Origin: an uncultured beta proteobacterium
GTDB lineage: Bacteria; Pseudomonadota; Gammaproteobacteria; Burkholderiales; Gallionellaceae
Assembly (NCBI GenBank): GCA_963750775.1
Contig: CAVVRT010000003.1
Location: 155,273 to 219,272, forward strand
Reading direction: 5' to 3'
Length of the DNA stretch: 64,000 bases
Translations under genes and position numbers: made by a program
Shown: piece after piece, positions 1-64,000 of the stretch
Position numbering within the stretch: position 1 is the first letter of the stretch
Layout: each line of letters starts with the position of its first letter
Notes under the pieces: generated by a model
The model's input: the letters and a program-made list of their open reading frames with translations, nothing else
The model's database searches: none
Told to the model about the DNA's origin: nothing

Positions 1-195
1 AATATGGATTTCTTGAATTATATTAGCGTGGTAAAACTTGCTATTACGACAACGGACAGAATAATGTCTATTCCGAAAAACAATGTCAACACCCGCATCA
101 ATAATATCTTTTTATCACCCCTAAAAAATAAACGTAGTCATGCAATTACAGCATGTGCTTATATTTATTTTTACCTAAAATAGTTGAGTAAACCT

Positions 196-816
196 ATGTC
201 TGAAGAACGTGCTGTATTAGATTTTTTTGCCTTGCCCGACAATTTACCCTTAGCTTTATCCGTTGCCGATCAAACCGATAGCCTGCGCGAGCAGCTCAAC
301 ACCCGCTTCTGGTCGCAACTCATCGCGCAGCTAGCCAGCACACTCGCGTCAGACTGGCGCATTTCCGCCACCGAAGACCGCAATGCCGCCGACAGCTTGG
401 TCGGCTTTTATTGCACACCGTTAAACGACCAGCCGATTTGCTTGCGCCCGATGATGGAGCAACAAAATCTCGGCAAAGGCTTGCAAATTTATTTGGGGCT
501 GATGTGGAGCAGTGCGCCGACTCCTGAACATCTCGCGCTACCTGCGGTGCAAGCCTTGCGCGAGTTAATGACAGAGCAAGGCTTAAAGGGCAATGAAAAT
601 TTTTTGGCGTGGCAATGGACACAACTCTATCCGCGTCGCAAAGATTTTTTGTTGCGCTACAACGCTCATGCTGAAGTCGTCATTAACGAAGCCAGCGCGT
701 TACTGCAAAAGCAGATTTTTAGCCAGCAAACTGCCATTGCCGCCGCCAACATCCAGCTCGCCGCCGCACCCCGCAGCATGACCATTTCGCTGGATAAGTT
801 GCGTAGTAAAAAGTGA
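196..816 (+). CDS. Hypothetical protein (~206 aa)
   Basis: ORF 184..816; first ATG at 196 (MSEERAVLDFFALPDNLPLAL...); no recognisable motif. Confidence 0.6.
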   Translation: MSEERAVLDFFALPDNLPLALSVADQTDSLREQLNTRFWSQLIAQLASTLASDWRISATEDRNAADSLVGFYCTPLNDQPICLRPMMEQQNLGKGLQIYLGLMWSSAPTPEHLALPAVQALRELMTEQGLKGNENFLAWQWTQLYPRRKDFLLRYNAHAEVVINEASALLQKQIFSQQTAIAAANIQLAAAPRSMTISLDKLRSKK

Positions 817-985
817 GTGAGTGGAACGGTGCTGCGCACCTTAAGTGGTAAGTGGGGGGGTGATAGAACCTGCGCATCGCCTTTGGCGTGTGTTGTTAGG
901 GACTTGTCCCCTTACAACCACGGACAAGCCCCTTGCGAGTTTCCACTTACACATCAGACGCAACGCGCCGCTCCACTGACCACTT
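811..985. repeat. MITE-like element with long imperfect terminal inverted repeats built on GAGTGGT/ACCACTC-type heptamers
   Basis: Left arm AAGTGAGTGAGTGGAACGGTGCTGCGCACCTTAAGTGGTAAGTGG pairs with right arm TTCCACTTACACATCAGACGCAACGCGCCGCTCCACTGACCACTT; related copy at 28461..28570. Confidence 0.7.
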
Positions 986-991
986 GCCGGC

Positions 992-1738
992 TTAGATGGG
1001 ATTGTCTTGATTGAAAAACTGATGAGCGAGCTTAAATTTTTCGGCCAAGTGTGCGCCCAGTGCTTGAATGCCAAACTGTTCGGTGGCGTGATGCCCCGCC
1101 GCGATAAACGCCACGCCACTCTCTTGTGCTAAATGAAAACTCTGCTCGGAAATTTCGCCCGTAATGTAAGCATCCACACCAAGCGCGATGGCTTGCGCAA
1201 AATAGCCTTGCGCCCCGCCCGTACACCAAGCCACACGCTTAATTTCACGCCCATCGCCCGCGATAATTTGTGGTGCACGTTGCAGCTGAGTGCCCAGCTG
1301 CGCCGCCAAATCTGCCAATGCCAGCGCACCTTTTAGCTCGCCCACATTAAGCAAATTATTTTCGCCATGACGCGCGACCAATCGCCAACCCATCAAGCGC
1401 GCTAACTCGGCGTTATTGCCTAATTGCGGATGCGCATCTAAAGGCAAGTGATATGCCAATAAACTCATTTCATGCCGCAATAGTTTGGCGATACGATTTT
1501 TCTTAATGCCGACAATCGGCGCGTCTTCATTGCGCCAAAAAAAACCGTGATGCACCAACAAGGCATCCGCGTGCCATGCCGCCGCTGCATCAATCACTGC
1601 TTGCGAGGCACTCACGGCGGAGGCAATACGCAGCACCTGAGCCCGCCCTTCCACTTGCAAACCATTCGGGCAATAGTCTTTGAATAAATGGGTTTGCAAA
1701 AGCTGTGCGGTATAATCTTGCAGTTCAAAAAGTTGCAT
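992..1738 (-). CDS. Nif3-like dinuclear metal center hexameric protein (YbgI family)
   Basis: DYCPNGLQVEG, LLVHHG, YHLPLDAH, ITGE, AGHHATE motifs. Confidence 0.95.
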   Translation of the reverse strand: MQLFELQDYTAQLLQTHLFKDYCPNGLQVEGRAQVLRIASAVSASQAVIDAAAAWHADALLVHHGFFWRNEDAPIVGIKKNRIAKLLRHEMSLLAYHLPLDAHPQLGNNAELARLMGWRLVARHGENNLLNVGELKGALALADLAAQLGTQLQRAPQIIAGDGREIKRVAWCTGGAQGYFAQAIALGVDAYITGEISEQSFHLAQESGVAFIAAGHHATEQFGIQALGAHLAEKFKLAHQFFNQDNPI

Positions 1739-1776
1739 ATTTTCCTCGTTAAAACATCACCAGAGTTCATCTTATC

Positions 1777-2928
1777 ATGCGTAAAAATTGGCTTTTATTT
1801 ACCCAAGCAGTCACCGTGGCACTCGCCGTGTTGTTTGTCATCAGCACCTTAAAACCAGAGCTGCTACCCAGTCGCCATGGCGTGGTAACCGTGTATCAAA
1901 ACGCGCCGCTGATTGCGAGCAACGAGACCCGCCCGACGACAGCTAGCTTTAGCACTGCGGCGCAAAAAGCCATGCCCTCAGTGGTCAACATCTTCACCAG
2001 CAGCGCGGCTAACAATCCCAATCACGCTTTACAAAACGATCCGCGTTTCAAGTTTTTTTTCGACGAACAACAAGAAGACTCGCAATCTAGCAACTCCAGC
2101 CTAGGCTCAGGCGTATTGGTCAGCGCGGACGGCTACATCCTCACCAATCACCACGTCATTGAAGCGGCCGATCAAATCGAGGTTGCCTTAGCCGACGGAC
2201 GCAAAGCGCGCGCCCATCTCATCGGCTCCGATCCCGACACCGACTTGGCAGTGATTAAAATTGACTTAGGCAAAAAGCTCGCTGCCATAACCTTTGCGCA
2301 AAGCGAAGCGGTGCGCATCGGCGACATGGTGTTGGCGATAGGCAATCCTTTTGGAGTGGGCGAAACCGTCACCATGGGCATCGTCAGCGCGCTCAAGCGT
2401 GACCACTTAGGGCTGAATACGTTTGAGAGCTACATTCAAACCGATGCCGCGATTAACCCAGGCAATTCAGGCGGCGCGCTGATAGATGTGAACGGCAATT
2501 TAATCGGCATCAACAGCGCGATTTACTCGCCCAATGGTGGCTCGCTCGGCATCGGTTTTGCCATTCCCGTCAGCACCGCGAAAAAAACCATGGAGCAAAT
2601 TATTCAACACGGCAGCGTCACGCGCGGCTGGATAGGCGCGAGTGTGCAAGAGCTCACGCCCGAACTCGCCGAATCGTTCAAGCTCGGCGCACTGCAAGGC
2701 GTATTGATTACCGATGTAATCAGCCGCAGCCCCGCCGAACGGGCGGGCATGAAAGCGGGCGACATCTTGCTAACCATAGAGGCGCGACCGATACAAGATT
2801 GGAGTGCCATGCTCGAAACTGTCGCCGCGATTGCCCCAGGCAAAAACATCGCCGCACAAGTGTTACGCGATGGCGCAACGCTCAACCTCAATCTAAAAGT
2901 CGGCATCCGCCCAAAACCAAGCAATTAA
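1777..2928 (+). CDS. Do/DegS-DegQ family periplasmic serine protease with one PDZ domain
   Basis: N-terminal TM; GSGV, TNHHV, DLAV, IQTDAAINPGNSGGAL; C-terminal PDZ. Confidence 0.95.
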   Translation: MRKNWLLFTQAVTVALAVLFVISTLKPELLPSRHGVVTVYQNAPLIASNETRPTTASFSTAAQKAMPSVVNIFTSSAANNPNHALQNDPRFKFFFDEQQEDSQSSNSSLGSGVLVSADGYILTNHHVIEAADQIEVALADGRKARAHLIGSDPDTDLAVIKIDLGKKLAAITFAQSEAVRIGDMVLAIGNPFGVGETVTMGIVSALKRDHLGLNTFESYIQTDAAINPGNSGGALIDVNGNLIGINSAIYSPNGGSLGIGFAIPVSTAKKTMEQIIQHGSVTRGWIGASVQELTPELAESFKLGALQGVLITDVISRSPAERAGMKAGDILLTIEARPIQDWSAMLETVAAIAPGKNIAAQVLRDGATLNLNLKVGIRPKPSN

Positions 2929-3039
2929 AGAGCGTGTAGGAGGGCGAGACTCACCATCAAAATCGCTCAGCCAATCGAACTCCGACAGGCTTGCTGTTCA
3001 CTAAAAATTCGACCTCATAGCAACGGCCAGTGTGTTAAG

Positions 3040-3245
3040 GTGCGCGCCGCTTTTAGGTGCTGGGTGATTTCTTCATCCAGTTAAACGGGAAACAGGTGCG
3101 GATTTATCCTATGCCTGTGCTGCCCCCGCAACGGTAAGCAAGTGTGAATGTATCAACATGCCATTGTGCGCAAGCATGAGAAGGCGATGCGTTTAACAAA
3201 ATGTCGCGAGACGTTTTGGACTTGTGAGCCCGGAGACCGGCCTGA
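3040..3245 (+). ncRNA. Cobalamin (B12) riboswitch
   Basis: Conserved blocks TAGGTGC...TTAAACGGGAAACAGGTG...GCCTGTGCTGCCCCCGCAACGGTAA...GAGAAGGC...GAGCCCGGAGACCGGCC upstream of btuB. Confidence 0.92.
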
Positions 3246-3419
3246 AAGTGTTGAGCAGAAGAAGTCGCGGGTGGCGGCCTCATAGCAACATTTTGCAACG
3301 CGCTTATGGGCACACGCCCGCCTCGCAACCGAGGCATATAAGTAGCGTTCGCGTCATGCGCACTTCTTCTGATTTTTAACGTACTCGCGGGGTCGCGGGT
3401 ACTCATCAGGAGTATCGCA

Positions 3420-5228
3420 ATGCATTATAAAAAAATCACCGTCGCCATTTTTTGCGCGGCAAGTTTCCCTACTTTTGCCGCTGAAACTTTGCCCGATGTG
3501 GTCGTGACCGCAACGCGCACCGAACAAGCTGCGGATAAAAATTTAGCGTCCACCACCGTTATCACCCGCGCTGACATCGAACGCTTGCAAGCACTATCGT
3601 TGACGGACGTGTTGCGCGGCGTGGCGGGCTTAACTTTGAGTAATAACGGCGGTGCAGGTAAAGCCACTTCGGTGTTTATGCGTGGCACGAATGCCGACCA
3701 TATTGTGGTGTTAGTCGATGGCATCAAAATCGGTTCGGCAACTTTAGGCACGGCTGCGTTTCAAGACATTCCTGTGGCGCAAATCGAGCGCATCGAAATC
3801 GTGCGTGGCCCACGTGCGAGCTTGTATGGCTCGGAAGCCATCGGCGGCGTCATCCAAATTTTTACCCGTCGTGGCAATGGTGCGCTGGCGAATTCCGCGA
3901 GTTTTACCGCAGGCAGTTATGGCACGTACAACAGTTCGGCGCGTGTCGCCGCCGGCGATGCGCAAGGCTGGATCAGCGCGAAAGTGAATCAGCAAAATGT
4001 GCGCGGTTTTAATGCCACTCGCAATGCAACAGGCGCGAACTTAGACAAAGATAGTTATCACAACACGGCTGTCAATTTGAATGCGGGCTATGTTGCGGAT
4101 AGTGGCATCAGCAGCGAAGTCAATGCGTTACAAGCGGTAAGTACCAATCAATATGACGCGAATCCTGCTCAAGCATATCAAGCCGAAGGTCTGCAACAAG
4201 TATTAGGCGGCAGCGTGAAATTTTCGCCTATGTCGGCATGGCAAACCACTTTGCGCGTTGGATCTAGTCAGGACAATTCCAATGCGTTTTTTAACGGCAC
4301 ATTCAACAGCCGCTTCAACACGCAACGCGACAGTTTGAGCGTGCAAAATGATTTTGCTTTACGCGATAATCAGTTGGTAACCATCGGTTTTGACCAACAA
4401 AAAGATGCAGTGAATAGCACCACTTTGTATGCCAAAACCACGCGCAACAACAATGCGTTTTTTAGCCAATATCAAGGCAGTGTAGGCGCGCAGAGTTTGC
4501 AACTTTCGGCACGGCGCGATAGCAATGAGCAATTTGGTACGCATAGCACCAGCGGGGTCGCGTATGGCTACGCGCTGAATGACGACACGCGTTTCACCGC
4601 GTCGGTTGGCACAGCGTTCAAAGCACCGACCTTTAACCAGTTGTATTACCCAGGCTTTGGCTCGGCAACGTTGCGTCCTGAACTGTCGCGCAGCGTAGAG
4701 ATGGGTGTGGCGCAACACACCGATTTGGGCAAATGGTCGCTGAATGCCTATGAAACCAAAATTACCGATTTGATTGGCTTCGATGCGAACTTCAATCCTG
4801 TGAATATCAACACCGCCACCTTGCGCGGCTTGGAAGCACAGGCACTCACGCATATTGCCGACTGGGACATCACCACCACTTTGACCTCGCAAGATCCCCG
4901 TCAAACCTCTGGGGCAAATAGCGGCAAGTTGCTTAATCGTCGTGCCACCAAAACCGCGCGCGTTGAATTGGCGCATCAATTTGCTGAGGTGCGCGTGGCG
5001 AGTTCGTTGTACGGCGAAGGTCGCCGTTACGATGATTTAGCCAATACGGCAGGCAAAAAGTTAGGCGGCTACGGCTTGCTCGACCTACGCGCCGAGTATC
5101 GCGTTGCGCCAGAGTGGCAGCTGCAAGGACGCTTGGATAATCTGACCGACAAACAATACGAGACGGCGCAATTCTTCAATCAAGCACGTCGCGGGTTATA
5201 CTTCACGCTGGCTTATCAAGCGAAGTAA
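3420..5228 (+). CDS. btuB: TonB-dependent vitamin B12 receptor
   Basis: Signal peptide, TonB box (DVVVTATR), plug motifs (VVLVDG, IERIEIVRGPRASLYGSEAIGGVIQIFT); follows B12 riboswitch. Confidence 0.92.
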   Translation: MHYKKITVAIFCAASFPTFAAETLPDVVVTATRTEQAADKNLASTTVITRADIERLQALSLTDVLRGVAGLTLSNNGGAGKATSVFMRGTNADHIVVLVDGIKIGSATLGTAAFQDIPVAQIERIEIVRGPRASLYGSEAIGGVIQIFTRRGNGALANSASFTAGSYGTYNSSARVAAGDAQGWISAKVNQQNVRGFNATRNATGANLDKDSYHNTAVNLNAGYVADSGISSEVNALQAVSTNQYDANPAQAYQAEGLQQVLGGSVKFSPMSAWQTTLRVGSSQDNSNAFFNGTFNSRFNTQRDSLSVQNDFALRDNQLVTIGFDQQKDAVNSTTLYAKTTRNNNAFFSQYQGSVGAQSLQLSARRDSNEQFGTHSTSGVAYGYALNDDTRFTASVGTAFKAPTFNQLYYPGFGSATLRPELSRSVEMGVAQHTDLGKWSLNAYETKITDLIGFDANFNPVNINTATLRGLEAQALTHIADWDITTTLTSQDPRQTSGANSGKLLNRRATKTARVELAHQFAEVRVASSLYGEGRRYDDLANTAGKKLGGYGLLDLRAEYRVAPEWQLQGRLDNLTDKQYETAQFFNQARRGLYFTLAYQAK

Positions 5229-5238
5229 CTATCGGTGT

Positions 5239-5274
5239 TGCAGCGACTTCCTAACGGCGGTCGCTGCATTTTTT
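5239..5274 (+). terminator. Terminator-like hairpin between btuB and btuM
   Basis: TGCAGCGAC-N12-GTCGCTGCA followed by TTTTTT. Confidence 0.6.
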
Positions 5275-5286
5275 AAGGAGAACAAT

Positions 5287-5844
5287 ATGCACAATTTATC
5301 CAATCGCAACACGCTTATCGGCTTTGCTTTAGTTGCCTTAATGGCGGCAACCCGTATGCATCATTTCGGCACGGCTTTACATTTACCCGATGCCTCGCTC
5401 GCGATTTTCATCCTCGCAGGATTTTTTATCGCTAGCCCCGCATTTTTCGCCGTACTGTTTTTAGAAGCGGTGGTGATTGATTACCTCGCCATTACGCAAT
5501 TCGGCGTGAGCGATTTTTGTATCACGCCAGCCTACTGGGGCTTGATTCCAACCTACTTAGTGCTGTGGGCAGCGGGGCGTTTTTACGCACGAGTTCAGCA
5601 AAACAATCTGAGCAGTGCTGGCGTATTTGCAGCCATTTCTTTTGTCGCCTTAAGCATCGCCTTCTTCATTTCTAACGGCTCGTTCTACGCATTTTCAGGG
5701 CGTTTCCCCGACATGAATATGAGCGACTACGTCGCGCGTGTTGCCCAATACTATGTGCCTTATTTGACTAGCGGCGTGACCTACCTCGTGCCTGCCGCAT
5801 TGATTTATGCAATCGCGCAACAACGCCTCACAACCCATGCCTGA
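5287..5844 (+). CDS. btuM: BtuM-type (S-component-like) cobalamin transporter
   Basis: TRMHHFG..LPDASLAIF, VIDY, GVSDFCITPAY, FYAFSGRF match remembered BtuM motifs; B12 operon context. Confidence 0.8.
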   Translation: MHNLSNRNTLIGFALVALMAATRMHHFGTALHLPDASLAIFILAGFFIASPAFFAVLFLEAVVIDYLAITQFGVSDFCITPAYWGLIPTYLVLWAAGRFYARVQQNNLSSAGVFAAISFVALSIAFFISNGSFYAFSGRFPDMNMSDYVARVAQYYVPYLTSGVTYLVPAALIYAIAQQRLTTHA

Positions 5845-6436
5845 TAACCAAGAACAGCATCAAAAACGCATGGCGCGCAAAAAAAGCGTCATCGACGCGT
5901 CTATCGCCAAAGCCAATGAAGACAAGGGTTTGCTGCTGGTGCTAACAGGCAACGGTAAAGGCAAATCCAGCTCCGCGTTCGGCATGGTGGCGCGCTGTTT
6001 GGGCTACGGATTTAAGGTTGGCGTAGCGCAATTTCTCAAGAGCCGCCGCGACACAGGCGAAGAAAAATTTTTAGGCACGCAAGCTGGTGTGGACTGGCAA
6101 GTGTTGGGCGACGGTTTTACCTGGGACACGCAAGATAAAGCCGCTGATATTGCGACCGCGCAACGCGGCTGGGTCGTGGCACAAGGCTATTTGCGCGATG
6201 CAAGTCTGCATCTGGTGGTGTTGGACGAGCTGACCTATTTGCTCAAATACGGCTATCTCGACAGCGCGCAAGTGTGTGCCGATTTGGCGGCGCGCCCTGC
6301 CATGCAACACGTTGTGATTACGGGTCGTGCCGCGCCCGATTGCTTGCTAGAACTTGCCGACACGGTCAGCGAAATCGCCGATGTCAAACACGCTTATCGC
6401 GCAGGCATCAAGGCGCAGCCTGGCATCGACTTGTAG
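5837..6436 (+). CDS. cobO: Cob(I)yrinic acid a,c-diamide adenosyltransferase
   Basis: LTGNGKGKSSSAFG, VVLDEL, VVITGR, ADTVSEI, KHAY..GIKAQPGIDL; ATG at 5837 overlaps btuM end. Confidence 0.95.
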   Translation: MPDNQEQHQKRMARKKSVIDASIAKANEDKGLLLVLTGNGKGKSSSAFGMVARCLGYGFKVGVAQFLKSRRDTGEEKFLGTQAGVDWQVLGDGFTWDTQDKAADIATAQRGWVVAQGYLRDASLHLVVLDELTYLLKYGYLDSAQVCADLAARPAMQHVVITGRAAPDCLLELADTVSEIADVKHAYRAGIKAQPGIDL

Positions 6437-6446
6437 AAGAAGTCAC

Positions 6447-6573
6447 TAGAAATTCAGATTTTTGGGATGAAGCACAAGAAGCCGCACAGCGAATGACGCA
6501 GACATATCAGATTGATAGACCAGGAATGAGCGCGCACGCGACGCGGTGATTCGCCCAAAAAATGAATTTATAG
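6447..6573. repeat. ~125-bp inverted-repeat (MITE-like) element between cobO and cobB
   Basis: TAGAAATTCAGATTTTTGGGATGAAGCAC pairs with GTGATTCGCCCAAAAAATGAATTTATA; core AGACATATC..GATAG resembles element at 10531..10660. Confidence 0.55.
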
Positions 6574-6582
6574 AGATTTCTT

Positions 6583-7869
6583 ATGCGATTTTGCCCCGCT
6601 CTTTTTATCAGCGCACCCGCCTCTAATCAAGGTAAAACCACCGTCACCGCCGCACTCGCCGCCTACCATCGTGAGCAAGGACGATGCGTGCGCGTGTTCA
6701 AAACGGGGCCCGATTTTATCGACCCGACCATCCTCGCAACGGCATCGGGACACGCGGTGTATCAGCTCGATTTATGGATGGGCAGCGTGGACGAATGCCG
6801 TGCGCGCCTCTATGACGCAGCGGGTGAGGCGGACTTGATTTTGATTGAAGGCGTGATGGGGCTGTTCGATGGCAAGCCTTCCAGTGCCGCTCTTGCCAAG
6901 CAATTTGGCGTGCCCATTTTGGCGGTGATTGATGCCAGCGCAATGGCGCAAACCTTTGCCGCACTCGCTGTCGGACTGGCGTGCTTGGATAGCGACTTAC
7001 CCTTCTTCGGCGTGCTGGCGAATCGTGTCGCCAGCGCACGTCATGCCGAGATGCTGACCGAACATTTACCCGACGATTTGAAATTTTGTGGCGCGTTACC
7101 GCGCGCCGCCGAAATCACCTTGCCCGAACGTCATCTGGGCTTATTGCAAGCTGCCGAACTACCCGACATTGCCGCCCGCATCGCTCATGCGGCAACGCTC
7201 ATGCAGCAACACGGCGTGACCGAACTCCCGCCAGCAGTAGGCTTTGCGCCTGCGCAATTACCCACATTGAAACGCGAATTACACGGTGTAAAAATCGCTG
7301 TGGCGCGGGATGCGGCGTTCTCATTTTTATATCAAGCCAATCTCGATGTACTGCGCGAAATGGGCGCACAACTATGCTTTTTCTCGCCCCTGCACGATGC
7401 CGTTTTGCCTGATTGCGACAGCGTTTATCTACCTGGCGGCTATCCTGAATTGCACCTGCAAAAACTATCCTCCAATGCTGCGATGTTGGCTGCGCTGCGC
7501 GCCCATCACGCGGCCGCCAAACCTATTCTGGCGGAGTGTGGCGGCATGTTGTATGCGCAGCAAACCTTGACCGACCAGCATGGCGCGTCAGCAAATTTAC
7601 TCGGCCTGCTCGATGGCACCGCCGTGATGCAGCCGCGTCTTGCGGCACTCGCTTTGCAAAGCGTGGCGCTGCCGCAAGGCACGTTGCGCGGGCATACTTT
7701 TCACTATTCCAAACTGGAAACTGAGCGGCTACCCGTCGCACGCGGACTGTGCCCGAATGGCTACGCCACGAGCGAAGCGGTGTATCAGCAAGCTCGTCTT
7801 ACCGCGTCTTACATCCATTTTTATTTCCCCTCTAATCCTGCTGCGGTGGCGCAACTGTTCTTGCCATGA
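6583..7869 (+). CDS. cobB: Cobyrinate/hydrogenobyrinate a,c-diamide synthase
   Basis: APASNQGKTT, FKTGPDFIDP, IEGVMGLFDG, LPERHLGL, LPGGYPEL, AECGG, GHTFHYS, ASYIHFYF. Confidence 0.95.
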   Translation: MRFCPALFISAPASNQGKTTVTAALAAYHREQGRCVRVFKTGPDFIDPTILATASGHAVYQLDLWMGSVDECRARLYDAAGEADLILIEGVMGLFDGKPSSAALAKQFGVPILAVIDASAMAQTFAALAVGLACLDSDLPFFGVLANRVASARHAEMLTEHLPDDLKFCGALPRAAEITLPERHLGLLQAAELPDIAARIAHAATLMQQHGVTELPPAVGFAPAQLPTLKRELHGVKIAVARDAAFSFLYQANLDVLREMGAQLCFFSPLHDAVLPDCDSVYLPGGYPELHLQKLSSNAAMLAALRAHHAAAKPILAECGGMLYAQQTLTDQHGASANLLGLLDGTAVMQPRLAALALQSVALPQGTLRGHTFHYSKLETERLPVARGLCPNGYATSEAVYQQARLTASYIHFYFPSNPAAVAQLFLP

Positions 7870-8513
7870 CGCATCGCTATTCCGAATCCGAGCGCGCCGC
7901 CATTTATCGTGTCATCGCCGAGCGACGCGACATGCGCCACTTTTGCGCTACAGCGATTCCCGAAGCAACGCTGCAACGCATCTTGCAAGCAGCGCATCAA
8001 GCCCCCAGCGTGGGGCTGATGCAGCCGTGGCGATTCATCCGCATTAGTGATAGCGCATTGCGCGAAAAAATTTATCAGTTGGTGGCGGCGGAACGGCAGT
8101 TGACGGCAGACACACTGAGCGAACGCGATGCAGAATTTTTGCGCCTAAAAGTGGAAGGCGTGTGCGAATGCGCTGAATTATTAGCCGCCGTATTAGCTCC
8201 CGATGACGGCACGATTTTTGGTCGGCGCACCCTGCCCGAAATGGACTTGGCATCGGTCGCCTGCGCGATTCAAAACATGTGGTTGGCAGCGCGTGCGGAA
8301 GGGCTGGGAATGGGCTGGGTATCGCTGTTTGAGCCGCGCGCCTTAGCGGATTTGTTGCATGTGCCAGCGGGAGGCAAGCCCATCGCCCTTTTATGTTTAG
8401 GGCAAGTTGAAGCATTTTATGCCGCCCCGATGTTGCAACTGGAGGGCTGGCGCAGCGCGCAGCCGCTGGAAAATCTGCTGTTTGAAAATCATTGGCACGA
8501 GCGTGCCGCATGA
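7866..8513 (+). CDS. bluB: 5,6-dimethylbenzimidazole synthase
   Basis: [50 protein letters not shown]. Confidence 0.93.
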
Positions 8514-9442
8514 TGCTCGCGATGACGCTGTGCGCCGCCGTGCTGCTGGATGCCTTACTCGGTGAGCCGAGACGTTTTCATCCCTTGGTCGGGCTAGGCG
8601 ATGTTGCGCGGCGCGTGGAACGCTTTTGCTACCCCGCCAACCGAGCATCCGCTGCGCACCTTTATTGGCGGGGCATTGCGGCGGTGTGTCTGGTTATTTT
8701 CCCCTTCGTGTTACTCGCGGCATGGCTGCAAACTTTGCCCATCGTCGGCGCGATTTTTCCCATCATCGTTTTATATTTTTGTATCGCGCCACGCAGTTTG
8801 CGTGAACACGCCCTGCGCGTGTTCGTTGCCTTGCAAGCCAATGATTTAGCGGCTGCGCGCAGCGCGGTGAGCATGATGGTGAGCCGTGATACCACGCAAT
8901 TAACTGAAAACGGCGTGGCGAAAGCGACGGTTGAATCAGTATTGGAAAATGGTAACGATGCGATTTTTGCCGCGCTATTTTGGTTCGTCGTCGCTGGGCT
9001 GCCTGGCGTGGTTTTGTATCGCTTGAGCAACACGCTGGATGCGATGTGGGGCTATCGCAATGCGCGCTACAACTATTTCGGCTGGGCGGCGGCGCGCCTC
9101 GATGACGCGTTGAATTTTGTCCCCGCACGCCTCACCGCATTGAGCTATGCCTTGCTAGGAAAATCGCGTAGCGCGCTGCATTGTTGGCGCACACAAGCCC
9201 CGTTATGGGACAGCCCAAACGCAGGTCCCGTGATGGCGGCGGGTGCAGGCGCATTACAAGTAAAACTGGGTGGCGCAGCGATTTATCACGGCGTTAGCGA
9301 AGCGCGTCCCTTATTGGGCTGCGGTGCAGAGGTTGCGGCGGGCGACATCCCGCGTGCGGTGGCTTTGGTGCAAGGCGTTTTAGGGTGGTGGCTGGCGTTG
9401 ATTTTGCTCGTGTCAGGCGCATGGGAGATAGCTCATGCTTGA
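8510..9442 (+). CDS. cbiB: Adenosylcobinamide-phosphate synthase (CbiB/CobD)
   Basis: [44 protein letters not shown]; ATGA overlap with bluB. Confidence 0.95.
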
Positions 9443-12146
9443 ACACGGCGGACGAATTAAGCGCGCCGTACTGCACTACGGCATCGCCGAAAAACACTGG
9501 CTGGATTTATCCACGGGGGTGAATCCGCATGGCTGGCTAGCCCCTGTCGTGCCGCAAACAGAATGGCAAGCCTTGCCACAAGACGATGACGAATTAGCGT
9601 CTGCTGCCGCCGCGTATTACGCTGGCGAAAAACAAATGACTGCTCACTCGCTCCCTCGCCCCATGGGAGAGGGTTGGGGTGAGGGAGCAAGCGACAACGT
9701 GACCGCCCTCACCCTAGCCCTCTCCCAAAGGGAGAGGGAACTCCCCAGTTCTTCCTTACTCGCGGTGGCAGGTTCACAAGCCGCGATTCAAGCCCTGCCG
9801 CGTTTATTTTCACCCAGCCGCATAGCGATTCTCACCCCCAGTTATGCCGAACATGCGCACGCTTGGCAGCAAGCAGGGCATGAGATTGTTCGCCTAAACC
9901 CTACGCAAATTTTGCAGCCTGAAGCGGCGATAAAAATCGTCGTCATCGTCAATCCCAACAACCCCACTGGGCAGCTTTTTAGCCGTACTGATCTCTTGGC
10001 GTTACATGAAAAATTAGCAGCGCGCGGCGGCACACTCATCGTCGATGAAGCCTTTATGGATGGCACGCCAGATGGCAGTTTGCTGGGCGATAGTCCACGC
10101 GCAGGCTTAATTGTGTTGCGTTCCATCGGCAAGTTTTTTGGCTTGGCGGGCGCGCGTGTCGGCTTCGTTTTTGCGCAGCAAAACATCCTCGACGCTTTGC
10201 GCGAATTACTTGGTCCGTGGCCGATTGCTGCACCGTCGCGTTATGTCGTCACACGCGCTTTACGCGATGAAAAATGGCAAGCCACCACGCGCAAAAAATT
10301 GCAGCTAGCAAGTGTGCGTTTGTGTGATTTGCTCGAACAACATGGCTTAACAGTCACTGGCAGCACGGCTTTGTTCGCATGGTTGCAACACCACGATGCT
10401 GAAAAAATTCACACCCAACTGGCGCAACAAGGCGTACTGACGCGCTTATTTAATCAACCGTCTAGCTTGAGATTTGGCTTGCCGCGCGATGAAGCGCAAT
10501 GGGGGCGACTGGCGGTGGCGTTACAAACTCTGAACAAATTGAGTGAGGGGGATGCAGTGCAAGGCGCACGGAACGCAGCGAGCGAGACATACCCCGTGGG
10601 TAGGCGAGTAAGCGAGTACCGCGCAACGCCGCAATGCGCCGCCTCGCACAATTTGTCGCACACCGTGATGGTGCAAGGCACGACTTCGGACGCTGGGAAA
10701 AGCACGCTGGTTGCTGCGCTGTGCCGTTGGTTGGTAAGGCTAGGCGTTGCAGTCGCGCCGTTTAAGCCACAGAACATGGCGTTGAATAGTGCGGTAACGG
10801 CTGATGGCGGCGAGATTGGGCGGGCGCAAGCGGTGCAGGCGATGGCGGCAAACATTGCGCCGCACACCGATATGAATCCCGTGCTGCTCAAGCCCAATAG
10901 CGACACGGGCGCGCAGGTCATCATTCACGGTCGCGCCATCGGCAATATGGAAGCGCTCGACTATCACGCCTATAAAAGCACTGCATTCGCGGCGGTGATG
11001 CAATCGCATGGTCGCCTCATCAAACAGTATCAAGCGGTGGTGGTAGAAGGCGCGGGCAGCCCCGCCGAAATCAATTTGCGTGCGGGCGACATCGCCAATA
11101 TGGGCTTTGCCGAAGCGGCGGATTGCCCCGTGATTTTGATTGCCGATATTGATCGCGGTGGGGTATTCGCGCACTTGGTCGGCACGCTAGATTTGCTGTC
11201 AGAATCAGAACAAGCGCGCGTGGTCGGCTTCGTCATCAACCGTTTTCGCGGCGATATTGCCTTGCTGCAAGACGGGCTGGATTGGCTGGAAGCGCGCACA
11301 GGCAAGCCTGTGTTGGGCGTGTTGCCGTATTTACACGGCTTGCATTTAGAAGCAGAAGACGCGCTGCCTATTAGCATTTCCACACAAAGTCCCCCACCCC
11401 AACCCTCCCCCGCAAGCGGGAGAGGGAGTATGCGCATCGTCGTCCCTGTTTTTCCGCACATCAGCAATCACACCGACTTCGACGCGCTGCGTTTGCATCC
11501 GCAAGTCGAACTGATTTTCGCTCCCATTACCGCGCCTTTGCCGCCCGCCGATTTAATTATTTTGCCAGGCAGCAAATCAGTGCGCAGCGACTTGGATAGC
11601 GTGCGCCGTGCGGGCTGGGAGGCGCAGCTACAACAGCATCTGCGCTATGGCGGCAAGCTCATCGGCATCTGCGGCGGGATGCAAATGTTGGGTGAAAAAA
11701 TTCACGACCCACTGGGAATTGAAGGCGAATCTGGTATGAGCAAGGGCTTGGGCTTGCTGCGCTTTGAAACCACCCTTGCGGCGGAAAAACAATTACGCAA
11801 TGTCAGCGGCAACTTGTTGTTGGCAGGTAATACGGCGGTGTCGGGTTACGAAATTCACGCGGGTATTACTACAGGTGCGGCACTCGCAAAACCCCTGCTG
11901 TGCTTGGGCGGAAAGGACGATGGCGCAATCTCGGACGACGGCAATATCCTCGCAACATATCTACATGGCTTGTTTGAATCCAGTGCCGCAACGGCAGAAA
12001 TTTTGCGTTGGGCGGGATTACAAGAGGTGCAAGATTTTGATTATGCCGCGCGCCGCGAAGCCGATTTAGAACGCTTGGCGGATGCGGTCGAGCAGCATTT
12101 GGATACGCAAAAATTGGCGGGATTATTTGGAGTGAATGATGCGTGA
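9435..12146 (+). CDS. cobQ: Fusion of threonine-phosphate decarboxylase (N-terminal, PLP) and cobyric acid synthase CobQ (C-terminal)
   Basis: N-part [38 protein letters not shown]; C-part [45 protein letters not shown]; one 903-aa ORF. Confidence 0.9.
9651..9739. repeat. Inverted doublet of CCCTCTCCC-N-GGGAGAGGG palindromic repeat, in frame within the decarboxylase domain
   Basis: CTCCCTCGCCCCATGGGAGAGGGTTGGGGTGAGGG ... CCCTCACCCTAGCCCTCTCCCAAAGGGAGAGGGA. Confidence 0.85.
10531..10660. repeat. 130-bp inverted-repeat element forming the linker of the decarboxylase-CobQ fusion
   Basis: TGAACAAATTGAGTGAGGGGGATGCAGTGC pairs imperfectly with GCAATGCGCCGCCTCGCACAATTTGTCGCA; core GAGACATACC..GGTAGGCGAG. 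Confidence 0.65.
11391..11426. repeat. Single palindromic repeat copy in frame within CobQ
   Basis: CCCCCACCCCAACCCTCCCCCGCAAGCGGGAGAGGG encodes [12 protein letters not shown]. Confidence 0.8.
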
Positions 12147-12648
12147 ATTGATTTTAGGCGGCGTGCGTTCAGGAAAAAGTAACTTGGCGGAACAGCACGC
12201 ACTCACAACAAATTTACACGTTGTCTATGTTGCTACCGCGCAAGTGCGCGATGCCGAAATGCAGGCGCGCATAGACCATCATCGCGCCCGTCGTCCTGCA
12301 TCTTGGCAAGTCATCGAAGCGGGGCAAAACCTCGCGCAAATTTTGCAGCGCGAGGCGCGTGCCGACCGTTGTATTTTGGTGGATTGTTTGACGCTGTGGC
12401 TGACGCAATTGCTCTGCGATGCCGACGAAAAAAATTTGCGCCATGAGCTGCAAGCCTTGCTGGACGTGCTGCCCAGCTTGTCGGGTGAAATTATTTTGGT
12501 GAGTAACGAAACCAATATGGGCATTGTGCCGATGGGTGAATTATCGCGCCGTTATTGCGACGAAATGGGACGCTTGCATCAGCAACTTGGCGCGATTTGT
12601 GAACGCGTGATGTTGACCGTGGCAGGCTTGCCGCTGGTGGTGAAATAA
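12136..12648 (+). CDS. cobU: Adenosylcobinamide kinase/adenosylcobinamide-phosphate guanylyltransferase
   Basis: [44 protein letters not shown]. Confidence 0.95.
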
Positions 12649-12658
12649 CCTCAATATC

Positions 12659-12752
12659 GTAGGTCGGATGAGGCGGTTTCATGCCGTTATCCGACGCTAG
12701 TAAATCAACAACACCTGTCGGATGACGGCCAACTACGCCTTATCCGACCTAC
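12659..12752. repeat. GTAG-tagged REP doublet (REPIN-like)
   Basis: GTAGGTCGGATGAGGCG..TTATCCGAC and inverted GTCGGATGA..CGCCTTATCCGACCTAC. Confidence 0.85.
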
Positions 12753-12771
12753 ATTTTTTAAGGAGTTTTAT

Positions 12772-13863
12772 ATGCAAGAAAATTGGCTAACCCACCCTGC
12801 TGCGATATTGAACGAAACCGCGCGTAGCGCGGCATTAAACCGCCAAGGGCAGCTCACCAAACCGCCTGGCGCATTGGGACGACTTGAAGACCTCGCGGTG
12901 CAATTCGCCGCGTTTCAAGGCGTGGAAACGCCCAACTTGCAGCGCATTCACATCAGCATCTTTGCCGCCGATCACGGCGTGGCTGAAGAGGGTGTGTCGT
13001 TGTTTCCGCAAGCGGTGACGGCGGAAATGGTGCGCAATTTTGCCCGTGGCGGTGCGGCGATTAGCGTGTTGGCAAAACACCTCAATGCCGAATTGGAAGT
13101 GATCAATTTAGGTACGGTATCGGTGGTCGAGCCGCTAAAAAATGTGCGCGACGAACGCATCGCAGCTGGGTCGGCGAACTTTGCCAAGACGGCTGCCATG
13201 ACTGAAAGCCAATGCGCGATTGCCTTGCAAGCAGGACGAAATGCGGTGGTGCGTGCTAAACAAAACGGGGCGCAACTTTTTATCGGCGGTGAAATGGGTA
13301 TTGCGAATACCACCTCGGCATCAGCGATTGCCTGCGTTTTGTTGAATGAGTTGCCACAAAAATTAGCGGGACGCGGCACAGGTTTAGATGCAGCAGGTGT
13401 ATCGCACAAAGCACAAATCATCGCAGCGGCATTGGCGTTGCACGCGCTTCTTCCCTCTCCCACTGGGAGAGGGATTGAGGGTGAGGGCGTGCACGTTGAT
13501 GCCCAAGAGATTTTGCGTCGCCTAGGCGGCTTTGAAATCGCGGGTTTGGCGGGCGCATATATCGCCGCCGCGCAACTGGGTTTGCCAGTATTGGTGGATG
13601 GGTTTATCAGCTCGGTCGCCGCCCTCGTGGCAGTGCGCATCAACCCCAGTGCGCGCGACTGGATGCTGTTCGCGCACACTTCTGCCGAGGCGGGACATCA
13701 ACGCGTGCTCACCGCACTCGCCGCGCAACCCTTGCTGCAATTGGGGATGCGCTTAGGCGAAGGCAGCGGGGCAGCGGTGGCGGTGCCACTCATTCAACTC
13801 GCCTGCACCTTACACAGTGGCATGGCGACCTTCGCCGAGGCAGGGGTCAGTGAGCAGCACTAG
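12772..13863 (+). CDS. cobT: Nicotinate-nucleotide--dimethylbenzimidazole phosphoribosyltransferase
   Basis: [44 protein letters not shown]-like motif; AAGGAG RBS. Confidence 0.96.
13453..13487. repeat. Single palindromic repeat copy in frame within CobT
   Basis: CCCTCTCCCACTGGGAGAGGGATTGAGGGTGAGGG encodes [12 protein letters not shown]. Confidence 0.85.
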
Positions 13864-14210
13864 CGCGTACGGCTAATCTGCACGCCCACTCTCGCCAGCT
13901 CGCCCAGTGCGCCAGGCTTTTCTATCTCCAGCACAATTTTTTGGCAGGACCAGGCGGCAAACATTTGCTGTGTGAGGTGTTCCGCCAGTGCTTCCAATAG
14001 GCGATAACGGCAAGGGGCGAGCCACGCCTGCAACTGTGGTTCGATGAGTGCACGCGACAAGCCGAGCGGCGCGCTGCTGTGCAATTGCAAAGACAAAACG
14101 AGAGGCCGTAACGCCTCTCGTTCCCATTCATATACGCCTACCAAGGTATGCACGAGGAGCTGCTGCTCCTCATGCAGGTAAGCTGCCTCAAGCCGTGGCG
14201 CGGAGTTCAT
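13860..14210 (-). CDS. Dihydroneopterin aldolase-like protein (divergent FolB)
   Basis: [25 protein letters not shown] motifs; overlaps metE 3' end by 23 nt; central DY motif not visible. Confidence 0.7.
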
Positions 14211-16452
14211 GCGCGACTTGCACCATGTTTTTCAACGCCGCTTCTACCTCCACCCAGCCGCGTGTTTTCAGCCCGCAATCGGGGTTAATCCACAGCCGTT
14301 CTGGGGCAATCACGGCACGCGCTTTGTGCATCAGATGCAGCATGTCGGCGGCACTCGGTACACGCGGCGAATGGATGTCGTACACGCCAGGGCCGATGTC
14401 ATTGGGGTAGTTAAATGCGCCAAACGCATCCAGCAGCTCCATATCCGAGCGCGAGGTTTCGATGGTAATCACGTCGGCATCCATCGCCGCGATGGCGGGC
14501 AAAATGTCGTTAAATTCCGAGTAGCACATATGCGTGTGTATCTGCGTGGTGTCCGCCACCGCACTGGTGGCAACACGGAAAGCGCGCACCGACCAGTCCA
14601 AGTAATGCGCCCAGTCGCGGCGTTTAATCGGCAACCCTTCACGCAGCGCGGCCTCGTCGATTTGAATAATGCGGATGCCCGCTTGCTCTAAATCTTGCAC
14701 CTCGTCGCGGATGGCTAGGGCAATTTGCATTGCCACCTCGGCACGCAAAATATCATTGCGCACAAACGACCATTGCAAAATGGTAATCGGTCCGGTCAGC
14801 ATCCCCTTCATCGGCTTGTCGGTCAGGCTTTGCGCATAGCGACTCCATTCCACCGTCATTGCTTTGGGACGTGCGATGTCGCCGTAAATAATCGGCGGCT
14901 TCACACAACGCGAGCCATAACTTTGCACCCAGCCAAACTCGCTAAAGCAAAAGCCCTGCAACTGTTCGCCGAAGTATTCGACCATGTCGTTGCGTTCCGC
15001 TTCGCCATGTACCAACACATCCAAGCCCAGCTTTTCTTGCACTTGCACAGCATGGCGGATCTCGCCTTGCATCGCCGATTGATACGCCGCATCGCTTAAT
15101 TTGCCTTGCTTGTAGGCGGCACGTGACTGGCGAATCTGCGCCGTTTGTGGGAACGAGCCGATGGTGGTGGTCGGATACGCGGGCAGTTTGAGCTGCGCTT
15201 GTTGCGCCGCGCTGCGTTGGGCGAAGGGACTCAAGCGCTGGTCATCGCTAGGCTTTAAGTTTTTCATCCGTTCGCGTACTTCGCGCTTAAAAATCAGTGG
15301 CGAATAGACGCGGCTCTCGCCCGCTTTGAGTGATTGCGCCAACTGCGGCGCGATGCTGGCTTTGCCGTGTTGCACGCCGCGTGCCAAGGTCACCACTTCA
15401 TCCAATTTTTGCGTGGCAAACGCCAGCCAACTCTTAATGGTTTTATCCAGCTTGACCTCTTGTGCCAAATCCACGGGCACATGCTGCAAGGAGCAACTCG
15501 TTGCTACCCACAAACGATCGCCTAATTGTTCGCGCAAGCCCTCTAAAATTTGCAGCGAGGCGGCAAGGTTGTTGCGCCAGATATTGCGCCCATCGACGAT
15601 GCCCACCGACAAAATTTTATTTTCTGGATAGTGCCGCGCAAACGCACTGGCTTGTTCGGGCGCACGCACGATGTCGATGTGCAGCCCCGCCACGGGCAAG
15701 GTTTGCAACAGCTCAATGTGTGCTACCACCGATTCAAAATAAGTCGCCAACAAAATGTTGGGCGCGCCATCCGCGAGGGATGCGTAAGTCGCATGAAATG
15801 CCGCCAGCCATTCAGGCGGTAATTCCAGTGCCAAAATCGGCTCGTCGATTTGCACCCACTCCACGCCCAGCGTTTTTAAGCGCGCCAAAATTTGGCGGTA
15901 CACAGGCAAAATCTGCGGCAATAAATCCAGACGATTCAACCCCGCTTGTTTTTCTTTGCCTAAATACAAATACGTCAACGGACCAATCAGCACGGGCTTG
16001 GCGTGGATGCCAGCGGCTTGTGCCTCGGCAACCTCGTCAAACAGCCAATCGCTGCTCAAACTAAATGTCGTGCTGTTGGAAAATTCGGGTACTAGATAGT
16101 GATAGTTGGTATCGAACCACTTGGTCATTTCCATGGCGGGTTGCTGCGCATTGCCGCGTGCCAGCTGAAAATACTGCGCCAAACTCAAGGGTGCAGTAAA
16201 ACCAAAACGTGCGGGGGCAGCCCCCAGCAAGGCAGTCATATTCAGCATCTGGTCGTACCAAGCGAAATCGCCCACGGGAATTAAATCTATCCCCGCATCG
16301 CGCTGCACCGCCCAATGCTTGGCGCGCAAGGCTTGGCCGGTTGCCAATAATTCGGTCTCGTTTTGGCTGCCTTGCCAATACGCCTCGATGGCTTGTTTTA
16401 ATTCGCGTTGCGCGCCAATGCGCGGAAATCCTAGGGTGTGTGCAATCGTCAT
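14188..16452 (-). CDS. metE: Cobalamin-independent methionine synthase
   Basis: [57 protein letters not shown]. Confidence 0.98.
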
Positions 16453-16499
16453 GTCGTTCTCCAGTTTTGAGGAGCGGCATGATGGGCAAAAACAAGTTA

Positions 16500-16543
16500 T
16501 GATTCAAACTCATTATTTTATCAATCATCATTAAAATTATTCA
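16500..16543. promoter_or_regulatory. Two putative MetR (LysR T-N11-A) sites in the metE-metR spacer
   Basis: TGATTCAAACTCA (16500-16512) and TTAAAATTATTCA (16531-16543) resemble TGAA-N5-TTCA. Confidence 0.6.
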
Positions 16544-17463
16544 TGCAGTCGATATTGGAAATCCGTCATTTGCAAACCCTGCTGGCGTTGCTGGAAAGTG
16601 GCACGCTATCGGGCGCGGCGGCACGGGTGCATCTCACCCAGTCCGCCTTGTCGCACCAAATTAAGCAACTGGAAACGCATTACGCCACGCCCTTATTTGA
16701 GCGCAAAACCCAACCTTTGCGCCTCACGCCTACAGGGCAGCGGCTGCACACACTGGCGCAGGCGGTTACCGCCTTGGTGGATGAGGCCGAGCGTGATGTG
16801 GCGCGCTTGGTACAGGGGCGGGCGGGCAAATTGCGCATCGCGGTGGAGTGCCACACTTGCTTTGAGTGGCTGATGCCCGCGATGGATGCGTACCGACAAA
16901 ATTGGCCCGAAGTGGAGCTGGATTTGGTGTCGGGTTTTCACGCCAACCCGCTGGCATTATTGCGCGAGGACAAAGCCGAACTCGCCATCGTCTCGGAGCA
17001 TAAAAAAACCCATGATGCGGTGTTTCATGCGCTGTTTGGCTTTGAGATTGTCGGGCTGGTGTCGTGTTTGCACGCGCTGGCAAAAAAAGACCATCTCACC
17101 CCGCACGACTTTGCCGAGGAAACGCTGATTACCTATCCCGTGGCGGATGAAATGCTCGACGTGGTGCGCGTGTTCCTCAAGCCGCGCGGCATCGTACCGA
17201 AACGCCGCACTGCCGAGCTCACCGTCGCTATTTTGCAACTGGTGGCGAGCCGACGCGGCATCGCCGCCATGCCCGCTTGGGCGGTACAAAGTTATTTGCA
17301 AACGGGCTATGTGTTGGCAAAACGCATCGGTAAAAAAGGCTTGCGCGGCGAGTTGTATGCGGTAACCAATCCCGCTTTGGCGCAAGCGGCGTACCTTCAG
17401 GATTTTGTCAACACGCTGCGTAATGTGAGCTTTAACCGTCTGCCAGGGGTGGTTGCGTTATGA
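16543..17463 (+). CDS. metR: LysR-family methionine regulator
   Basis: LEIRHLQTL, HLTQSALSHQ, AVECHTCFEWLMP; divergent from metE. Confidence 0.95.
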   Translation: MQSILEIRHLQTLLALLESGTLSGAAARVHLTQSALSHQIKQLETHYATPLFERKTQPLRLTPTGQRLHTLAQAVTALVDEAERDVARLVQGRAGKLRIAVECHTCFEWLMPAMDAYRQNWPEVELDLVSGFHANPLALLREDKAELAIVSEHKKTHDAVFHALFGFEIVGLVSCLHALAKKDHLTPHDFAEETLITYPVADEMLDVVRVFLKPRGIVPKRRTAELTVAILQLVASRRGIAAMPAWAVQSYLQTGYVLAKRIGKKGLRGELYAVTNPALAQAAYLQDFVNTLRNVSFNRLPGVVAL

Positions 17464-18044
17464 ATATCGTCATCACCGTTTTGCGCCACGGCGAAGTGGC
17501 GGGGCGGGCGCATATTTTTCGCGGTGCGAGTGAGGAAGGGTTGACGAAAAAAGGCCGCGCGCAGATGCAGCAAGCACTGAATTTACACGCACCCTTCAAT
17601 TGCATCGCCACCTCGCCGCTGCGCCGCTGTCACGAATTTGCCGCGCATTATGCGCAGCAACATGCGTTGCCCTTGCAGGTGTTGCCGTGTTTTAGCGAAC
17701 TCAATTTTGGCGACTGGGAAGGCTTAACGCCGAATCAGGCCGCCGCGCGCAACCCCAATGAATACGCGGCATTCAGCGCATCACATGGGCTTAATCCACC
17801 GCCCCGTGGTGAAGCACTCGCGGCGTTTCGCAGCCGCATTGGGCAAGGTTGGCACAACTGGTTGCAACAAGATTTGGGCGAACAGCGTGTGCTGATGACC
17901 CATGCGGGCGTGATGCGCGCTTTGTTGATGGAGTTGTTCGGCTTCACACCTGCGCAAGCGTTTCAAATTGCCTTACCCGAAGCCGCCTGTATGCGCATTT
18001 CGCATTTGCACGGACATGCGCCGTTCTTACTTTCACTTAACTAA
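17460..18044 (+). CDS. cobC: Histidine phosphatase, probable alpha-ribazole-5'-phosphate phosphatase
   Basis: LRHGE, SPLRRC, ELNFGDWEG, THAGVMR; directly upstream of cobS. Confidence 0.75.
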   Translation: MNIVITVLRHGEVAGRAHIFRGASEEGLTKKGRAQMQQALNLHAPFNCIATSPLRRCHEFAAHYAQQHALPLQVLPCFSELNFGDWEGLTPNQAAARNPNEYAAFSASHGLNPPPRGEALAAFRSRIGQGWHNWLQQDLGEQRVLMTHAGVMRALLMELFGFTPAQAFQIALPEAACMRISHLHGHAPFLLSLN

Positions 18045-18048
18045 CCCT

Positions 18049-18771
18049 ATGCGCACCCTCATCCTTGCCATTCAATTTTTAACCCGCTTGCCCACGCCGC
18101 AACTACGCAATTTTGACGCGGCAGAATTAACCCGCTGCGCACATTGGTTTCCCTTGGTGGGCTTACTCATTGGCGCATTTGTGGCGGCGGCATTGTGGCT
18201 GGGCAGCCGCATTGATCCCGCACTCGGCGCGCTGCTAGGCGTATTGGTTTGGGTGGGGATTACGGGCGCATTGCATTTGGATGGGCTGGCAGACATGAGC
18301 GACGCACTGGGTGCGGCGCATCGCGATAAAGATAGATTTTTAAGCGTACTGGCTGACCCGCATTTAGGCACGTTTGGCGTGGTCAGCGTGGCGATGCAAC
18401 TGCTCACCAAATTCGTGTTGCTGATGTTGCTCGCCAAGGGCGGACACTATCTTGCTATCGCGCTCATCCCCGCTTGGGCGCGTTGGGGAACGCTCATTTG
18501 GGCGCGCTTGCCGACGCTTAAAGCAGGCTTGGGCGAACGCTTCGGCTGGCAAATTTCAACCTCCACCATCACCCTGTGGGGCTTGCTGTTGTTGGCGGGC
18601 AGCGTCATCGCCCCCGCCTTGTGCGCAGCACCTTTACTGGTTTTGGCGTGGCGACAATTTTTATTGCGACGCATCGGTGGCATGACGGGCGATTTATTGG
18701 GGGCGGGCGTGGAAGTGCTGGAAAGTGCCGCGTTGTTACTGCTCTTAATCCCCTTTGCGCGCATGTTCTAA
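18049..18771 (+). CDS. cobS: Adenosylcobinamide-GDP ribazoletransferase (cobalamin synthase)
   Basis: AIQFLTRLP, TGALHLDGLADMSD, GGMTGDLLGA; ATG at 18049. Confidence 0.95.
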   Translation: MRTLILAIQFLTRLPTPQLRNFDAAELTRCAHWFPLVGLLIGAFVAAALWLGSRIDPALGALLGVLVWVGITGALHLDGLADMSDALGAAHRDKDRFLSVLADPHLGTFGVVSVAMQLLTKFVLLMLLAKGGHYLAIALIPAWARWGTLIWARLPTLKAGLGERFGWQISTSTITLWGLLLLAGSVIAPALCAAPLLVLAWRQFLLRRIGGMTGDLLGAGVEVLESAALLLLLIPFARMF

Positions 18772-18798
18772 CAGAGCCTTTCTGCTAAAGTGCGCGCC

Positions 18799-20574
18799 AT
18801 GAAAAATCTCACCAATACCCAGCTTTACTTACGTTTACTGTCCTACGTCAAACCTTACTGGCGCGTGTTCGCCGCTTCCATCGCTGGCACAGCGGTCGCT
18901 GCCGCCACCGAGCCGTTGTTGCCCGCTCTGCTCAAACCCATGCTGGACGGGACTTTCGTGCATAAAGACGCGTTCGTGATTCATTGGGCTCCGCTGATTA
19001 TTATTTTGATTTTCTTGGTGCGCGGCATTGCGGGCTTCGTTGCGACCTACGCGATTAACTGGGTGGGCAACAAAGTCGTGATGGATTTGCGCGGCGAAAT
19101 GTTCCGCAAATTGCTCACCCTGCCTACGCATTTTTACGACAACCACGCCACCGGTAATCTCATCTCCAAACTCACCTTCGATGTCACGCAAGTCACGGCT
19201 GCTGCGACTTCGGTGGTGACCGTCACCATCCGCGACTCCATCATTATTGTCGGGCTGTTAGGTTGGCTGATTTATTTGGATTGGAAACTCACATTGCTCG
19301 CGCTGGTGGTCACGCCCTTAGTCGCGGGGGTGATTTACACCATTAACAAACGCTTGCGCAATTCCAGCCGCGACTCGCAACGCGCCATGGGCAACATTAC
19401 CCAAGTGATAGAGGAAAGCGTTGCCGCGCATAAGGTCGTTAAATTATTCGGCGGGCAACGCTATGAACAGCAACGCTTTGAAGTCGAGACTAATGGGATG
19501 CGCCGCCAAGCCATGAAGCAAGCGGCGGCGGCGGCGGCGAACGTGCCGCTAGTGCAATTAGTCGCGGCGTTCGCGCTGGCAGTGGTGATTTATTTGGCAA
19601 CGCAACAAGCTAAAACCGACGAGACCACGGTGGGCGGATTTTTGTCGTTTGTCGCGGCGATGTTGATGTTGACCGCGCCGATTAAACGTCTCACCAGTGT
19701 CAGCGAACAAATGCAGCGCGGCCTTGCCGCCGCCGAAAGTGTGTTCGATTTAATCGACACAGCTGGCGAAATGGATAACGGCAAAGTCGCATTGGCGCGC
19801 GCGCGTGGCGAGTTGAATTTTGAGCAGTTAAATTTTGCCTATCAAAACGACGATGCACCCGCCAATGAACCTGTGCGCATGGCTTTGCAGGATATTTGTT
19901 TGAACGTGCCAGCAGGACAATCGGTGGCTTTAGTCGGTGCGTCGGGCAGCGGAAAAAGTACGCTGGCGAATCTTGTGCCGCGCTTTTATTTGCCCAGCAG
20001 CGGACGCATTACGCTAGACGGACACGACTTGAATGAGCTGACGCTCGCCAGCTTGCGCGCCAACATCGCGCTGGTCAGCCAAGAAGTGGTGCTGTTCAAC
20101 GATACCCTCGCCGCCAACATTGCTTACGGTCAAGAACGCGAAGTTTCCGAAGCAGAAATCATCGCCGCCGCCACTGCCGCGCACGCCATGGAATTTATCC
20201 GCGACTGGCCGCTGGGCTTGCAAACATTGGTCGGTGAGCGCGGTGTGAAGCTATCGGGCGGACAACGCCAGCGCATCGCCATCGCCCGCGCCATTCTAAA
20301 AAATGCGCCGATTTTGATTTTGGATGAAGCCACTTCCGCACTCGATTCCGCCTCCGAACGCCACGTCCAAGCCGCGCTCGAAACGCTGATGGAAGGTCGC
20401 ACCACGCTGGTCATTGCGCATCGCTTATCGACCATCGAAAAAGCAGATCGCATCGTGGTGATGCAAAAAGGTGTGATTGTGGAAGTCGGCACGCACCGCG
20501 AATTGCTTGCAAAAGCAGGCGTGTACGCGCAACTGCATCGCATTCAATTTGGCATGACGGAAGCCGCGCAATAA
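18799..20574 (+). CDS. msbA: Lipid A export ABC permease/ATPase
   Basis: RLLSYVKPY, TM domain, GASGSGKST, LSGGQRQRIAIARA, ILDEATSALD. Confidence 0.92.
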   Translation: MKNLTNTQLYLRLLSYVKPYWRVFAASIAGTAVAAATEPLLPALLKPMLDGTFVHKDAFVIHWAPLIIILIFLVRGIAGFVATYAINWVGNKVVMDLRGEMFRKLLTLPTHFYDNHATGNLISKLTFDVTQVTAAATSVVTVTIRDSIIIVGLLGWLIYLDWKLTLLALVVTPLVAGVIYTINKRLRNSSRDSQRAMGNITQVIEESVAAHKVVKLFGGQRYEQQRFEVETNGMRRQAMKQAAAAAANVPLVQLVAAFALAVVIYLATQQAKTDETTVGGFLSFVAAMLMLTAPIKRLTSVSEQMQRGLAAAESVFDLIDTAGEMDNGKVALARARGELNFEQLNFAYQNDDAPANEPVRMALQDICLNVPAGQSVALVGASGSGKSTLANLVPRFYLPSSGRITLDGHDLNELTLASLRANIALVSQEVVLFNDTLAANIAYGQEREVSEAEIIAAATAAHAMEFIRDWPLGLQTLVGERGVKLSGGQRQRIAIARAILKNAPILILDEATSALDSASERHVQAALETLMEGRTTLVIAHRLSTIEKADRIVVMQKGVIVEVGTHRELLAKAGVYAQLHRIQFGMTEAAQ

Positions 20575-20577
20575 CAG

Positions 20578-20814
20578 CTACTTTGCAGAGTGCTCGTACC
20601 AGCCTTGCGATGCGTTGGCGACCTTTACCACCAGCAACATCAACGGCACTTCAATCAACACGCCCACCACGGTCGCCAGAGCGGCACCCGATTCAAAGCC
20701 AAACGAACTAATCGCCGTGGCGACCGCAAGCTCAAAAAAATTGCTCGCGGCGATTAACGCGGACGGTGCGGCGACGCAATGTGCCACGCCCAGACGACGA
20801 TTCAGCCAGTATGC
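20578..20814 (-). pseudogene. acr3: Duplicated 3' fragment of acr3
   Basis: Reads [32 protein letters not shown]...WYEHSAK*; ~125 bp near-identical to full acr3 (about 21859-21983); in-frame TAG upstream. Confidence 0.9.
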
Positions 20815-20926
20815 CTAATTTTGTGACCTTGATTAACACTTCGTTGCGCACGTTTGTCACCCTGAAAAAATTATCAACCAGGTTAATTAAGCAGGGAACC
20901 TGTCACAGAATAGCTGCGTGTTAAAA

Positions 20927-20960
20927 CACTCAAATTCGACCCGCTATTTAGACCTTTACG
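20927..20960. repeat. Left 34-bp direct repeat flanking brnT-brnA
   Basis: CACTCAAATTCGACCCGCTATTTAGACCTTTACG; 31/34 identical to 21741..21774. Confidence 0.85.
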
Positions 20961-20983
20961 TTGCAAATATCTCCCTATTTATC

Positions 20984-21012
20984 TTTACAAGGTAGATAAT
21001 TATCTCCACAAT
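20984..21012 (+). promoter_or_regulatory. Putative sigma70 promoter and operator of brnTA
   Basis: TTTACA-17 nt-CACAAT with perfect palindrome AGATAATTATCT (20994-21005) between the boxes. Confidence 0.55.
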
Positions 21013-21019
21013 TAGAGTT

Positions 21020-21286
21020 GTGAGCTCGAACCTGACTTGGCATGAACCAAAACGACAACTAGCATTGACCGATAGAGGCTTGGACTTTGCCGATGCTGAA
21101 CACGTATTCGCCGAAACAGTGTTTGAGTTTGAGGATACCCGCCAAAACTACGGTGAATGCCGCATGATATGTTTCGGCTACTTGGCGGGTCGCTTGATGG
21201 TGGTTGGGTATGTTCAACGTGGCGAAAGCCGCCACATTTTTTCGATGAGGAAAGCCAATGAACTCGAAATTGCAAAATTTGGGTAG
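21020..21286 (+). CDS. brnT: BrnT family toxin
   Basis: LTWHEPKR...RGLDFADA, D.RQNYGECR, LMVVGYV.RG, HIFSMRKAN..E. Confidence 0.9.
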   Translation: MSSNLTWHEPKRQLALTDRGLDFADAEHVFAETVFEFEDTRQNYGECRMICFGYLAGRLMVVGYVQRGESRHIFSMRKANELEIAKFG

Positions 21287-21617
21287 CGACTTAACCCGTG
21301 TGGATGCGCATGTTATCCAATCCGATGAATACGACGAAATCCCAGAATTAACCGATGCCGATTTAGCGCGTGGTACTTGGAAAATCGCGGGTAAAGTCGT
21401 TAGCCGCACCGAAGGTAAAGCGGCATTCAGTGCCGCCTTGAAAAAGCACAAAATCAATCTCACGCTTGACCCTGATGTGTTGGCATTTTTCAAGCAACAA
21501 GCAGGCGGACGCGGATACCAAACGCTCATCAACGCGACCTTGCGCGAAGCCATGCGCGCCAAGTCGATTGAAGAAACGTTACGTCGCGTCATTCGCGAAG
21601 AGCTACACATCACGTAA
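21258..21617 (+). CDS. brnA: BrnA family antitoxin
   Basis: DEIPELTD, KHKINLTLDPDVLAFFK, GRGYQTLINATLR; overlaps brnT. Confidence 0.9.
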   Translation: MNSKLQNLGSDLTRVDAHVIQSDEYDEIPELTDADLARGTWKIAGKVVSRTEGKAAFSAALKKHKINLTLDPDVLAFFKQQAGGRGYQTLINATLREAMRAKSIEETLRRVIREELHIT

Positions 21618-21740
21618 CTGCGGTGCGCCAAATTGCTGGCGCATAAAATCAGCACGCTGTAGATTTTTTCACCAACAGATTCAAATCCGAAGTGCAAATT
21701 TTACAAACGAATTAGGTGGCGAGCTGCGAGAACATCGTGC

Positions 21741-21774
21741 CACTAAAATTCGACCCGCTATTTAGACTTTTTCG
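21741..21774. repeat. Right 34-bp direct repeat, overlapping the acr3 stop codon
   Basis: CACTAAAATTCGACCCGCTATTTAGACTTTTTCG. Confidence 0.85.
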
Positions 21775-22781
21775 TACCAAGCCCGCGACTGGTTCACGAC
21801 TTTGACCACCAGCAACATCACGGGGACTTCAATCAATACGCCGACTACTGTGGCTAAGGCGGCACCCGATTCAAAGCCAAACAAACTAATCGCCGTGGCG
21901 ACCGCAAGCTCAAAAAAATTGCTCGCGGCGATTAACGCGGACGGTGCGGCGACACAATGTGCCACGCCCAGACGACGATTCAAGCCATACGCCAAACTCG
22001 CATTGAACAGCACTTGCAGCAAAATCGGCACGGCGAGCAGCGCAATGACAACAGGCTGTTTGACGATGGCGTTGCCTTGCAAGGCAAACAATAAAACCAG
22101 CGTTAGCAATAGCGCGCTCATGGAAAATGGGGCGATTTTTTGCACGGCGTGATTAAAGTTTACTTCGCCTTTTGCCATTAAATAGCGGCGTAAAAATTGC
22201 GCGAGGATGACGGGAATGACGATGTAAAAAATCACCGAAAACAGCAGCGTCGCCCACGGCACGGCGATGCTGGCTAGACCTAGCAACAACGCCACCAGCG
22301 GCGCAAAAGCAAAAATCATAATCGCGTCATTAAGGGCGACTTGCGACAGGGTGAAATACGCATCGCCCTTCACCAGATTGCTCCACACAAACACCATCGC
22401 GGTACACGGTGCGGCGGCGAGCAAAATTAGTCCCGCGATATAACTGTCGAGTTGCTCGGCGGGCAAATAGGCCGCGAACAGATGGCGGATAAATAGCCAA
22501 GCTAACAACGCCATCGAAAACGGCTTGACCGCCCAGTTGACGAATAGCGTTACGACTATGCCGCGCAGATGTTTTTTGACTTGATGCAACGGGCCGAAGT
22601 CGATGCGCAACAGCATCGGAATAATCATCACCCACACCAGAATTCCGACGGGAAGGTTGACGTGCGCGATTTCTAAACTGGCGAGCGCGTGAAAAAATTC
22701 TGGCGAAAATTGTCCTAACAACACGCCGACAACGATGCACAAAAACACCCACACGGTGAGATAGCGTTCAAACAGATTCAT
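21762..22781 (-). CDS. acr3: ACR3 family arsenite efflux transporter
   Basis: [48 protein letters not shown]. Confidence 0.97.
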   Translation of the reverse strand: MNLFERYLTVWVFLCIVVGVLLGQFSPEFFHALASLEIAHVNLPVGILVWVMIIPMLLRIDFGPLHQVKKHLRGIVVTLFVNWAVKPFSMALLAWLFIRHLFAAYLPAEQLDSYIAGLILLAAAPCTAMVFVWSNLVKGDAYFTLSQVALNDAIMIFAFAPLVALLLGLASIAVPWATLLFSVIFYIVIPVILAQFLRRYLMAKGEVNFNHAVQKIAPFSMSALLLTLVLLFALQGNAIVKQPVVIALLAVPILLQVLFNASLAYGLNRRLGVAHCVAAPSALIAASNFFELAVATAISLFGFESGAALATVVGVLIEVPVMLLVVKVVNQSRAWYEKV

Positions 22782-22785
22782 CGCG

Positions 22786-23283
22786 TTAATCCTTTATCCG
22801 TCCGATTTCGGCGAGCTTTTCTTTCAACACCAGCTTGTCCAATTTCTCAAATGGCAACGCCATAAAAAGCTGGATGCGTCGAGCGAGTTGTTCAGCAGCT
22901 TTATTGAAGGCGGCACGGCGCGCATCATCACCTTCGATATGTGCAGGATCGGGAATCCCCCAGTGCGCAGTGGCAGGTTTGCCTAACCACAAGGGGCACG
23001 CTTCACCCGCCGCGTTGTCGCACACGGTGAAAATAAAATCGAATTGCGGCGCATCGGCAAGCGCGAATTCGTCCCAGCTTTTACTGCGCAATCCTTCGAG
23101 CGAGTGACCATGCGCTTGCAACCATTCAATTGCGCCGGGATTGACCTTGCCCGCTGGTTTGCTGCCCGCGCTATAGGCTTTGAATTTGCCTTTTCCTAAA
23201 GTGTTAAACAACACTTCACCCAAGATGCTGCGGGCCGAATTGCCCGTGCAAAGAATCAATACGGTGTAGATTTTTTCGTTCAT
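22786..23283 (-). CDS. arsC: Arsenate reductase (LMW-PTP fold)
   Basis: LCTGNSARS, TVCDNAAGEACP, HWGIPDP; ATG at 23283. Confidence 0.93.
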   Translation of the reverse strand: MNEKIYTVLILCTGNSARSILGEVLFNTLGKGKFKAYSAGSKPAGKVNPGAIEWLQAHGHSLEGLRSKSWDEFALADAPQFDFIFTVCDNAAGEACPLWLGKPATAHWGIPDPAHIEGDDARRAAFNKAAEQLARRIQLFMALPFEKLDKLVLKEKLAEIGRIKD

Positions 23284-23302
23284 TACTTTTCCTTTTCTAA
23301 AA

Positions 23303-23617
23303 TTAACATTGCTTATTTTCAAGCTCACACGCTGTGCCTGCGCAGCAGTTTTCGGTGAGGTAAGCCAGCATCGTATTCATCGCAGTAAAGTTCGCCGCGT
23401 AATAGACGAAACGCCCGTCTTGGCGTTGGCTAATCAGCCCCGCGTGCGTGAGTGTTTTGACATGAAAAGACAAATTAGCGGGCGACACTTTGAGCTTCTC
23501 AGCAATCTGTCCCGCCGCCATACCGTCCACACCATGCACTACTAACAGCCGGAAAATGGCTAAACGGGTGGGCTGCGCCAGAGCGGATAAAGCTTTTACG
23601 ACTTGGGCTGATTTCAT
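23303..23617 (-). CDS. arsR: ArsR/SmtB repressor with C-terminal ENCC..C arsenite site
   Basis: ALAQPTRLAIFRLL, LSFH, ENCCAGTAC. Confidence 0.93.
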   Translation of the reverse strand: MKSAQVVKALSALAQPTRLAIFRLLVVHGVDGMAAGQIAEKLKVSPANLSFHVKTLTHAGLISQRQDGRFVYYAANFTAMNTMLAYLTENCCAGTACELENKQC

Positions 23618-23631
23618 TATTTTATATTTCT

Positions 23632-23644
23632 ATTGTTAAACAAT
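23632..23644. promoter_or_regulatory. Possible ArsR operator
   Basis: ATTGT-TAA-ACAAT inverted repeat just upstream of the arsR start. Confidence 0.4.
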
Positions 23645-23714
23645 TATTAAACCAATAATCGGGATTATAAAAGCGCAATCCCTCCTTACACAAGGCGGAC
23701 TAGATATTTTATTT

Positions 23715-23732
23715 CTGTAATAATCCTGTCAT
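23715..23732 (+). promoter_or_regulatory. Pho box upstream of pstS
   Basis: CTGTAAT-AATC-CTGTCAT matches the CTGTCAT-N4-CTGTCAT PhoB consensus. Confidence 0.8.
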
Positions 23733-23808
23733 AAATAAAACTTAGACTGCCGCTCGTTGTACTGAATCACCCCGTTGTACTTTCTGTTCATCCTCTTGTG
23801 GAGATTTT

Positions 23809-24858
23809 ATGAAAAGCACTATGAAACAATTAGTTTTAAGCATCGCTGCGGTATCGAGCATGGCATTCGCTAACGTGAGTTCTGCCACTGACATCACAGG
23901 CGCAGGCGCGACGTTCCCTTACCCTATCTACGCAAAATGGGCTGAAGCCTATAAGGCGCAAGGCGGTTCTAACATGAACTACCAATCTATCGGTTCAGGT
24001 GGTGGTATCAAACAAATCACCGCAAAAACAGTTGATTTCGGCGCGTCAGATATGCCTTTGAAGCCAGAAGATTTGGAAAAGAACGGCATGATGCAATTCC
24101 CTACCGTGATCGGCGGCGTAGTGCCCGTGATTAACGTCAACGGTATTGCAGCAGGTCAGTTGAAATTAGATGGCACAACTTTAGCGGACATCTACTTGGG
24201 CAAAATCACTAAGTGGAATGACGCAGCGATTGCCGCGTTGAACAAAGACATGAAGCTGCCTGATGAAAACATTACCGTGGTACATCGTTCAGATGGTTCA
24301 GGCACGAGCTTTATTTTTACTAACTACTTGTCAAAAGTAAGTGCGGATTGGAAAGCAACCGTAGGCGAGGGTACAGCGGTGTCATGGAAAGCGGGCACGG
24401 GCGGTAAAGGTAACGAAGGCGTGGCTTCTTATGTGCAACGTATCAAAGGTTCGATTGGTTATGTTGAATATGCTTACGCTTTGCAAAACAAAATGACTAG
24501 TGTGCAAATGAAAAATCGCGATGGTCAATTTGTTGCCGCGAATGAAGATTCATTCAAAGCCGCAGCAGCAGGTGCGCATTGGGACAAAGCTCCTGGCTTC
24601 TACGAAATCTTGACTGACGAAGCAGGCAAAGCCGCATGGCCGATTTCAGGTGCAACTTTCATCCTGATTCACAAAGCCCAAGAAAAACCAGAGTCAGGTA
24701 AAGAAGTATTGAAATTCTTTGACTGGGCTTACAGCAACGGCGGAAAATTGGCAGGTGATTTGGACTACGTTGTGATGCCAGAAAGCGTTATCAAGCTGAT
24801 ACGCGCTACTTGGAAAGCGCAAGTTAAAGACACAGCAGGTAAGGCAATCTGGAAGTAA
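23809..24858 (+). CDS. pstS: Phosphate ABC transporter substrate-binding protein
   Basis: TGAGATFPYP, YQSIGSGGG, DFGASD, HRSDGSGT, GYVEYAY. Confidence 0.98.
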   Translation: MKSTMKQLVLSIAAVSSMAFANVSSATDITGAGATFPYPIYAKWAEAYKAQGGSNMNYQSIGSGGGIKQITAKTVDFGASDMPLKPEDLEKNGMMQFPTVIGGVVPVINVNGIAAGQLKLDGTTLADIYLGKITKWNDAAIAALNKDMKLPDENITVVHRSDGSGTSFIFTNYLSKVSADWKATVGEGTAVSWKAGTGGKGNEGVASYVQRIKGSIGYVEYAYALQNKMTSVQMKNRDGQFVAANEDSFKAAAAGAHWDKAPGFYEILTDEAGKAAWPISGATFILIHKAQEKPESGKEVLKFFDWAYSNGGKLAGDLDYVVMPESVIKLIRATWKAQVKDTAGKAIWK

Positions 24859-24873
24859 CTGGTAACGGGTTTA

Positions 24874-24965
24874 TATGTATCTCGAAAAATTCTAAAATTT
24901 TAGAGCGACATACGAGGTAGAAATACCTTGCTCGGTTATACTGACGGGGGCTGCAAAGCCCCCGT
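24874..24965 (+). other. Three consecutive hairpins in the pstS-pstC spacer
   Basis: 24874-24912 imperfect stem; AGGTA-GAAA-TACCT (24915-24928); ACGGGGGC-TGCAAA-GCCCCCGT (24944-24965). Confidence 0.55.
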
Positions 24966-25066
24966 GTTCATCGGGAAACCCCGTAAATTTTGATTCGATT
25001 AGCTCTTATGTCGAGACAGCATTTACGAGGTTTCCTCTTATTTGACCTCTATATAAAGCCCTCACT

Positions 25067-26029
25067 ATGTCGATGTTCTCACTCGAAGCGAAGTTGAAAC
25101 GCCAAGCCTTATTAGACTTGGCGTTTCGTAGTCTGACGCGGGTTTCCGCCTTTGGCGTACTGGTGTTATTAGCTGCCATCATCGCGTCCTTAGTGATCGG
25201 CAGTATGCCCGCCATCCACGCCTTTGGCTTCGGCTTTTTAACGAGCCCAGAATGGGATCCTGTCAACGATAAATTCGGCGCGTTGATTCCGATTGTCGGC
25301 ACGCTGATTACTTCAGGCATCGCCTTGCTCATCGCGATCCCCGTCAGTTTTGGTATTGCGATTTTCTTGACCGAATTGTCGCCGCGTATCTTGCGTCGCC
25401 CACTCGGTATCGCCATCGAATTATTGGCAGGAATCCCCAGCATTATCTATGGCATGTGGGGCTTATTCGTGTTCGCGCCACTGTTCGCTGACCACGTTGA
25501 ACCGTGGCTCAACGATCGCATCGGCCCGCTGCCATTTATCGGCGAATTTTTTATGGGCGCACCTATGGGTATCGGCATCCTCACCGCCAGCATTATCTTG
25601 TCCATCATGGTGATTCCCTTTATCACCTCAGTGATGCGCGACGTGTTCGATGTGGTGCCGACGCTGCTCAAAGAATCCGCTTACGGCTTGGGCGCGACGA
25701 CTTGGGAAGTGATGTGGAAAGTAGTGTTGCCTTATACAAAAGTCGGCGTGGCGGGCGGCATCATGCTGGGGCTGGGGCGCGCCTTGGGCGAAACCATGGC
25801 AGTGACATTTGTGATTGGTAACGCGCACGAACTGGGCAAGTCACTACTCAATCCGGGCAACAGTATTTCGTCTGCCTTGGCGAATGAATTTACCGAAGCC
25901 ATCGGCGAGCTGTACACCTCCTCGCTTATCGAGCTCGGCTTGATATTATTTTTCATCACCTTCGTGGTGTTGTCCCTCGCCCGCTACATGTTGTACAAAC
26001 TGGGCAAACGTGAAGGTCAAGCGGCGTAA
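25067..26029 (+). CDS. pstC: Phosphate ABC transporter permease
   Basis: [37 protein letters not shown]. Confidence 0.97.
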
Positions 26030-26034
26030 CTCTT

Positions 26035-26886
26035 ATGACAAATAATTCTTTATATACACGTCGCCGCATCATCAATGGCGCAGGGCTAACGATTTCAGTT
26101 TTGGCGATGGGCTTCGGTTTATTTTGGCTGTGCTGGATTTTATGGACGCTGTTGGCGAACGGTTTGCCCGCACTCACTGCTGCCGTGTTCACGCAAATGA
26201 CTCCGCCACCTGGCAGCTCTGGCGGCTTGTTGAATGCGATTGCCGGCAGCTTGATGATGACGGTGCTAGGCACTGCTATTGGCACACCCATCGGCATTTT
26301 GGCGGGAACGTATCTGGCGGAATTCGGTCAGCGCGGCTGGATGGCACCCGTCACGCGCTTTATTAACGACATCTTGTTATCCGCGCCGTCGATTGTGATT
26401 GGGCTGTTTGTGTACGAAGTGTATGTGGTGCAAATCAAACATTTTTCGGGTTGGGCAGGCGCATTGGCATTGGCGATTTTGGTGATTCCGATTGTGATAC
26501 GTACCACCGAGAACATGCTGCGTTTAGTGCCCTCCACCTTGCGCGAAGCCGCTGCCGCATTGGGCGCACCGCAATGGAAAATCATCAACTTCGTTACCTT
26601 GCGCGCCGCGCGTGCAGGGATTATCACGGGCATCATGTTGGCGATTGCCCGCATCAGCGGCGAGACCGCCCCGCTCTTGTTTACCGCGTTGAACAATCAA
26701 TTTTGGAGCAGCAATATGAATCAGCCGATGGCGAGTTTGCCCGGCGTGATTTTCCAATTCGCCATGAGCCCGTATGAAGACTGGAAGAGTCTGGCGTGGG
26801 CGGGCGCGTTGCTGATTACCCTAAGCGTTTTAACCCTTAACATTTTGGCGCGTGTATTGTTCCGCCAAAGCTCAACTACCCATTAG
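26035..26886 (+). CDS. pstA: Phosphate ABC transporter permease
   Basis: [35 protein letters not shown]. Confidence 0.97.
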
Positions 26887-26978
26887 CAATCCAAATCTCG
26901 TCGCAATACGTCGTTGCTTATATTTGAATGTCTAGCAAGGCACATTTGCATGATTATTTATCCAACAAAGGTTTTTTT

Positions 26979-27755
26979 ATGTCAACTGAAACCATCATCA
27001 CCAATCCCAAAGTCATCGTTAAAGACTTGAACTTTCACTACGGTAACTACCGTGCGTTGAAAGACATCAATCTCAACATCGCCGAAAAAATGGTCACCGC
27101 TTTTATCGGTCCATCGGGTTGCGGAAAATCGACTTTGTTGCGCACCTTTAATCGCATGTATGAGCTTTACCCTAAGCAAAAAGCTACGGGTGAAATCATT
27201 CTCGACGGCGCGAATGTGCTGGATGCCAAACAAGATTTGAATATGCTGCGCGCCAAAATAGGCATGGTGTTTCAGAAGCCGACACCGTTTCCGATGTCGA
27301 TTTACGACAACATCGCGTTCGGCGTAAAACTGTATGAAAATTTAAGCAAACACGACATGGAAGCGCGCGTGGAATGGGCGTTGAAAAAAGCCGCGTTGTG
27401 GACAGAAGTTAAAGACAAACTCAAACAAAGCGGCACAGGCTTGTCTGGCGGTCAGCAACAACGTTTGTGTATCGCGCGCGCCATCGCGGTTAAACCGCAA
27501 GTGCTGTTACTTGACGAACCCACTTCCGCGCTCGATCCGATTTCCACCGCGCACATCGAAAAACTCATCGACGAATTGAAAGAAGATTTCACCATCGTCA
27601 TCGTCACGCACAATATGCAGCAAGCCGCCCGCGTGTCCGATTACACCGCCTATATGTACCTAGGCGACCTAATCGAATTCGGCGAAACCAGCACCGTGTT
27701 CACCAACCCTAAACGCAAAGAAACTGAAGACTACATCACAGGCAGATTTGGTTAA
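26979..27755 (+). CDS. pstB: Phosphate ABC transporter ATP-binding protein
   Basis: [48 protein letters not shown]; ATG at 26979. Confidence 0.98.
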
Positions 27756-27785
27756 GCGATTCGAAATCATGTAGGAACGAGCAAC

Positions 27786-27814
27786 AAAAAGCCCAGCATC
27801 GCTGGGCTTTTTTT
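27786..27814. terminator. Bidirectional intrinsic terminator (pstB/dedA)
   Basis: AAAAA-GCCCAGC-ATC-GCTGGGC-TTTTTTT. Confidence 0.85.
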
Positions 27815-27826
27815 GACCACTCACCA

Positions 27827-28447
27827 CTAACGACTTCTCTTATGCTTAATCAGCTCACTTAGCGCGGGCAAGAAGGAGATAAAAATAATCGCGACAATGA
27901 TTAAAGTCAGATTGTTTTTCACCACAGGAATGTTACCAAAAAAATACCCCGCAAAACTCAATGAGCTAATCCACACCACACTGCCGATTAGACTGAACAT
28001 CACGAAAGTTGTGTAGCGCATCAAGCCGATGCCCGCTACGAAGGGGGCGAAAGTGCGCACAATGGGCAAAAAGCGCGCAAAAATAATGGTTTTTCCACCG
28101 TGGTCGGCGTAAAAGGTACGCGTCTTATCCAGATGCTCGCGCTTAATAAATTTACCGAAAAATTTATCGAACAAACGCAGCCCCAAAATCCGCCCTACCC
28201 AGTAGTTGGTGTTATCGCCAGACAAGGCGGCAACAATCAAAATCGGGATGAGTAATTCCAGCTGCAACGCGCCCAAGCCACACAACGCACCCGCCACAAA
28301 CAGCAACGAATCTCCGGGCAAAAATGGCGCTACCACCAAGCCTGTTTCGGCAAAAATAATCGCGAATAAAATGGCGTACACCCAATAACCGTAGTCGTGC
28401 GCGAGGGCTAGTAAATGCGTGTCGAGATGCAGAATAAAATCAATCAT
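27827..28447 (-). CDS. dedA: DedA family membrane protein
   Basis: IIFAETGLV..PFLPGDSLLF, GDNTNY, ARFLPIVRTFAPFVAG. Confidence 0.95.
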   Translation of the reverse strand: MIDFILHLDTHLLALAHDYGYWVYAILFAIIFAETGLVVAPFLPGDSLLFVAGALCGLGALQLELLIPILIVAALSGDNTNYWVGRILGLRLFDKFFGKFIKREHLDKTRTFYADHGGKTIIFARFLPIVRTFAPFVAGIGLMRYTTFVMFSLIGSVVWISSLSFAGYFFGNIPVVKNNLTLIIVAIIFISFLPALSELIKHKRSR

Positions 28448-28460
28448 ATTTTTATTGGTG

Positions 28461-28570
28461 GGAGTGGTGAGTGGAGCGGCACTGCGTGCCTTAGTGTTAA
28501 GTGGGAAAACGAGTGCATCGCTTTTTCCACTGACGACTTAGGCGCAACGCGCCAACCCACTCACCACTTT
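28461..28570. repeat. Second copy of the heptamer-ended MITE-like element
   Basis: GGAGTGGTGAGTGGAGCGGCACTGCGTGCCTTAGTGTTAAGTGG ... CCACTGACGACTTAGGCGCAACGCGCCAACCCACTCACCACTT; shares arms and a TGCATCGC-like core with 811..985. Confidence 0.7.
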
Positions 28571-28580
28571 CTGGAGTTAT

Positions 28581-29513
28581 TTAAGGCAGCACTTCTTCTG
28601 CTTCAGTCTTTTCTGGCTTGATAAAATCTTCGCGCGACACGCCGAACATCATCAGCAAAGGACTAGCGACCAGCACCGAGGAATAGATGCTGAACAAGAT
28701 GCCGATGGTCAACGCCATCGCAAAATAATGCAGTGTTTCACCGCCCAGAAACAGCATCGCACCGACCATCATCTGCGTGCAGCCGTGGGTAATGATGGTG
28801 CGAGACATGGTACGGGTAATGGCGTTGTCGATAATTTCGGCGGTTTCGGCTTTGCGCATCTTGTGGAAGTTTTCGCGAATACGATCAAACACCACCACCG
28901 ATTCGTTCACCGAATAACCCAGCACCGCCAGCACCGCAGCCAACACCGACAGCGAAAACTCCCATTGAAAGCAGGCGAAGAAGCCGAGAATAATCACCAC
29001 GTCATGCAAGTTGGCGAGGATGGCGGACAAGCCAAACTTCCATTCAAAGCGCAGCCACAAATACGCGACGATGCCCAATGAAACCAGCAACAACGCCAGC
29101 GCGCCGTTCTCGATTAAATCTTTACCGACTTGCGGGCCAACAAACTCGACGCGGCGCATTTCCACTGTAGCATCGGCTTGACGCAACGTCGCCATCACTT
29201 GCTCGCTCAGTTTCGCGCCGGCTTTATTCGCCTTCAGCGGGATTTGTATCAGCACATCCAAGCTCGAACCAAAGTTCTGCACTTGTGCATCCGCCAAGCC
29301 CGCACCGCCCAACTGCTCACGGACTTTATTCAAGTCCGCAGGCTGGGCGTAGTGCACTTCCATCACCGTGCCGCCGGTAAAATCCACGCCAAAATTCAAG
29401 CCTTTAGTGGCGAGAAAAGCCACTGCGATGAGAAAAGTTACCAACGAAATACTGGTGGTAATTTTCCCGTAACTCATAAACGGAATATCGCGTTTAATCT
29501 TAAAAAATTCCAT
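28581..29513 (-). CDS. secF: Protein translocase subunit SecF
   Basis: MEFFKIKRD, GVDFTGG, EFVGPQVG, GYSVNESVVVFDRIRE. Confidence 0.97.
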   Translation of the reverse strand: MEFFKIKRDIPFMSYGKITTSISLVTFLIAVAFLATKGLNFGVDFTGGTVMEVHYAQPADLNKVREQLGGAGLADAQVQNFGSSLDVLIQIPLKANKAGAKLSEQVMATLRQADATVEMRRVEFVGPQVGKDLIENGALALLLVSLGIVAYLWLRFEWKFGLSAILANLHDVVIILGFFACFQWEFSLSVLAAVLAVLGYSVNESVVVFDRIRENFHKMRKAETAEIIDNAITRTMSRTIITHGCTQMMVGAMLFLGGETLHYFAMALTIGILFSIYSSVLVASPLLMMFGVSREDFIKPEKTEAEEVLP

Positions 29514-29570
29514 GTGCAACTCCTTAACCAAACAAGCAGACAACGCTGCTTGTTTCCCTGATAAAACAAC

Positions 29571-29701
29571 TAGCCACTCCACTAAGCTGCTAAAAACAGC
29601 AGCAAGTGGCTGGTTATCACCCTAACCCTAAAAACCCCTCTAGCCATTCGACTAAGTCCGCAAGCGGACAAGTCGCTGGCTATCTCCCAGCGGGAGAGGG
29701 G
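29571..29701. repeat. Composite repeat: CCCTCTCCC-type palindrome with two ~45-bp TAGCCA...TGG(C/T)TA hairpins
   Basis: 29571-29616 TAGCCACTCCACTAAG...AAGTGGCTGGTTA; 29641-29682 TAGCCATTCGACTAAG...AAGTCGCTGGCTA splits CCCCTC|TCCCAGCGGGAGAGGGG. Confidence 0.7.
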
Positions 29702-29726
29702 ACGAACGTATCGCGATGCGATGCGT

Positions 29727-31538
29727 TTAACCTATTGCCACTTTATTCAATCGTGCTTTACGTCCGTAAATTAAATTGACCAATGCGCGCGATACCAGCA
29801 CCGAGCTGAACATCGAAGTCAAAATCCCCAAACACAACACCACCGCGAAGCCTTTAATCGGGCCTGAGCCAAACAAAAACAGCGCAATCCCAGCAATCAA
29901 ATTGGTGATATTGGAATCGACGATGGTGGCGAAAGCGTTGTCGTAACCCGCATGAATCGCGGCTTGCGGACTCACGCCGTTGCGCAACTCTTCGCGAATA
30001 CGCTCGTTAATCAGCACGTTTGAATCAATCGCCATCCCCAAGGTCAAAGCGATACCCGCCATACCTGGCAAAGTCAGCGTGGCTTGCAGCATCGACAACA
30101 GCGCGACCAATAACAGCAAGTTGGCGGCGAGTGCGAACACCGAAATCGTGCCGAACATCAGGTAGTACGCGACCATAAACACCGCGATCAGCATGAAACC
30201 AATCTTGGTGGAATTAAAACCACGGTCGATATTGTCCGCGCCCAAAGAAGGGCCGACGGTGCGTTCTTCGACGATTTCCATCGGCGCAGCCAGTGCGCCT
30301 GCGCGTAACAACAACGAGGTGTCTTGCGCTTCTTCGGTGGTCATGCGACCGCTGATTTGTACACGACCGCCGCCGATTTCTTCGCGAATAACCGGTGCAG
30401 TAACAATCTCGCCCTTGCCTTTTTCAAACAAAATAATCGCCATGCGCTTGCCAACGTTTTCACGCGTTGCTTCTTTGAATTTACGCGCGCCCACGCCATC
30501 CAAATTCAGATGTACCGCAGGTTCGTTGTCGCGATTATCAAAGCCAGGTTGCGCGTCATTGATACGCTCACCCGTCAGCAACACTTGTTTTTTCACCAGT
30601 AGCGTTTGCCCTTCTCTATCCTTAAACGCCTCCGTGCCAAATGGTGCAACGCCGCCAACGCTAAGTTGATGCTCGTCATCCACCAAGCGAATTTCCAGCG
30701 TCGCGGTGCGTCCCAGTAGCTCTTTGATTCGCGTTGAATCTTGTACGCCGGGCAACTGCACCACGATGCGGTCCACACCTTGTTGTTGTATCACGGGTTC
30801 AGCCACGCCCAACTCATTAACACGATTGCGTACCGTCAACAAATTTTGCTGTACGGCAGATTCTTGAATGCGCCGTTTGGCGACTTCGGTGAGCTGCGCT
30901 TGCAAAATAAATTCGCCTGCCAGCTCCTTACTAACGAGGCTGTAATCGGCAAAGCGTTGTTTGATTTCAGCTGCGCCTTTGTCGCGAGAAACGGCATCGC
31001 GGAATTTAATCAACAGTAAATTTTCTTCGCGCGACACGCCCGAATACGCCACATTTTGCTCACGCAAGGAGCTGCGCATATCGCCAGCTCCCGCCTCCAA
31101 CGCCTTATCTAACGAGACTTTTATATCTATCTGCATTAGCAGATGAATCCCGCCGCGCAAGTCCAAACCGAGATACATAGGCAGCGCGTACATGCTCGCC
31201 AACCATTGCGGCGAACGTGGCATCAAGTTGAGAGCGACCATATAGTCCTCGCCTAATGCCACATGCAAAACGTCTTTAGCCCTAAATTGCAAGTCGGTAT
31301 TGGCATAGCGCGCTTTGACGCTATTGCCTTCCAAGCTCAACAATTCAGGCGTTAAATTCGCCGCTTTGAGCGCGCTCTCGGCGCGTGCCAACAAAGCCAA
31401 ATCGGCTTTGACATTGCTGCGCAGCGGTGAGATTTGCACGGCAGGCGATTCACCAAAAAAATTCGGCAAGGTGTAAATCAATCCCGCCAACAGCACGGCA
31501 AAAATCAACACATATTTCCACAGGGGATAACGATTCAT
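29727..31538 (-). CDS. secD: Protein translocase subunit SecD
   Basis: MNRYPLWKY, LGLDLRGG, RNRVNELGVAEP, VGPSLG, DSNVLINERIREE. Confidence 0.97.
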   Translation of the reverse strand: MNRYPLWKYVLIFAVLLAGLIYTLPNFFGESPAVQISPLRSNVKADLALLARAESALKAANLTPELLSLEGNSVKARYANTDLQFRAKDVLHVALGEDYMVALNLMPRSPQWLASMYALPMYLGLDLRGGIHLLMQIDIKVSLDKALEAGAGDMRSSLREQNVAYSGVSREENLLLIKFRDAVSRDKGAAEIKQRFADYSLVSKELAGEFILQAQLTEVAKRRIQESAVQQNLLTVRNRVNELGVAEPVIQQQGVDRIVVQLPGVQDSTRIKELLGRTATLEIRLVDDEHQLSVGGVAPFGTEAFKDREGQTLLVKKQVLLTGERINDAQPGFDNRDNEPAVHLNLDGVGARKFKEATRENVGKRMAIILFEKGKGEIVTAPVIREEIGGGRVQISGRMTTEEAQDTSLLLRAGALAAPMEIVEERTVGPSLGADNIDRGFNSTKIGFMLIAVFMVAYYLMFGTISVFALAANLLLLVALLSMLQATLTLPGMAGIALTLGMAIDSNVLINERIREELRNGVSPQAAIHAGYDNAFATIVDSNITNLIAGIALFLFGSGPIKGFAVVLCLGILTSMFSSVLVSRALVNLIYGRKARLNKVAIG

Positions 31539-31603
31539 CGCGACCTCGACAGATTCAAAAACAACAAACCGAGGCGAACCTCGGTTGAGTGGGCGAAACG
31601 ATA

Positions 31604-31930
31604 TTACTTAATCGCGCTAATGGTGCCTTTAGGCAACACCGTCAAAATTGCCGATTTTTGCACTTTCACTTCCATGCCTTCAGACACTTCTACGCTGGCG
31701 TAATCTTCATACACCTTAGTCACGCGTCCAACTAAACCGCCGCTGGTGGCGACTTCGTCACCTTTTTGCAACGCAGTCATCATGGCTTGATGCTCTTTGG
31801 CGCGCTTTTGTTGTGGGCGCAATACCAAGAAATAAAACACCGCGACCAATGCCACCAAAGGCAAGTAATCCATTAAACCGCCGCCCGCCGCTGCGGCAGC
31901 ACCTTCTGCATATGCGTTACTAATAAACAT
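31604..31930 (-). CDS. yajC: Preprotein translocase subunit YajC
   Basis: FYFLVLRPQQKR, LQKGDEV.TSGG. Confidence 0.97.
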   Translation of the reverse strand: MFISNAYAEGAAAAAGGGLMDYLPLVALVAVFYFLVLRPQQKRAKEHQAMMTALQKGDEVATSGGLVGRVTKVYEDYASVEVSEGMEVKVQKSAILTVLPKGTISAIK

Positions 31931-31981
31931 TTTTTGTCACTCCGAGTTAAAAAAGCTGCGCATTCTAACACGACGCATCGT

Positions 31982-33094
<1,113 letters not shown>

Positions 33095-33152
33095 TTACTT
33101 CTTTCTTAAAAACGATTTTTTTCACAGCTTTAAAGCTAGTCGCAACTACCTG

Positions 33153-34178
33153 CTAGCGACTAGCTTTCTCAATCAACATCGCATCGCCATAACTAAAGAA
33201 GCGATACTCATTTTTTACCGCGTGCTGATAAGCGGCGCGTAAGTTTTCTGTGCCGCCAAAAGCACTCACCAACATCAGCAACGTGGATTTAGGCAAATGA
33301 AAATTAGTCAGCAACACATCCACCACACGGAACTGAAACCCCGGCGTGATAAAAATTTTCGTCTCGTCTGCACCACTCTTTAATTCGCCTGACACCGCAG
33401 CACTTTCTAAGGCACGCAAACTGGTCGTGCCAACCGCGATGACGCGCGCATTTTTTTGCCGCGCCAGCTTAATCGCATCCAACGTCGCTGGCGGAATGTC
33501 GTAACGCTCGCTGTGCATATGATGTTCATGTACAAACTCGGCGCGCACGGGCTGAAATGTTCCTGCACCCACATGCAAGGTCACAAAGGCGGTCTGCACA
33601 CCCTTATCGCGCAAGATTTTTAACATGGCATCATCAAAATGCAAGCCCGCCGTTGGTGCCGCAACCGCACCGTCATTACGCGCAAATACCGTTTGATAAC
33701 GCTGCTCGTCGTCACCATCGGCGGCGTGCGTAATGTAGGGCGGTAGCGGCAAACGACCGTATTGCTCCAGCCATTCCCACACCGTCTGCGCCGCATCAAA
33801 ACGCAAATGAAAAAACTCACCTTCGCGTCCCAATACTCTCGCATTGATATGTTCCGCGAGTAATAAATCACTACCTGCCAAAGGCGAACGACTGGCGCGC
33901 ACTTGTGCTAACACCTCGTGATTATTCAACACGCGTTCAACCAACACTTCGATTTGTCCGCCGGTTTTTTTCGTGCCAAACAAGCGCGCTTTAATCACCC
34001 GCGTGTCGTTCAAAATTAATAAATCATCGGCGCGCAACAGCTCAGCTAAATCAGTAAATGATTTATCTGAGAGTTCATCACTATGAACGTGGAGTAAACG
34101 GCTAGTGCCGCGTAAAGCAGGCGGATGTTGGGCTATCAGGCTTTCGGGTAATACAAAATCAAACTCATCCGTGCGCAT
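33153..34178 (-). CDS. queA: S-adenosylmethionine:tRNA ribosyltransferase-isomerase
   Basis: [51 protein letters not shown]. Confidence 0.98.
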
Positions 34179-34320
34179 TGTTTTCAACTATTTTCAAAAA
34201 GTCGTAATTGTAGCTTGATGCGAGTAACTGTTTTGTGCATAATGCGCGCCGCTTCGCAACAGCATGAACAAAACAACGTTTATGCGGCTCGCCAAAATCG
34301 AGTTTTGCAGCACATGTATT

Positions 34321-34406
34321 GCCGGGGTGATGGAACTGGTAGACGTGCCGGACTCAAAATCCGGTGCCAGAAATGGCGTGGGGGTTCGATTCCCCCCCCG
34401 GCACCA
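34321..34406 (+). tRNA. tRNA-Leu (CAA)
   Basis: GCCGGGG...anticodon arm CCGGA-CTCAAAA-TCCGG, long variable arm, GGTTCGATTCC, 3' ACCA. Confidence 0.93.
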
Positions 34407-34508
34407 AATTGTTTTTGTATCGTGTCAACCGAATCTTTAAGAGCTGCGTTATTACCGATACGACACCTGTCAGTGTCGTTTTTTAATCACTTAAAACTGG
34501 AGTTCACC

Positions 34509-34715
34509 ATGAGCAAATTGTTATCTGTATTGATCGCTGCAACTTTCGCTGCTGTTTCATTTACTGCTGTTGCTGCTGACGCAGCTCCAGCGGCTGCTGC
34601 ACCAGCAGCAACTCAAGCTGCTCCAGCTGCTGCTAAATCAGAAGCGGCTGCTCCAGCAAAAGCTGCTAAGCACGCTAAGAAACACAAAAAACACGCTAAA
34701 AAAGCAGCTAAGTAA
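34509..34715 (+). CDS. Small secreted Ala/Pro- and Lys/His-rich protein (Asr-like composition)
   Basis: GGAG RBS; signal peptide MSKLLSVLIAATFAAVSFTAVA; tail AKAAKHAKKHKKHAKKAAK; own terminator. Confidence 0.8.
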   Translation: MSKLLSVLIAATFAAVSFTAVAADAAPAAAAPAATQAAPAAAKSEAAAPAKAAKHAKKHKKHAKKAAK

Positions 34716-34732
34716 TTAGTTGGTTTTTAGTT

Positions 34733-34761
34733 AAAAAGGCAGGGGAAACCCTGCCTTTTTT
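34733..34761 (+). terminator. Intrinsic terminator
   Basis: AAAAAGGCAGGG-GAAA-CCCTGCCTTTTTT. Confidence 0.9.
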
Positions 34762-34789
34762 CATGTCCAAAATAAACGCCACCTGCACT

Positions 34790-35239
34790 ATGACTATTTG
34801 GAAACCGCATACAACCGTCGCTGCCATTATCGAACGCGATGGCAAGTTTTTATTGGTTGAAGAAGAAACCGCGCAAGGAGCGCGTTTCAATCAGCCAGCG
34901 GGACATCTCGAAGCGCATGAATCTTTATTCGAGGCTGTGGTGCGCGAAACATTAGAAGAGTCGGCGTATCACTTCGCGCCGCAACACCTCACGGGCATTT
35001 ATCGCTGGCACGCCGAGGAATCCGACACCACTTACTTGCGCTTTGCCTTTGCAGGTGAGCTGACTGGTTTTGAAGAAAATCGCCCGCTCGACACAGGCAT
35101 CATTCGCGCAGTTTGGTTGAGCTTAGCTGAAGTTCGCGCTTGCCAAGCAAGCCATCGCAGCCCTTTAGTGTTGCGCTGTATCGAAGATTATTTGGCGGGG
35201 CATCGCTATCCTTTGGAGTTGATTACGCATTATGAATAA
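34790..35239 (+). CDS. nudJ: NUDIX hydrolase (NudJ-like)
   Basis: [24 protein letters not shown]; upstream of mnmA. Confidence 0.85.
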
Positions 35240-36311
35240 ATCCAAATCTCGCATCGTCGTCGGTATGTCGGGCGGCGTAGATTCTTCGGTTACGGCCTTG
35301 TTGCTTAAACAACAAGGCTATGACGTAATCGGCTTGTTTATGAAGAATTGGGAGGACGACGACAACAGCGAATACTGCTCGTCGCGCCAGGATTTAATCG
35401 ACGCGGTTTCGGTCGCCGACACCATTGGCATTCCCATCGAGGCGGTGAATTTTTCCAAAGAATATAAAGACCGCGTGTTCAGTTATTTCTTGCGCGAATA
35501 TGAAGCGGGACGCACGCCGAATCCCGACATTTTGTGCAACGCCGAAATCAAATTCAAAGCGTTTTTAGATCACGCTATCGCGCTCGGCGCAGACACGATT
35601 GCGACGGGTCATTACGCGCAAGTGCGCGAAGTCGATGGCGCGTTTCAATTACTTAAGGCGACGGATGCGAGCAAAGATCAAAGCTATTTTTTGCATAGAC
35701 TAAATCAAGCGCAATTGTCCAAAGCGATGTTTCCGCTGGGCAACATTTTGAAATCGGAAGTGCGCCGTATCGCCGAGCAACACGGCTTGTCTAACCACGC
35801 AAAAAAAGACAGCACGGGTATTTGTTTTATCGGCGAACGTCCGTTCCGCGAATTTTTAAGCGGCTATTTACCCACTCAACCCGGCGACATGTTTACCCCC
35901 GAAGGACAGTTAGTGGGCAAGCATATCGGCTTGAGTTTTTACACACTGGGGCAACGCCAAGGCTTAGGTATCGGCGGTGCAAAAAATTCGTCGGGCGAAC
36001 CGTGGTTTGTGGCGGCTAAAGACATGACGCGCAACCGTTTAATTGTGGTGCAAGGACACGATCATCCGCTGCTGTTGCAAGCACAAGTCGAGGTGATTGA
36101 TATGCACTGGATTAGCGGCGCAGCTCCTGACTTAACACAAGGCTTTGCTGCCAAAACCCGTTATCGCCAAGCCGATGCCGAGTGCCATATCGCGCTCAAT
36201 CAAGCACTCACGCAATTTAGTTTTGCTGACCCGCAATGGGCGGTCACGCCAGGACAATCGGTGGTTGCGTATGACGGCGAAATTTGTTTAGGCGGCGGGA
36301 TTATCAAATAG
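35232..36311 (+). CDS. mnmA: tRNA 2-thiouridine(34) synthase
   Basis: [44 protein letters not shown]. Confidence 0.98.
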
Positions 36312-36378
36312 TTGTGGGCTGATATGGCGTAGCCGCTTTTGCAATCAAAGCACTTAGCCGCCCGTCGCTTTCGCGTAA

Positions 36379-37794
<1,416 letters not shown>

Positions 37795-37809
37795 GTTTTT
37801 AAGCAAAAT

Positions 37810-37844
37810 AAAAAGCCGCACGGCGATAGGCGTGCGGCTTTTTT
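37810..37844. terminator. Bidirectional terminator (purB/ettA)
   Basis: AAAAAGCCGCACG..CGTGCGGCTTTTTT. Confidence 0.85.
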
Positions 37845-37884
37845 CTTTTGGAGTACCAGCCCCTTAAATTACCGCGCCTTGGGC

Positions 37885-39555
37885 TTATCGGCTAATCGGC
37901 TTATAGCGAATCCGTTTTGGTTTCGCACCTTCTTCACCTAAACGCTTCTTTTTATCCGCTTCGTATTCTTGATAGTTGCCGTCGAAGAATGTCCATTTTG
38001 AATCGCCTTCACACGCGAGGATGTGGGTGGCGATACGGTCTAGGAACCAGCGATCGTGGGAGATGACGGCAACGCAGCCAGCGAACTCTAGCAAGGCATC
38101 TTCCAATGCGCGCAAGGTTTCCACGTCTAGGTCGTTGGTCGGTTCATCGAGCATTAACACGTTGCCGCCGGAGATAAGCGTTTGCGCTAAGTGCAATCGA
38201 CCGCGTTCGCCGCCGGATAATTGCCCGACGATTTTGCCTTGATCGGCACCTTTGAAATTGAAGCGTCCGATGTAGGCCCGCGCGGGGGTTTCGTATTTAC
38301 CGACGGTCAAAATTTCGTTGCCGCCTGAGATGGCTTCAAACACAGTTTTGCTGTTGTCGAGCGAATCGCGCGCTTGATCGACGTGGGCGATTTTAACGGT
38401 CTGACCGATTTTTACTGTGCCGGTATCAGGCTGTTCTTTGCCTGTAATCATGCGGAACAGCGTGGATTTACCCGCGCCGTTTGGACCGATGATGCCGACA
38501 ATTGCGCCAGGTGGAATTTTGAAGCTGAGGTTGTCTATCAGCAGACGTTCGCCATAGGCTTTGCTGACGTTTTCAAACTCGATAACTTCGTTACCCAGAC
38601 GTTCGCCGACGGGAATAAAAATCTCCTGCGTTTCATTGCGCGCTTGATGCTCTTGCGAATTCAATTCTTCAAAACGCGCGATACGCGCCTTGGATTTCGC
38701 CTGACGACCTTTAGGATTTTGGCGCACCCATTCCAACTCTTGCTTCATCGCTTTTTGATGCGCATCGACTTGTTTATTTTCTTGCGCTAAACGCGCGCCT
38801 TTTTGATCCAGCCAACTGGAGTAATTGCCCTTCCACGGAATGCCGTGACCTCTATCCAATTCCAAAATCCATTCGGCGGCATTGTCGAGGAAATATCGAT
38901 CATGCGTCACCGCCACCACCGTGCCGGGGAAGCGCACTAGGAATTGTTCCAGCCATTCCACCGACTCGGCATCCAGATGGTTGGTCGGTTCATCGAGCAA
39001 CAGCATGTCGGGTTTTTCCAACAACAATTTGCACAGTGCGACGCGGCGTTTTTCACCGCCGGAAAGATTTTTAATCAGCGCGTCCCAATCCGGCAAACGC
39101 AGTGCGTCGGCGGCAATTTCCATTTGATGTTCGGCATCCGAACCGCTGGCTGCGATGATGTTTTCCAAGCGTGCTTGCTCGGCGGCGAGCGCGTCAAAAT
39201 CCGCATCCTCTTCTGCATACGCGGCGTACACTTCGTCGAGTTTTTGCTGCGCTTGCATCACTTCGCCGAGCGCGGATTCCACTTCTTGGCGCACCGTTTT
39301 GGCAGGATCTAGCACTGGCTCTTGTTCCAGATAACCGATTTTCATATTCGGCATATGTTGCACTTCGCCGTCGTATTCCTTATCCACGTTCGCCATGATG
39401 CGCAGCACGGTAGATTTACCCGAACCGTTCAGGCCGAGCAAACCAATTTTCGCGCCAGGGAAAAAACTCAGGGAAATGTCTTTGATAATTTGACGTTTAG
39501 GGGGGACGATTTTGCTCACGCGGAGCATCGACATTACATATTGACCTTGTGCCAT
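37885..39555 (-). CDS. ettA: Energy-dependent translational throttle protein (ABC-F)
   Basis: Two ABC domains (GLNGSGKST, GPNGAGKST), FFPGAKIG, PKGRQAKSKAR linker. Confidence 0.97.
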   Translation of the reverse strand: MAQGQYVMSMLRVSKIVPPKRQIIKDISLSFFPGAKIGLLGLNGSGKSTVLRIMANVDKEYDGEVQHMPNMKIGYLEQEPVLDPAKTVRQEVESALGEVMQAQQKLDEVYAAYAEEDADFDALAAEQARLENIIAASGSDAEHQMEIAADALRLPDWDALIKNLSGGEKRRVALCKLLLEKPDMLLLDEPTNHLDAESVEWLEQFLVRFPGTVVAVTHDRYFLDNAAEWILELDRGHGIPWKGNYSSWLDQKGARLAQENKQVDAHQKAMKQELEWVRQNPKGRQAKSKARIARFEELNSQEHQARNETQEIFIPVGERLGNEVIEFENVSKAYGERLLIDNLSFKIPPGAIVGIIGPNGAGKSTLFRMITGKEQPDTGTVKIGQTVKIAHVDQARDSLDNSKTVFEAISGGNEILTVGKYETPARAYIGRFNFKGADQGKIVGQLSGGERGRLHLAQTLISGGNVLMLDEPTNDLDVETLRALEDALLEFAGCVAVISHDRWFLDRIATHILACEGDSKWTFFDGNYQEYEADKKKRLGEEGAKPKRIRYKPISR

Positions 39556-39676
39556 TGTGCGGGTTCTCTAGGGATTCAAAAAGGCGCGTAGCTTACCGCA
39601 AAGCACGGTTTCACTAAATGTAAAACTGCGTATTAGGCATAAAAATTGCGCCAGCACGGGCACAATTTTGTGGCGA

Positions 39677-40237
39677 TTAGTTTTTAGGCAGGATGCGCAT
39701 TTCGCCGTCGTCTTGCTCGATACGGAACGCTCGCAGCACATTCATGCCGAGCAGTGGCTGGCTGAGGTTAGGCACAATCATGGCGGGGACATTGGCGAGT
39801 AGTAGGTGACCGAGTTTGAGCTTCTTCACGATAGAGGTGCAGCTACGTCCGATGCCGTTGGCGGTTTGCACTGAGACTTGTTCTAGGCAAGACATGTTCG
39901 CCATATACGCCATGTCGCGCGGCAACGACACCACGCTCGCCCCCGTATCGACCACGAAAGTGAGTGGTTTACCGTTAATGCTGCCATCAACAAAATAATG
40001 CCCATTAGCGTGTTGTTTCAAAATCAGCCCCAGATTCGCGTTGCGGGCAAGTTCGTCGCTAGACGGCGCGGGGGCATCGGCTTGTGCCCAGCTAGCTACC
40101 GCTGTGTTGGTTTTGGCACAGGGCGTAGCTTGATAAATTGTCTGCCCGTTGCGATCTTTGCATTTATGTACCGCGCCGTCGGCGTAGCTTAACTGGCTTG
40201 CAAACAAGGCGAGTAGGGCAACGCTATAAGTTTTCAT
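39677..40237 (-). CDS. Secreted retropepsin-like aspartic protease with N-terminal DUF4124-like domain
   Basis: Signal peptide; VHKCKD.NG.TIYQ.TPC; GHYFVDG.ING, FVVDTGAS, LLGMNVL; ATG at 40237. Confidence 0.85.
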   Translation of the reverse strand: MKTYSVALLALFASQLSYADGAVHKCKDRNGQTIYQATPCAKTNTAVASWAQADAPAPSSDELARNANLGLILKQHANGHYFVDGSINGKPLTFVVDTGASVVSLPRDMAYMANMSCLEQVSVQTANGIGRSCTSIVKKLKLGHLLLANVPAMIVPNLSQPLLGMNVLRAFRIEQDDGEMRILPKN

Positions 40238-40508
40238 GGGACGACTCCGGGGTGGTTTGGGCGGCGGCATTGGCGCGTTGCAAGCGATAAGTACGCGCAT
40301 GTTTGGGAAGATTGACCACCATGATAATTAACCGCGTCAGGCTGTAAGAAACTATGGCAAATAGCAGCAATAGCAATACAAAAAAGTTCAGCGATAGCTC
40401 CAGCCGATAAGGTGGATAAAACAGCAAAACGTAGCCAGCGTTATGTGCCGCGCTACTGAGTGTTACTGCCGCAGCAAAGATAAGCACAATCCAAATCACA
40501 TATTTCAT
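40224..40508 (-). pseudogene. hemY: Truncated HemY (N-terminal membrane part only, 94 aa)
   Basis: NAGYVLLFYPPYRLELSLN, VNLP; follows hemX; TPR region absent. Confidence 0.7.
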
Positions 40509-41578
40509 TCGCTGACCTTGAATCCTTCCGCCGCGCTACTGCGCGCGTCTTTGTCGCGGCTAGCACGATAGTTGCGCACTTGTATCAAGCTGTTATTGAT
40601 GTCGGGCAATTCGATGTTGATGCTTGCGGTTGCTAGGATCTTTAAGCCTTTTAAGACGCGCTTAGTGTCGTCATCTTGGGTGGCAAAATAATCATTCAGC
40701 CATTGCTGCATGGCTTTGATTTCGTGCTTAAACGCCACTTCATCACGCGCCAACAAATTCATTCGCGCCAGTAAAAAATGCAGCTTGAGATTTTCGCGCA
40801 AGAAAAATTCTTGCTCAGGCGGCAGCAATGGCAGCTCGACACGTTGGGTGTTTTGGATGCGTATCAGTTGGCTAAATTCTTGCCAAATTTCACTGAGCAA
40901 GGCTTGCCAACGGCTCTCGTTGGTGGGTGGCGCGGACAGTGTGGCGGGCGCAGTGGGCTCGTGCAATTCTGACCACAACGGCAAGTCATCCACGCTGGCT
41001 AATAAATTATCCAGTTGCACACTCATACCCGCCACATCCACCACAGGCAAAGCGCGCAGCTTGTCCATGTCACGCGCAATCGCCTGACGCAAGCCATGCA
41101 AACTAGGGCGGTTCATGCGTTGCAAGCGCGCATCGGCGGTTTGCATGGCAATCAGCGCGGCTTTGACATTGGCGGAGAGTTGTAATTGTTGATTGGCAAT
41201 CAATAACGATTGCTCGACTTCAGCCAGAGCGGTTTCATCGCGACTACTGGAAAGCTCGTTGTATAAGGCTTCTAGAGCAGCACGTTGTCCTTGTGACTCG
41301 GCATAACGCGCCTCCAGCAGGGCAAGTTTGGCGGCAATGTCGCGCGTGTCTTCTTGGGTCTTTTCCAACAGCACGCTGTTAACCTGATTGTCGCTGTCCA
41401 TCTCGGCGAGCTTTTCTGCAACTTGTGTGCTGACGGTATGAAGTTCGTGCTGCGCGAACAGCCATTGCGCGATAAAAATCACCACCAATACCGCGAGGGT
41501 GAGTTGCGTCAACGTCGCGTGCGCCAGCCTGTCCATCAAGCGCGGCGTAGGGTGAGTTGCGGGGGGAATTTTGCTCAT
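40505..41578 (-). CDS. hemX: HemX family protein
   Basis: N-terminal TM, ALAEVEQSL.IANQQLQL, FFLRENLKL; hemCDX context. Confidence 0.9.
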   Translation of the reverse strand: MSKIPPATHPTPRLMDRLAHATLTQLTLAVLVVIFIAQWLFAQHELHTVSTQVAEKLAEMDSDNQVNSVLLEKTQEDTRDIAAKLALLEARYAESQGQRAALEALYNELSSSRDETALAEVEQSLLIANQQLQLSANVKAALIAMQTADARLQRMNRPSLHGLRQAIARDMDKLRALPVVDVAGMSVQLDNLLASVDDLPLWSELHEPTAPATLSAPPTNESRWQALLSEIWQEFSQLIRIQNTQRVELPLLPPEQEFFLRENLKLHFLLARMNLLARDEVAFKHEIKAMQQWLNDYFATQDDDTKRVLKGLKILATASINIELPDINNSLIQVRNYRASRDKDARSSAAEGFKVSE

Positions 41579-42363
41579 GGCGTTCCTTTCAAATCACATT
41601 GCGCGACTAAGGCAGCGAGCAATCCCGCATCGCCAGCGTCGGTCAGCGTCACATTTTGCCAGCCTTGTTGGACGGCTAACTGGGCGATGCGTGCGTGTGG
41701 CACAAATAGCGGCGTGGCGAGCAGCTCTAAATGACTATCGAGCAGGGTGCGCAAATAGCTGAGAGCTTCGCTGCTGGTGACGGTGATGACATCGGGCGGG
41801 TCGCGCAGCACATCGGCTAGCGTGACCACCGCTGCGCTGCGCTGATAACAACTGGCATATTCAACGCTTGCGCCGCGCGCTTTGAGTGTGTCGCCTAACA
41901 GCTCGCGTCCGCCGTCGCCGCGCAAAATCATCACCCGCTGACCTTGCATGTCGCGCAGTTCGGGCAATGCCAACAAGGCTTCGCTGTCTGATTGTAGTAA
42001 CGGCACTAGCAGATTTTGCACGCCAAATTCACGCAAACTTTGCGCACTACTCGCGCCTATGCAGGCGACTTTTTTCGGCAAGCTCGCGTGTGCCGCCGCA
42101 ATCGCCCCCATACTGTATTGCACCGCATTGGGACTGATAAAAATGGCTAAATCAAAATCGCTCAAATGCGCTAATTGTTGCTGCAAAAGTGCGGGATTTT
42201 CTACCGCGCGGATGGCTAGCAAGGGCAGCAAAATCGCGCGTCCGCCTAGCTGGTTAATGTGCTTAACCAGCGACTGCGCTTGCGCTTTGGGGCGGGTTAC
42301 CAAAACGCTCAAGCCCCGCAACGGCAGAGCGGTTGCGGGGCTTGAGGGCGTTACGTTAGGCAT
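41575..42363 (-). CDS. hemD: Uroporphyrinogen-III synthase
   Basis: VLVTRP, FISPNAV, DSEALL, RGDGGRE, TSSEAL. Confidence 0.95.
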   Translation of the reverse strand: MPNVTPSSPATALPLRGLSVLVTRPKAQAQSLVKHINQLGGRAILLPLLAIRAVENPALLQQQLAHLSDFDLAIFISPNAVQYSMGAIAAAHASLPKKVACIGASSAQSLREFGVQNLLVPLLQSDSEALLALPELRDMQGQRVMILRGDGGRELLGDTLKARGASVEYASCYQRSAAVVTLADVLRDPPDVITVTSSEALSYLRTLLDSHLELLATPLFVPHARIAQLAVQQGWQNVTLTDAGDAGLLAALVAQCDLKGTP

Positions 42364-42377
42364 ACTGAGTGTGGTTT

Positions 42378-43328
42378 TTACAGCGCGAGTGCGGCAAGAA
42401 TTTTGTCCGCACCTTGCGCGCGTAAAGCACTGGCGATTTGATTGCCCAAGACTACTGGCTGGCTCAACTCACCCGTTGCTTCGGCGCGCATCATTTCGCC
42501 CCCGTCTGGGCTGGCGACAAATCCGCGCATATAAAGCTGCCCATTTTTGACTTGCGCAAATCCGCCCAACGGCACCTGGCAACTGCCGCCCAAAGCGCGG
42601 CTCATGGCGCGTTCCGCCAACACGCACGCGGCGGAATCGGCATGGTGCAAGGCTTGCAAACAGGCAATTACATCGGCGCGATCGGCGCGACATTCAATGC
42701 CTAACGCGCCTTGACCGACGGCGGGCAAACTGTCTTCGCTGGCAATCACAGTGCGGATGCGTGCGCCCAAGCCTAAGCGTTTCAATCCTGCTGCCGCCAA
42801 AATAATCGCGGCATATTGACCTTCGTCGAGTTTGCGTAAACGCGTTTGTACGTTGCCGCGCAAGGGTTGGATGTCGAGGTGTGGAAAGCGCGCGCGCAAC
42901 TGACTTTCGCGCCGCAAGCTGGACGTGCCGACCACGCTGCCCGCAGGAAGCGCGGCGAGATTGTCAAAATGATTCGATACAAATGCGTCCAATGGATCTT
43001 CGCGTTCGCCGATGGCGGCGAGTACAAAACCGTCGGGCAAATTCATCGGTACGTCTTTGAGTGAATGTACCGCGAGGTCGGCACGACCGTCTTCTAGCGC
43101 GGTTTCTAGTTCTTTAACGAACAAGCCTTTGCCACCAATTTTCGACAAAGTCACATCGAGAATTTGGTCGCCTTGAGTGGTCATGCCTAGGATGCTGACT
43201 TCAGTTTGCGGATATAATGCGCGCAGTCTGTCTCGAATATGTTGGGCTTGCCACATGGCTAACGCGCTTTCGCGCGAGGCAATCACTAAGCGAGACGGTG
43301 GGGTTTTTGCAGCCTGACTCATAAACAT
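42378..43328 (-). CDS. hemC: Hydroxymethylbilane synthase
   Basis: [44 protein letters not shown]; start 43328 or 43322. Confidence 0.97.
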
Positions 43329-43401
43329 TTCCTGATTTATCTTTATTAATTTGCGGCGCATTCTAGCATAGGGTGCGTCGCACTTTTGTGCCGAGAACAT
43401 A

Positions 43402-46167
43402 ATGAATTTTAGTGCCGCTACCAGCGATATTTCCAGTAAAGATTTGCCTCTGCGCGACGACGTGCGACTGCTTGGTCGCATTTTGGGCGAGACACTGCGC
43501 GAACAGGAAGGTCAAGCCTCGTATGACTTAATCGAGAACGTGCGCCGTGCGGCGGTGCGTTTTCGCAAAACTCAAGACGAGCGCGATCGCGTCGAGCTGG
43601 ATAAAACGTTAGACGCAATGTCGCCTAGCGAAACGCTGGTGGTGGTACGCGCCTTTAGCTACTTTTCGCAGCTTTCCAATATCGCCGAAGACTTGCATCA
43701 CAACCGTCGTCATCGCGCGCATCTCACTGCGGGCACAGCGCACAAAGACGGCAGCTTAACGCTGGCACTAGATCGCATCGAAGCCAAAAAACTGGATAAA
43801 AAAACACTACAAAGCTTTCTCGATAGCGCGGTGATTTCGCCTGTTTTGACGGCGCACCCGACCGAGGTGCAACGCAAGAGTATTTTGGATTGTCAGTTGA
43901 TTATTTCGCGCTTGTTGTCGGATCGCGATCGCGTCGATATGACTCCCGACGATTTGGCAGAAAACGAAGAAGCCTTGCATCGTTTTGTATTGATTTTGTG
44001 GCAGACACGCATGTTGCGCACCGCCAAACTCACCGTCGCCGATGAGATTAAAAATGGCTTGGAGTTTTATCGTTACACCTTTCTGTCAGAGATTCCGAAA
44101 ATTTATGCGGGACTCGAAAAACAGCTTGAAGCGCGTTTTGATAAAGACATTAAAGTGCCGCCATTGTTGCGCGTGGGTAGTTGGATCGGTGGCGATCGCG
44201 ACGGCAATCCTTTCGTTACGCACGACGTGATGGACTATGCGGTGCAGCAACATTCGGCTTTGGTGCTGGAACATTATTTGAGCGAAACGCATTTGCTTGG
44301 TCGTCGTTTGAGTTTGACCGACCGCTTGGTTGATGTCAGCGACGCGTTGCGCAAACTGTCCGATGCTTCGCCCGATAAATCACAAAATCGCAACGATGAG
44401 CCGTATCGTCGTGCGCTGATTTTGATTTACTCGCGCTTGTCGGCAACCGCCAAACAATTAGGTCACGAAATTTCGCATTTGCCGCCTGTCGATAAAAATG
44501 CCGCGCCTTATCCGACGGCGGCAGAATTTATTGCCGACTTGGATGTGTTGGTTGAGTCCTTGTTCAAGCATGGCGCGGTGTATTTGGCACGCGGTCGTTT
44601 GGCGAATTTACGCCGTGCTGCCGAAGTATTTGGCTTTCATTTAGCTCCCTTGGACATGCGCCAACACAGTGCGATTTTGCAGCAAACCGTGAGCGAATTA
44701 TTGGGCACGGGCGCGGCGTATGACGCACTCGACGAAGCGGCTAAACGTCAAGTTTTGTTGGCGGCGTTGCAAGCGAATAAAATTTTGCTGGGCAACATCG
44801 ACAGCTATTCCACCGTCGCACAAAGCGAGTTGCGCATCATGCAAACTGCCGCGACGCTGCATCAGCGTTTTGGTCGCGCTGCCTTGCCGAATCACATTAT
44901 TTCCAAGACCGATGCGGTCAGCGACATGCTCGAATTAGCGTTGCTGATGCAGCAAGTTGGTTTGCTCGACAGCGGCAAAAATCCTGCTTTGCACGTCAAC
45001 ATTATTCCGCTGTTTGAAACCATCGAAGACTTGCGTAGTTGCGGGCCGATTATGGAACAGCTGTTCTCGATTCCGTATTACCGCGCGCTGCTGAAGTCGC
45101 GCGGCGACACGCAAGAAGTGATGCTTGGGTATTCCGACAGCAACAAAGACGGCGGCTATTTGACGGCGAATTGGGAGCTCTACAAAGCCGAGCTGGTGTT
45201 GGTTGAAGTGTTCAAAAAACACGGCGTTGAGTTGCGTTTATTCCACGGTCGCGGCGGTACGGTTGGTCGCGGCGGCGGCCCTAGCTACGATGCGATTTTG
45301 GCGCAACCGCCAGGCAGCGTGAACGGACAAATCCGTATCACCGAGCAAGGCGAGGTGATTTCGAGCAAGTATTCCAATCCCGAAATCGGTCGCCGTAATT
45401 TGGAAACCATGATTGCCGCAACCATGGAAGCGACGCTGCTGCATCACCACGGCGACGACAGCGCGATGCCGGAATATCACCGCGTCATGGAGCAATTGAG
45501 CCTGAATGCTTTTGCCGCATATCGTAAGTTGGTCTATGAAACCCCGGGTTTCACTGAGTATTTTTTCATTGCCACACCGATACGCGAAATTGCCGAACTC
45601 AATATCGGCAGCCGTCCTTCGGCACGCAAAGCCTCGGACAAAATCGAAGACTTACGCGCCATTCCGTGGGTGTTTAGCTGGGGCTTAAACCGCACCTTAT
45701 TGCCAGGCTGGTTAGGCTTTGGCAGCGCGGTCAAACAGTTCATCGCCAAAGAAGGCGAGGCCGGTTTAGCGCAGTTGCAAGCCATGTATCAAAACTGGGC
45801 CTTCTTCCGTGGCTTGATGTCCAACATGGACATGGTGCTGTCGAAAACCGATATGGGTATCGCGGCGAGTTATTCCGAGTTGGTCAAAGATGTGGATTTG
45901 CGCACACGCATTTTTGGCGCGATTAACCAAGAACATGATGACACCTTGGCGATGCTATTTCAGGTCACGGGCAACACCAGTTTGCTGCAAGACAATCCCG
46001 CGTTTGCGCGCAGTTTGTTGACCCGCACCCCCTACATCGACCCGCTCAATCACCTGCAAGTTGCACTGTTGTTGCGCCATCGCGCAGGTGATAACGACGA
46101 GCTGGTCAAGCGTGCGATTCATCTCACCATCAACGGTATTGCGACGGGCTTGCGTAATAGCGGCTAG
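43402..46167 (+). CDS. ppc: Phosphoenolpyruvate carboxylase
   Basis: [51 protein letters not shown]. Confidence 0.98.
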
Positions 46168-46188
46168 TCATTAACAAGTGGTCGCAAT

Positions 46189-46225
46189 AAAAAACAGCCG
46201 AGGATTTTTGCTCGGCTGTTTTTTT
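46189..46225. terminator. Bidirectional terminator
   Basis: AAAAAACAGCCGAG..CTCGGCTGTTTTTTT. Confidence 0.85.
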
Positions 46226-46234
46226 ATTGATTTT

Positions 46235-46441
46235 TTAATGATGTTGCAGATATAGCTGTTCCAGTTTCGCCCGCGCCCACGGCGTGCGGCGCAAAAACTT
46301 TAGGCTTGATTTCACACTGGGGTCATGCGTAAAACAGCGCACTGGAATCGCCTCACCCATCGCAGTCCACCCCATATTTTCTGCCAATTGTGTGACCATC
46401 ATCTCTAGTGTGATGCCGTCTAAATTTTTCACCTTATTCAT
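46235..46441 (-). CDS. VF530/DUF2132-like small protein
   Basis: LDGITLEMMV, CF..DPSVKSSLKFLRRTPWARAK.E.LY. Confidence 0.85.
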   Translation of the reverse strand: MNKVKNLDGITLEMMVTQLAENMGWTAMGEAIPVRCFTHDPSVKSSLKFLRRTPWARAKLEQLYLQHH

Positions 46442-47738
46442 CTCCTACCTCATTTTTTAGTATCGCTAAAGCCTGCGCCAGTTCGGCAAACATAGGACGC
46501 ATCTCGACCTGTTCAGCCACACAGCGGCGTTGCAACACCCATAAATTTTCCAGCCTAGTCGATGCGCAGCGTTGCAATAATTCTGCTAGCAAGCAACCAA
46601 AGGCACGCACCTCGATTTGCTGCAAAGCGTGCGCGTCATGCGCCATAAAACTCGCTGCACCAAAATCACCTAACAATGCCTCGCCAGGCGCGTTGTACAA
46701 AATGTTATGCGCATATAAATCGCCATGCAAAATGCCGCGTGCGTGCAAATGTGCGACAGCGGCGGCGATGCCGTGCGCCAAATTTAACAATGCCGAGCGC
46801 GCGAATTTTTGTCCATGCGCATACACATCACGCGTACACGATTGCAAACTGGGCGGCGCGGCGAGCGTCCGAAAATCGTTGCCAACCAATGGCATCACCA
46901 ACCCCGCTGCGTCTTGTGGATGTTGAGTTAGCTTGCCGTGCGCAGCAATTACATTGGGGTGGTTTCCTGCCGCCAGACAGGCGGATTTTTCACTCGCAGG
47001 CAAGCCATCGCTGGTCAGCGCGCCTTTGAATAACTTTACTGCCACCGCTTGCTCACCTCGCCAAATCGCTTGATGAATCACGCCTGATGCGCCTTCGCCC
47101 AACTGCTGTTGCAGCTCTAAATCATGCCAATTGATGCACGCAATTTCTTGCACAGCCAGCAGCGCATCTTGTTGCGCATCACTAAACGGATTACCTGCAC
47201 ACGCCAGCCAAGCCAAGCGCGGCATGGACAACAGCCATTCGGGGAGTTGTGCGAAACGATTCGCCGCGATGCGCAGCAGTTCCAAATTACGACACGCCGC
47301 TAATTCTTGCGGCAGACTTTGTAAACGATTTCCCGCCAGCATCAACTTTTGCAACTGCGTACAGCGACCCAATTCACGCGGCACTTCTGTCAGTTGATTG
47401 TCGGTCAAAATCAGCCAGCGCAACAACGTTGGAATGGCAGCGGCAGAAAAATGTTTTATCTGATTCGCCTTGAAGCCCACCATCGTCAAATGCGGGCAGC
47501 GCCCCAATACTTCGGGCAACTCGGTAAATAAATTATCCGAACAAAAAATCACCCGCAGCTTATGTAAATGCGGTAAATCATCAGGTAACGCTGATAGCTG
47601 ATTACCAGACAGATTGAGTATCTCCAGCGTGTCCGCGAGTTGAAAAATCTCAGTTGGAAAAGTCGTTAAACCGCAGGATAAATCGAGGCGGGTAATGCCA
47701 GCTAATTGACCGGCGCGTAGTTGGGTGAGTGTGTCCAT
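46434..47738 (-). CDS. Leucine-rich-repeat protein with C-terminal Ser/Thr kinase domain
   Basis: LRRs (LEILNLSGNQLSALP etc.); LGEGASG, VAVK, HGDLYAHN, GDFG. Confidence 0.9.
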   Translation of the reverse strand: MDTLTQLRAGQLAGITRLDLSCGLTTFPTEIFQLADTLEILNLSGNQLSALPDDLPHLHKLRVIFCSDNLFTELPEVLGRCPHLTMVGFKANQIKHFSAAAIPTLLRWLILTDNQLTEVPRELGRCTQLQKLMLAGNRLQSLPQELAACRNLELLRIAANRFAQLPEWLLSMPRLAWLACAGNPFSDAQQDALLAVQEIACINWHDLELQQQLGEGASGVIHQAIWRGEQAVAVKLFKGALTSDGLPASEKSACLAAGNHPNVIAAHGKLTQHPQDAAGLVMPLVGNDFRTLAAPPSLQSCTRDVYAHGQKFARSALLNLAHGIAAAVAHLHARGILHGDLYAHNILYNAPGEALLGDFGAASFMAHDAHALQQIEVRAFGCLLAELLQRCASTRLENLWVLQRRCVAEQVEMRPMFAELAQALAILKNEVGDE

Positions 47739-47925
47739 AAATTGGGCTATATTCCTGATACTAGGGTGTCAATAAGCGTATTGCATAGACTATTCGGCGG
47801 CGGATTATAGCGATGCCGAACCTGTAAAACCGCCCTAAAAAATTTATGTTGTCGTCCCCGATTTGTTACACCCCTGGTGAATGCCCCTGCTAAAATCCGC
47901 GCCCTTCATTTCACACGCTTTCATC

Positions 47926-49347
47926 ATGCTAATCTGGTTCGTAGGCTTGTATTTATGCTTGTCGGTGGGTATCGGCATTTACGCTTCGACGCGGGTGCAT
48001 AACGCGCGCGACTTTGTGGTGGCGGGGCGCAATTTGCCTTTGCCTATCGTGACGGCGACGGTGTTCGCAACTTGGTTTGGCGCGGAAACAGTGTTGGGAA
48101 TTTCCGCGACTTTTGTCAAAGAAGGCTTGAGCGGCGTGGTCGCCGATCCGTTCGGTGCGAGCTTGTGTTTGATTATCGCGGGGCTATTTTTCGCACCGCT
48201 TTTATACCGTATGAATTTGCTCACCATCGGCGATTATTATCGGCAACGCTATAGCCGCGCGGTGGAATTATTGATGACGATTTGCATCATGGTTTCTTAT
48301 TTGGGCTGGGTGTCCGCGCAGGTGGTGGCATTGGGGCTGGTGTTCAATATCGTCAGCGGCGGTGTGGTGTCTGAGCCAGCTGGCATGGTCATCGGCACGG
48401 CTATTGTATTGACGTACACCATGTTCGGCGGGATGTGGTCGGTGGCGTTATTAGACTTCGTGCAAATGACGGTAATTATGGCGGGCATGTTGCTCATCGC
48501 TTATTTGGTCAGCGGGCAAGTCGGCGGTGTGGGCGCGGTGGTGCAACAGGCGAGTGACACGGGCAAATTAAAGTTTTTCCCGCACGGCGGAGTGGAGGTT
48601 TGGATACCGTTTATCGGCGCGTGGCTGACCATGATGCTGGGTTCAATTCCGCAACAAGACGTGTTCCAACGCATGACTTCCGCTAAGGACGAAAAGACTG
48701 CGGTGCGTGGTTCGGTGCTGGGCGGCGTGTTGTATTTCGCGTTCGCTTTTGTGCCGATGTTTTTGGCATTTTCCGCCACACTTATCGACCCGAAAGTGTT
48801 CGGCGAATTGATACAGAGCAACACGCAAATGGTATTGCCGACGTTGATTTTGGAGCACACCCCCGTCATCGCGCAGGTGTTCTTTTTTGGCGCGTTATTG
48901 TCGGCGATTATGAGTACCGCTTCCGCTACTTTGTTGGCACCCTCGGTAATGTTCACCGAGAATATTCTCAAACATTTCGCGCTGAAAAATATGAGCGATA
49001 AACAAATGCTGCAAACCATGCGCATCATCGTCATCGCCTTTGGCGGCATGGTGTTGTGGTCGGCGTTGCACGCGGACACCAGCATTATGAAAATGGTCGA
49101 GAACGCCTACAAAATCACGCTGGTCGGCGCGTTTGTGCCGCTGGCGTTCGGGCTGTATTGGCAACGCGCCAATACCCAAGGCGCGTTAGTCTCTATCGTG
49201 CTGGGTCTGTCCAGCTGGTTGTTGATGGAGTTCATCCACCCCGATACTTATTGGCCGCCACAACTAGTGGGATTGCTGTTCAGCTTGGCGGGCATGATAG
49301 TCGGCTCCTGGCTGCCCAACTATTTGCAGCGTGATGTTCGCGATTAA
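47926..49347 (+). CDS. Sodium:solute symporter family protein
   Basis: DFVVAGR, ATWFGAE, YTMFGGMWSV, GSIPQQDVFQR, AIMST. Confidence 0.9.
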   Translation: MLIWFVGLYLCLSVGIGIYASTRVHNARDFVVAGRNLPLPIVTATVFATWFGAETVLGISATFVKEGLSGVVADPFGASLCLIIAGLFFAPLLYRMNLLTIGDYYRQRYSRAVELLMTICIMVSYLGWVSAQVVALGLVFNIVSGGVVSEPAGMVIGTAIVLTYTMFGGMWSVALLDFVQMTVIMAGMLLIAYLVSGQVGGVGAVVQQASDTGKLKFFPHGGVEVWIPFIGAWLTMMLGSIPQQDVFQRMTSAKDEKTAVRGSVLGGVLYFAFAFVPMFLAFSATLIDPKVFGELIQSNTQMVLPTLILEHTPVIAQVFFFGALLSAIMSTASATLLAPSVMFTENILKHFALKNMSDKQMLQTMRIIVIAFGGMVLWSALHADTSIMKMVENAYKITLVGAFVPLAFGLYWQRANTQGALVSIVLGLSSWLLMEFIHPDTYWPPQLVGLLFSLAGMIVGSWLPNYLQRDVRD

Positions 49348-49409
49348 AAACTGCACGAATTAAGTTAGTCAAAAGCCAACCGTTAAAATCTCAACATCAC
49401 GAACTAGCC

Positions 49410-49625
49410 ATGAAAAAACTTCTTATCGCAGGACTCTCGGATGCCGCAGGCTTTAGTGGCGGCGCATTACTAGGCTTTTTTTTAGGTAAAGCCATCGGTG
49501 CCGATGTATTTGCAGCGGGCTACGGCAACGCCAGCATGGTCGGGATTTTGCTGTGTGGATTAGGCGGCGGAGCAGGATTGCAAGTGGCGCGCTTGGTATT
49601 GAGCAAGCTGCGAAAAAAATCATGA
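49410..49625 (+). CDS. Small glycine-rich membrane protein
   Basis: 71 aa with two hydrophobic Gly-rich segments; followed by a terminator. Confidence 0.6.
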   Translation: MKKLLIAGLSDAAGFSGGALLGFFLGKAIGADVFAAGYGNASMVGILLCGLGGGAGLQVARLVLSKLRKKS

Positions 49626-49655
49626 ACCATCATCAGTATTGCATCCGCCGTAATT

Positions 49656-49689
49656 AAAAATGCCGCACTTTTGAGTGCGGCATTTTTTT
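49656..49689. terminator. Bidirectional terminator
   Basis: AAAAATGCCGCAC..GTGCGGCATTTTTTT. Confidence 0.85.
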
Positions 49690-49700
49690 GCGCCGTGTTT

Positions 49701-50519
49701 TTATTCCAGCCAAATAAAGCTCGCCATGCGTCCTGTCACGCCATCGCGGCGATAGGAAAAAAAAGTGTCGGATTCGGTGTAAGTGCAGCGCTCGCCGCCG
49801 TAGATTTGCGTGATGCCTAAGGCTTGCAAACGTAGGCGCGCCAAGGCGTATAGGTCAGCGTGGAATTTTTGTGTTGCACTGTGTTCACCACTCGCCCCCT
49901 CACCCCAGCCCTCTCCCTGCGGGGGCGAGGGAGTAAAGGCAGCGGCATTCGCGGGATTTTGTGCGACAAAAATATCACGCACTTCCGCGCCGACTTCAAA
50001 GGCGGCTTGGCTAATCGCTGGGCCTAGCCACGCCATGATCTGCATGGGTTGCTGCGTGCTTTCGCGAGCAGGACTGGCTTCTACAAAATCCTGCGTTTGC
50101 ATCGCACTCACGGTCGCTTCAATTACGCCCGCTGCCAAGCCACGCCAGCCCGCATGGACTGCTGCAACGACAGTGCCTTGTGTGTCGCATAACAAAATCG
50201 GCAGGCAATCGGCGGTCATCACTACGCAAACCGCGCCGCGTTTTGTCGCGATACACGCGTCGGCGATTTCGCGGCAGTTAGCAGCATCGGCATTCGCCAC
50301 GCGCGTGCCGTGCACTTGCTCTAGCCACACGGGTTCGCTGGGCAGCAGGGTGTTGAGTGCGTTGCGATTACGCGCCACCACCAGCGGCGCATCGCCGACA
50401 TGAGTGCCGAGATTGAGGCTGTGATAGGGCGCACAGCTGTTGCCGCCGCTGCGCGTGGTTTGCAGTGCGCGCACTTTAGCGGGGGCAGGCCAATCGGGAC
50501 GGATAGAGGGGATATTCAT
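49701..50519 (-). CDS. pgeF: YfiH/PgeF family protein
   Basis: PDWPAP, LNLG.HVGD, LEQVHG, TADCLP, HAGWRG, LGPAI, FSYRRDG.TGRMA; ATG at 50519. Confidence 0.95.
   Translation of the reverse strand: MNIPSIRPDWPAPAKVRALQTTRSGGNSCAPYHSLNLGTHVGDAPLVVARNRNALNTLLPSEPVWLEQVHGTRVANADAANCREIADACIATKRGAVCVVMTADCLPILLCDTQGTVVAAVHAGWRGLAAGVIEATVSAMQTQDFVEASPARESTQQPMQIMAWLGPAISQAAFEVGAEVRDIFVAQNPANAAAFTPSPPQGEGWGEGASGEHSATQKFHADLYALARLRLQALGITQIYGGERCTYTESDTFFSYRRDGVTGRMASFIWLE
49897..49931. repeat. Palindromic repeat copy in frame within pgeF
   Basis: CCCTCACCCCAGCCCTCTCCCTGCGGGGGCGAGGG encodes PSPPQGEGWGEG on the minus strand. Confidence 0.85.
50061..50084. repeat. GTAG-type REP-like unit in frame within pgeF
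   Basis: Reverse complement GTAGAAGCCAGTCCTGCTCGCGAA (VEASPARE) resembles GTAG-tagged REP units. Confidence 0.5.
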
Positions 50520-50541
50520 CGCAGCAAAACGCAGTACCAGA

Positions 50542-51627
50542 CTATTTTTGCAACTCGCGCGCTTCGGCTTGTTTGACTTCGCGCTGTACTTCGCGCAATA
50601 AATTTTGCATGTCTTGCGGCATGGCAACGTGCCATTCCATGGCCTCTCCTGTGCTGGGGTGCGCTAACGCCAAACGGGTGGCGTGTAAGGCTTGGCGGGT
50701 AAAGCCATTCAGCACAGTGCGCAAATAAATCACGCATTTTTGCCCGCCTTGGATATACACCGAGTCGCCGACCAGTGGATGTTTGAGGTGCGCCATGTGC
50801 ACGCGGATTTGATGCGTGCGACCTGTTTCTAAACGACAGCGCAACAAAGTGCAGCTAGGAAATTGCCGCTCAACCACATAGTGCGTGACCGCTGGTTTGC
50901 CGCCTTCCACCACCGCCATTTTGACGCGGTTGCTGGGATGGCGGTCGATGTCGGCATCGACTGTGCCGCCGCGCGAAATTTCGCCCCACACCAAGGCTAA
51001 GTATTCGCGCTTCACACTGCGCTCTTGCAACTGACGCACCAAGGCGGTTTGCGAAATGAGCGTTTTTGCCACCACCATCAAGCCGCTGGTGTCTTTATCT
51101 AAACGATGCACGATGCCCGCGCGCGGCACGTCTTTGAGCTGCGGCGCGTAATGCAGCAAGGCGTTGAGCAGCGTGCCGTCTGGGTTGCCATTGCCAGGAT
51201 GCACCACCAAACCGACGGGCTTGTTGATGACGATTAGCTCGTCGTCTTCAAACAAGATGTCGAGCTGAATGTCTTCGGCGATGTAAGGTTGCTCGGCGAG
51301 GTTGGCTTGTGGGTTGACGCTAATTTTTTCGCCGCCCCACACTTTTTCTTTGCTTAACGATGGCGCGCCATTCACCAGCACTTGCTGTTGCAGCACCCAC
51401 TCTTGCAAGCGGCTGCGTGAATACTCAGGGAAAAATTTCACTAGGGCTTGATCGAGACGCAAGCCTGCGTATTCATCGGGAACAACGACATGAAATTCGC
51501 GCAGCGAGGCACTCGCCTCCTCTCCCGCTAGCGGGAGAGGGTTGAGGTGGGGGTTGGTCGAATCCGATAGAGAAGGAGCGGCGGGGTTTACGCTATAATC
51601 GCGCAAATTTTTTTCTGGATTAGTCAT
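50542..51627 (-). CDS. rluD: 23S rRNA pseudouridine(1911/1915/1917) synthase
   Basis: S4 domain (GLRLDQAL), VVHPGNG, GIVHRLDKDTSGL, LETGRTHQIRVH, QALHA; probable start MTNPEK at 51627. Confidence 0.95.
   Translation of the reverse strand: MTNPEKNLRDYSVNPAAPSLSDSTNPHLNPLPLAGEEASASLREFHVVVPDEYAGLRLDQALVKFFPEYSRSRLQEWVLQQQVLVNGAPSLSKEKVWGGEKISVNPQANLAEQPYIAEDIQLDILFEDDELIVINKPVGLVVHPGNGNPDGTLLNALLHYAPQLKDVPRAGIVHRLDKDTSGLMVVAKTLISQTALVRQLQERSVKREYLALVWGEISRGGTVDADIDRHPSNRVKMAVVEGGKPAVTHYVVERQFPSCTLLRCRLETGRTHQIRVHMAHLKHPLVGDSVYIQGGQKCVIYLRTVLNGFTRQALHATRLALAHPSTGEAMEWHVAMPQDMQNLLREVQREVKQAEARELQK
51519..51553. repeat. Palindromic repeat copy in frame in the rluD N-terminus
   Basis: CCTCTCCCGCTAGCGGGAGAGGGTTGAGGTGGGGG encodes PHLNPLPLAGE on the minus strand. 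Confidence 0.8.
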
Positions 51628-52408
51628 GCGCCACATTTTAGCCGTATTCCTGCTGTTCACGTTAGCTGCTTGTAGCTCCCTCCCCGAAGAAGACAAACAA
51701 AAGAACGCCACCGCCGAGCAACTCTATACCGCCGCCAAAGCGAAATTAGACGACAAAGCCTATGACGGCGCGATTAAACAATATGAAAAATTGCAATCGC
51801 GCTATCCCTACGGCAGCTATTCGCAAACCGCTTTGTTAGAAATGGCGTATGCCTATATCAAACAAGGCGAACCCGACCCTGCCATTGTCGCGTGTGACCG
51901 CTTTATTAAAGAGTTTCCCAATAATCCACGCGTCGATTACGCCTGGTATTTGAAAGGCTTGGCGAACTTTACCGCTGAAGATAGCGCGTTGAAATCGGTC
52001 AGCGGCACGGATATTAGCCAACACGAAACCCTCATGCCGCAAGACTCGTTTAATGCTTTCAAAGAATTATTGGCGCGCTATCCCACCAGCCAATACGCCC
52101 CCGATGCGCGCTTGCGTATGCAATTTTTGGCGAATGCTTTAGCTAAACATGATTTGCTGATTGCCGATTTTTATTTGCGCCGTGGCGCGCATCTCGCCGC
52201 CGTCAGTCGTGCGCAAGACATCCTCACGCAATATCCCGAAACCCCCGCCAGTCGTGACGCGTTGCTGATTATGGTGAAAGCCTATGACGCACAAGGCATG
52301 ACCGCCTTGCGTGACGATGCGCAACGCGTGTTGGACGCAAACGGTGGCGCGGCGAGTGCCACCGTTTTATCTAACAGCAAGCAATCTTGGTGGCAGTTCT
52401 GGAAATGA
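51626..52408 (+). CDS. bamD: Outer membrane protein assembly lipoprotein BamD
   Basis: Lipobox LAAC; TPR motifs (YPYG, DRFI..FP, YAWYLKGL, YP.SQYA, SWWQFW). Confidence 0.95.
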   Translation: MRHILAVFLLFTLAACSSLPEEDKQKNATAEQLYTAAKAKLDDKAYDGAIKQYEKLQSRYPYGSYSQTALLEMAYAYIKQGEPDPAIVACDRFIKEFPNNPRVDYAWYLKGLANFTAEDSALKSVSGTDISQHETLMPQDSFNAFKELLARYPTSQYAPDARLRMQFLANALAKHDLLIADFYLRRGAHLAAVSRAQDILTQYPETPASRDALLIMVKAYDAQGMTALRDDAQRVLDANGGAASATVLSNSKQSWWQFWK

Positions 52409-52950
52409 AATTCTGCAACGCTTGCGGCGCGACCGTCGAGTTGCGCATCCCGCACGATGACAGTCGCGCACGTCATGTCTGCACCGAATGCGACATTGTT
52501 CATTACGAAAATCCTAAGTTAGTCATCGCGGCACTGCCCGTTTGGCAAGACCAAATTTTGCTGTGCAAACGCGCCATCGAGCCGCGCTATGGCATGTGGA
52601 CGCTGCCCGGTGGGTTTATGGAAAACGGCGAATCCACTGGCGATGCGGCGATACGCGAAACCTTGGAAGAAGCGGGCGCGCGCATTCAGCTCGACGGCTT
52701 GTATGCCATGTACAGCTTGCCTTACATCGCTCAAGTGCATTTGGTGTTTCGCGCTACTTTGCTCGATTTAGACTACGCCGCAGGCGTGGAAAGCTTAGAG
52801 GTCAAACTGTTTTCTGAAGCCGACATCCCGTGGGACGAGCTGGCATTTCGCCCAGTGCGTTACAGCTTGGAACATTTTTTTGCCGAGCGAAAAACAGGCA
52901 AATTCACCCTACACGAAGGCGAATTGCAGCCGCCCGCCCATCCTGTTTAA
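52405..52950 (+). CDS. NUDIX hydrolase with N-terminal zinc ribbon
   Basis: MKFC..CG, C..C...HYENP, WTLPGGFME.GE, RETLEEA. Confidence 0.92.
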   Translation: MKFCNACGATVELRIPHDDSRARHVCTECDIVHYENPKLVIAALPVWQDQILLCKRAIEPRYGMWTLPGGFMENGESTGDAAIRETLEEAGARIQLDGLYAMYSLPYIAQVHLVFRATLLDLDYAAGVESLEVKLFSEADIPWDELAFRPVRYSLEHFFAERKTGKFTLHEGELQPPAHPV

Positions 52951-52967
52951 TTAACTTTAATACTGTT

Positions 52968-53738
52968 ATGCGTTTATTTAATCTGCCCCTAATATTGCTA
53001 GCGATGAGCCTAACGGCGTGTGCCAGCGTCAAAAATCCCAATCCCGCCGATCCCTTTGAATCGTTTAATCGTGGCGTGTTTAGCTTTAATGAGGGCGTGG
53101 ACAAAGTCGCGCTCAAGCCGCTGGCAAAAGGCTACGACTATGCCGTGCCTAAGCTGGGCAAAATCATGGTGCATAATTTTTTTTCCAATTTGGATGATGT
53201 GGTGGTCACCGCCAACGACCTACTACAACTCAAATTCAAACAGGCTTTTTCCGACGCAACGCGGGTGGTGTTTAACTCCACTTTTGGCGTGTTTGGCTTA
53301 CTTGAAATCACCACACGCTTAGAAAAACATCACGAAGATTTTGGGCAGACATTAGGCTATTGGGGCGTGCCGAGCGGGCCGTATTTAATGCTGCCGCTGC
53401 TGGGCCCTAGCTCCATACGCGATGCGACAGGTGTAGCAGTTGATACTGTGCCGAGTCAAATGAAGCAAATCAAACCTGTCACGGCGCGCAATGTCGCGTA
53501 TGGCGTAAAAATTGTGGATGTGCGCGCCAGCTACTTGGCGGCGGAAAAATTCCTCGATGACACGGGCTTAGATCGCTACGATTTTTTGCGCAACGCCTAT
53601 TTAGAACGCCGTCAGTCTTTGGTTTACGACGGTGATCCCCCTAAGCAAAAATATGACGATGAGGACTTCGGCGACACACCCGACAGCACCGACTCCAGCC
53701 CCGCCAAGCCTGACCCAGCAACCACCACAACGCAATAA
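52968..53738 (+). CDS. mlaA: MlaA/VacJ lipoprotein
   Basis: Lipobox LTAC, DPFESFNR, NFFSNL, EDFGQTLG.WG, GPY.MLPLLGPS. Confidence 0.95.
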   Translation: MRLFNLPLILLAMSLTACASVKNPNPADPFESFNRGVFSFNEGVDKVALKPLAKGYDYAVPKLGKIMVHNFFSNLDDVVVTANDLLQLKFKQAFSDATRVVFNSTFGVFGLLEITTRLEKHHEDFGQTLGYWGVPSGPYLMLPLLGPSSIRDATGVAVDTVPSQMKQIKPVTARNVAYGVKIVDVRASYLAAEKFLDDTGLDRYDFLRNAYLERRQSLVYDGDPPKQKYDDEDFGDTPDSTDSSPAKPDPATTTTQ

Positions 53739-53745
53739 TCGTGAC

Positions 53746-53774
53746 AAAAAAAGCCTGCAAATGCAGGCTTTTTT
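53746..53774. terminator. Bidirectional terminator (mlaA/htpX)
   Basis: AAAAAAAGCCTGCA-AA-TGCAGGCTTTTTT. Confidence 0.85.
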
Positions 53775-53793
53775 CATTTGTGACGAGACCAAA

Positions 53794-54672
53794 TTAACGT
53801 GCGGCGCGTAAGGCGGCGATGCGTTCTTCTAAAGGCGGATGGGTCATAAATAGTTTCATCGCGCTGCCGCCTGAAATGCCTGATGCCGCCATGTCTTTTG
53901 GCAAACTGGCTTGCTCGTGATTCATCTTTAAGCGTTCCAACGCGGCGATCATTTTTTCACGTCCTGCTAAGGATGCACCACCTGCATCGGCACGGAATTC
54001 GCGTTGGCGCGAGAACCACATCACGATGATGCTCGCCAGCACACCCAAGACTAATTGCGCCGCCATTTCGGCGACAAATGAGCCGATGCCAGGACCGTCG
54101 CGACCATCGTGTTTGAGCAAAACTCTATCAACAAAAATGCCAAATAATTTCGCGAACATAAACACAAAGGTGTTCACCACGCCTTGTATCAAGGTCAGCG
54201 TAATCATGTCGCCGTTAGCAACGTGGCTGATTTCGTGCGCCAACACCGCTTCGACTTCGTCTTTGCTCATGTTGTCCAACAAGCCGCGACTGACCGCCAC
54301 CAGTGCGTTATTTTTATTCCAGCCCGTGGCAAACGCGTTGACATCGGGCGCTTCGTAAATCGCTACTTCGGGCATACCGATATGCGCTGCCATCGCCTGA
54401 CGTTTAACGGTATCGACCAACCAGCGTTCGGTCGGGTCGGCAGGGTTGGTAATCACTTGCGCATTGACCGAACGCTTCGCCATCCATTTCGACATCAGCA
54501 GCGAAATAATCGAACCCGAAAAGCCCACCACCAGTGACATCACCAGTAGGCTATTAAAGTTAATCGCGCCACTGGCATCGAGCACTTTGTCCACACCGAG
54601 CAAGCGCAGTGTCACGCTAATCACCAGCATCACTGCCAAGTTGGTCACAATAAATAAAAAGATACGTTTCAT
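53794..54672 (-). CDS. htpX: Protease HtpX
   Basis: MKRIFLF..TN, NAFATG, LAHEISH, FSRQREFRAD, THPPLEERI. Confidence 0.97.
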   Translation of the reverse strand: MKRIFLFIVTNLAVMLVISVTLRLLGVDKVLDASGAINFNSLLVMSLVVGFSGSIISLLMSKWMAKRSVNAQVITNPADPTERWLVDTVKRQAMAAHIGMPEVAIYEAPDVNAFATGWNKNNALVAVSRGLLDNMSKDEVEAVLAHEISHVANGDMITLTLIQGVVNTFVFMFAKLFGIFVDRVLLKHDGRDGPGIGSFVAEMAAQLVLGVLASIIVMWFSRQREFRADAGGASLAGREKMIAALERLKMNHEQASLPKDMAASGISGGSAMKLFMTHPPLEERIAALRAAR

Positions 54673-54835
54673 GGCATTGTCCTTAAATAAAAAATTCGCC
54701 GCGCAGTTTACCTTACGACTTGCCCTTAGATGGCGCGAGTGGAAAAAGTTTCAAGAGCGCAATACCCGCTAAAATGCGCGCCTTTTTGGCGGGCTGAATG
54801 TTGCTTGCCGCATCAACTTAGAGAGGCGCATCACC

Positions 54836-55633
54836 ATGCAAACCTTATTGCATCATCCTTATTTCGTCGCCGCCGCCGCACCCTTTTTAGTCGCGCTGCT
54901 TGCCGCCGAATTGTTTTTGCGCATCCGTTTAAGTGGTTTGGCTCTTATCGCGGGCTTCGCTATCACGGTTTTTTTAGTTGCCAATTTTGGCCTGCATCCG
55001 CTCACGCTCACCCAACAAATTATTTGGACAGCACTCGCGGCAAGTTTGCTCGGTGTGCTATTTAGCTTAATCGACTGGCCGTGGCTGAATACCTTGCTAC
55101 CGTTGGCAGGCGTGGTGCTGGCGGTGTGCTTATTGTGGCCACTGGTGCAGCAACATGCGCCACTCAAAATGCTGATTTTGTTGGCGAGTAGCGCGGGCTT
55201 CGTCGGTTTACTGGTGTGGGGGATGGATAACTTAATAGACGTACCGTTGCGCGCCGCCAATGCCGCGACAGCATTGGGCTTGAGCACGGGCATCGCGGTA
55301 TGGAGCAGCACAACTTTATACGGCGAATTTGCTTTGAGCATGGGCTGTGCTGCGGCCGCACACTTGCTGATACAGATGATTAGCAATCAAGCCTTGGCGG
55401 CTGAGCGCGGCTTCACTTTGCCCGCCAGTTTAGTCATCGGCATCATTGCCTGCGTGGCGTTAGTGGCAGGGCATTTGCCTTGGTATTGCTTGCCCTTAAT
55501 GGCAGCGATTCCTCTGTTGGCGTGGGTCATGCCGCTGCCAAAAATGGCGGCACTGCTGCAAAGTTTATTGCTCAGTGTGATGACTGTGCCGCTGGCACTC
55601 GGCGTAGTTTATTTAGCGCACCATCCACTGTAA
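54836..55633 (+). CDS. Hypothetical multi-pass membrane protein
   Basis: 265 aa, many hydrophobic helices, no recognised motif. Confidence 0.7.
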   Translation: MQTLLHHPYFVAAAAPFLVALLAAELFLRIRLSGLALIAGFAITVFLVANFGLHPLTLTQQIIWTALAASLLGVLFSLIDWPWLNTLLPLAGVVLAVCLLWPLVQQHAPLKMLILLASSAGFVGLLVWGMDNLIDVPLRAANAATALGLSTGIAVWSSTTLYGEFALSMGCAAAAHLLIQMISNQALAAERGFTLPASLVIGIIACVALVAGHLPWYCLPLMAAIPLLAWVMPLPKMAALLQSLLLSVMTVPLALGVVYLAHHPL

Positions 55634-55670
55634 GTTTGCAAAAAACACTTTTATCTCTATAGTGCGCGCC

Positions 55671-55973
55671 ATGTTTCGCTCCCTACTCCCTCGCATTCTG
55701 CTCATCACCGCCTTACTGTTTGCGCAGTTAGGCGGCTTGACGCATGGCATTTCACATGCCTTGGCAGAACAGAGTTCGGAGCAATCGCTGCCGCATGACA
55801 AGCATTGCGATTTGTGCGCGGCGTATGCGCAGATCGGTGCGGCGGTCGCGAGCAGCGACATCGTATTTGTCAGCCGCGACACGCATTTCACCCCCGCTAC
55901 GCACTACTTCACCACTCACGCCAGCGACGCTTTTGTCGCCTTTGCCGCGCGCGCTCCGCCTTACTCCGCATAA
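55671..55973 (+). CDS. DUF2946/CruR-like leader peptide (TM segment, His, CxxC, C-terminal RAPP)
   Basis: MFRSLLPRILLITALLFAQLGGLTHGISH...HDKHCDLC...FAARAPPYSA*. Confidence 0.8.
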   Translation: MFRSLLPRILLITALLFAQLGGLTHGISHALAEQSSEQSLPHDKHCDLCAAYAQIGAAVASSDIVFVSRDTHFTPATHYFTTHASDAFVAFAARAPPYSA

Positions 55974-55986
55974 CGCTTATTCAACT

Positions 55987-56023
55987 TCCTCGCGATAATC
56001 ATCGTGAGGATTTTTATTGTTTT
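55987..56023 (+). terminator. Intrinsic terminator/attenuator after the leader peptide
   Basis: TCCTCGCGAT-AATC-ATCGTGAGGA (10 bp, one G-U) followed by TTTTTATTGTTTT. Confidence 0.7.
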
Positions 56024-56038
56024 ATGTGGAGTCAAAAA

Positions 56039-57328
56039 ATGTTCAATCAGAAATTTCTGAGCGTGGCGATTGCCGCGCTATTCGTGCCGTCTATCCATTC
56101 CGCTTATGCCGCCAGCGATGCCGAAGTGCAAACTTTGCGCGACGAAGTAAGGCTACTCGCGGAACGTATCAATCAAACTGATGCTAAAACTGCCGCGCCC
56201 GCCGCGAGTGCTAACGCCTTCAACCCCGCCGTGTCGCTGATTTTGGGCGGCACTTACGCCAAGCTATCGCGCGACCCCGCTATTCCTGCCACGGGTTTTG
56301 CGATGGCCGCCAATCCAGCTCATCCGCAAGGCTTCAATCTGGGCGAATCTGAGCTCGGCATTTCCGCTGACATCGACCCTGAATATCGCGGCTTTGCCAC
56401 CATGGCACTTGCGCCTGCGGGCGGCATTACGGTGGAGAACGCCTTTATCCAAAGCAGCGCGTTGGGCAACGGGCTGAATGTTAAATTCGGTCGCTTCTTT
56501 TCAGGTCTCGGTTATCTCAACGAGCAACATGCGCACGCTTGGGATTTCGTCGATCAACCTTTGGTATATGCCGCGCTGTGGAACAACCAAATTGGCGAAG
56601 ACGGTGTGCAACTTAAATGGCTCGCGCCGACCGAAACTTTTGTCGAACTAGGTGCAGAAGTTGGGCGCGGACGCAGCTTTCCCGCCACCGACACCAACCG
56701 CAATGGTACGGGTGCAACCGCTTTATTTGCGCATGTCGCCGACGATATTGGCGTGGCACATAGTTGGCGCGCGGGCGCATCGCTGTATCAAACGCAACGC
56801 CAAAATGCGCAGAGTTTTAACGTGCCAGATTTGCTCGGCAGCGTCGGCGGGGTGACGAATAGTTTTACGGGCAACAGCCAAACCGCAGGCTTGGATTTCG
56901 TGTGGAAATACGCGCCGAACGGCAACATCCGCGACAAATATATCAAGCTGCAAGGCGAAATTTTCCAGCGTAAAGAAAACGGTGTACTCACTTACAACTT
57001 GCTCACGCCTAGCACTTACAGCAACACGCAAAACGGCTGGTATATGCAAAGCGTGGCGCAATTTATGCCGCACTGGCGCACTGGTTTGCGCTATGACCGC
57101 ATGAACGCTGGCACGGCAAATGTCGGTGCGACGAATCTAGCCAATGTCATCAGCAACTACGCCTACAACCCGACGCGTACCTCTTGGATGTTGGATTACA
57201 GCCCCAGTGAATTCTCGCGTTTGCGCCTGCAAGTCGCCCGCGATCTGACGCGACAAGGGCAGCCTGACAATCAAATTTTTGTGCAATACCTGATGAGCAT
57301 GGGCGCGCACGGCGCGCATAGTTATTAA
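56039..57328 (+). CDS. Outer-membrane beta-barrel (porin-like) with His motifs, putative metal uptake
   Basis: GGAG RBS, signal peptide, short coiled coil, FNPAVSLIL, NEQHAHAWDFVD, YSPSEFSRLRLQ, C-terminal GAHGAHSY. Confidence 0.75.
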   Translation: MFNQKFLSVAIAALFVPSIHSAYAASDAEVQTLRDEVRLLAERINQTDAKTAAPAASANAFNPAVSLILGGTYAKLSRDPAIPATGFAMAANPAHPQGFNLGESELGISADIDPEYRGFATMALAPAGGITVENAFIQSSALGNGLNVKFGRFFSGLGYLNEQHAHAWDFVDQPLVYAALWNNQIGEDGVQLKWLAPTETFVELGAEVGRGRSFPATDTNRNGTGATALFAHVADDIGVAHSWRAGASLYQTQRQNAQSFNVPDLLGSVGGVTNSFTGNSQTAGLDFVWKYAPNGNIRDKYIKLQGEIFQRKENGVLTYNLLTPSTYSNTQNGWYMQSVAQFMPHWRTGLRYDRMNAGTANVGATNLANVISNYAYNPTRTSWMLDYSPSEFSRLRLQVARDLTRQGQPDNQIFVQYLMSMGAHGAHSY

Positions 57329-57346
57329 ATGACCAAAGGAAAAATC

Positions 57347-58243
57347 ATGAAAAAAATTATTTACGCATTCGTTGCCCTGCTGATTAGCAACGCAGCCCAC
57401 GCCGCACTCAATGTGTTCGCGTGCGAACCCGAATGGGCGGCACTCACACAACAACTGGCGGGCGAACAAGCGCACATTTATACCGCCACGACTGCGCTGC
57501 AAGATCCGCATCGCGTCGAAGCGCGTCCGAGTTTGATTGCTCAAGCGCGTCGTGCCAATTTGGTGGTTTGCACAGGCGCAGAACTAGAAATGGCGTGGCT
57601 GCCTGTGGTGCTGAGAGAGTCAGGCAACACTGCTGTGGCGGCGGGCAGCTTGGGGAATTTTGAAGCAGCGCAATTTGTAAAAATGTTGGAAGTGCCGATG
57701 CGTTTGAATCGTGCCGATGGCGATGTTCATGCCGCTGGCAACCCACATATTCAAACCGATGCGCGTAATTTTTTGCCCATTGCCGAGGCGTTAAGCAAAC
57801 GTTTGATTCAGCTGGATGCCGCCAATACCGCGCAATACCAGCAACGCCTCGCCAGCTTCAATCAGCAATGGCGCGCCGCGATGACGCGTTGGGAAAAACA
57901 AGCCGCGCCGCTCAAAGGTTTGCCCGTCCTAGTGCAGCATCGAGGCTTTCCGTATTTGAACAACTGGCTGGGTTTGCAACAAGTCAGCACGCTAGAGCCT
58001 AAGCCTGGTATGGAACCCAGCGCGTCGCACTTGGCACAAGTGGTCAACGAACTGCAAACCCACCCCGCGAAAATCGTCATCCGCGCCGCTTATCAAGACG
58101 CGCGCCCGTCGGAGTGGATTGCGCAACGCGCCAAAATAGCGGCGGTGATGCTGCCTTACACAGTAGGCGGCACGCTGCAAGCGACGGATTTATACACGCT
58201 GTTTGATGACACGATTGCGAGGTTGTTGGCGGGGCTGCACTAG
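57347..58243 (+). CDS. Metal ABC transporter substrate-binding protein (ZnuA/TroA-like)
   Basis: QDPHRVEARPS, DVHAAGNPHI, VQH.GF, LEPKPG.EPS. Confidence 0.9.
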   Translation: MKKIIYAFVALLISNAAHAALNVFACEPEWAALTQQLAGEQAHIYTATTALQDPHRVEARPSLIAQARRANLVVCTGAELEMAWLPVVLRESGNTAVAAGSLGNFEAAQFVKMLEVPMRLNRADGDVHAAGNPHIQTDARNFLPIAEALSKRLIQLDAANTAQYQQRLASFNQQWRAAMTRWEKQAAPLKGLPVLVQHRGFPYLNNWLGLQQVSTLEPKPGMEPSASHLAQVVNELQTHPAKIVIRAAYQDARPSEWIAQRAKIAAVMLPYTVGGTLQATDLYTLFDDTIARLLAGLH

Positions 58244-58246
58244 CTT

Positions 58247-58367
58247 GTCATTCCCGTGAAAACGGGAATCCAGATAATTCAATGCGCTCCGCGCAGCGGA
58301 ACAACCACGGCAAATTTTACGCTGCGCGTAACGTTTTTTGCTGGATTCCCGCCTACGCGGGAACGAC
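58247..58367. repeat. CGTC/ATTCCC-type REP doublet
   Basis: GTCATTCCCGTGAAAACGGGAATCCAG ... CTGGATTCCCGCCTACGCGGGAACGAC with inner GCGCAGCG/CGCTGCGC. Confidence 0.85.
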
Positions 58368-58386
58368 GGACTCACCAAGGATATTT

Positions 58387-59133
58387 ATGAACGCCATCGA
58401 ACTTTCCATCCTGATTCCTGCTTTTATCGCGGGGCTGTTGGTGCTTGCTACGCACATTCCGCTGGGCATCAAAGTGTTGCAGCGCGGAGTCATTTTTGCT
58501 GACCTTGCAGTGGCGCAAATCGCGGGCTTAGGCATCGTTATCGCGGGACTATTTGAACTCACTGACCAGCCTGTTTTAGTGCAGCTTATCGCCGCCTTAA
58601 GTGCCTTATGCGGTGCGGCTTTACTGACGTTTATCGAAGCGCGCTTTAACGACGTGAAAGAGGCGTGTATCGGGCTGACTTTTGTGTTGGCGGCAACGGC
58701 GGGAGTTTTATTGATGAGCCGCGATGTGCATGCGGGCGAGCATCTCAAAGATTTATTGGTCGGACAAATTTTATGGGTGAGCAGCCCGCAACTAATGTAC
58801 ACCGTCGCCTTGAGTAGCTTGCTGCTGTTGGCTTTGCGCTACTTGCCCGACCGTTTTCAGCAACGCAGTTTCTACGCTTTATTTGCCTTAGCTGTCACCG
58901 CTTCGGTGCAATTAGTCGGCGTGTATTTAGTTTTCGCCAGCCTGATTGTGCCCGCCCTCGCGACCTATCGCCTCACCCGTCACCGCCTGTTTTTCGCGGG
59001 CATGGTGGGTATCACAGGCTACGCGGCAGGACTGCTGCTATCGGCTAGCTTCGACTTACCCGCAGGTGCGGCGATTGTGTGGACGATGGCAACAGTAGGC
59101 GGCGTGATTTTGATTACAATGCGCGCCCTTTAG
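58387..59133 (+). CDS. Metal ABC transporter permease (ABC-3/ZnuB-like)
   Basis: LATHIPLG..VL.RG.IF.DLAVAQIAGLG, G.ILW, GVYLVFASLIVPA. Confidence 0.85.
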   Translation: MNAIELSILIPAFIAGLLVLATHIPLGIKVLQRGVIFADLAVAQIAGLGIVIAGLFELTDQPVLVQLIAALSALCGAALLTFIEARFNDVKEACIGLTFVLAATAGVLLMSRDVHAGEHLKDLLVGQILWVSSPQLMYTVALSSLLLLALRYLPDRFQQRSFYALFALAVTASVQLVGVYLVFASLIVPALATYRLTRHRLFFAGMVGITGYAAGLLLSASFDLPAGAAIVWTMATVGGVILITMRAL

Positions 59134-59140
59134 AAAGCAG

Positions 59141-59189
59141 GATTCGGGATTCGGGATTCGGGATTCGGGATTCAGGATTCGGGATTTGG
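59141..59189. repeat. Heptamer tandem repeat (GATTCGG)x7, two units imperfect
   Basis: Read directly; followed by CTCACCA-type heptamers at 59209-59229. Confidence 0.95.
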
Positions 59190-59235
59190 AAACCCCACCG
59201 CGCTCCGACTCACCACTCACCACTCACTACTTAAC

Positions 59236-60042
59236 ATGACCGACCGTTACGCCGTTATCGGCAACCCCATCAATCACAGCAAATCGCCGCTGATACACCA
59301 AATGTTTGCCGCACAAACAGGCGAAGATATTCGCTATGAAAAAATCGAAGCTCCGCTGGACGGCTTCGCCGCGACCGTGCAACGCTTGATTGATGAGGGC
59401 TACAAGGGCTGCAACGTGACGGTGCCGTTTAAGTTTGCGGCGTTTGAATTAGCCACTGAAAAACACCCGCGCGCCGCCAGTGCGCTGGCTGCCAACACGC
59501 TGCTTTTTACCCCAGCAAAAGTGACCGCAGACAACACCGACGGGGCAGGCTTAGTGCGCGACATTGAACAAAATTTGAACGTGAGTTTGCGCGGTAAACG
59601 CGTGTTGCTGATGGGTGCAGGCGGCGCGGCGTATGGCGTGGCGTTGCCTTTGCTCATCACTGGCTGCGCATTAAGCGTAGTGAATCGCACTGTCGCAAAA
59701 GCGCAACAACTCGCCGCGAATTTCGCGCCATACGGCCACCTCAAAGCCTATGCGTATGAAGATTTAACCGGCTTGCAATTCGATGTCGTTATCAACGCCA
59801 CGTCTAGCGGTTTAAGCGATGAGCTCGCCCCGCTCCCCGCCAGCATTTTCGCCCAACACGCACTCGCCTACGACATGATGTACGGACGTGAAACGCTGTT
59901 TATGCAGTTCGCTAAACAGCATGGCGCACAAGTCGCGGATGGCTTGGGCATGTTGGTCGAACAAGCGGCGGAAGCGTTCTTCATCTGGCGCGAGTTACGA
60001 CCCGATACCGCGCCTGTCATCGCGGCGTTGCGCGCGCTATGA
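59236..60042 (+). CDS. aroE: Shikimate dehydrogenase
   Basis: GNPI.HSKSP, G.NVTVPFK, DNTDG.G, GAGGAA, INATS, DGLGMLVEQAA. Confidence 0.97.
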   Translation: MTDRYAVIGNPINHSKSPLIHQMFAAQTGEDIRYEKIEAPLDGFAATVQRLIDEGYKGCNVTVPFKFAAFELATEKHPRAASALAANTLLFTPAKVTADNTDGAGLVRDIEQNLNVSLRGKRVLLMGAGGAAYGVALPLLITGCALSVVNRTVAKAQQLAANFAPYGHLKAYAYEDLTGLQFDVVINATSSGLSDELAPLPASIFAQHALAYDMMYGRETLFMQFAKQHGAQVADGLGMLVEQAAEAFFIWRELRPDTAPVIAALRAL

Positions 60043-60734
60043 AGAAACTCTGGGGTTGGCTGTGGCACGCGGTGTTGCTCGGCATCGCGCTGATACTTTT
60101 GTATCAAGTGTGGCTGTTCGCGCAGCTGTGTTGGTGGACAAAATTTAATCCCGATAGCAGTGCCTTTATGGACTCGCGTTTAGAGCTGATGCAGGACAAA
60201 AACCCCGCTGCCGCACTGCAACATCAGTGGGTGGATTACGGCAAAATTTCTAACCATCTCAAGCGTGCCTTAATCGCCTCGGAAGATGCCAAGTTTGTCG
60301 ATCACGAAGGCTTCGATTGGGACGGCATCCAGAAGGCTTACGAGAAGAATATGAAGAAGGGCAAAATCGTCGCGGGTGGCTCGACGATTAGTCAGCAGCT
60401 GGCGAAAAACCTATTTCTCTCCAGCAAACGCACTCCGTGGCGCAAGGCAGAAGAAGTGCTGGTTACCTTGATGTTAGAGGCGGTGATGGACAAGCAGCGC
60501 ATTCTGGAAATCTATTTGAACAGCATCGAATGGGGCGACGGCGTGTTCGGTGCGGAATCGGCAGCGCGGCATTATTATCAAATCAGTGCCGCGCAACTGT
60601 CGCCCTATCAAGCCGCCAAACTTGCCGCAATGGTGCCCAATCCGCGCTACTACGATAAGCATCGCGAGGCGGCGGGCTTAGCGAAAAAAACCGAGCTAAT
60701 TTTGGGGCGCATGGGCGATGCGGATATTCCTTAG
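60039..60734 (+). CDS. mtgA: Monofunctional biosynthetic peptidoglycan transglycosylase
   Basis: ASED..F..H.GFD, GGSTISQQLAKNLFL, RK..E, ILEIYLN, GAESAA..YY. Confidence 0.97.
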   Translation: MKKLWGWLWHAVLLGIALILLYQVWLFAQLCWWTKFNPDSSAFMDSRLELMQDKNPAAALQHQWVDYGKISNHLKRALIASEDAKFVDHEGFDWDGIQKAYEKNMKKGKIVAGGSTISQQLAKNLFLSSKRTPWRKAEEVLVTLMLEAVMDKQRILEIYLNSIEWGDGVFGAESAARHYYQISAAQLSPYQAAKLAAMVPNPRYYDKHREAAGLAKKTELILGRMGDADIP

Positions 60735-60831
60735 TTCTATCTCACTGACTGGCGGGCTAGTTATTCTTCCGCCACTCAGCGCAAAATAATTTTGTTACAG
60801 TTCGTCGTTAGCTGAGGGAGATAAAAATAAT

Positions 60832-60863
60832 GTATCCAAGTATCCAAGTATCCAAGTATCCAA
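60832..60863. repeat. Perfect octamer tandem repeat (GTATCCAA)x4
   Basis: Read directly, 27 nt upstream of the PAS-GGDEF-EAL start. Confidence 0.95.
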
Positions 60864-60890
60864 AAATAATAATTCCCATGGGGTGGAGTT

Positions 60891-62543
60891 ATGAACAAAG
60901 TTGACACTCATTTTTTACGCTATGCACCCGATGTGGTTTTCATCACCGAAGCCGATGGGCGCATCGTGTTTGTCAATGACAATGCGCTGACTGTTTTAGG
61001 CTATAGCGCAGCCGAGTTATTAAGCATGACGGTGTTAGATATTTCACCGCCTGATTGGCGTGCCGTGTATGCCGAGCGTTTGAGCCGCGTGACTGAAATC
61101 GGCGTACGCGAACTGATGGAAATCCGTTTAATCAGCAAAACGGGACAGAAAATTCCGATGGAATTGAATCTGCTCAAGATGCCCAATGGCTTGCTGTATG
61201 GCTTGTGCCGCGACATTCACGAACGCAAGCAAGCTGAAAAATCGCTCCATCAACTCACTTATTACGACGCGCTCACACAACTGCCGAATCGTCTCGCACT
61301 CCTCAATGCGCTCAAACAAAACCTGCTAAATACCGTAAGCAACCTGCGCTTTGGCGCGCTGTTGGTGATTGATTTAGATCACTTCAAATCCTTCAAAGCC
61401 GCAATCGGCGATGCCCTATTGCTACAAGTGGCGCAACGCTTACGCGCGATACAGCGCAACAATCACAGCGTGGCATGTTTGGGCGGCGACGTGTTTGTCG
61501 TGATGCTAGATCCCTTCAGCACCGAGCTGTCCAGCGCGGCCGAATTGGCCGACTTATTGGCAAATGAAATCAGTCGCGCGCTCAAACAACCGTTCCTGAT
61601 TAACCAACAAGAATTACGCATCTCCGCCTCTATCGGTATCGCACTATTTTCTGGCGAACAAGAGTCGCCCGATGAGTTATTAAAGCAAGCTAAATCCGCC
61701 ACCGATGCAGCGAAAAAAGCGGGACGCGACACCATCAAGTTTTACAACCCCGCCTTGCAAAGCTCACTCGCAGCACGCCATGAGTTAGAGCAGCAATTAC
61801 GTATCGCCATCGAGCAACAACAATTTTTGTTGCATTACCAAGTTCAAGTCGATAGCCAAGCACGCGCCGTCGGCGCAGAAGTATTGCTGCGTTGGCAACA
61901 CCCACAACGCGGCATGATTTCGCCCGCCGAATTTATTCCTTTAAGCGAAGAAACGGGACTCATTGTGCCGCTCGGTTTGTGGGTGTTAGAACAAGCTTGT
62001 GCGCAACTCAAAACTTGGCAAAAATCCGCGCAATTACGCGATTTAGTCTTGGCGGTGAACGTCAGCACCAAACAATTACAAGCCGCCAATTTTGTCGCGC
62101 AAGTACAAAAAATCTTGCTCGACACAGGCGCAAAAGCCTCGCAACTCAAGCTCGAATTGACCGAAAGTGCGGTGCTAGAAAATATCGAAGACTCAATCAA
62201 CAAAATGCGCGCGCTGCAATTATTAGGCATCCGTTTTTCACTGGATGATTTCGGTACAGGGCATTCCTCGTTGCAGTATTTGAAACGCTTACCACTAGAC
62301 CAAATCAAAATTGACCAATCTTTTGTACGCGACATTGCCACCGACCCGAATGATGCGGTCATCGTCAAAACCATTATTTCCATGTCCGACGCGTTAGGTC
62401 TCAACGTGATTGCCGAAGGCGTAGAAACCGCCGCGCAGCGGGACTTTTTAGAGGCGCATGGTTGCCATGTTTTTCAAGGTTATTGGTTTGCCAAACCGCT
62501 GCCACTGGATGCTTTTATCGCCGCCTTAGCCGCGCTTAAATAG
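60891..62543 (+). CDS. PAS - degenerate GGDEF - EAL protein, probable c-di-GMP phosphodiesterase
   Basis: PAS (APD.VF....G.I..VN); YYDALT.LPNR; GGDVF; EAL motifs EVLLRW, NVS, ELTES, LDDFGTG, KID, EGVET, QG. Confidence 0.9.
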   Translation: MNKVDTHFLRYAPDVVFITEADGRIVFVNDNALTVLGYSAAELLSMTVLDISPPDWRAVYAERLSRVTEIGVRELMEIRLISKTGQKIPMELNLLKMPNGLLYGLCRDIHERKQAEKSLHQLTYYDALTQLPNRLALLNALKQNLLNTVSNLRFGALLVIDLDHFKSFKAAIGDALLLQVAQRLRAIQRNNHSVACLGGDVFVVMLDPFSTELSSAAELADLLANEISRALKQPFLINQQELRISASIGIALFSGEQESPDELLKQAKSATDAAKKAGRDTIKFYNPALQSSLAARHELEQQLRIAIEQQQFLLHYQVQVDSQARAVGAEVLLRWQHPQRGMISPAEFIPLSEETGLIVPLGLWVLEQACAQLKTWQKSAQLRDLVLAVNVSTKQLQAANFVAQVQKILLDTGAKASQLKLELTESAVLENIEDSINKMRALQLLGIRFSLDDFGTGHSSLQYLKRLPLDQIKIDQSFVRDIATDPNDAVIVKTIISMSDALGLNVIAEGVETAAQRDFLEAHGCHVFQGYWFAKPLPLDAFIAALAALK

Positions 62544-62601
62544 CTGCGCCTACCCAGCCGTATTTCTTTACAATGCGCCGCGCTCAACTTTGCCCCACAC
62601 C

Positions 62602-64000
62602 ATGACAGCTCCAGACCACCACCACTACAGCGACAACGTCCAGACTCACCTCAAACAGGTCGAGGCTTTGTTGGCGAAGCACGCTTTAGTCGAAGAGGTT
62701 GCGCATAAAGAAATGATTCCGCGCGCCGAGCGTCACGAGCTGATAGATCGCTTGCTGCACAAGCAACATCTCACCCTGTTACGCAGCAAGTTAGACGGTT
62801 TACACGCCGCCGACATCGCCTACATTCTGGAAGCCTTACCGATTGAGCAACGCTTGTTGGTATGGGATTTGGTTAAGTCAGATCGCGATGGCGAAATTCT
62901 GATTGAGGTGTCCGACTCAGTGCGTGAATCGCTGATTGCCACTATGAATCGCGAGGAACTCAGTGCCGCTGCGGGGCAACTCGACACCGACGAAATCGCC
63001 GACTTAGCCCCAGACTTACCGCAAAGCGTGATGCGCGATGTGTTCAAATCTTTGTCGGTCGAAGAGCGCGAACAACTGCGTTCGGCGATGACTTATAGCG
63101 AGGATTCGGTCGGCGCGTTGATGGATTTCAACATGGTGCATATTCGTGATGATGTTAGCTTGGAAGTGGTGTCGCGCTATCTGCGCCGCTTCGACGAATT
63201 ACCCGATCACACCGATCAAATTTTCGTGGTGGATCGCGATGAACATCTCCAAGGTGTGCTGTCCTTAAACAGCATCGTGGTCAACGAACCCGAAGTCATC
63301 GTGAGCAGCTTGATGCGCACCGACATCATCAAACTGCACACCGATGAAAAAGCCAGTCAAGCCGCACTCGCGTTCGAGCGTTACGACTTGGTGTCCGCGC
63401 CAGTAGTGGATGAAGACGGCAAATTAGTCGGACGCGTCACGGTCAACGTGGTGTTGGATTTTGTGCGTACCGAATCGGAAAGCGACTTGCTCAATCAAGC
63501 GGGGTTGTTGGAAGAGGAAGACGTGTTCGCGTCGGTGTGGAAGTCGGCAAAAAACCGTTGGGTGTGGCTGGGCTTAAATTTATGCACGGCATTTTTCGCC
63601 TCACGCGTCATCGGCAATTTTGAAGGCACGATAGAAAAATTCGTCGCACTCGCCGCGCTAATGCCCATCGTCGCGGGGATTGCAGGCAACTCCGCCAACC
63701 AAACCACTACCATCATTATTCGCTCCTTAGCCTTAGGTCAAATCACCCAAGGCAATGCGGGTCGCTTGCTGTTCAAAGAGCTGGCGATTAGCGGCTTGAA
63801 TGGCTTGGTGTGGGGCGGCGTGGCGGGCTTGTTCGCGTACTTTTTGTATCACAACACCGCGCTCAGCATGGTGATGATGAGCGCGATGCTGCTGAATTTA
63901 ATCGCCGGCGCGCTGGTCGGTTTGCTGATTCCCCTCGCCATGCACCGCTTGGGGCGTGACCCCGCCATCGGCTCTAGCGTGCTGCTCACCGCCATCACCG
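62602..64000 (+). CDS. mgtE: Magnesium transporter MgtE (partial, runs off the window)
   Basis: ATG 62602; LHAADIAYILE, CBS pair (SVGALM, FVVD, APVVD), GIAGN, DPAI.S..LLT..T at the window edge. Confidence 0.92.
   Translation, partial: MTAPDHHHYSDNVQTHLKQVEALLAKHALVEEVAHKEMIPRAERHELIDRLLHKQHLTLLRSKLDGLHAADIAYILEALPIEQRLLVWDLVKSDRDGEILIEVSDSVRESLIATMNREELSAAAGQLDTDEIADLAPDLPQSVMRDVFKSLSVEEREQLRSAMTYSEDSVGALMDFNMVHIRDDVSLEVVSRYLRRFDELPDHTDQIFVVDRDEHLQGVLSLNSIVVNEPEVIVSSLMRTDIIKLHTDEKASQAALAFERYDLVSAPVVDEDGKLVGRVTVNVVLDFVRTESESDLLNQAGLLEEEDVFASVWKSAKNRWVWLGLNLCTAFFASRVIGNFEGTIEKFVALAALMPIVAGIAGNSANQTTTIIIRSLALGQITQGNAGRLLFKELAISGLNGLVWGGVAGLFAYFLYHNTALSMVMMSAMLLNLIAGALVGLLIPLAMHRLGRDPAIGSSVLLTAIT

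Follow-up and report, generated by a model that had tools for sequence, protein, structure and literature searches.

How do two enzymes of the B12 pathway come to share one reading frame, and does the palindromic repeat that lies between them have anything to do with it? The question is posed by a single open frame of 903 amino acids (9435..12146, + strand) in the window, by which we mean the whole 64,000-nucleotide stretch of DNA analyzed here. The frame encodes a CobC(CobD)-CobQ fusion (ORF table, Pfam, and NCBIfam), that is, a threonine-phosphate decarboxylase followed by a cobyric acid synthase, and the original prediction held that insertion of a repeat element into the linker had created or bridged this fusion.

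A decarboxylase and a cobyric acid synthase in one open reading frame

That the frame joins two enzymes is borne out on both sides of the linker, each half exceeding curated NCBIfam cut-offs. The PLP-dependent decarboxylase domain spans amino acids 1 to about 366 (9435..10532, + strand; PF00155, TIGR01140, and alignment A1): residues 104-365 match the class I/II aminotransferase fold (Pfam Aminotran_1_2), residues 93-364 score 338.7 bits against the threonine-phosphate decarboxylase (CobD/CobC) equivalog TIGR01140 (curated cut-off 290.55), and the last helix of the domain comprises residues 353-379 in an AlphaFold2 model. The CobQ domain occupies amino acids 411-903 (10666..12146, + strand; NF001989, PF01656, and PF07685), with CobQ-type Pfam matches to CbiA/AAA_26 (PF01656/PF13500) and GATase_3 (PF07685) at residues 409-851, cobyric acid synthase scores of 661 bits for NF001989 (cut-off 273; residues 410-896) and 472 bits for TIGR00313 (cut-off 309.9), and the motif GTTSDAGKS. 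Between the two lies a linker of about 45 residues. The accompanying claim that no separate CobQ start or ribosome-binding site is evident is a fair one: in-frame start candidates are present (GTG at 10666 and ATG at 10669), and no Shine-Dalgarno-like string is found upstream of them.

The fusion stands in a run of genes on the + strand, with cobO (5807-6436; Pfam match), cobB (6583-7869), bluB (7866-8513), and the adenosylcobinamide-phosphate synthase gene cbiB (8492..9442; TIGR00380, 212.9 bits against a cut-off of 165.9) upstream, the 3' end of cbiB overlapping the start of the fusion by 8 nt, and cobP/cobU (12136-12648) and cobT (12772-13863) downstream. This gene order is identical to that of the Pseudomonas-type cob operon (cobO-cobB-bluB-cobD/cbiB-cobC-cobQ-cobP-cobT), in which, however, cobC (cobD in Salmonella) and cobQ (cbiP) are separate genes rather than a single reading frame. 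Threonine-phosphate decarboxylase makes aminopropanol phosphate and CobQ makes adenosylcobyric acid, both of which are substrates of CbiB; from pathway knowledge alone, it is plausible that the two fused domains supply the adjacent CbiB with both of its substrates.

The junction was recovered repeatedly. Four independent metagenome runs, from biofilter, drinking water, and sediment, yielded Logan contigs that cover positions 10300-10900 and carry 0-2 substitutions there, and a contig of a separate MAG (L026) encodes a 903-amino acid fusion that is about 88% identical overall to the window protein and has an identical element. The contigs of the four runs show no indel or stop in this interval, and the stop codon that the original prediction had proposed to look for at the junction is absent from these runs and from L026 alike. 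That the continuous frame results from faulty assembly or sequencing, in which a frameshift masks a stop codon, is extremely improbable, even though TGA triplets stand out of frame in ..CTCTGAACAAATTGAGTGAGG.. and repeats can be collapsed in MAG assemblies: the junction is identical and indel-free in the four runs and in L026, and a frameshift there is excluded for practical purposes.

The CobC-CobQ fusion is real, widespread, and already in public protein sets. With the junction region as query, at least 46 homologues are fused (818-937 amino acids, both domains present), down to about 54% identity, and the fused state was verified on DNA for L001, L023, L024, L026, and L027. Both domains are conserved among the homologues, and the linkers between the ..RL..AL helix and the ..MVQGT strand are unalignable and range from about 8 to 120 residues. 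Fused frames are often annotated as 'cobyric acid synthase' only, or are split at an internal ATG. The fused form includes [Pseudomonas]/Xanthomonas boreopolis, and the [Pseudomonas] boreopolis locus has been entered both as an 862- and as a 488-amino acid product. The best 25 NCBIfam matches listed include a model for a bifunctional CobBC and none for a CobC-CobQ bifunctional form, and we found no open-access literature that combines threonine-phosphate decarboxylase, cobyric acid synthase, and fusion. Such inconsistent annotation conceals the decarboxylase activity when the B12 pathway of iron-oxidizing Gallionellaceae is reconstructed.

The linker is a copy of a dispersed hairpin repeat

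The linker does coincide, as had been claimed, with an inverted repeat of ~130 bp: a covariance model of the repeat, which we call R1, built from 19 copies, matches 10533..10663 (+ strand) with 120 bits, an imperfect hairpin of ~125 nt. Its inverted-repeat arms (10534-10551 and 10639-10656) are 83% complementary, the 18-mer arm has 0.05 chance occurrences expected in the window, and the hairpin folds with -58.2 kcal/mol (z = -2.7). The terminal inverted repeats of this copy read ACAAATTGAGTGAGG and CCTCGCACAATTTGT, and the copy stops 3-6 nt upstream of the GTG/ATG of ..HTVMVQG. When the window was searched with the linker element by blastn and by a mismatch search, the self-match was the only one returned; the covariance model alone detected a second, decayed copy between cobO and cobB (6448..6577, + strand; 50.4 bits, E about 1e-12), which bears its own inverted repeat (6437-6465 and 6554-6582).

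The description of the linker as a mobile-type repeat has held up, in that R1 is a dispersed hairpin family present at unrelated loci in many genomes; the copies found number about 40 and come from Gallionella, Sideroxydans, and a small number of other Betaproteobacteria. A pattern drawn from two linker copies (those of the window and of the distant locus L001) was run over 185,579 species genomes, with about 4 chance matches estimated, and gave 21 matches, 19 of them clearly R1 copies; nearly all of the species-genome copies come from MAGs of Gallionella or Sideroxydans, and Vogesella contributes two and Polaromonas one. A tighter pattern led to 17 metagenome contigs and 22 further matches to the R1 model. 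Three copies lie within 3 kb on one metagenome contig, copies in both orientations stand side by side at two loci (L034 and L043), and short contigs with partial copies and unlike flanks were recovered from the metagenomes in which the window is found. The number of copies per genome is 1-2 by the exact-pattern scan, and 1-3 per contig or genome were seen overall. A plasmid search with R1 gave one partial match, 66 nt at 80%, on a Nitrosomonas plasmid.

In structure, R1 combines a core of about 85 nt that hardly varies (AGTGCAAGGCGCACGGAACGCAGCGACCGAGACATACC..GGTAGGCGAGGAAGCGAGTACCGCGCAACGCAGCAAT) with outer stems that are variable in sequence and keep their complementarity. Compensatory changes affect 17 of the 31 predicted pairs, the observed covariation, scored as 14 pairs with such changes, was reached by 0 of 500 shuffles, one stem pair is split 10:9 between AU and GC with none broken, and 95.9% of the alignment cells are paired, compared with 23-36% when the partners are slid. 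The model covers ~130 nt, and copies measure ~165 nt when the outer terminal inverted repeats are included; in many copies these are formed by the outer stems (GGAARCCTCGAAAAACC.. and ..GGTTTTTCGAGGYTTCC), and the element ends read GGAARCCTCGAAAAACCG. Insertion into pre-existing palindromes as the source of copy-specific outer stems was mostly rejected, the terminal consensus GGAARCCTCGAA.. being common to many copies. Among the covariance models of Rfam 15, none matches the window copy or the consensus-like L009 copy (E<=1).

The copies lie both between and within genes. Intergenic copies separate nusG from rplK/rplA (at a site that is orthologous in five genomes), hrpA from mqo, uvrC from pgsA, a LOG-family gene from DUF2782, and a DUF520 from a PAP2 gene; one copy lies near yajC/tgt and another upstream of a dihydrouridine synthase (Dus) gene. 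Besides the window's linker, in-frame copies interrupt MoeA within its MoCF domain (L019), a 1,329-amino acid DUF3683/FAD-oxidase/Fe-S protein (L007 and L031), LipB (L043), and the linker of the CobC-CobQ protein at L001, and all of them read ..VQGARSAATETY..GRRGSEHRAT... A single open frame in R1 was considered and rejected; because the majority of copies have 3-4 open frames out of six, the frame shared by five in-frame insertions is suggestive and not significant. The apparent intragenic copies at L032 and L035/L036, whose frames are spurious or upstream, were not counted.

Like MITEs and RPE-like elements, R1 is shorter than 300 nt, has no coding capacity of its own, carries terminal inverted repeats, is dispersed over non-homologous sites, is present or absent among close relatives, and has been inserted in frame. 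We infer that it spreads by transposition. No transposase or autonomous partner with matching ends was noticed in the 8-kb loci around the copies, and the flanks inspected show no obvious direct repeat and no clean empty site for any copy; with neither such a partner nor a target-site duplication identified, the mobility of R1 is read from its distribution only.

The repeat appears younger than the fusion

The closest relatives of the window carry the fusion without R1. The loci L023 (P0002), L024/L025 (P0005), and L027 (P0051) each contain a single continuous frame, and the R1 model has no match at L023, L024, L025, or L027. In the junction alignment of these relatives, the difference is confined to the stretch from ..GCGTTA to CGCACACCGTGATGG, in which other palindromes take the position of R1: a GCGCAATCAATTGCGC-type palindrome in L023 and L027 (peptide ..HRAINCAAT..) and a CCCTCACCCCAACCCTC-type palindrome in L024 (peptide ..PNPLPPAGEG..). 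In the Gallionella MAG L028, cobC and cobQ are separate and overlap by 4 nt (ATGA), and yet another REP-like palindrome lies in the tail of cobC. The comparison of orthologous loci for which the original prediction had asked thus found the same fusion without the element, the outcome that it had itself named as speaking against it, and the proposal that the insertion created or bridged the fusion falls with the element-free fused relatives (L023, L024, and L027) and with linkers as short as ~8 residues.

The order of events can be read from a maximum-likelihood gene tree of 113 CobQ domains (midpoint-rooted, quick search), in which the labels fused and unfused are database gene calls except for the DNA-checked L001, L023, L024, L026, L027, and L028. 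The tree contains a large clade of 29 rows, all fused, that includes P0009/L001, and a clade of 76 rows that takes in every match named Gallionella, Sideroxydans, or Ferriphaselus (rows so named were taken as Gallionellaceae); 62 rows of the latter are unfused, and fused forms appear in at least five separate places within it. A minimum of six changes between the fused and unfused states is required over the tree, five of them forced by well-supported branches. The window belongs to a strongly supported group of six rows with P0002, P0003, P0005, P0051, and P0110, which P0073 and P0021 join in the next larger groups, and every member of the window's clade is either fused or annotated from an internal MVQG and so ambiguous; for P0051, the DNA reveals the start at MVQG to be an annotation choice within a fused frame. 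Because the window's clade is fused and its nearest fused relatives are free of R1, the fusion appears to be ancestral to this clade, and the insertion of R1, which is seen in the window and L026 only, would have come later.

An insertion that removed or bridged a cobC stop and a cobQ start, and thereby made the fusion, is highly improbable when set against R1-free relatives that are fused and 81-92% identical to the window, a clade whose members are all fused (or ambiguous), and fusions with linkers of 8-20 residues, which require no element. Such an origin would have had suitable material in the unfused cobC and cobQ with their ATGA overlap in the family (L028), in the local rise of fusions indicated by at least 5-6 shifts of state on the CobQ tree, and in the palindromic repeats that regularly occupy the junction. 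A related question is whether the window and L001 acquired their linker copies separately. L001 belongs to the all-fused clade of 29 rows, where its sister P0015 is without R1, so the two insertions look independent. The alternative is that R1 was ancestral at the linker, was inherited by the window and L001, and was lost or overwritten in the intervening lineages. The two CobC-CobQ proteins share only 62% of their residues and yet agree in the family, orientation, frame, and position of the repeat, which speaks for such descent. It is nonetheless very unlikely: the proteins belong to distinct, well-separated clades with element-free sisters on each side (P0015 for L001; P0002, P0003, and P0005 for the window), vertical descent demands many independent losses, and the linker flanks are unalignable, yet the core is about 80% identical.

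We therefore favor, as the likely explanation, an inherited and genuine fusion into whose linker R1 landed later, as a tolerated spacer and not as the maker of the fusion. A Gallionella-type betaproteobacterium would have inherited the CobC(CobD)-CobQ fusion from the ancestor of its clade, together with an inter-domain linker that may be free of constraint on sequence or length; later, in this lineage only, a non-autonomous, MITE-like hairpin repeat would have landed in the linker with the frame staying open. R1 would now be translated as a spacer between the enzymes, predicted to be ~40 residues long, hydrophilic, and probably disordered, and may persist there since any sequence would be tolerated. 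For enzyme function, R1 would then be neutral, tolerated rather than functional. Two observations fit this explanation less well: with an apparent 1-2 copies per genome R1 is atypical of MITEs that proliferate, and such a number would also agree with an RNA or DNA element under selection, and a clean empty site is lacking, the nearest relatives holding other palindromes at the position of R1. It is unlikely, in our judgment, that R1 acts in cis as an RNA or DNA structure under selection and is not selfish DNA. Such a structure could serve as a site of mRNA processing or stability, a translational pause, or a protein-binding site within operons, and the cob operon would retain two copies of it for regulation. 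The core is invariant across genera and the stems covary strongly, copy number per genome is low, about 9 of the 12 contexts inspected appear co-oriented with their flanking genes, and the cob operon holds two co-oriented copies in the window and one in L001, but the gene contexts are functionally unrelated, copies in both orientations can be adjacent (L034 and L043), the window's second copy has decayed to 50 bits, the same operon of the closest relatives is without R1, and no Rfam family matches.

Relation to known palindromic repeats

Palindromes that are absorbed in frame into proteins and tolerated there are the hallmark of the Rickettsia palindromic elements (RPEs), and in-frame palindromic repeats have also been noted for ERIC, BOX, and cyanobacterial (Nezha-type) MITEs (PMC10969869). 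RPEs and intragenic MITEs are, like R1, palindromes of ~100-150 nt that occur between genes and in frame in unrelated housekeeping genes, where they contribute a conserved peptide to the host protein (PMC10969869). R1 differs from RPEs in its hosts, which are Gallionellaceae and other Betaproteobacteria, in its much lower apparent copy number, and in the clear compensatory variation of its stems around a nearly invariant core. REP/BIME elements, which RAYT (TnpA-REP) transposases mobilize, also resemble R1, being imperfect palindromes at gene ends and junctions in which the hairpin itself is conserved, and some R1 copies have GTAG at the left stem (CCGTAGCGAGCGG). However, REPs are 20-40 nt long and number hundreds per genome, whereas R1 measures ~130-165 nt, is present in few copies, and contains a long conserved core that is not palindromic; REP/BIME systems include a RAYT gene, which was not noticed at the R1 loci inspected. 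With a unit of ~130 nt and 1-3 copies per contig or genome, R1 was not assigned to the REP/BIME class.

The R1 family of iron-oxidizing Betaproteobacteria is apparently undescribed, and its kind is already known; it introduces no new principle. Three different palindromes occupy the cobC-cobQ boundary in three close relatives and a fourth occupies it in an unfused relative, and gene boundaries of operons that have been colonized by repeats may be sites of gene fusion and fission. Repeat turnover could repeatedly fuse and split cobC and cobQ. A more far-reaching proposal, which we put forward only tentatively and regard as possible though doubtful, is that the Gallionellaceae cobC-cobQ boundary is a preferred landing site for hairpins, that turnover there fuses and splits the genes, and that R1 is a structure-dependent mobile element, all of these jointly; if true, the conserved core and covarying stems of R1 would point to a hairpin (single-strand) intermediate or to a role at the RNA level.

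Repeat-derived segments of the protein

R1 is one of several palindromic repeats in the gene. A GGAGAGGGTTGGGGTGAGGG-type palindrome with 34-nt arms that are 85% complementary lies in frame in the decarboxylase domain (9652..9739, + strand), an insert that is limited to the window lineage in alignment A1, and a half copy of the same family lies in frame in a CobQ surface loop (11391..11410, - strand) that is variable in A1. The GGAGAGGGTTGGGGTGAGGG family has five arms in the window against 0 expected. Rfam at E<=1 gave only spurious matches of miRNA-type hairpins, on the palindrome at 9652-9740. The locus thus provides a single gene with three palindromic-repeat inserts, and a clean case outside Rickettsia in which proteins have taken up such repeats in frame, at loops and linkers that permit it.

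The consequences for the protein were viewed in the AlphaFold2 model of the 903-amino acid product, which was computed from a 25-sequence alignment and has a mean pLDDT of 79. Both enzyme domains are confidently folded in the model, and pLDDT falls below 50 at residues 70-101 (the GGAGAGGGTTGGGGTGAGGG palindrome), 374-405 (R1), and 645-662 (the GGAGAGGGTTGGGGTGAGGG half copy). Because all three repeat-derived stretches have such low values, the inserts appear to lie in a linker and in loops that tolerate extra disordered peptide, and the model suggests that the peptide encoded by R1 is probably disordered. The further segments with pLDDT below 50 are the four N-terminal residues and three short CobQ loops.

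Palindromic repeats in the window's cob operon

The cob operon contains a second member of the R1 family, the dispersed hairpin repeats described by our covariance model R1: a decayed copy lies in the gap between cobO and cobB (window 6448-6577, + strand), in the same orientation as the operon, and matches the model at 50 bits (E about 1e-12). Together with the copy that forms the linker of the decarboxylase-CobQ fusion, the operon therefore holds two R1 copies 4 kb apart.

A palindromic repeat of a distinct family, the GGAGAGGGTTGGGGTGAGGG type, lies in frame within the decarboxylase domain of the fusion (window 9652-9739, + strand). It has 34-nt arms, is restricted to the window lineage, and its translation is predicted to be disordered. 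Rfam microRNA models also match this segment, weakly, and these matches reflect nothing but its hairpin shape. The window contains 5 arms of the GGAGAGGGTTGGGGTGAGGG family vs 0 expected, with additional arms at 11391-11410, 49897-49916, and 51534-51553; one of these is in frame within a surface loop of CobQ. Within cobT, a perfect 11-nt palindrome (TCCCTCTCCCA/TGGGAGAGGGA, window 13452-13474) is also translated and looks like another repeat inserted in frame in a cob gene.

The cobC-cobQ boundary

In an unfused Gallionella relative (L028, in which cobC and cobQ are separate genes overlapping by ATGA), a REP-like palindrome, GTAGGTCGGGTTTTAACCCGAC..GCCGGGCAAAGCCCGGC, forms the end of cobC (4930-5004) and is a fourth palindrome type at the cobC-cobQ boundary. 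In the window, the start of CobQ (GTGATGGTGCAAGGCAC, 10666-10680) and the invariant core of R1 (AGTGCAAGGCGC, 10553-10567) have the 9-mer GTGCAAGGC in common, which could be due to chance or could be a microhomology bearing on recurrent landing at the cobC-cobQ site.

Homologous fusions and R1 copies in other genomes

For a close fused relative (L027, 3924-6536) and for the P0016 cluster of homologues from [Pseudomonas]/Xanthomonas boreopolis, public records annotate the CobQ half alone, as a protein of 511 or 488 aa starting at an internal MVQG ATG. In both, the DNA is a single uninterrupted reading frame, 870 or 862 aa long, that spans the whole fusion. The decarboxylase half has no name in public annotation. 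P0004 has a decarboxylase half and linker like those of P0002 and P0003, and a CobQ domain that clusters with the unfused CobQ P0070 in the CobQ tree, a mixed affinity reflecting either intragenic recombination or a chimeric metagenome contig. The homologue P0044 (1175 aa) has a CobU domain (PF02283) as well and so is apparently a three-part fusion, joining CobC, CobQ, and CobU/CobP domains.

The R1 copy at L020 5713-5939 is enlarged in its apical part (a 227-nt match vs the 131-nt model), with about 45 nt of the extra length appearing as an insertion in the alignment of copies, and may represent a nested insertion. Two metagenome contigs carry closely spaced R1 copies in opposite orientations, three in L034 (1472-4204) and two in L043 (4512-5588), within 1-3 kb; copy density in some genomes may be much higher than in the sampled MAGs.

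Follow-up and report, generated by a model that had tools for sequence, protein, structure and literature searches.

A displaced arsenite transporter gene end beside a toxin–antitoxin insert in Gallionella

Replacement of gene ends in described systems and at the acr3 locus

Cis-mobilizable elements (CIMEs) and other integrative elements are located at the 3' ends of housekeeping genes, and the target gene stays intact because the element brings a replacement end. CIMEs originate from integrase-bearing relatives with a fixed att core and depend on them. A recombinase-free mechanism of the kind considered here also has precedents (PMC2935791, PMC2853133, PMC5361080). The displacement model for the C-terminal ends of rhs genes from 2009 proposed that a circle bearing a new tip and part of the core enters by a single crossover (PMC2935791), and the orphan arrays of CDI and T6SS effector–immunity loci are related to the rhs case (PMC5361080). 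Insertion with long target duplication is credited, for restriction–modification units, to Nobusato et al. 2000 in the account of Furuta, Abe and Kobayashi 2010 (PMC2853133). The criterion for target duplication used there is the presence of direct repeats longer than 30 bp, which reach up to ~420 bp, and a life cycle of insertion, repeat-mediated amplification and release has been proposed for these units (PMC2853133).

The Gallionella chromosome described here carries an insert of 1.18 kb (a 1178-bp unit) at the end of acr3, within a stretch of 64,000 nucleotides that was analysed as a whole and is called the window. With moderate confidence, the locus is interpreted as a gene-end displacement, or insertion with long target duplication, that was produced by homologous recombination. 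As in the rhs model, an acquired alternative gene end together with linked small genes replaces the incumbent end, which is shunted intact downstream, where it is silent and keeps a conserved core, here called block B. The attached and displaced ends are of different origin (71% identity, pS 0.73) and share the core (98% identity), an integrase is lacking, and a nested repeat, here named D2, hints at repeated rounds. The differences from the rhs model are that an arsenite efflux transporter takes the place of a polymorphic toxin as the target, that the new tail brings no new toxic domain but a conservative allele of the sequence it replaces, and that the passenger is a type II toxin–antitoxin pair instead of an immunity gene. 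Therefore, no selective benefit of the new tip is apparent.

The similarity to insertions of restriction–modification units is that one genome has the insert and close relatives (L083 and L084) lack it at the site, a single-copy target has become flanking direct repeats longer than 30 bp, no mobility gene is present, and the cargo is of the addiction type. However, the cargo is a BrnT/BrnA toxin–antitoxin pair, so the likeness is one of mechanism and addiction logic only. Whereas the tables of PMC2853133 give repeat identities only, the repeat copies at the acr3 locus run on into a diverged homologue (tail c' versus tail C), and this divergence beside the repeat indicates that a foreign target allele arrived with the insert. 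Like CIMEs, the unit is a small integrase-free insert between direct repeats that include a gene end; unlike for CIMEs, neither an integrase-bearing relative nor a fixed crossover point was found among the compared loci.

Structure of the locus and composition of the insert

The fixed left neighbour of the insert is msbA (18790–20574, plus strand), the gene for the lipid A export ABC transporter (Pfam ABC_membrane and ABC_tran; homologues named MsbA of Gallionella). Its stop codon is separated by 3 nt from that of a displaced acr3 3' fragment (20578–20816, minus strand), which corresponds to the 79-codon fragment adjoining msbA that was reported in the initial annotation. The same 3-nt junction is found in the empty-site relative L083. 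On the other side of the insert, upstream of the intact acr3, is the rest of the ars operon, which consists of the resident arsC (22786–23328, minus strand; Pfam LMWPc) and arsR (23303–23617, minus strand; Pfam HTH_20/HTH_5). The two acr3 ends form a direct repeat, D1 (20594–20818 and 21772–21996), of 225 nt with 87% identity and a spacing of 1178. The differences between its copies are unevenly distributed: 6 of 14 nt in the a-block, 2 of 122 nt in the central block B (98% identity), and 28 of 97 nt in the tail block (71% identity). The contrast between block B and the tail block is significant (Fisher test, p = 2e-9), and the near-identical centre with diverged flanks noticed at the outset was thus confirmed.

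The displaced fragment is silent and comprises 78 codons and a stop, ending ...WYEHSAK. It is formed by a native tail C (20578–~20680), block B (~20681–20802), and a foreign-type segment a' (20803–20816) with the AYW reading. Segment a', 13–14 nt long, comes after an in-frame stop, so that the frame of the fragment begins *AYWLNRRLG. The search for a promoter-like site serving 20578–20816 found none. The intact acr3 (21762–22781, minus strand) encodes a full-length protein of 339 amino acids with the ACR3/SBF fold (Pfam SBF PF01758, E 8e-32; homologues named ACR3 arsenite efflux transporter) within the ars operon, with arsC and arsR as neighbours. It reads ...LAYGLNRRLG...VNQSRAWYEKV* and contains the motifs AAPCTAMV and IEVP, which are presumably of functional importance. 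Its parts are a foreign tail c' (21762–21859), block B (21860–21985), and a native 5' part (21986–22781) with the AYG reading.

The nearest relatives of the two tails differ. Tail c' is 87–89% identical to that of L106 and 70–74% identical to that of L083, whereas tail C is 88–90% identical to that of L083 and 71% identical to the tail of the intact copy. In the intact acr3, block B is 97% identical to L083 and 82% to L106, and the native 5' part is 88.5% identical to L083. The a' of the fragment matches L106 and L108 (86–93%), unlike the native AYG. As judged from these segment identities, the working gene is a combination of native 5' part, block B and foreign tail, and the orphan one of foreign a', block B and native tail. 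The proposal that a chimeric acr3 had been rebuilt and its old end displaced is therefore borne out. The first 37 nt of c' are roughly equidistant from L106 and L083, which means that the actual donor of c' is not among the compared sequences. The tails C and c' differ with a pS of 0.73 and a pN of 0.09, in comparison with a pS of 0.03 in block B, and have evidently diverged under purifying selection, as two functional alleles. Two Gallionella Acr3 proteins, P0254 and P0255, read ...ANQSRDWYEK/Q.. together with AYW, which makes tail c' a natural allele type of Gallionella. The HSAK-type tail accompanies AYG in the clade of the window and L083. In the window strain, block B is native-type in both copies, and the present state of the locus cannot be the product of one one-point crossover alone. 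Block B is not an unusually conserved sequence, because distant acr3 genes are only ~77% identical there. Its identity of 96.7% between the window and L083 is not a sign of special treatment either, since msbA is at the same level.

The insert had been proposed to consist of an acr3 end and brnTA. Both are present; however, the unit is a composite that also includes a 5' remnant of arsC and a nested 40-nt repeat. Along acr3, its order is the tail from a different Gallionella allele of acr3, a short intergenic stretch, the ~17 leading codons of arsC, brnT–brnA, the second copy of the 40-nt repeat, a segment named Y, and a'. The right copy of the 40-nt direct repeat, D2-2 (21741–21780; core 21746–21767), gives the working acr3 its last codon (V) and stop. 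The closest islet-free allele, P0254, ends WYEKNQ and not WYEKV, and from this comparison at the protein level the junction of c' would lie where the D2 core ends. The intergenic stretch (21671–21740), which separates the arsC remnant from the foreign acr3 tail, is colinear in L106 and L108 only, with 93–95% identity. The foreign arsC 5' remnant (21619–21670, minus strand; EKIYSVLILCASNLAHR) is truncated at the brnA stop and, over 52 nt, shares 77% identity with the resident arsC 5' end (23226–23277). Its copy in L106 still encodes LILCTGNSAR, the arsC P-loop. The spacer 21640–21767 is ~97% identical between lineages. It was considered as a conserved non-coding element and rejected, because the adjoining 105 nt, which are coding sequence within brnA, are identical as well; the extension of the identity into brnA indicates a recent exchange tract.

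The left part of the insert contains Y and the second copy of the nested repeat. Segment Y (20817–20926) is 110 nt long with 39% G+C and is joined to a' at 20816/20817, a junction that is identical in lineage L108. It contains no convincing open reading frame and has no homologue in any compared locus, plasmid or phage. The left copy of the 40-nt repeat, D2-1, occupies positions 20927–20966 (core 20932–20953). The D2 core is a perfect 22-nt repeat, AAATTCGACCCGCTATTTAGAC, for which two matches were found and none was expected by chance; in L108, the D2-1 core has three mismatches. The perfect D2 repeat brackets brnTA and could be a site for some recombinase. A tRNA-like or integron attC-like nature of D2 was rejected, as it has neither a complementary stem nor a family match. 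A scan of Rfam gave nothing above noise, the islet has no match among phage records, and it has a weak brnT match only among plasmids.

As the initial annotation had stated, the insert encodes no recombinase. Its only Pfam matches are brnT and brnA, with no integrase or transposase among them, and its remaining open reading frames are antisense overlaps. A recombinase was likewise found neither in the ~17 kb annotated around the insert nor among 20 further open reading frames of the window that were tested.

BrnTA is a type II toxin–antitoxin system first described in Brucella abortus. The module in the insert (20967–21617, plus strand) consists of a promoter/operator region with a -35/-10-like site (20984–21012) upstream of brnT, the gene brnT (21020–21286, plus strand, GTG start; PF04365, E 1e-18, 67.5 bits at a cut-off of 34.5), and the gene brnA (21258–21617, plus strand; PF14384, E 9e-15, 55.2 bits at a cut-off of 26.1). 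The two genes overlap by 29 nt (21258–21286) and form one operon. The module resembles described BrnTA in its full-length BrnT and BrnA domains and in the toxin gene that comes first and overlaps the antitoxin gene, and its toxin activity is predicted. Unlike described BrnTA, the subfamily found here is a portable set of a promoter and two genes that Gallionella-like bacteria carry in prophages and at various chromosomal sites. Its pN/pS of 0.11–0.15 between lineages (0.14 relative to L108) is that of genes under purifying selection. Relatives with 76–86% DNA identity are present in eight other loci, including two prophage regions (L100 and L107), and in all eight the homology is confined to the promoter and genes. 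The edges of the homology in six other contexts are at 20966–20994 and 21604–21610. In view of these other contexts, the brnTA cargo is mobile by itself. No relative of BrnA was found in IMG/VR.

Empty, filled and permuted forms of the locus

The empty site is present in L083 and L084, two independent assemblies of a sister Gallionella lineage with contigs of 91 kb and 85 kb. In both, msbA is followed after 3 nt by an uninterrupted acr3 of 341 amino acids ending ...WYEHSAK, the kind of relative that the initial annotation had predicted. The two sequences align continuously with positions 18046–20818 and 21772–23277 of the window. Positions 7796–8020 of L083, which are single-copy there, align to both 20594–20818 and 21772–21996, and block B of L083 is equally identical (96.7%) to both copies in the window. 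Judged from these alignments, msbA, 3 nt, and acr3 ending ...WYEHSAK are shown to be the ancestral arrangement. Second tails were absent elsewhere: none of 80 acr3 loci in species-representative genomes has a second acr3 tail, Y, the spacer, or a brnTA homologue.

The filled structure was found on single contigs in three other assemblies, L081, L082 and L092, with identities of 99.98%, 98.5% and 97.7%. Block B of the fragment in L092 has eight differences, which are all synonymous, and the fragment protein differs from that of the window in one residue, S versus L. Among strains, the islet is nearly invariant, whereas its flanks differ by 2–8% (2 of 1207 versus 62 of 1577 sites, p = 1e-13). 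The lineage of L106 and L108, which is ~10% diverged, agrees with the window in the a'/Y junction and in how the parts are ordered, at ~90% identity. These shared junctions place the event before the window strain, and they suggest a single origin older than that strain. The layout in L106 and L108 contradicts an insertion in the window strain itself. In L108, the allele type switches midway through block B of the fragment, which is the pattern expected of a crossover within B.

Logan contigs from ~20 metagenome runs of eight studies tile the structure, with the shared repeat at raised depth. The structure is not an assembly artefact, and the duplication, checked against these contigs and the three additional assemblies, is supported. 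In run X9, the msbA-tail contig has a depth of 62.9, the A contig 54.1, a unitig of block B with a private SNP 50, and the islet only 17.5, and the unitigs abut by 30 nt. From the depths and the unitig adjacency, most genomes of the species in this run would have the empty site.

Two metagenome contigs have other arrangements. A 629-nt contig of run X20, at ~7x coverage, goes back 1178 nt by joining 21774–21883 to 20706–21224, and a contig of run X16, at low coverage, skips 1178 nt. Excision or tandem amplification of the unit would be expected to give the first form, and the empty site the second. The coverage in these two cases is 5–8x, and the identical repeat of 70–90 nt is longer than the assembler word of 31; consequently, the loss of two edges of the de Bruijn graph could create both forms. 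A circular intermediate is plausible.

Routes of formation and meaning for Gallionella

The unit would have entered acr3 via the homologous recombination of the host (RecA), inside block B, the conserved stretch of ~125 bp. In the simplest case, a circular or permuted molecule with a 5'-truncated acr3 end would have been joined by one crossover; alternatively, one homologous end may have been combined with one illegitimate join. The first event would have occurred in another or an ancestral Gallionella lineage, and its homologous flanks would then have allowed the unit to pass between lineages and strains. Both copies of block B would have been made native-type later, by gene conversion or by recombination with empty-site alleles. 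Of the single-crossover integration suggested in the initial annotation, the foreign tail and the chimeric acr3 stand, but the crossover has to be supplemented by gap repair, gene conversion or later recombination. An entry that involved no circle is unlikely. It supposes that linear DNA taken up from another Gallionella was joined by homology-facilitated illegitimate recombination, which duplicated block B: one end would be anchored in B and the Y end joined illegitimately just upstream of B, a' (AYW) would be native to the lineage of the event, and the structure would have been passed on by flanking recombination. AYW is the common state of Gallionella Acr3, which is present in the intact copy of L106 and in the fragment of L108, the mosaic flanks show that homologous exchange is frequent in the species, and a mechanism of this type has been proposed for the sequential displacement of T6SS effector genes (PMC5361080). 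However, a one-ended event normally replaces or deletes DNA of the recipient and does not duplicate 125–240 bp of it. In addition, the allele switch within block B of L108 fits a crossover better than an illegitimate join at 20816/20817, and the permuted X20 contig would, if genuine, speak for a circular or tandem arrangement.

It is quite improbable that the islet is the remnant of an integrase-bearing island, that is, of a tyrosine recombinase element at the acr3 3' end from which an internal deletion left brnTA. In such an element, attP would include the replacement end, brnTA would be located between attL and attR, and the islet might still be mobilised in trans by an integrase. Such islands are classically recognised by a gene 3' end that is duplicated and has a substituted tail, toxin–antitoxin pairs are frequent at island edges, and the perfect 22-nt direct repeat around brnTA resembles an att core. 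These similarities are opposed by the lack of an integrase in the insert, in the ~17 kb around it and in the 20 other open reading frames tested, and by the 80 other acr3 loci, none of which has an element or second acr3 tail at the site. The ~10%-diverged lineage contains the same minimal islet and not a larger one, and the exact D2 core was absent from JGI metagenome contigs and viral contigs. Furthermore, the allele switch points vary, being in the middle of block B in L108 and at its edges in the window, with a different fragment B in L092, which would not be expected from a fixed att core. A tandem duplication of the acr3 3' end in place, with decay of one copy and a separate insertion of brnTA, is hardly conceivable. 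It would account for two direct repeats that share an orientation and are spaced by 1178 bp; however, the tails differ at 73% of synonymous and 9% of non-synonymous sites, in comparison with 3% of synonymous sites in block B, which excludes duplication in place followed by decay, the outcome that would have contradicted the initial annotation. The silent fragment contains neither a frameshift nor an internal stop, and it is this silent copy whose tail agrees with the relative L083 (88–90%), while the foreign tail is on the working gene.

If the unit entered by homologous recombination as described, recombination between the two B copies could delete it, which would yield an empty site and a 1178-bp circle. 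The BrnT toxin and the labile BrnA antitoxin are predicted to penalise loss of the unit, and such a penalty would explain why an addiction module is the cargo. A further step, which is rather doubtful, is to regard the 1178-bp unit as a mobile element without a recombinase that cycles among Gallionella via RecA and block B and is kept by BrnTA. Such an element may exit as a circle or by tandem amplification and travel by transformation or transduction.

The entry of small toxin–antitoxin cassettes into chromosomes without a mobility gene is poorly documented. The natural series at the acr3 locus is unusually complete: empty sites are known from a sister lineage and from the same species, and filled ones from a second lineage and several strains. 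The positions of the exchanges can be read from the reciprocal chimeras, possible products of excision or amplification are included, and the arsC remnant betrays the context of the donor. Scars of this type have been described in other gene families; here, the documentation is unusually good thanks to the natural empty, filled and mosaic versions. For annotation, the lesson is that an orphan gene tail beside a toxin–antitoxin pair should be read as the scar of a recombination event, and not as an independently arisen pseudogene or as proof that an integrase has been lost. Gene-end displacement, which is known for polymorphic toxin genes and restriction–modification units, affects an ordinary resistance transporter too, and its outcome at this locus is a functional mosaic acr3.

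Layout of the acr3 locus and composition of the insert

The msbA gene (end at 20574, plus strand) is separated by three bases from the stop codon of an acr3 3' fragment (20578–20816, minus strand), which has 78 codons and a stop, starts AYWLNRRLG and is preceded by an in-frame stop. The intact acr3 gene (21762–22781, minus strand) closes a resident operon of the order arsR-arsC-acr3 and encodes a 339-residue protein of the Pfam SBF family that includes AYGLNRRLG and ends VNQSRAWYEKV. The fragment and the 3' end of the intact gene constitute a 225-nucleotide direct repeat with 87% identity and a spacing of 1178. The differences are distributed very unevenly: the upstream edges (a', with AYW, in the fragment and a, with AYG, in the intact gene) differ at 6 of 14 nucleotides, the central block B at 2 of 122, and the tails (C in the fragment, c' in the intact gene) at 28 of 97 (Fisher test of B against tail, p = 2e-9). 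The initial annotation, which had described a 79-codon fragment adjoining msbA, two mismatches in B and diverged flanks, was right in every observed detail. It had also noted the absence of a recombinase, and the only genes with family matches (Pfam) between the copies are indeed brnT and brnA. No mobility gene was found in the insert, in the ~17 kb around it or among 20 further ORFs tested.

The insert had been described as a different acr3 3' allele plus brnTA. Both are present, but the insert is composite and also contains a remnant of arsC, a nested repeat (D2) and a segment named Y. The brnTA module (20967–21617, plus strand), recognized by Pfam, includes a promoter-like site (20984–21012) ahead of the overlapping genes brnT (21020–21286, plus strand) and brnA (21258–21617, plus strand), which have pN/pS values of 0.11–0.15, indicating purifying selection. 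The start codon of brnT at 21020 is GTG in the window and ATG (G>A) in L082 and L092, contigs of close relatives, as well as in 11 of the 13 metagenome runs compared (X1 is unchanged and X19 not listed). Relatives of brnTA with 76–86% DNA identity are present in eight other fetched loci: two prophage regions beside terminase and Rha genes (L100, L107), a site flanked by pgi and an ABC transporter gene (L101), a site near a RAMP gene (L103), and L102, L104, L110 and L111. The homology starts at 20966–21029 and ends at 21604–21610 in all eight, and the common stretch comprises the two genes and, in several loci, the promoter/operator. The closest relatives, in prophage-like L107 (5769–8506) and L100 (4739–5530), are flanked by the small-terminase side and by a Rha-family gene. 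Both have a conserved 55-residue ORF downstream of brnTA, and L107 carries a second BrnT-like gene 2 kb beyond the module.

The 5' remnant of arsC (21619–21670, minus strand, as acr3) is 52 nucleotides long and adjoins the stop codon of brnA on the side facing acr3. It is 77% identical to the start of the resident arsC (23226–23277) and its translation reads EKIYSVLILCASNLAHR; the copy in L106, a contig of a more distant islet-bearing lineage, reads LILCTGNSAR, which is a kept P-loop. The tail c', an 85-nucleotide spacer and the remnant are thus one segment of a foreign operon, and the remnant shows that arsC followed acr3 in the donor; the order of the resident operon is arsR-arsC-acr3. The D2 copies (20927–20966 and 21741–21780), 40-nucleotide direct repeats with a perfect 22-nucleotide core and a spacing of 814, flank the arsC remnant and brnTA. 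The left core has three mismatches in L108, a second contig of the L106 lineage. D2 could have originated from a short-homology crossover or as a recombinase site. Segment Y (20817–20926, 110 nucleotides) has a G+C content of 39% and no homologue anywhere searched; the G+C content of the whole unit is 46.8%, compared to 52.8% for the window.

Filled and empty sites in relatives and metagenomes

Homologues of MsbA identify the organism as a Gallionella. Identical Acr3 and BrnA proteins are encoded on contigs of three other assemblies, and msbA, the fragment, brnTA and acr3 are located on one contig in L081 (99.98% identity), L082 (98.5%) and L092 (97.7%). The islet is also present in ~20 metagenome runs from 8 studies of drinking-water filters, biofilters and sediment, all examined as assembler contigs (Logan). 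Contigs from the islet-bearing runs end at the repeat edges, and the common repeat unitig is deeper. Misassembly as the cause of the structure is ruled out by the single contigs in three assemblies together with the support from multiple runs.

The nearest other lineage is represented by two independent assemblies (L083 and L084), in which the msbA DNA is ~94% identical to that of the window. There, msbA is followed by 3 nucleotides and an uninterrupted acr3 encoding 341 residues and ending in HSAK, as had been predicted for relatives. Their DNA aligns without a break to window positions 18046–20818 and, from the same acr3 bases, also to 21772–23277. In run X9, the contig with the msbA end and tail C has a depth of 62.9, the following acr3 contig 54.1, a B unitig bearing a private SNP 50, and the islet 17.5; the first three abut by exactly the 30-nucleotide assembler overlap. 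Judging from this abutment and from depths far above that of the islet, most genomes in X9 must have the order C-B-A, where A is the native upstream part of acr3, and the empty site must be present within the window's species too. A 742-nucleotide contig from run X16 has the exact C-B-A joint and skips 1178 nucleotides; its coverage is low, and it could come from graph edge loss at the repeat.

Contigs L106 (ENA) and L108 (Logan, 17 samples) are 88–90% identical to the window over 20713–22195, with the same part order and a'/Y junction. Because this junction is shared, the structure arose once and is not peculiar to the window's strain. Fragment B of this lineage changes allele type mid-block, the pattern expected of a crossover within B. 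Among strains of the window's species, the unique islet sequence hardly varies, and their flanks differ by 2–8%. L092 differs from the window at 2 of 1207 islet sites versus 62 of 1577 flank sites (p = 1e-13), and L082 has 45 differences in the msbA part versus 2 in the next 2.1 kb. Fragment B of L092 and of several runs has eight differences from that of the window, all synonymous. The pattern shows a young islet haplotype within freely recombining flanks, and a probable strain-level conversion behind the near-identity of the two B copies in the window. The 3' half of msbA (19347–20574) is itself a mosaic with patchy clustering, L082 being 3.7% different and L092 8% over the last 192 nucleotides. 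Since these patches adjoin 2 kb of near-identical DNA, homologous exchange around the locus is frequent. A stretch of 105 nucleotides of brnA coding sequence (21507–21611) is identical between the window and the ~10%-diverged lineage, whereas synonymous sites elsewhere in brnT and brnA differ by 21–40%; this stretch seems to have been exchanged recently between the two versions of the islet.

The wider neighborhood also varies. Between arsC and arsR (23277–23335 in the window, 9302–12800 in L083), L083 is ~3.5 kb longer and has genes for a CDF transporter, thioredoxin-like, YgaP-like and unknown proteins, ArsP and an ECF sigma factor; thus, a second large indel distinguishes its ars locus from that of the window. 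In L085–L089 (Gallionella, MsbA 87–88% identical), msbA is followed by ahpC, CHASE2, SH3-domain and M48 peptidase genes, in L085 by an LRR-kinase gene as well, and by no ars operon (compared with the window from 20575 onward). Genes for an LRR kinase and an M48 peptidase do occur in the window, at a distance of 26–33 kb, pointing to a more extensive rearrangement or insertion.

Origin of the two acr3 ends

Aligning both acr3 copies with L083 and L106 shows that the working gene resembles L083 in the 5' part, at the AYG codons and across block B (97%), whereas its tail c' is 87–89% identical to L106 and 70–74% to L083. The fragment is reversed: its first 13 nucleotides (AYW) are L106/L108-like, and its B and tail are L083-like (97% and 88–90%). 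These reciprocal allele switches bear out the proposal that the working acr3 is a rebuilt chimera and that its old end was displaced. The tails differ from each other at 73% of synonymous and 9% of non-synonymous sites, and the B copies at 3% of synonymous sites. Because the tail differences are mostly synonymous, the tails represent two alleles that grew apart while each was part of a functional gene. Simple tandem duplication followed by decay, the alternative against which the proposal was to be checked in relatives, is ruled out by this synonymous-biased divergence and by the position of the native tail, which matches L083, on the silent copy. Block B is only ~77% identical in distant acr3 genes. 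Therefore, its two copies are nearly identical through common descent or conversion and not through constraint.

A query with the C-terminal part of L106 grafted onto the N-terminal part of the window protein identified 340-residue Acr3 proteins of other Gallionella without the islet, P0254 and P0255, which are 99% and 94% identical over the L106 part, carry AYW and end in ANQSRDWYEKNQ or WYEQAI. Therefore, c' occurs naturally as an allele type in another Gallionella group. AYW is usual among Gallionella Acr3 proteins, and AYG with the native-type tail marks the clade of the window and L083. Islet-bearing acr3 genes end WYEKV, compared to WYEKNQ without the islet. As judged from protein ends only, the last codon and stop of the working acr3 probably derive from the 22-nucleotide D2 core, which would place the junction at the right end of the core (21767).

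Route of entry and relation to known systems

The comparisons directly document empty and filled states, a single target in the empty genome that is duplicated around the insert, and a substituted gene end. The unit probably entered by host homologous recombination within block B; the simplest route would be one crossover with a molecule that was circular or permuted and bore a 5'-truncated acr3 end. The present mosaic requires further steps: B would have been converted or remade by gap repair, and there would have been exchange with alleles of the empty site. If the two B copies recombined with each other, the products would be the empty site and a 1178-bp circle; from what is established for its family, BrnTA would act as an addiction module and penalize loss of the unit. 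In run X20, where the islet is 100% identical and the flanks are diverged, a 629-nucleotide contig (depth 5–8x) runs through 21774–21883 and then 20706–21224, going back 1178 nucleotides, with 110 nucleotides on the shorter side and 70 in common. This c'-B-a' junction is expected of a circle or tandem array, and the contig is a lead, not evidence: the identical part of B (70–90 nucleotides) exceeds the assembler word of 31, so that loss of two chromosomal graph edges would give the same contig without a circle. No X20 contig spans the C-B or B-A junctions, at a depth of 5–8x that leaves gaps elsewhere too.

Integration of linear DNA by one homologous end and one illegitimate join (PMC5361080) would account for a' if the event happened in an AYW lineage. 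The duplicated B and the allele switch within B of L108 are harder to reconcile with it, and we consider this route less probable than the circle model. That the islet is the remnant of an integrase-driven island is improbable, given that no larger relative was found among the loci fetched, both lineages carry the same minimal islet, the allele switch points vary, and no second acr3 tail was present at any of 80 other acr3 loci.

The entry route by crossover of a circle within B would exactly match the model for rhs C-terminal displacement, in which a circle with a core fragment integrates by a single crossover (PMC2935791). The outcome is like that named 'insertion with long target duplication' by the Kobayashi group for restriction-modification units (PMC2853133). 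Displacement in rhs, CDI and T6SS genes and long target duplication around restriction-modification units are known events of this kind. The novel aspects of this locus are the targeting of an arsenite transporter, whose mosaic form is predicted to be still functional, a toxin-antitoxin cargo from a pool associated with prophages, a second, nested repeat together with an arsC remnant, and the documentation of empty, filled and mosaic states at the population level.

Follow-up and report, generated by a model that had tools for sequence, protein, structure and literature searches.

A leader open reading frame (ORF) with a RAPP arrest motif near its end probably switches translation of the genes for an outer-membrane barrel and a ZnuA-type uptake system on and off, by exposing and masking the Shine-Dalgarno (SD) sequence of the first cargo gene. 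The locus lies within the 64,000-nucleotide stretch of DNA analysed here (hereafter the window). The analysis directly shows the family membership of the leader, the conservation of its motifs and of the operon, an SD:anti-SD helix under constraint at the RNA level, and the geometry of the promoter.

The leader peptide and its family

The leader and its recognizable parts are:

55671-55973, + strand: leader ORF (uORF), 100 aa, DUF2946/CruR family, from a PF11162 match, homologues and alignment
55683-55739, + strand: N-terminal hydrophobic segment, aa 5-23, after R3 and R8, read from the sequence
55794-55817, + strand: candidate metal-binding motif H42-D-K-H-C46-D-L-C49, from residues invariant in the leader alignment
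55950-55961, + strand: RAPP arrest motif (CGC GCU CCG CCU), from homologues and published toeprints

The translation of the ORF begins MFRSLLPRILLITALLFAQLGG. R3 and R8 lie ahead of the hydrophobic core, which runs uninterrupted from residue 9 to residue 23 and is conserved in the leader alignment; as read from the sequence, the segment may be an export signal or an N-in membrane anchor. It is followed by H25-x3-H29, in which both histidines are invariant in the leader alignment, as are L16, F17, Q19 and G21. The two histidines, together with His42 and His45, stand upstream of C46-D-L-C49, and H42, C46, D47 and C49 are again invariant. RAPP occupies residues 94-97 and is separated from the stop codon (55971-55973) by Y-S-A. 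In the alignment as a whole, the N-terminal half and the His and Cys residues are well conserved and the middle third is highly variable.

PF11162 (DUF2946) matched residues 24-97 of the leader with 28.2 bits against a cut-off of 23.7 (E = 3.4e-6), and 20 of 28 aligned relatives matched it as well. Among the 120 best homologues, the arrest motif was RAPP in 118, RGPP in one and RSPP in one, always three residues before the stop, and CxxC was found in 119. The distance from CxxC to RAPP is 44 residues here, a value shared by 115 of 118 close homologues; 137 of 150 representatives of the DUF2946 family have 44 or 45. The leader carries every sequence hallmark of CruR and belongs with the metal-sensing uORFs for arrest peptides that make up the known CruR/CutF (DUF2946) family.

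The initial annotation had proposed such a DUF2946/CruR-type leader with CxxC and a C-terminal RAPP, which is borne out by the PF11162 score; its positions for the ORF, the motif, the hairpin, the U tract and a TCGCGAG heptamer were all found in the sequence as given. It did not include the outer helix to the cargo SD, the promoter abutting the leader ATG or the C-rich, G-poor composition of the leader 3' part described below. Its proposal of an undescribed system does not hold, as the family, the arrest motif and SD-shielding stem-loops have already been published (PMC9426467, PMC9973294, bioRxiv 10.1101/2025.02.05.636593, PMC12992588), and the published list of CruR proteins already includes a homologue from Sideroxydans lithotrophicus (Roy et al., Table S1). 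The ORF is a real gene, and its annotation should read CruR-family regulatory leader peptide rather than hypothetical protein.

The operon and its cargo

Three cargo genes lie downstream of the leader:

56039-57328, + strand: cargo gene 1, 429-aa outer-membrane beta-barrel (porin-like), from homologues, AF2 and Foldseek
57329-58243, + strand: cargo gene 2, ZnuA-family (cluster A-I) periplasmic metal-binding protein, PF01297, 1e-39
58387-59133, + strand: cargo gene 3, ABC-3 family metal permease, from Pfam (PF00950)

The product of cargo gene 1 has a signal peptide (AYA/AS) and an N-terminal coiled coil. No Pfam family was found for this barrel and a sequence-profile search of the PDB gave nothing meaningful; more than 7,900 homologues exist, with source names that include 'carbohydrate porin' and 'TonB-dependent receptor'. 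In its AF2 model (pLDDT 54) the C-terminal two thirds form beta strands, and all Foldseek matches were outer-membrane barrels, such as OmpT, OprP and OprO, with TM scores of 0.3-0.4. Given the low confidence of the model, these matches support the assignment 'outer-membrane beta-barrel' and no specific porin family. The best solved relative of the ZnuA-like protein is Synechocystis ZnuA (2ov1); the histidines of its DPH, NPH and QH motifs match the metal-binding His residues of Synechocystis ZnuA 2ov1/1pq4 in the alignment, and by this comparison the protein retains the three His ligands of zinc-type binding proteins. The ABC-3 permease likely starts at ATG 58387, its open frame beginning at 58282 within a REP-like insertion. 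No ABC ATPase gene was found beside the cluster in the window or in the relatives, and the full ZnuABC-type set (PF01297, PF00950 and an ABC ATPase) is therefore incomplete; the ATPase for the ZnuA/ABC-3 pair may have its gene at another place in the genome.

In about 75 of 86 related loci, the leader is followed on the same strand by the genes for the porin-like barrel, the ZnuA-like protein and the ABC-3 permease, in this order. This cargo is unlike that described for CruR, as the initial annotation had anticipated, and the same type of cargo is not described in the main texts of the two key papers on the family. Almost all related loci belong to Gallionellaceae iron oxidisers, including the cultured Gallionella capsiferriformans ES-2, and a tonB gene adjoins the leader in most of them. 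In four related loci a TonB-dependent receptor replaces the usual cargo. NCBIfam searches with this alternative cargo gave no match to the copper-receptor model, all scores being far below the cut-offs; the search gave no substrate, so the metal cannot be inferred from that cargo. The only public runs containing the locus are metagenome contigs; three that had been candidates for RNA data behaved as metagenome assemblies, their word depth being flat and their ends uninformative.

The promoter and the start of the leader

A single promoter-like site was found between 54600 and 59400:

55636-55663, + strand: sigma-70-type promoter, with -35 TTGCAA (55636-55641), a 16-nt spacer and -10 TATAGT (55658-55663), from a promoter scan and relatives

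The -10 element ends exactly 7 nt (GCGCGCC) before the leader ATG. The same geometry was seen in all 35 distinct related loci with a good match: the -10 hexamer is TAAAGT, TAGAGT, TATAGT or TAGAAT, the distance from its end to the ATG is exactly 7 nt, and 28 of these loci have a 17-nt spacer. No SD-like tetramer was present upstream of the ATG in any of 47 leaders. Because the -10 element ends so close to the ATG and an SD is lacking, the leader mRNA is probably leaderless or nearly so. The initial annotation had pointed to a separate promoter between the hairpin and 56039 as an observation that would count against control by the leader; no promoter-like site was found there, within the 65-nt gap before the cargo ATG.

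Pairing of the leader end with the cargo Shine-Dalgarno sequence

Between RAPP and the cargo ATG, the RNA contains two nested pairings:

55963-55973, + strand: outer helix 5' arm, anti-SD ACUCCGCAUAA, made up of leader codons 98-100 and the stop, from folding and codon bias
55987-56010, + strand: inner GC-rich hairpin, 10 bp with a 4-nt loop, from folding and compensatory changes
56011-56018, + strand: U tract UUUUUAUU, 7 U in 8, after the hairpin, from a sequence scan
56022-56032, + strand: outer helix 3' arm UUAUGUGGAGU with the cargo SD GGAG (56028-56031), from folding, covariation and duplex energy

UAC UCC GCA UAA, the stretch from the codon after RAPP through the leader stop, forms base pairs with the SD region of cargo gene 1. 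Folding of the region 55940-56045 gave -32.7 kcal/mol (z = -4.1), a value that no sequence in a set of 200 dinucleotide shuffles matched. The leader and the cargo are separated by 53-69 nt in most loci (65 nt here), and in all 59 distinct loci with a short intergenic region the minimum free energy fold pairs the last leader codons with the cargo SD. The median predicted probability of the cargo SD being unpaired was 0.001, as compared with 0.42 for 130 control gene starts from the same loci (Mann-Whitney p = 2e-23), and on average 88% of the SD pairing was with the last three leader codons and the stop.

Codon usage at the end of the leader reveals constraint at the RNA level. Ser99 is encoded by UCC in 65 of 69 Ser codons (16% background) and Tyr98 by UAC in 51 of 57 (89%, against a background of 41%). 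Where Tyr98 is replaced by C, R or H the codon remains NNC, and CUCC is therefore preserved. Applied to the MAFFT alignment, RNAalifold recovered the inner hairpin in its core and, beyond that, just one short helix that was spurious, since indels shift the register of the 3' arm; a named structure and alignment-free tests were therefore used. With the outer helix named on the structure-blind MAFFT alignment, 77.6% of cells could pair, compared with 40-51% when the partner was slid. The covariation score of the helix was 0.191, a value reached by none of 500 shuffles, against 0.07-0.12. The duplex between each leader end and its own ribosome-binding site averaged -13.8 kcal/mol; with permuted partners the mean was -12.16 +/- 0.25, the observed value being reached in 0 of 5000 permutations, and shuffled sequence gave -8.0. 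The shuffle and permutation statistics are inflated by the relatedness of the loci to each other. Constraint on both the SD and the anti-SD leaves few double changes within the helix, most of them at its edges. Of 16 loci in which REP-like palindromes replace the simple hairpin, 15 retain the helix, and it is also present in loci with the TonB-dependent receptor cargo. A search of Rfam over 55300-56400 with E up to 1 gave no match. The conserved RNA feature of the locus is the SD:anti-SD helix rather than a terminator.

Predicted position of the arrested ribosome

Toeprints of CruR and of ApdA/ApdP place the two prolines of RAPP in the P and A sites (PMC12992588). By analogy, the leader ribosome is predicted to stall with its P site at Pro96 (55956-55958) and its A site at Pro97 (55959-55961). 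The anti-SD arm (55963-55973) begins 7 nt past the first base of the P-site codon, within a footprint that extends to about +15; with the two prolines so placed, the footprint would therefore end at the stop codon and cover the anti-SD. When such a footprint at RAPP was modelled, the probability of the SD being unpaired rose to a median of 0.27, a partial opening, and to 0.54 in the window.

Proposed mechanism

Beyond these observations we infer arrest at a defined position and its dependence on metal, in a sequence of steps that would run as follows. Transcription of the leader would start at its own promoter and probably yield a leaderless mRNA. The nascent chain would present the export or anchor segment and an H-x3-C-x2-C metal site located 44 residues ahead of RAPP, and the ribosome would arrest with the two Pro codons of RAPP in its P and A sites. 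In free mRNA the outer stem would bury the SD of the porin-like gene; the arrested ribosome would cover the anti-SD arm, expose the SD and allow the cargo to be translated. Occupancy of the metal site in the nascent chain would set the duration of the arrest. Metal binding would most likely release it, turning the operon off when the metal is plentiful, an analogy based on the motif, the spacing and the uptake-type cargo that the leader shares with CruR. As CruR acts via Rho and CutF responds oppositely to metal, the direction of the response cannot be read from homology. Untranslated cargo message would be open to Rho loading on the C-rich 3' end of the leader, and RNA polymerase might in addition pause, or in part terminate, at the inner hairpin and its U tract; either effect would reinforce the off state.

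Rho as a possible main output

CruR, the closest relative by motif, works through Rho rather than SD masking, and the leader contains a stretch that could serve the same purpose:

55880-55975, + strand: C-rich, G-poor stretch in the leader 3' part, possible Rho-loading (rut) site, from composition across 77 loci

From about -90 to +15 relative to the leader stop, C makes up 34-49% and G 12-17% in the 77 loci, against 29% and 28% in the cargo genes, and this composition persists although the protein sequence there is variable. The mapped rut region of cruR is a comparable 'C>G bubble' (PMC9426467). Taken as a counterpoint to SD masking, the stretch fits a Rho mechanism that could be the main one: the arrested ribosome would shield the C-rich 3' end, RNA polymerase would be held in a pause by the hairpin and U tract, and upon release by metal Rho would terminate before or within the porin-like gene, with SD masking being secondary. 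The RAPP/CxxC geometry, the same as that of CruR, speaks for this arrangement, as does a hairpin followed by U-rich sequence, suited to a hairpin-dependent pause. Against it, the Arg-Ala-Pro-Pro codons and the CUCC anti-SD impose some of the C-richness, leader and cargo are 65 nt apart rather than the 162 nt of Bordetella, and Rho-only control would not need the strong and specific conservation of the SD:anti-SD helix. We therefore regard Rho as an unlikely main output; the two controls are compatible and may act together.

Direction of the metal response

With SD masking retained as the output, the response to metal could run in the opposite direction, as in CutF. The peptide would be exported co-translationally, periplasmic metal bound to H-x3-C-x2-C would delay export and prolong the arrest, and excess metal would switch the cargo on for sequestration or detoxification. 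The N-terminal export-like segment is conserved, the 44-residue spacing would put CxxC near the periplasmic mouth of SecYEG at the time of arrest, and the SD-shielding stem is arranged as in cutF-cutO. The arrest motif, in contrast, is that of CruR, with RAPP placed three residues before the stop; CutF instead has CxxxC and PPP. The cargo also looks like an importer, both in its usual form (barrel, ZnuA-type protein and permease) and in the four loci with a TonB-dependent receptor, and the tonB gene next to most relatives of the leader points the same way. Importers are normally repressed by their metal. Induction by metal is quite unlikely on this evidence, and release of the arrest by metal remains the favoured direction.

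The inner hairpin as a proposed attenuator

The initial annotation had placed the regulated step at the inner hairpin. The arms of this hairpin (55987-55996 and 56001-56010, with one G.U pair) begin 13 nt past the leader stop, and compensatory changes occur within it, column 46/73 of the alignment being C-G in 23 sequences and U-A in 21. By sequence, the hairpin and U tract resemble an intrinsic terminator or a hairpin-dependent pause site; that they look like a good terminator is a counterpoint to SD masking. In the proposed attenuator, the heptamer TCGCGAG at 55846-55852 would act as an antiterminator that the ribosome covers or frees. Besides the 10-bp hairpin with 7 U in 8 nt, two observations agree with this. 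A terminator-like hairpin with a U tract was found in 31 of 76 related loci but in 2.6% of random 68-nt windows, an enrichment of about 16-fold, and the heptamer is indeed present and complementary to the left arm of the hairpin.

The antiterminator role itself found no support in the comparison of loci and was rejected. Complementarity between the hairpin arm and the leader was no better for own pairs (mean 4.51 nt) than for permuted ones (4.43 nt), 31.5% of permutations reaching the own value, and in one related locus (L007) the hairpin arm is identical and the heptamer is missing. No conserved alternative antiterminator pairing that depends on ribosome position was found across the related loci. 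From the geometry, the gap to the hairpin would be about 16 nt for a ribosome at RAPP and 1-3 nt for one at the stop codon; neither position would reach the hairpin, and hence neither state would block it. The terminator-like site is lacking in 45 of the 76 loci, the outer helix is maintained where palindromes have replaced the hairpin, and the U-rich stretch has a second role as the 3' arm that pairs with UAA-A/G after the leader stop. Intrinsic termination is thus not supported as the regulated step, and the attenuator is very unlikely.

That the small protein is instead a working periplasmic or membrane metal chaperone, with the stem-loop being only a constitutive damper or an mRNA-stabilising end and without any arrest, is hardly credible: co-fitness with a copper receptor had led to the first proposal for DUF2946, a role as a copper homeostasis protein (bioRxiv 10.1101/072470), and the conserved N-terminal half and His/Cys residues would suit such a role, but the variable middle third, the C-terminal FVAFAARAPPYSA and the fixed distances to the stop and to CxxC are hallmarks of arrest peptides, neither the CruR nor the CutF protein can be detected in vivo and both work exclusively in cis (PMC9426467, PMC9973294), and the constraint on the RNA of the last leader codons would be left unexplained.

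The metal and the wider role of the leader

The cargo binding protein looks zinc-type, and the characterised sensors of the family respond to copper. The extra histidines of the leader were considered as a mark of a different metal and then dropped, since both H-x3-C-x2-C and H-x3-H after the hydrophobic segment are common across the 150 representatives of the DUF2946 family.

Nascent-peptide metal sensing was described only in 2022-2025, with two prototypes whose outputs differ, Rho in one and SD unmasking in the other, and which respond to metal in different directions. We tentatively suggest that the promoter, the leaderless CruR-type uORF and the SD:anti-SD stem could form a portable cassette placed before interchangeable outer-membrane cargo in iron oxidisers (Gallionellaceae and one Mariprofundaceae), the main form of which would control an undescribed route of metal acquisition, possibly of copper for respiratory oxidases. 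Such a route would bring together a plug-less porin-like barrel, encoded beside tonB, with a binding protein of the ZnuA fold and an ABC-3 permease that lacks an ATPase of its own; it would extend nascent-chain sensing of copper (or another metal) to a new class of importer and would combine a CruR sensor with a SecM/CutF-style translational output. The locus draws attention to an uncharacterised outer-membrane barrel family, large and without a Pfam model, and to an ATPase-less ZnuA/ABC-3 pair in metal acquisition by iron oxidisers. The pairing also suggests that the geometry of RAPP plus three codons is fixed in this branch as these codons are the anti-SD. Synonymous recoding of Ser99 UCC can separate the role of the peptide from that of the RNA while leaving the protein unchanged.

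Comparison with known systems

In the classical ribosome-mediated attenuators of trp, his and pyrBI, as at this locus, a short ORF precedes a GC-rich hairpin with a U tract, and the structural genes come after these. The leader differs from them in that antiterminator pairing is not conserved and the hairpin is out of reach of the ribosome and exchangeable for other palindromes. ApdA/ApdP share the RAPP core, stalling with Pro-Pro in the P and A sites and an N-terminal localisation signal (PMC7897499; PMC10987492), but they are located upstream of Sec or YidC components, are without CxxC and fall outside DUF2946. The leader does not fit a localisation monitor of this type, the genes downstream of it encoding the outer-membrane barrel, ZnuA and the ABC-3 permease and no Sec or YidC component. 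The regulatory logic proposed for the leader is also that of SecM-secA (E. coli), MifM-yidC2 and VemP-secDF2, and the RAGP of SecM takes the same conformation in the peptidyl-transferase centre as RAPP (PMC12992588). Unlike the leader, SecM, MifM and VemP monitor export or insertion by pulling force; they are unrelated in sequence and control other cargo.

CutF, of Rhodobacter capsulatus cutFOG, is likewise DUF2946-like, with a short intergenic stem-loop shielding the next SD (PMC9973294; bioRxiv 10.1101/2025.02.05.636593). A ribosome stalled on the uORF is proposed to melt this stem-loop (PMC9973294), and CutF acts in cis. CutF differs from the leader in its CxxxC and PPP-type motif and in its dependence on EF-P and its Sec signal. 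Its anti-SD lies in the intergenic stem-loop, whereas that of the leader lies in the last codons of the uORF itself. In CutF copper induces stalling and thereby switches on a detoxifying oxidase, opposite to the direction favoured for the leader. Orthology was ruled out, since the leader has CxxC and RAPP and not CxxxC with a PPP-type C terminus; the resemblance to CutF lies in the way the leader would work at RNA level.

CruR (Bp2923) of Bordetella pertussis, the uORF of cruR-bfrG(crtA)-bp2921, belongs to the same Pfam family (PMC9426467; PMC12992588; PMC12914433). Its CxxC is required for the copper response (PMC9426467), its CxxC-to-RAPP spacing of 45 has a tolerance of 1-2 (PMC9426467), and arrest at RAPP has been shown in E. 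coli PURE (PMC12992588); removal of the signal segment left CruR regulation intact. Several features separate the two systems. The leader is 100 residues long against about 145 for CruR and is apparently leaderless, compared with a 5' UTR of 45 nt for cruR. Its cargo comprises a plug-less porin-like barrel, a ZnuA-type protein and an ABC-3 permease, instead of a TonB-dependent receptor and a PepSY_TM protein. The intergenic region is 65 nt as against 162 nt, and it takes part in an SD:anti-SD stem, with the anti-SD in the last three codons, of a kind not reported for cruR, which acts via Rho. In common, both peptides have an export-like N-terminus, CxxC, and RAPP three residues before the stop at a spacing of 44-45, and both are encoded by the first gene of a metal-uptake operon with outer-membrane cargo and have a C-rich, G-poor 3' part; as with CruR, a TonB-dependent receptor lies downstream of the same leader type in four related loci. 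The locus joins a CruR-type sensor (CxxC, 44-45 aa, RAPP, three codons, stop) to an output that probably works by SD masking.

The leader peptide and its family

The N terminus of the leader carries Arg3 and Arg8 followed by a hydrophobic stretch, and four histidine residues (His25, His29, His42, and His45) lie upstream of a C46-D-L-C49 motif. The hydrophobic segment, the histidines, and the CDLC motif, together with the RAPP motif three codons before the stop, were all confirmed as the initial annotation had described them.

Features of the leader and the leader-cargo region (window coordinates)
55636-55663, sigma-70-type promoter TTGCAA-16-TATAGT
55671-55973, + strand, leader ORF, 100 aa
55846-55852, heptamer TCGCGAG inside the leader ORF
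55880-55975, C-rich/G-poor stretch in the 3' third of the leader, C/G ratio 2-3 in 77 loci
55950-55961, + strand, RAPP, leader residues 94-97, followed by Tyr-Ser-Ala and the stop codon
55963-55973, + strand, anti-Shine-Dalgarno (anti-SD) arm ACUCCGCAUAA, leader codons 98-100 and stop
55987-55996 with 56001-56010, + strand, inner hairpin of 10 bp, 13 nt after the stop, followed by UUUUUAUU
56022-56032, + strand, Shine-Dalgarno (SD) arm UUAUGUGGAGU, holding the cargo SD GGAG (56028-56031) 7 nt before the ATG
56039, + strand, start of cargo gene 1, the next gene after the hairpin and U tract

The proposed relationship to CruR was upheld in a Pfam check, in which the leader scored 28.2 bits against DUF2946, above the curated threshold of 23.7; 20 of 28 aligned relatives also matched this family. 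A search of 5.8 billion proteins returned 482 leader homologues. Among the best 120 of the 482, the C-terminal motif was always 3 residues from the stop (RAPP in 118, RGPP in one, and RSPP in one), CxxC was present in 119, and the CxxC-to-RAPP spacing was 44 in 115 of 118. A profile search of 1.84 billion cluster representatives gave 957 clusters, and this spacing was 44 or 45 in 137 of the top 150. In the alignment, the N-terminal half is conserved, with invariant L16, F17, Q19, G21, H25, H29, H42, C46, D47, and C49; the middle is highly variable and the C terminus FVAFAARAPPYSA is conserved. Such a pattern would be expected of a sensor combined with an arrest peptide, unlike a folded protein. 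The leader histidines pointed out in the initial annotation recur among family representatives, as H-x3-H after the hydrophobic segment and as H-x3-C-x2-C, and are no argument for a different metal. All sequence criteria tested place the leader in the DUF2946/CruR family.

Gene order and cargo

Related loci were fetched from GTDB species genomes (80) and from assemblies (8), and almost all are from Gallionellaceae (Gallionella, Sideroxydans, and Sideroxyarcus). At the leader locus, the window is ~95% identical to Sideroxydans and Gallionella MAGs. The public sequencing runs that contain the locus are metagenome assemblies. The gene order of leader, a 400-470-aa protein with no Pfam match, ZnuA-family binding protein, ABC-3 permease, and aroE is kept in ~75 of 86 loci, among them that of the cultured G. 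capsiferriformans ES-2 (CP002159.1). The suggestion that the leader precedes a cargo different from that of CruR, a porin-like barrel plus ABC components, stands.

The protein encoded by cargo gene 1 (56039-57328) combines a signal peptide with a coiled coil in its N-terminal part. It belongs to a very large family, with over 7,900 homologues at an E-value below 1e-5, for which neither Pfam nor NCBIfam has a model; sources name it inconsistently as 'TonB-dependent receptor', 'carbohydrate porin', or 'phosphate-selective porin'. A low-confidence model places beta strands across the C-terminal two thirds, and all Foldseek matches to this model were outer-membrane barrels (OmpT, OprP, and OprO among them) with TM scores of 0.3-0.4. 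The predicted product can be called porin-like, with no more specific assignment. The cargo binding protein aligned best with Synechocystis ZnuA and retains the three histidine ligands. No ABC ATPase gene accompanies the ZnuA/ABC-3 cluster, either in the window (57329-59133) or in any locus examined (L001-L088); the window does encode ABC ATPases near 20.2, 27.4, and 38-39 kb, but as parts of other systems. An overview of the ORFs also showed a pstSCAB-like phosphate transporter cluster at 23809-27755 and, at 3420-12146, a 602-aa TonB-dependent-receptor-like ORF adjoining cobalamin-biosynthesis-like ORFs.

Directly upstream of the leader, most Gallionella loci (L002, L005, L087/L088, and others) have RNase II-like and tonB-like genes, and in most relatives the end of the tonB-like gene immediately precedes the leader. 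In the lineage of the window (L001 and L007-L010), the place of tonB is taken by a conserved 265-aa multi-pass membrane protein (54836-55633 in the window). This protein matched no Pfam or NCBIfam family, and its gene adjoins an HtpX-like M48 peptidase gene on the other strand.

A TonB-dependent receptor, the classical CruR cargo, follows the same type of leader in four loci (L028, L069, L077, and L083). These four leaders share the SD:anti-SD stem, and three of the four receptors bear an N-terminal CarboxypepD_reg domain. The porin-like barrel therefore appears to occupy the slot of an outer-membrane importer. The presence of one of them, L069, in a MAG of the Mariprofundaceae (Zetaproteobacteria) suggests that the leader cassette has been exchanged among iron oxidisers.

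Pairing of the leader end with the cargo Shine-Dalgarno

The 55940-56045 region was predicted to fold with -32.7 kcal/mol (z = -4.1), and 0 of 200 shuffles was as good. In the predicted fold, the anti-SD arm pairs with the SD arm in a long stem, the outer helix, which encloses the inner hairpin and had gone unnoticed in the initial annotation. This architecture was the minimum-free-energy fold in each of the 59 distinct loci whose intergenic region is short (53-69 nt). It comprises three layers: the SD:anti-SD helix on the outside, a middle helix in which the stop-codon region pairs with a U-rich stretch, and an inner GC hairpin. The leader-cargo region had no family match in Rfam.

Four independent tests, namely codon choice, pair counts, SD accessibility, and partner permutation, support the outer helix. 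Ser99 is encoded by UCC in 65 of 69 Ser codons, against 16% of Ser codons in these genes, and Tyr98 by UAC in 89% against a background of 41%. Codons for Cys, Arg, or His at position 98 likewise have C as their last base; CUCC is therefore preserved at the RNA level. In a structure-blind MAFFT alignment, pairing was found in 77.6% of cells, compared with 40-51% when the partner was slid by 1-3 columns, and the covariation score was 0.191 compared with 0.07-0.12; the observed values were reached by 0 of 500 shuffles. Compensatory changes in this alignment affect three outer-helix pairs and five inner-hairpin pairs. The predicted unpaired probability of the cargo SD has a median of 0.001 across loci, with a mean of 88% of its pairing directed to the last three leader codons and stop; the corresponding median was 0.42 for the starts of 130 other genes at these loci (p = 2e-23). 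When the stretch that a ribosome at RAPP would cover was constrained to remain unpaired, the median for the cargo SD rose to 0.27 and the value for the window to 0.54. The duplex between leader end and ribosome-binding site was calculated at -13.8 kcal/mol for own partners, -12.16 +/- 0.25 for partners from other loci (0 of 5000 permutations), and -8.0 kcal/mol with shuffled sequence.

Sixteen loci with an intergenic region of 79-156 nt carry REP-like or other palindromes in place of the simple hairpin, yet 15 of these are still predicted to form the outer helix. Thus the conserved element is the SD:anti-SD pairing, and the enclosed hairpin behaves as an exchangeable clamp.

Possible termination in the leader-cargo region

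Over the last ~100 nt of the leader, a C-rich, G-poor stretch (C 34-49%, G 12-17%) is conserved in 77 loci despite variation in the protein sequence it encodes. Its resemblance to the rut region mapped in cruR makes it a possible Rho-loading site, and Rho-dependent reinforcement of the off state is therefore plausible.

The 10-bp hairpin and U tract that the initial annotation read as an intrinsic attenuator are present at 55987-56018 and look like a terminator. Terminator-like sites are enriched in the leader-cargo intergenic region (31 of 76 loci versus 2.6% of random windows), but most relatives have none there, and the U-rich stretch has a second role as the pairing partner of UAA-A/G. By geometry, the leading edge of the ribosome would lie at ~55971 with Pro96 in the P site and at ~55985 at the stop codon, reaching the hairpin base at 55987 in neither position, which argues against regulated termination. 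The leader region failed the test for a ribosome-controlled intrinsic attenuator; the hairpin and U tract may still act as a pause site or a constitutive partial terminator. The heptamer TCGCGAG, proposed as antiterminator, was rejected: complementarity between hairpin arm and leader was 4.51 nt within loci versus 4.43 nt between loci, and L007, a locus with an identical hairpin arm, lacks the heptamer.

Leader promoter and proline codons

A separate promoter between the hairpin and 56039, which would have spoken against leader control, was not found; the sole promoter-like site in 54600-59400 is the one at 55636-55663. In 35 of 35 well-matching loci, exactly 7 nt separate the end of the -10 hexamer (TAAAGT, TAGAGT, TATAGT, or TAGAAT) from the leader ATG. 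Most relatives have a 17-nt spacer, their -35 elements follow the pattern TTGnCn, and the promoter starts right after the tonB stop where tonB is present. In the window, the 7 nt are GC-rich (GCGCGCC). An SD-like tetramer was found upstream of 0 of 47 leaders. From this spacing and the absent SD, we infer that the leader mRNA has either no 5' leader or one of a single nucleotide and is translated in that form, unlike B. pertussis cruR with its 45-nt 5' UTR.

The RAPP proline codons (55956-55961 in the window and homologous codons, 75 loci) are also biased. CCG, CCA, and CCU all occur at the first position, where CCC is absent. The second position is restricted to CCU and CCC, to the exclusion of CCA and also of CCG, even though CCG accounts for 41% of Pro codons in these genes and is the most frequent. 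The bias has no obvious RNA-pairing explanation and may reflect the identity of tRNA-Pro in the A site during arrest.

Repeats around the permease gene

REP-like palindromes GTCATTCCCGTGAAAACGGGAATCC (58247-58273) and GGATTCCCGCCTACGCGGGAAC (58344-58368) lie between the ZnuA-like and permease genes. These genes overlap or abut in relatives and are separated by the REP-like insertion in the window. Metagenome word depth jumps from ~25 to 950-1870 over 58303-58463, indicating a high-copy element. The insertion gives the permease a spurious N-terminal extension, with the ORF opening at 58282 and the likely start at 58387. Related palindromes occur within the leader-cargo intergenic region of some relatives, such as L049. 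Between the permease stop and aroE are heptanucleotide tandem repeats, (GGATTCG) x 6.7 at 59140-59186 and (ACTCACC) x 3.4 at 59208-59231, and metagenome contigs contain length variants at this place, with joints skipping 104 or 261 nt.

Proposed mechanism and comparison with known systems

The evidence best supports a translational switch of the SecM-secA/CutF-cutO type with a CruR-type sensor as its driver. A ribosome arrested at RAPP would stay on the anti-SD arm and expose the cargo SD, and the stem would re-form upon release; the dwell time would be set by whether the metal site, 44 residues back from the arrest point, is occupied. In the CruR direction, metal would release the arrest and turn the operon off, and the motif, the spacing, and the importer-like cargo favour this direction. 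Characterised sensors answer to copper, whereas the cargo binding protein looks zinc-type. DUF2946-type family members need not all be copper-specific (PMC9973294).

The locus had been put forward as a candidate for an undescribed system, but the leader belongs to the known DUF2946/CruR family, and a Sideroxydans lithotrophicus protein is already on the list of CruR homologues of Roy et al. New relative to the main texts of the publications consulted are the cargo of porin-like barrel, ZnuA-type protein, and ATPase-less ABC-3 permease; the position of the anti-SD in the three codons that follow RAPP; a promoter arrangement that seems to yield a leaderless mRNA; and the behaviour of the module as a cassette before alternative outer-membrane cargo in iron oxidisers.

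The hallmarks of the leader are those published for CruR of Bordetella pertussis, which has CxxC, RAPP 3 residues from the end, and an N-terminal export signal, with 45 residues between CxxC and RAPP and a tolerance of one or two (PMC9426467). Toeprinting of CruR showed that the P and A sites of the arrested ribosome hold the two Pro codons (PMC12992588). In its RNA-level working, the leader resembles CutF and SecM. CutF carries CxxxC and PPP whereas the leader carries CxxC and RAPP, so the leader is not a CutF orthologue, and CutF represents the opposite response direction within the same family.

Follow-up and report, generated by a model that had tools for sequence, protein, structure and literature searches.

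A candidate zinc-uptake operon of Gallionella that combines a porin-like barrel and a ZnuA-like binding protein with an ABC-3 permease lacking the ATPase-docking helix

ABC importers are textbook ATP-driven machines, and their type-II membrane domains are, to our knowledge, otherwise found only with ATPases. How zinc passes the outer membrane is poorly understood. Among the described importers, E. coli ZnuABC (9oko) and S. pneumoniae PsaBCA (7kyp) share with the Gallionella operon reported here a cluster A-I three-His binding protein and the permease membrane fold, whereas the Gallionella operon has no ATPase, has the coupling helix alpha2 deleted and has a dedicated porin added. In ZnuB, helix alpha2 comprises residues 154-162 and docks ZnuC (PMC12236471).

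The closest known relative is the Vibrio cluster omr-znuA2-znuB2 (V. parahaemolyticus VP_RS21430-21420, with ZnuA2 being Vpa1307), which has the same gene order. In a zur mutant of V. parahaemolyticus the cluster is de-repressed by a factor of 283-1033, and Vibrio species with this trio of genes also carry canonical ZnuABC (PMC9817125); ZnuA2 aids growth under zinc limitation (PMC3794297). Both papers label the barrel a TonB-dependent receptor and, in the portions consulted, pass over the missing ATPase without comment. The Vibrio cluster is Zur-controlled and has no leader, whereas the Gallionella operon begins with a CruR-type leader and has neither a Zur box nor a Fur-family gene in its genome.

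A parallel for this leader is the CruR (Bp2923)-BfrG operon of Bordetella pertussis, whose first ORF is likewise of the DUF2946 type, with an export signal, a CXXC motif and a C-terminal RAPP. The Bordetella operon serves metal acquisition, as the Gallionella operon probably does, and both lack a Fur box. Downstream, the Bordetella operon encodes proteins for copper, namely a TonB-dependent transporter and a PepSY_TM protein, in contrast to the porin, ZnuA-like protein and ABC-3 permease of Gallionella; termination is Rho-dependent in Bordetella, whereas an intrinsic-terminator-like hairpin follows the Gallionella leader.

Operon layout and related loci

The Gallionella operon consists of four genes at positions 55671-59133 of the window (the whole 64,000-nucleotide stretch of DNA that was analysed), which encode a CruR/DUF2946-type leader, a 429-aa porin-like barrel, a ZnuA-like binding protein and an ABC-3 permease, with no ATPase gene among them. 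The features are:

55635..55663, plus strand: candidate sigma-70-like promoter, TTTGCA-17-TATAGT, 8 nt 5' of the leader ORF (consensus scan only)
55671..55973, plus strand: leader ORF of the CruR/DUF2946 type, 100 aa (PF11162, 28.2 bits)
55987..56020, plus strand: 10-bp hairpin followed by a T-run in the leader-barrel gap, a candidate attenuator or terminator
56039..57328, plus strand: outer-membrane protein, 429 aa, 16-strand porin-like barrel (AF2, Foldseek)
57329..58243, plus strand: periplasmic cluster A-I (ZnuA-like) metal-binding protein, 304 aa (PF01297, E 1e-39)
58248..58368, no strand assigned: two small REP-like hairpins (ATTCCCG...CGGGAAT) in the binding-protein/permease gap, seen in the sequence
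58387..59133, plus strand: ABC-3-fold permease, 248 aa, without the cytoplasmic coupling helix (PF00950, 66.9 bits)

The small ORF at 55671-55973, which a sequence-only reading of this DNA had treated as a separate leader, is instead the operon's opening gene, matching PF11162 (DUF2946), and a terminator-like site at 55987-56010 plus TTTTTATTGT lies between it and the barrel gene. The ZnuA-like protein and ZnuB-like permease called in that reading are borne out by the PF01297 and PF00950 matches. The longest permease ORF runs from 58282, and homologues beginning with MNAIEL place its start at 58387. In related loci the binding-protein and permease genes mostly overlap, whereas in Gallionella the REP-like hairpins are inserted between them; their palindrome has a single occurrence in the window.

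The operon is flanked by htpX (53794-54672, minus strand) and aroE (59236-60042). No ABC ATPase gene was found between these two genes, as had been claimed, and the closest matches to PF00005 within the window lie near 19.9 kb, near 27.0 kb (pstB) and near 38.1 kb. A 265-aa membrane protein at 54836-55633 was considered as a member of the module and rejected, as it could be assigned to no family and related loci lack a counterpart. The Rfam search of 53-61 kb gave nothing relevant.

The order barrel, binding protein, permease was found in 14 relatives, in 80 loci of Beta- and Gammaproteobacteria, and in 8 more distant Pseudomonadota and in Vibrio campbellii, in no case with an adjacent ATPase. 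The arrangement recurs in about 100 loci and is thus no product of chance, and orthologous loci do not normally include an ATPase gene. The nearest ATPases are sporadic, lying at 1.2 kb in one locus (L115) and at 1.6 kb on the opposite strand in another (L125). The canonical ABC-3 permeases sampled had an adjacent ATPase in 13 of 13 cases and kept the coupling helix in all three that were aligned. The trio and a canonical ABC-3 system occur together in 3 of 61 genomes, a weak anticorrelation (Fisher p 0.04) among kin that are not independent. Five database proteins have fused ZnuA and ABC-3 domains, none of them with ABC_tran. In some genomes (e.g. G077, 553 aa) a long open frame spans both the binding-protein gene and the permease gene; such frames were rejected as fusions, since the two genes are in different frames.

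The permease and the search for an ATPase

The PF00950 match of the permease is split into two stretches. While phmmer with the single permease sequence retrieved nothing from the PDB sequences, the family profile reached E. coli ZnuB (9oko) with an E-value of 8e-12, leaving a 16-residue gap that corresponds to ZnuB 148-163. Across the permease family the missing stretch is 16-19 residues long and covers the ZnuB coupling helix; the gap recurs in Vibrio and other trio permeases, and the two-stretch match in the trio-type permeases of 22 of the 61 genomes of the order. In the AF2 model (pLDDT 91), TM5 (133-152) is joined to TM6 (155-177) by a 2-residue turn and there is no cytosolic helix, and the best fold match is PsaC (TM-score 0.73-0.76), followed by BtuC. 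These data indicate that the permease keeps the membrane fold of type-II ABC importers and no longer has their ATPase-docking helix. Compared with a canonical cluster A-I importer, the binding protein and the ABC-3 fold are present, and the coupling helix and a cognate ATPase are absent.

The permease family has 45 invariant columns, with polar intramembrane residues among them. In the cavity, ZnuB has D36, H40 and H91 where the Gallionella permease has L40, Q44 and V100; in the latter, an invariant D39 lies one position before L40, the residue aligned with ZnuB D36. Residues H23, H115 and E118 are invariant specifically in this clade.

The window's own genome is 100% complete and contains one ABC-3 permease and one ZnuA. 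No ZnuC-like ATPase was found in it (best score 100 bits against a cut-off of 306), nor an ortholog of the ATPase of locus L192 (see below). Its ten stand-alone ABC ATPases are LptB, FtsE, PstB, LolD, MlaF, CcmA and exporter types, and a multi-TM gene lies beside seven of the ten, in a partner search that covered all but LptB. The ABC-2-type ATPase at C1:4478, for which no partner was identified, is located in an atypical high-GC stretch. A NodI-like gene at C6:113409 was considered as an orphan ATPase, as the gene after it encodes a P-loop NTPase instead of a permease, but a NodJ-like ABC-2 permease is found about 3 kb downstream. No unpartnered importer-type ATPase was found in the genome.

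These results bear on the possibility that the trio is after all an ordinary ABC importer, sharing with another ABC system an ATPase whose gene lies elsewhere. Such an arrangement would agree with the company that type-II membrane domains otherwise keep. Moreover, trio-bearing Vibrio species possess znuABC (PMC9817125). We nevertheless regard a shared ATPase as quite unlikely, because the docking element for any ABC ATPase is deleted across the clade, and because the complete genome lacks a ZnuC-like ATPase or a second ABC-3 system, its ATPases being of LPS, lipoprotein, phosphate, Mla, Ccm, FtsE and exporter types that mostly adjoin their partners. Furthermore, loci that do pair this barrel and binding protein with an ATPase have a different permease, which keeps the helix. 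Two such loci are L191 and L192, where the barrel scores 559 and 628 bits and the binding protein 412 and 452 bits for the trio's subfamily, and where an ATPase occurs with a different permease that retains the coupling-helix segment; in a quick tree, the binding proteins of both loci fall within the trio clade.

The absence of a visible energy source would also suit a permease energised by an unrecognised non-ABC partner, or a binding protein and permease that serve as a sensor or metallochaperone station rather than an importer. In line with this, the barrel gene sometimes occurs without a binding protein or permease, in one locus together with the leader (L136) and in the window's own genome as a lone paralog. 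However, no further conserved gene accompanies the trio, the ten downstream neighbour genes examined in diverse loci being all unrelated; the permease keeps its transport fold and invariant columns; and the Vibrio homologue contributes to zinc-limited growth (PMC3794297). We therefore consider both variants very improbable.

The sequence-only reading had left the choice between an ATPase borrowed in trans and transport independent of an ATPase. The loss of the helix, the genome without a matching ATPase and the orthologous loci favour the second option at the expense of the first, and ATP-free import is probable because the permease has lost the helix and the genome holds no matching ATPase. 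Three points weigh against ATP-independence: the canonical ZnuC of Vibrio could be usable by the trio, a high-affinity binding protein would have to release its metal without ATP-driven motion, and the lack of a recognisable partner ATPase is a negative finding. No description of an ATPase-independent ABC-3 or ZnuB-type permease was found in the literature searched. TRAP and TTT systems resemble the trio in concept only, with a periplasmic binding protein feeding an ATP-free membrane carrier; they are not homologous to it, and the Gallionella carrier derives from the membrane domain of a type-II ABC importer.

The barrel and its predicted docking to the binding protein

The barrel protein has a signal peptide (...SAYA/AS) and a periplasmic helix at residues 27-50, and its AF2 model (pLDDT 84) contains 16 strands and no plug. 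It has no Pfam or NCBIfam match. The best Foldseek matches are the 16-strand porins OmpT, VhChiP, OprP/OprO and DcaP, with a probability of 1.0 and a TMq of only 0.5-0.57, so that the protein is a 16-strand porin by modelled fold, with no sequence-family membership. The earlier remark that it is too short for a plugged TonB receptor agrees with this model. A TonB-dependent receptor, with 22 strands, a plug and a TonB box, was rejected because the protein has only 429 aa and its model shows 16 strands without a plug, and searches with the TonB_dep_Rec and Plug families of Pfam gave no matches. The label of TonB-dependent receptor for the Vibrio outer-membrane protein is likewise unsupported by the modelled fold of the barrel family. 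This family comprises 5203 representative clusters at E<=1e-3. In databases, 'TonB-dependent receptor' is the label of 'omr' and of one Atlas cluster.

Both His motifs pointed out previously are present. H164-A-H166 is modelled on the long loop that follows strand 5, where porins have their constriction loop L3, and the C-terminal sequence is G-A-H-G-A-H-S-Y, in which the tail G422-x-H424-G-A-H427 is invariant. OprP/OprO of Pseudomonas aeruginosa, DcaP and VhChiP have 16 strands, as the Gallionella barrel is predicted to have; OprP/OprO-type specific porins also carry their selectivity residues on the long post-strand-5 loop, and DcaP shares the N-terminal periplasmic helix. Expression is tied to nutrient limitation in OprP/OprO-type porins and probably in the Gallionella barrel. 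However, the lining is of Arg/Lys in OprP/OprO-type porins and apparently of His in Gallionella, no sequence family is shared, and, unlike these porins, the Gallionella barrel has invariant periplasmic turns and an HGAH tail with a predicted binding-protein contact. The Vibrio barrel differs from that of Gallionella in lacking the N-terminal helix and having an extra His/Asp-rich loop.

Alignment of the binding protein to Synechocystis ZnuA places H61, H140 and H204 at the ligand positions of the latter, showing that the three-His site is kept; D132, H134, E33 and E35 are further invariants. The invariant Cys32 was considered as a Cu(I) ligand and set aside. C32 and C81 may instead form a disulfide, which seems likelier because Cys81 is also invariant and both residues follow hydrophobic runs in the N-terminal lobe.

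A model of the complex between barrel residues 58-429 and binding-protein residues 26-304 gave confident docking, with a score of 0.84 against 0.00 for the best of 3 controls. The mark for this score is reached by 58 of 80 solved complexes and by 2 of 110 mismatched pairs, counts that are only roughly valid here because the alignments used were our own. At least 90% of contacts agree between runs, and the partner pLDDT is at least 89. On the barrel side, the modelled interface comprises all seven periplasmic turns and tail residues 424-429, and on the binding-protein side residues 55-75, including H61; conserved columns are over-represented about 2-fold among its positions (p about 0.03 each). 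The metal cleft of the binding protein is thus predicted to dock on the periplasmic turns and the invariant HGAH tail of the barrel. The sequence-only reading had suggested that the His-rich C-terminus folds into the barrel, whereas the models put it at the periplasmic mouth, in contact with the binding protein.

The metal, the leader and the proposed mechanism

The barrel, binding protein and permease share 28%, 41% and 36% identity with those of V. campbellii (L138; E 2e-48, 5e-82 and 2e-41). The Vibrio and Gallionella clusters have in common the motifs CEPEW, GD[IV]HAxGNPH and the barrel C-terminal GAHGAH, as well as the coupling-helix gap and the absence of an ATPase gene. Two Zur-box-like palindromes with a shorter core lie upstream of the V. 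campbellii barrel gene, and no full E. coli-type Zur box was found in Vibrio at 3 mismatches. As the Vibrio cluster is the closest relative and aids zinc-limited growth, zinc is, by analogy, the likely substrate.

Hallmarks of CruR are a PF11162 match, CXXC and RAPP motifs about 45 residues apart, RAPP three residues from the stop, and a first position in the operon (PMC9426467). The Gallionella leader shows all of these: it has a hydrophobic N-terminus, H25 and H29, C46-x-x-C49 and R94-A-P-P97, with 44 residues from C46-C49 to R94-P97 followed by 3 residues and the stop, and it scores 28.2 bits against the PF11162 cut-off of 23.7. Residues H25, H29, C46, C49 and R94 are invariant in 39 homologues, the two His being an addition of this subfamily to the Bordetella CruR pattern. 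Of 62 related loci, 54 have an ORF of the form CxxC...R[AGS]PP...stop upstream of the barrel gene. Leader, barrel, binding protein and permease genes make up a conserved unit.

The DUF2946 leader family has been tied experimentally to copper, not zinc (PMC9426467). It is therefore conceivable that the architecture and ATP-independence are as proposed while the Gallionella substrate is copper, with the leader switching the operon off by copper. The leader's family score, the CXXC/RAPP spacing and C-terminal position as in the copper control of B. pertussis, the copper-related operons that CruR genes head and the frequent leader upstream of the barrel gene would all fit this explanation, and the His-rich motifs also suit Cu(II). 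On the other hand, the binding site is of the three-His ZnuA type and its residues match Vibrio ZnuA2, which is Zur-controlled and active in zinc limitation (PMC9817125, PMC3794297); H25, H29 and the two Cys of the leader form a 2His-2Cys set that would suit zinc; and no copper chaperone or cuproenzyme genes were found among the neighbours scanned. Copper is thus rather unlikely, and zinc remains our preferred substrate.

No Zur-box-like palindrome was found in the 64-kb window, in agreement with the earlier statement that no Zur/Fur box is present, and no Fur-family gene was found in the window's own genome. The latter absence strengthens the suggestion, drawn from sequence, that the leader may control the operon.

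On balance, we favour a leader-controlled, high-affinity uptake operon by which a metal, most likely zinc, crosses both membranes without an ABC ATPase. The metal would pass the His-lined barrel pore and be handed over at its periplasmic mouth, where the cleft of the binding protein would lie against the seven barrel turns and the HGAH tail. The binding protein would then ferry the metal to a permease dimer, which would act as a binding-protein-gated facilitator or an ion-coupled carrier, driven not by ATP but by the membrane potential together with a very low level of free metal in the cytoplasm. Expression would be set by ribosome arrest on the CruR-type leader, in place of the Zur control of the Vibrio homologue. 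More tentatively, we propose that the permease clade represents a new transporter class, in which a type-II importer domain gave up ATPase and coupling helix to become an ATP-independent, binding-protein-dependent carrier, with a His-lined docking porin that completes a relay from the outer to the inner membrane and with control, in many lineages, by an arrest peptide that perhaps senses zinc instead of copper.

A large natural clade of ABC importer membrane domains thus appears to work with a binding protein and without an ATPase. If true, TRAP and TTT would be joined by a third way of achieving binding-protein-dependent secondary transport, and the trio would serve as a natural experiment that reveals the contribution of the ATPase. 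For annotation, 'Zinc-regulated TonB-dependent receptor' would become a porin, and 'Metal ABC transporter permease' an ATPase-less permease. The complex model leads us to propose a direct handover of metal from a porin to a binding protein, and the leader points to a recruitment of CruR-type leaders by zinc-type systems of bacteria without Fur/Zur, such as the Gallionella studied here. The Vibrio homologue makes the proposal testable in a tractable organism.

Locus anatomy and conservation of the trio

The window spans C3:155273-219272 of genome G000, which measures 2.16 Mb in 6 contigs and is 100% complete; close homologues carry the names Gallionella or Gallionellaceae. Between htpX and aroE lie a barrel gene, a ZnuA-like binding-protein gene and an ABC-3 permease gene, headed by a leader ORF of the DUF2946/CruR type:

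53794-54672, minus strand: htpX
54836-55633, plus strand: 265-aa multi-TM membrane protein without a Pfam or NCBIfam family
55671-55973, plus strand: 100-aa leader ORF, DUF2946 (28.2 bits vs a cut-off of 23.7)
56039-57328, plus strand: barrel gene, 429-aa exported protein without a Pfam or NCBIfam family
57329-58243, plus strand: ZnuA-family binding protein (E 1e-39)
58387-59133, plus strand: ABC-3 permease (66.9 bits, match split into two stretches)
59236-60042: aroE, right-hand boundary of the stretch

An ATPase-domain search found no ABC ATPase gene from htpX to aroE, as the sequence-only reading had claimed, and the barrel motifs it had reported were also borne out, namely HAH (H164-A-H166) and a C-terminal GAHGAH (the protein ends in G-A-H-G-A-H-S-Y). 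Across 41 homologues, H164, H166, G422, H424, G425 and H427 never vary, and A426 hardly does.

Two REP-like hairpins (ATTCCCG...CGGGAAT; 58248-58368) part the binding-protein gene from the permease gene and give the permease ORF a spurious 35-codon N-terminal extension; unlike in the window, these genes overlap in most relatives. Related loci do not conserve the 265-aa membrane protein that lies between htpX and the leader; those of related Gallionellaceae have no equivalent at the matching site. Weak Rfam matches (Thr_leader, ctRNA; E 0.19-0.74) just past the htpX stop, at 53744-53793, most likely reflect just the htpX terminator hairpin.

The order barrel, binding protein, permease was found in 14/14 loci of several families, which were located with the permease query and fetched with ±9 kb each. 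A scan in which each species was represented by a single genome confirmed 550 relatives, and the order is strictly retained in the best 80 of the 550, which were examined with ±10 kb and include Gallionellaceae, Methylotenera, Limnobacter, Rhodoferax, Ramlibacter, Oxalobacteraceae, Usitatibacter, Thiotrichaceae, Woeseiaceae, Rhodanobacteraceae, Sulfuricaulis and Thiohalobacter. With an HMM made from ten ATPases of the window's genome, no ABC ATPase adjoining the trio was detected in these 80 loci, and eight more distant Pseudomonadota loci, reached via the barrel profile, show the same order without an adjacent ATPase. The cross-genome comparison proposed in the sequence-only reading found no ATPase adjacent to the trio in the 14, 80 and 8 loci. 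A leader ORF of the form CxxC...R[AGS]PP...stop lies upstream of the barrel gene in 54 of the 62 loci with sufficient upstream sequence, and the genes downstream of the trio are unrelated to it. Five database proteins combine ZnuA and ABC-3 domains in a single chain, none of them with ABC_tran.

The barrel family is large, with 5203 representative clusters at a threshold of E<=1e-3, of which 1089 also pass E<=1e-30. In one genome (G027:C34, locus L029, 5220-10826), the first two genes are duplicated, giving a tandem of barrel, binding protein, barrel, binding protein and permease. The window's genome (G000) also has a lone 423-aa barrel-family paralog (70 bits; G000:C2:309866-311137, minus strand; locus L177, 6866-8137), whose surroundings contain neither a binding-protein nor a permease gene. 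On a metagenome contig (L136, 354-1937), a 101-aa small ORF and a barrel-family gene adjoin a TonB_C gene without a binding protein or permease, suggesting that the barrel is usable on its own.

Coupling helix and ATPases

The permease-family profile matches E. coli ZnuB (PDB 9oko; E 8e-12) with a 16-residue gap spanning ZnuB 148-163. The coupling helix of ZnuB, alpha2 (residues 154-162), is the main contact to the ATPase ZnuC (PMC12236471). In the AF2 model of the permease (pLDDT 91), TM5 (133-152) meets TM6 (155-177) via a two-residue turn; the structures closest to it in fold are PsaC (TM-score 0.73-0.76) and domains of the BtuC type. The search for a coupling helix, which the sequence-only reading had suggested, thus ended at a deleted segment, and both the profile alignment and the predicted structure show a permease without the ATPase docking element. 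Across 61 genomes of the order, canonical ABC-3 permeases give a single PF00950 match (positions 2-257, 150-278 bits), and trio-type permeases, present in 22 of these genomes, a match split in two (about 3-148 and 168-255).

In the same order, 13 canonical ABC-3 permeases were sampled, and an ABC ATPase gene adjoins each of them. In two comparison loci, L191 and L192, the barrel (559 and 628 bits) and the binding protein (412 and 452 bits) belong to the family and subfamily of the trio, and the genes that follow encode a short ABC ATPase (PF00005, 60-65 bits) and an ABC-3 permease of another kind, which gives a single-stretch profile match and keeps an EAA-like segment. Together with the canonical controls, these loci indicate that ATPase gene and coupling helix occur together. 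A quick maximum-likelihood tree places the trio binding proteins in a single clade, separate from canonical ZnuA (support 94), and the ATPase-linked proteins of L191 and L192 nest within this clade (support 97), suggesting a cassette swap. The barrel and binding protein of the trio go with either inner-membrane arrangement.

Another type of pair without an ATPase was observed at L134 (G028:C4; 7262-10730, minus strand), where an acetamidase/formamidase-family gene, ZnuA and a 415-aa ABC-3 permease have no adjacent ATPase. This permease has a partly shortened coupling-helix segment (about 8 residues) and a C-terminal extension of roughly 150 aa.

In the window's genome, an ABC-3 permease, a ZnuA, a DUF2946 protein and a ZIP transporter are each encoded once. 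The best hit of a ZnuC-model search was an ABC-F protein (100 bits vs a cut-off of 306), and no ortholog of the L192 ATPase was found there, the best match being an ABC-F protein with 34% identity. There are ten stand-alone ATPases, LptB, NodI-like, FtsE, PstB, YbbA-like, LolD, two ABC-2 types, MlaF and CcmA; among the nine other than LptB, which were checked for partners, a multi-TM gene adjoins seven, the NodI-like ATPase has a NodJ-like permease about 3 kb downstream, and no partner was found for one ABC-2-type ATPase in an atypical high-GC stretch. An orphan ZnuC-like ATPase elsewhere, named by the sequence-only reading as evidence that would count against it, was not found in the complete genome, which, judged by gene content, appears to hold no ATPase for the permease to borrow.

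G000:C1:1-8200, which contains an ABC-2-type ATPase, shows ORFs in almost every frame, a pattern of very G+C-rich DNA that the window, at roughly 53% G+C, does not share; this DNA may be foreign or mis-binned. At G000:C6:113409-118099, the NodI-like ABC ATPase and the NodJ-like ABC-2 permease are separated by a gene for a 581-aa P-loop NTPase (weak KAP/AAA_22 matches), which appears to have been inserted into an exporter operon.

Substrate and regulation

The trio is homologous to a Vibrio system linked to zinc limitation. According to PMC9817125, an omr-znuA2-znuB2 cluster is present in V. parahaemolyticus, V. vulnificus and V. campbellii and is de-repressed 283-1033-fold in a zur mutant; PMC3794297 reports that zinc limitation induces ZnuA2 (Vpa1307), which helps growth under that limitation. 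The V. campbellii copy is located on a 2.06-Mb replicon, and its proteins are 28% (barrel, E 2e-48), 41% (binding protein, E 5e-82) and 36% (permease, E 2e-41) identical to those of the window. Its barrel ends in GAHGAHAF, its binding protein has CEPEW, QDPH and GDIHAHGNPH, and its permease shows the same helix gap and split Pfam match; the genes 3' of the trio are convergent, so that an ATPase is absent there.

Two Zur-box-like palindromes lie immediately upstream of the V. campbellii barrel gene, whereas none was found in the 64-kb window, in agreement with the sequence-only reading. The V. campbellii locus lacks the leader ORF. No Fur-family (PF01475) gene was detected in the complete Gallionellaceae genome, the same search being positive in 13/14 control genomes. 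The lack of both Fur and Zur is unusual in an iron-oxidiser.

Since the binding-site residues are common to the zinc-linked Vibrio protein, zinc is most likely the substrate. Copper is a real alternative, as the DUF2946 leader family was shown by experiment to be a copper sensor (PMC9426467), but the metal-binding residues match the zinc-linked protein. The window-type leader subfamily has two additional invariant histidines (H25, H29) alongside C46 and C49, a set that would suit zinc.

The barrel and a proposed metal route

The AF2 model of the barrel (pLDDT 84) has a periplasmic helix at 27-50 and 16 strands, with the HAH motif on the long loop that follows strand 5, where 16-strand porins have their constriction loop L3. 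The best Foldseek matches are OmpT, VhChiP, OprP/OprO and DcaP. The label of TonB-dependent receptor, used in databases and the Vibrio papers, was rejected on the 16-strand model and these porin matches.

Complex prediction for barrel 58-429 and binding protein 26-304 gave 0.84, vs 0.00 for the best of three controls, with at least 90% contact agreement between runs and partner pLDDT of at least 89. The 0.84 mark was reached by 58/80 solved complexes and 2/110 mismatched pairs, counts that are only rough because our own alignments were used. No solved complex between a porin and a binding protein, which the model might have memorised, is known to us. The predicted interface comprises every short periplasmic turn and tail residues 424-429 of the barrel, and residues 55-75 (with ligand H61), 88-101, 128 and 255-257 of the binding protein, at the mouth of the metal cleft; conserved positions are about twice as frequent there as elsewhere (p about 0.03 per protein). 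These predictions support binding of the barrel to the binding protein. The earlier idea that the His-rich C-terminus folds into the barrel as a metal relay is not borne out by the models, which place the tail at the barrel's periplasmic mouth, in contact with the binding protein.

The anatomy of the locus, its conservation, the loss of helix and ATPase and the homology with a zinc-limitation system are shown by the data; beyond these, we propose that metal would pass the outer membrane via the His-lined pore, be picked up by the binding protein at its periplasmic mouth and be handed to a permease dimer, through which the cation would move down its electrochemical gradient or coupled to ions. 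The clade-specific invariant permease residues H23, D39, Q44, E92, H115, E118, Q127, Q175 and D223 are candidates for the metal path. No description of an ATPase-independent ABC-3 permease was found in a literature search. The present analysis newly contributes the coupling-helix deletion, the co-variation of helix and ATPase (with the swapped cassette as one case), an inventory of the ATPases in a complete genome, a checked link between the Gallionella trio and the Vibrio system, and a model for docking between barrel and binding protein.
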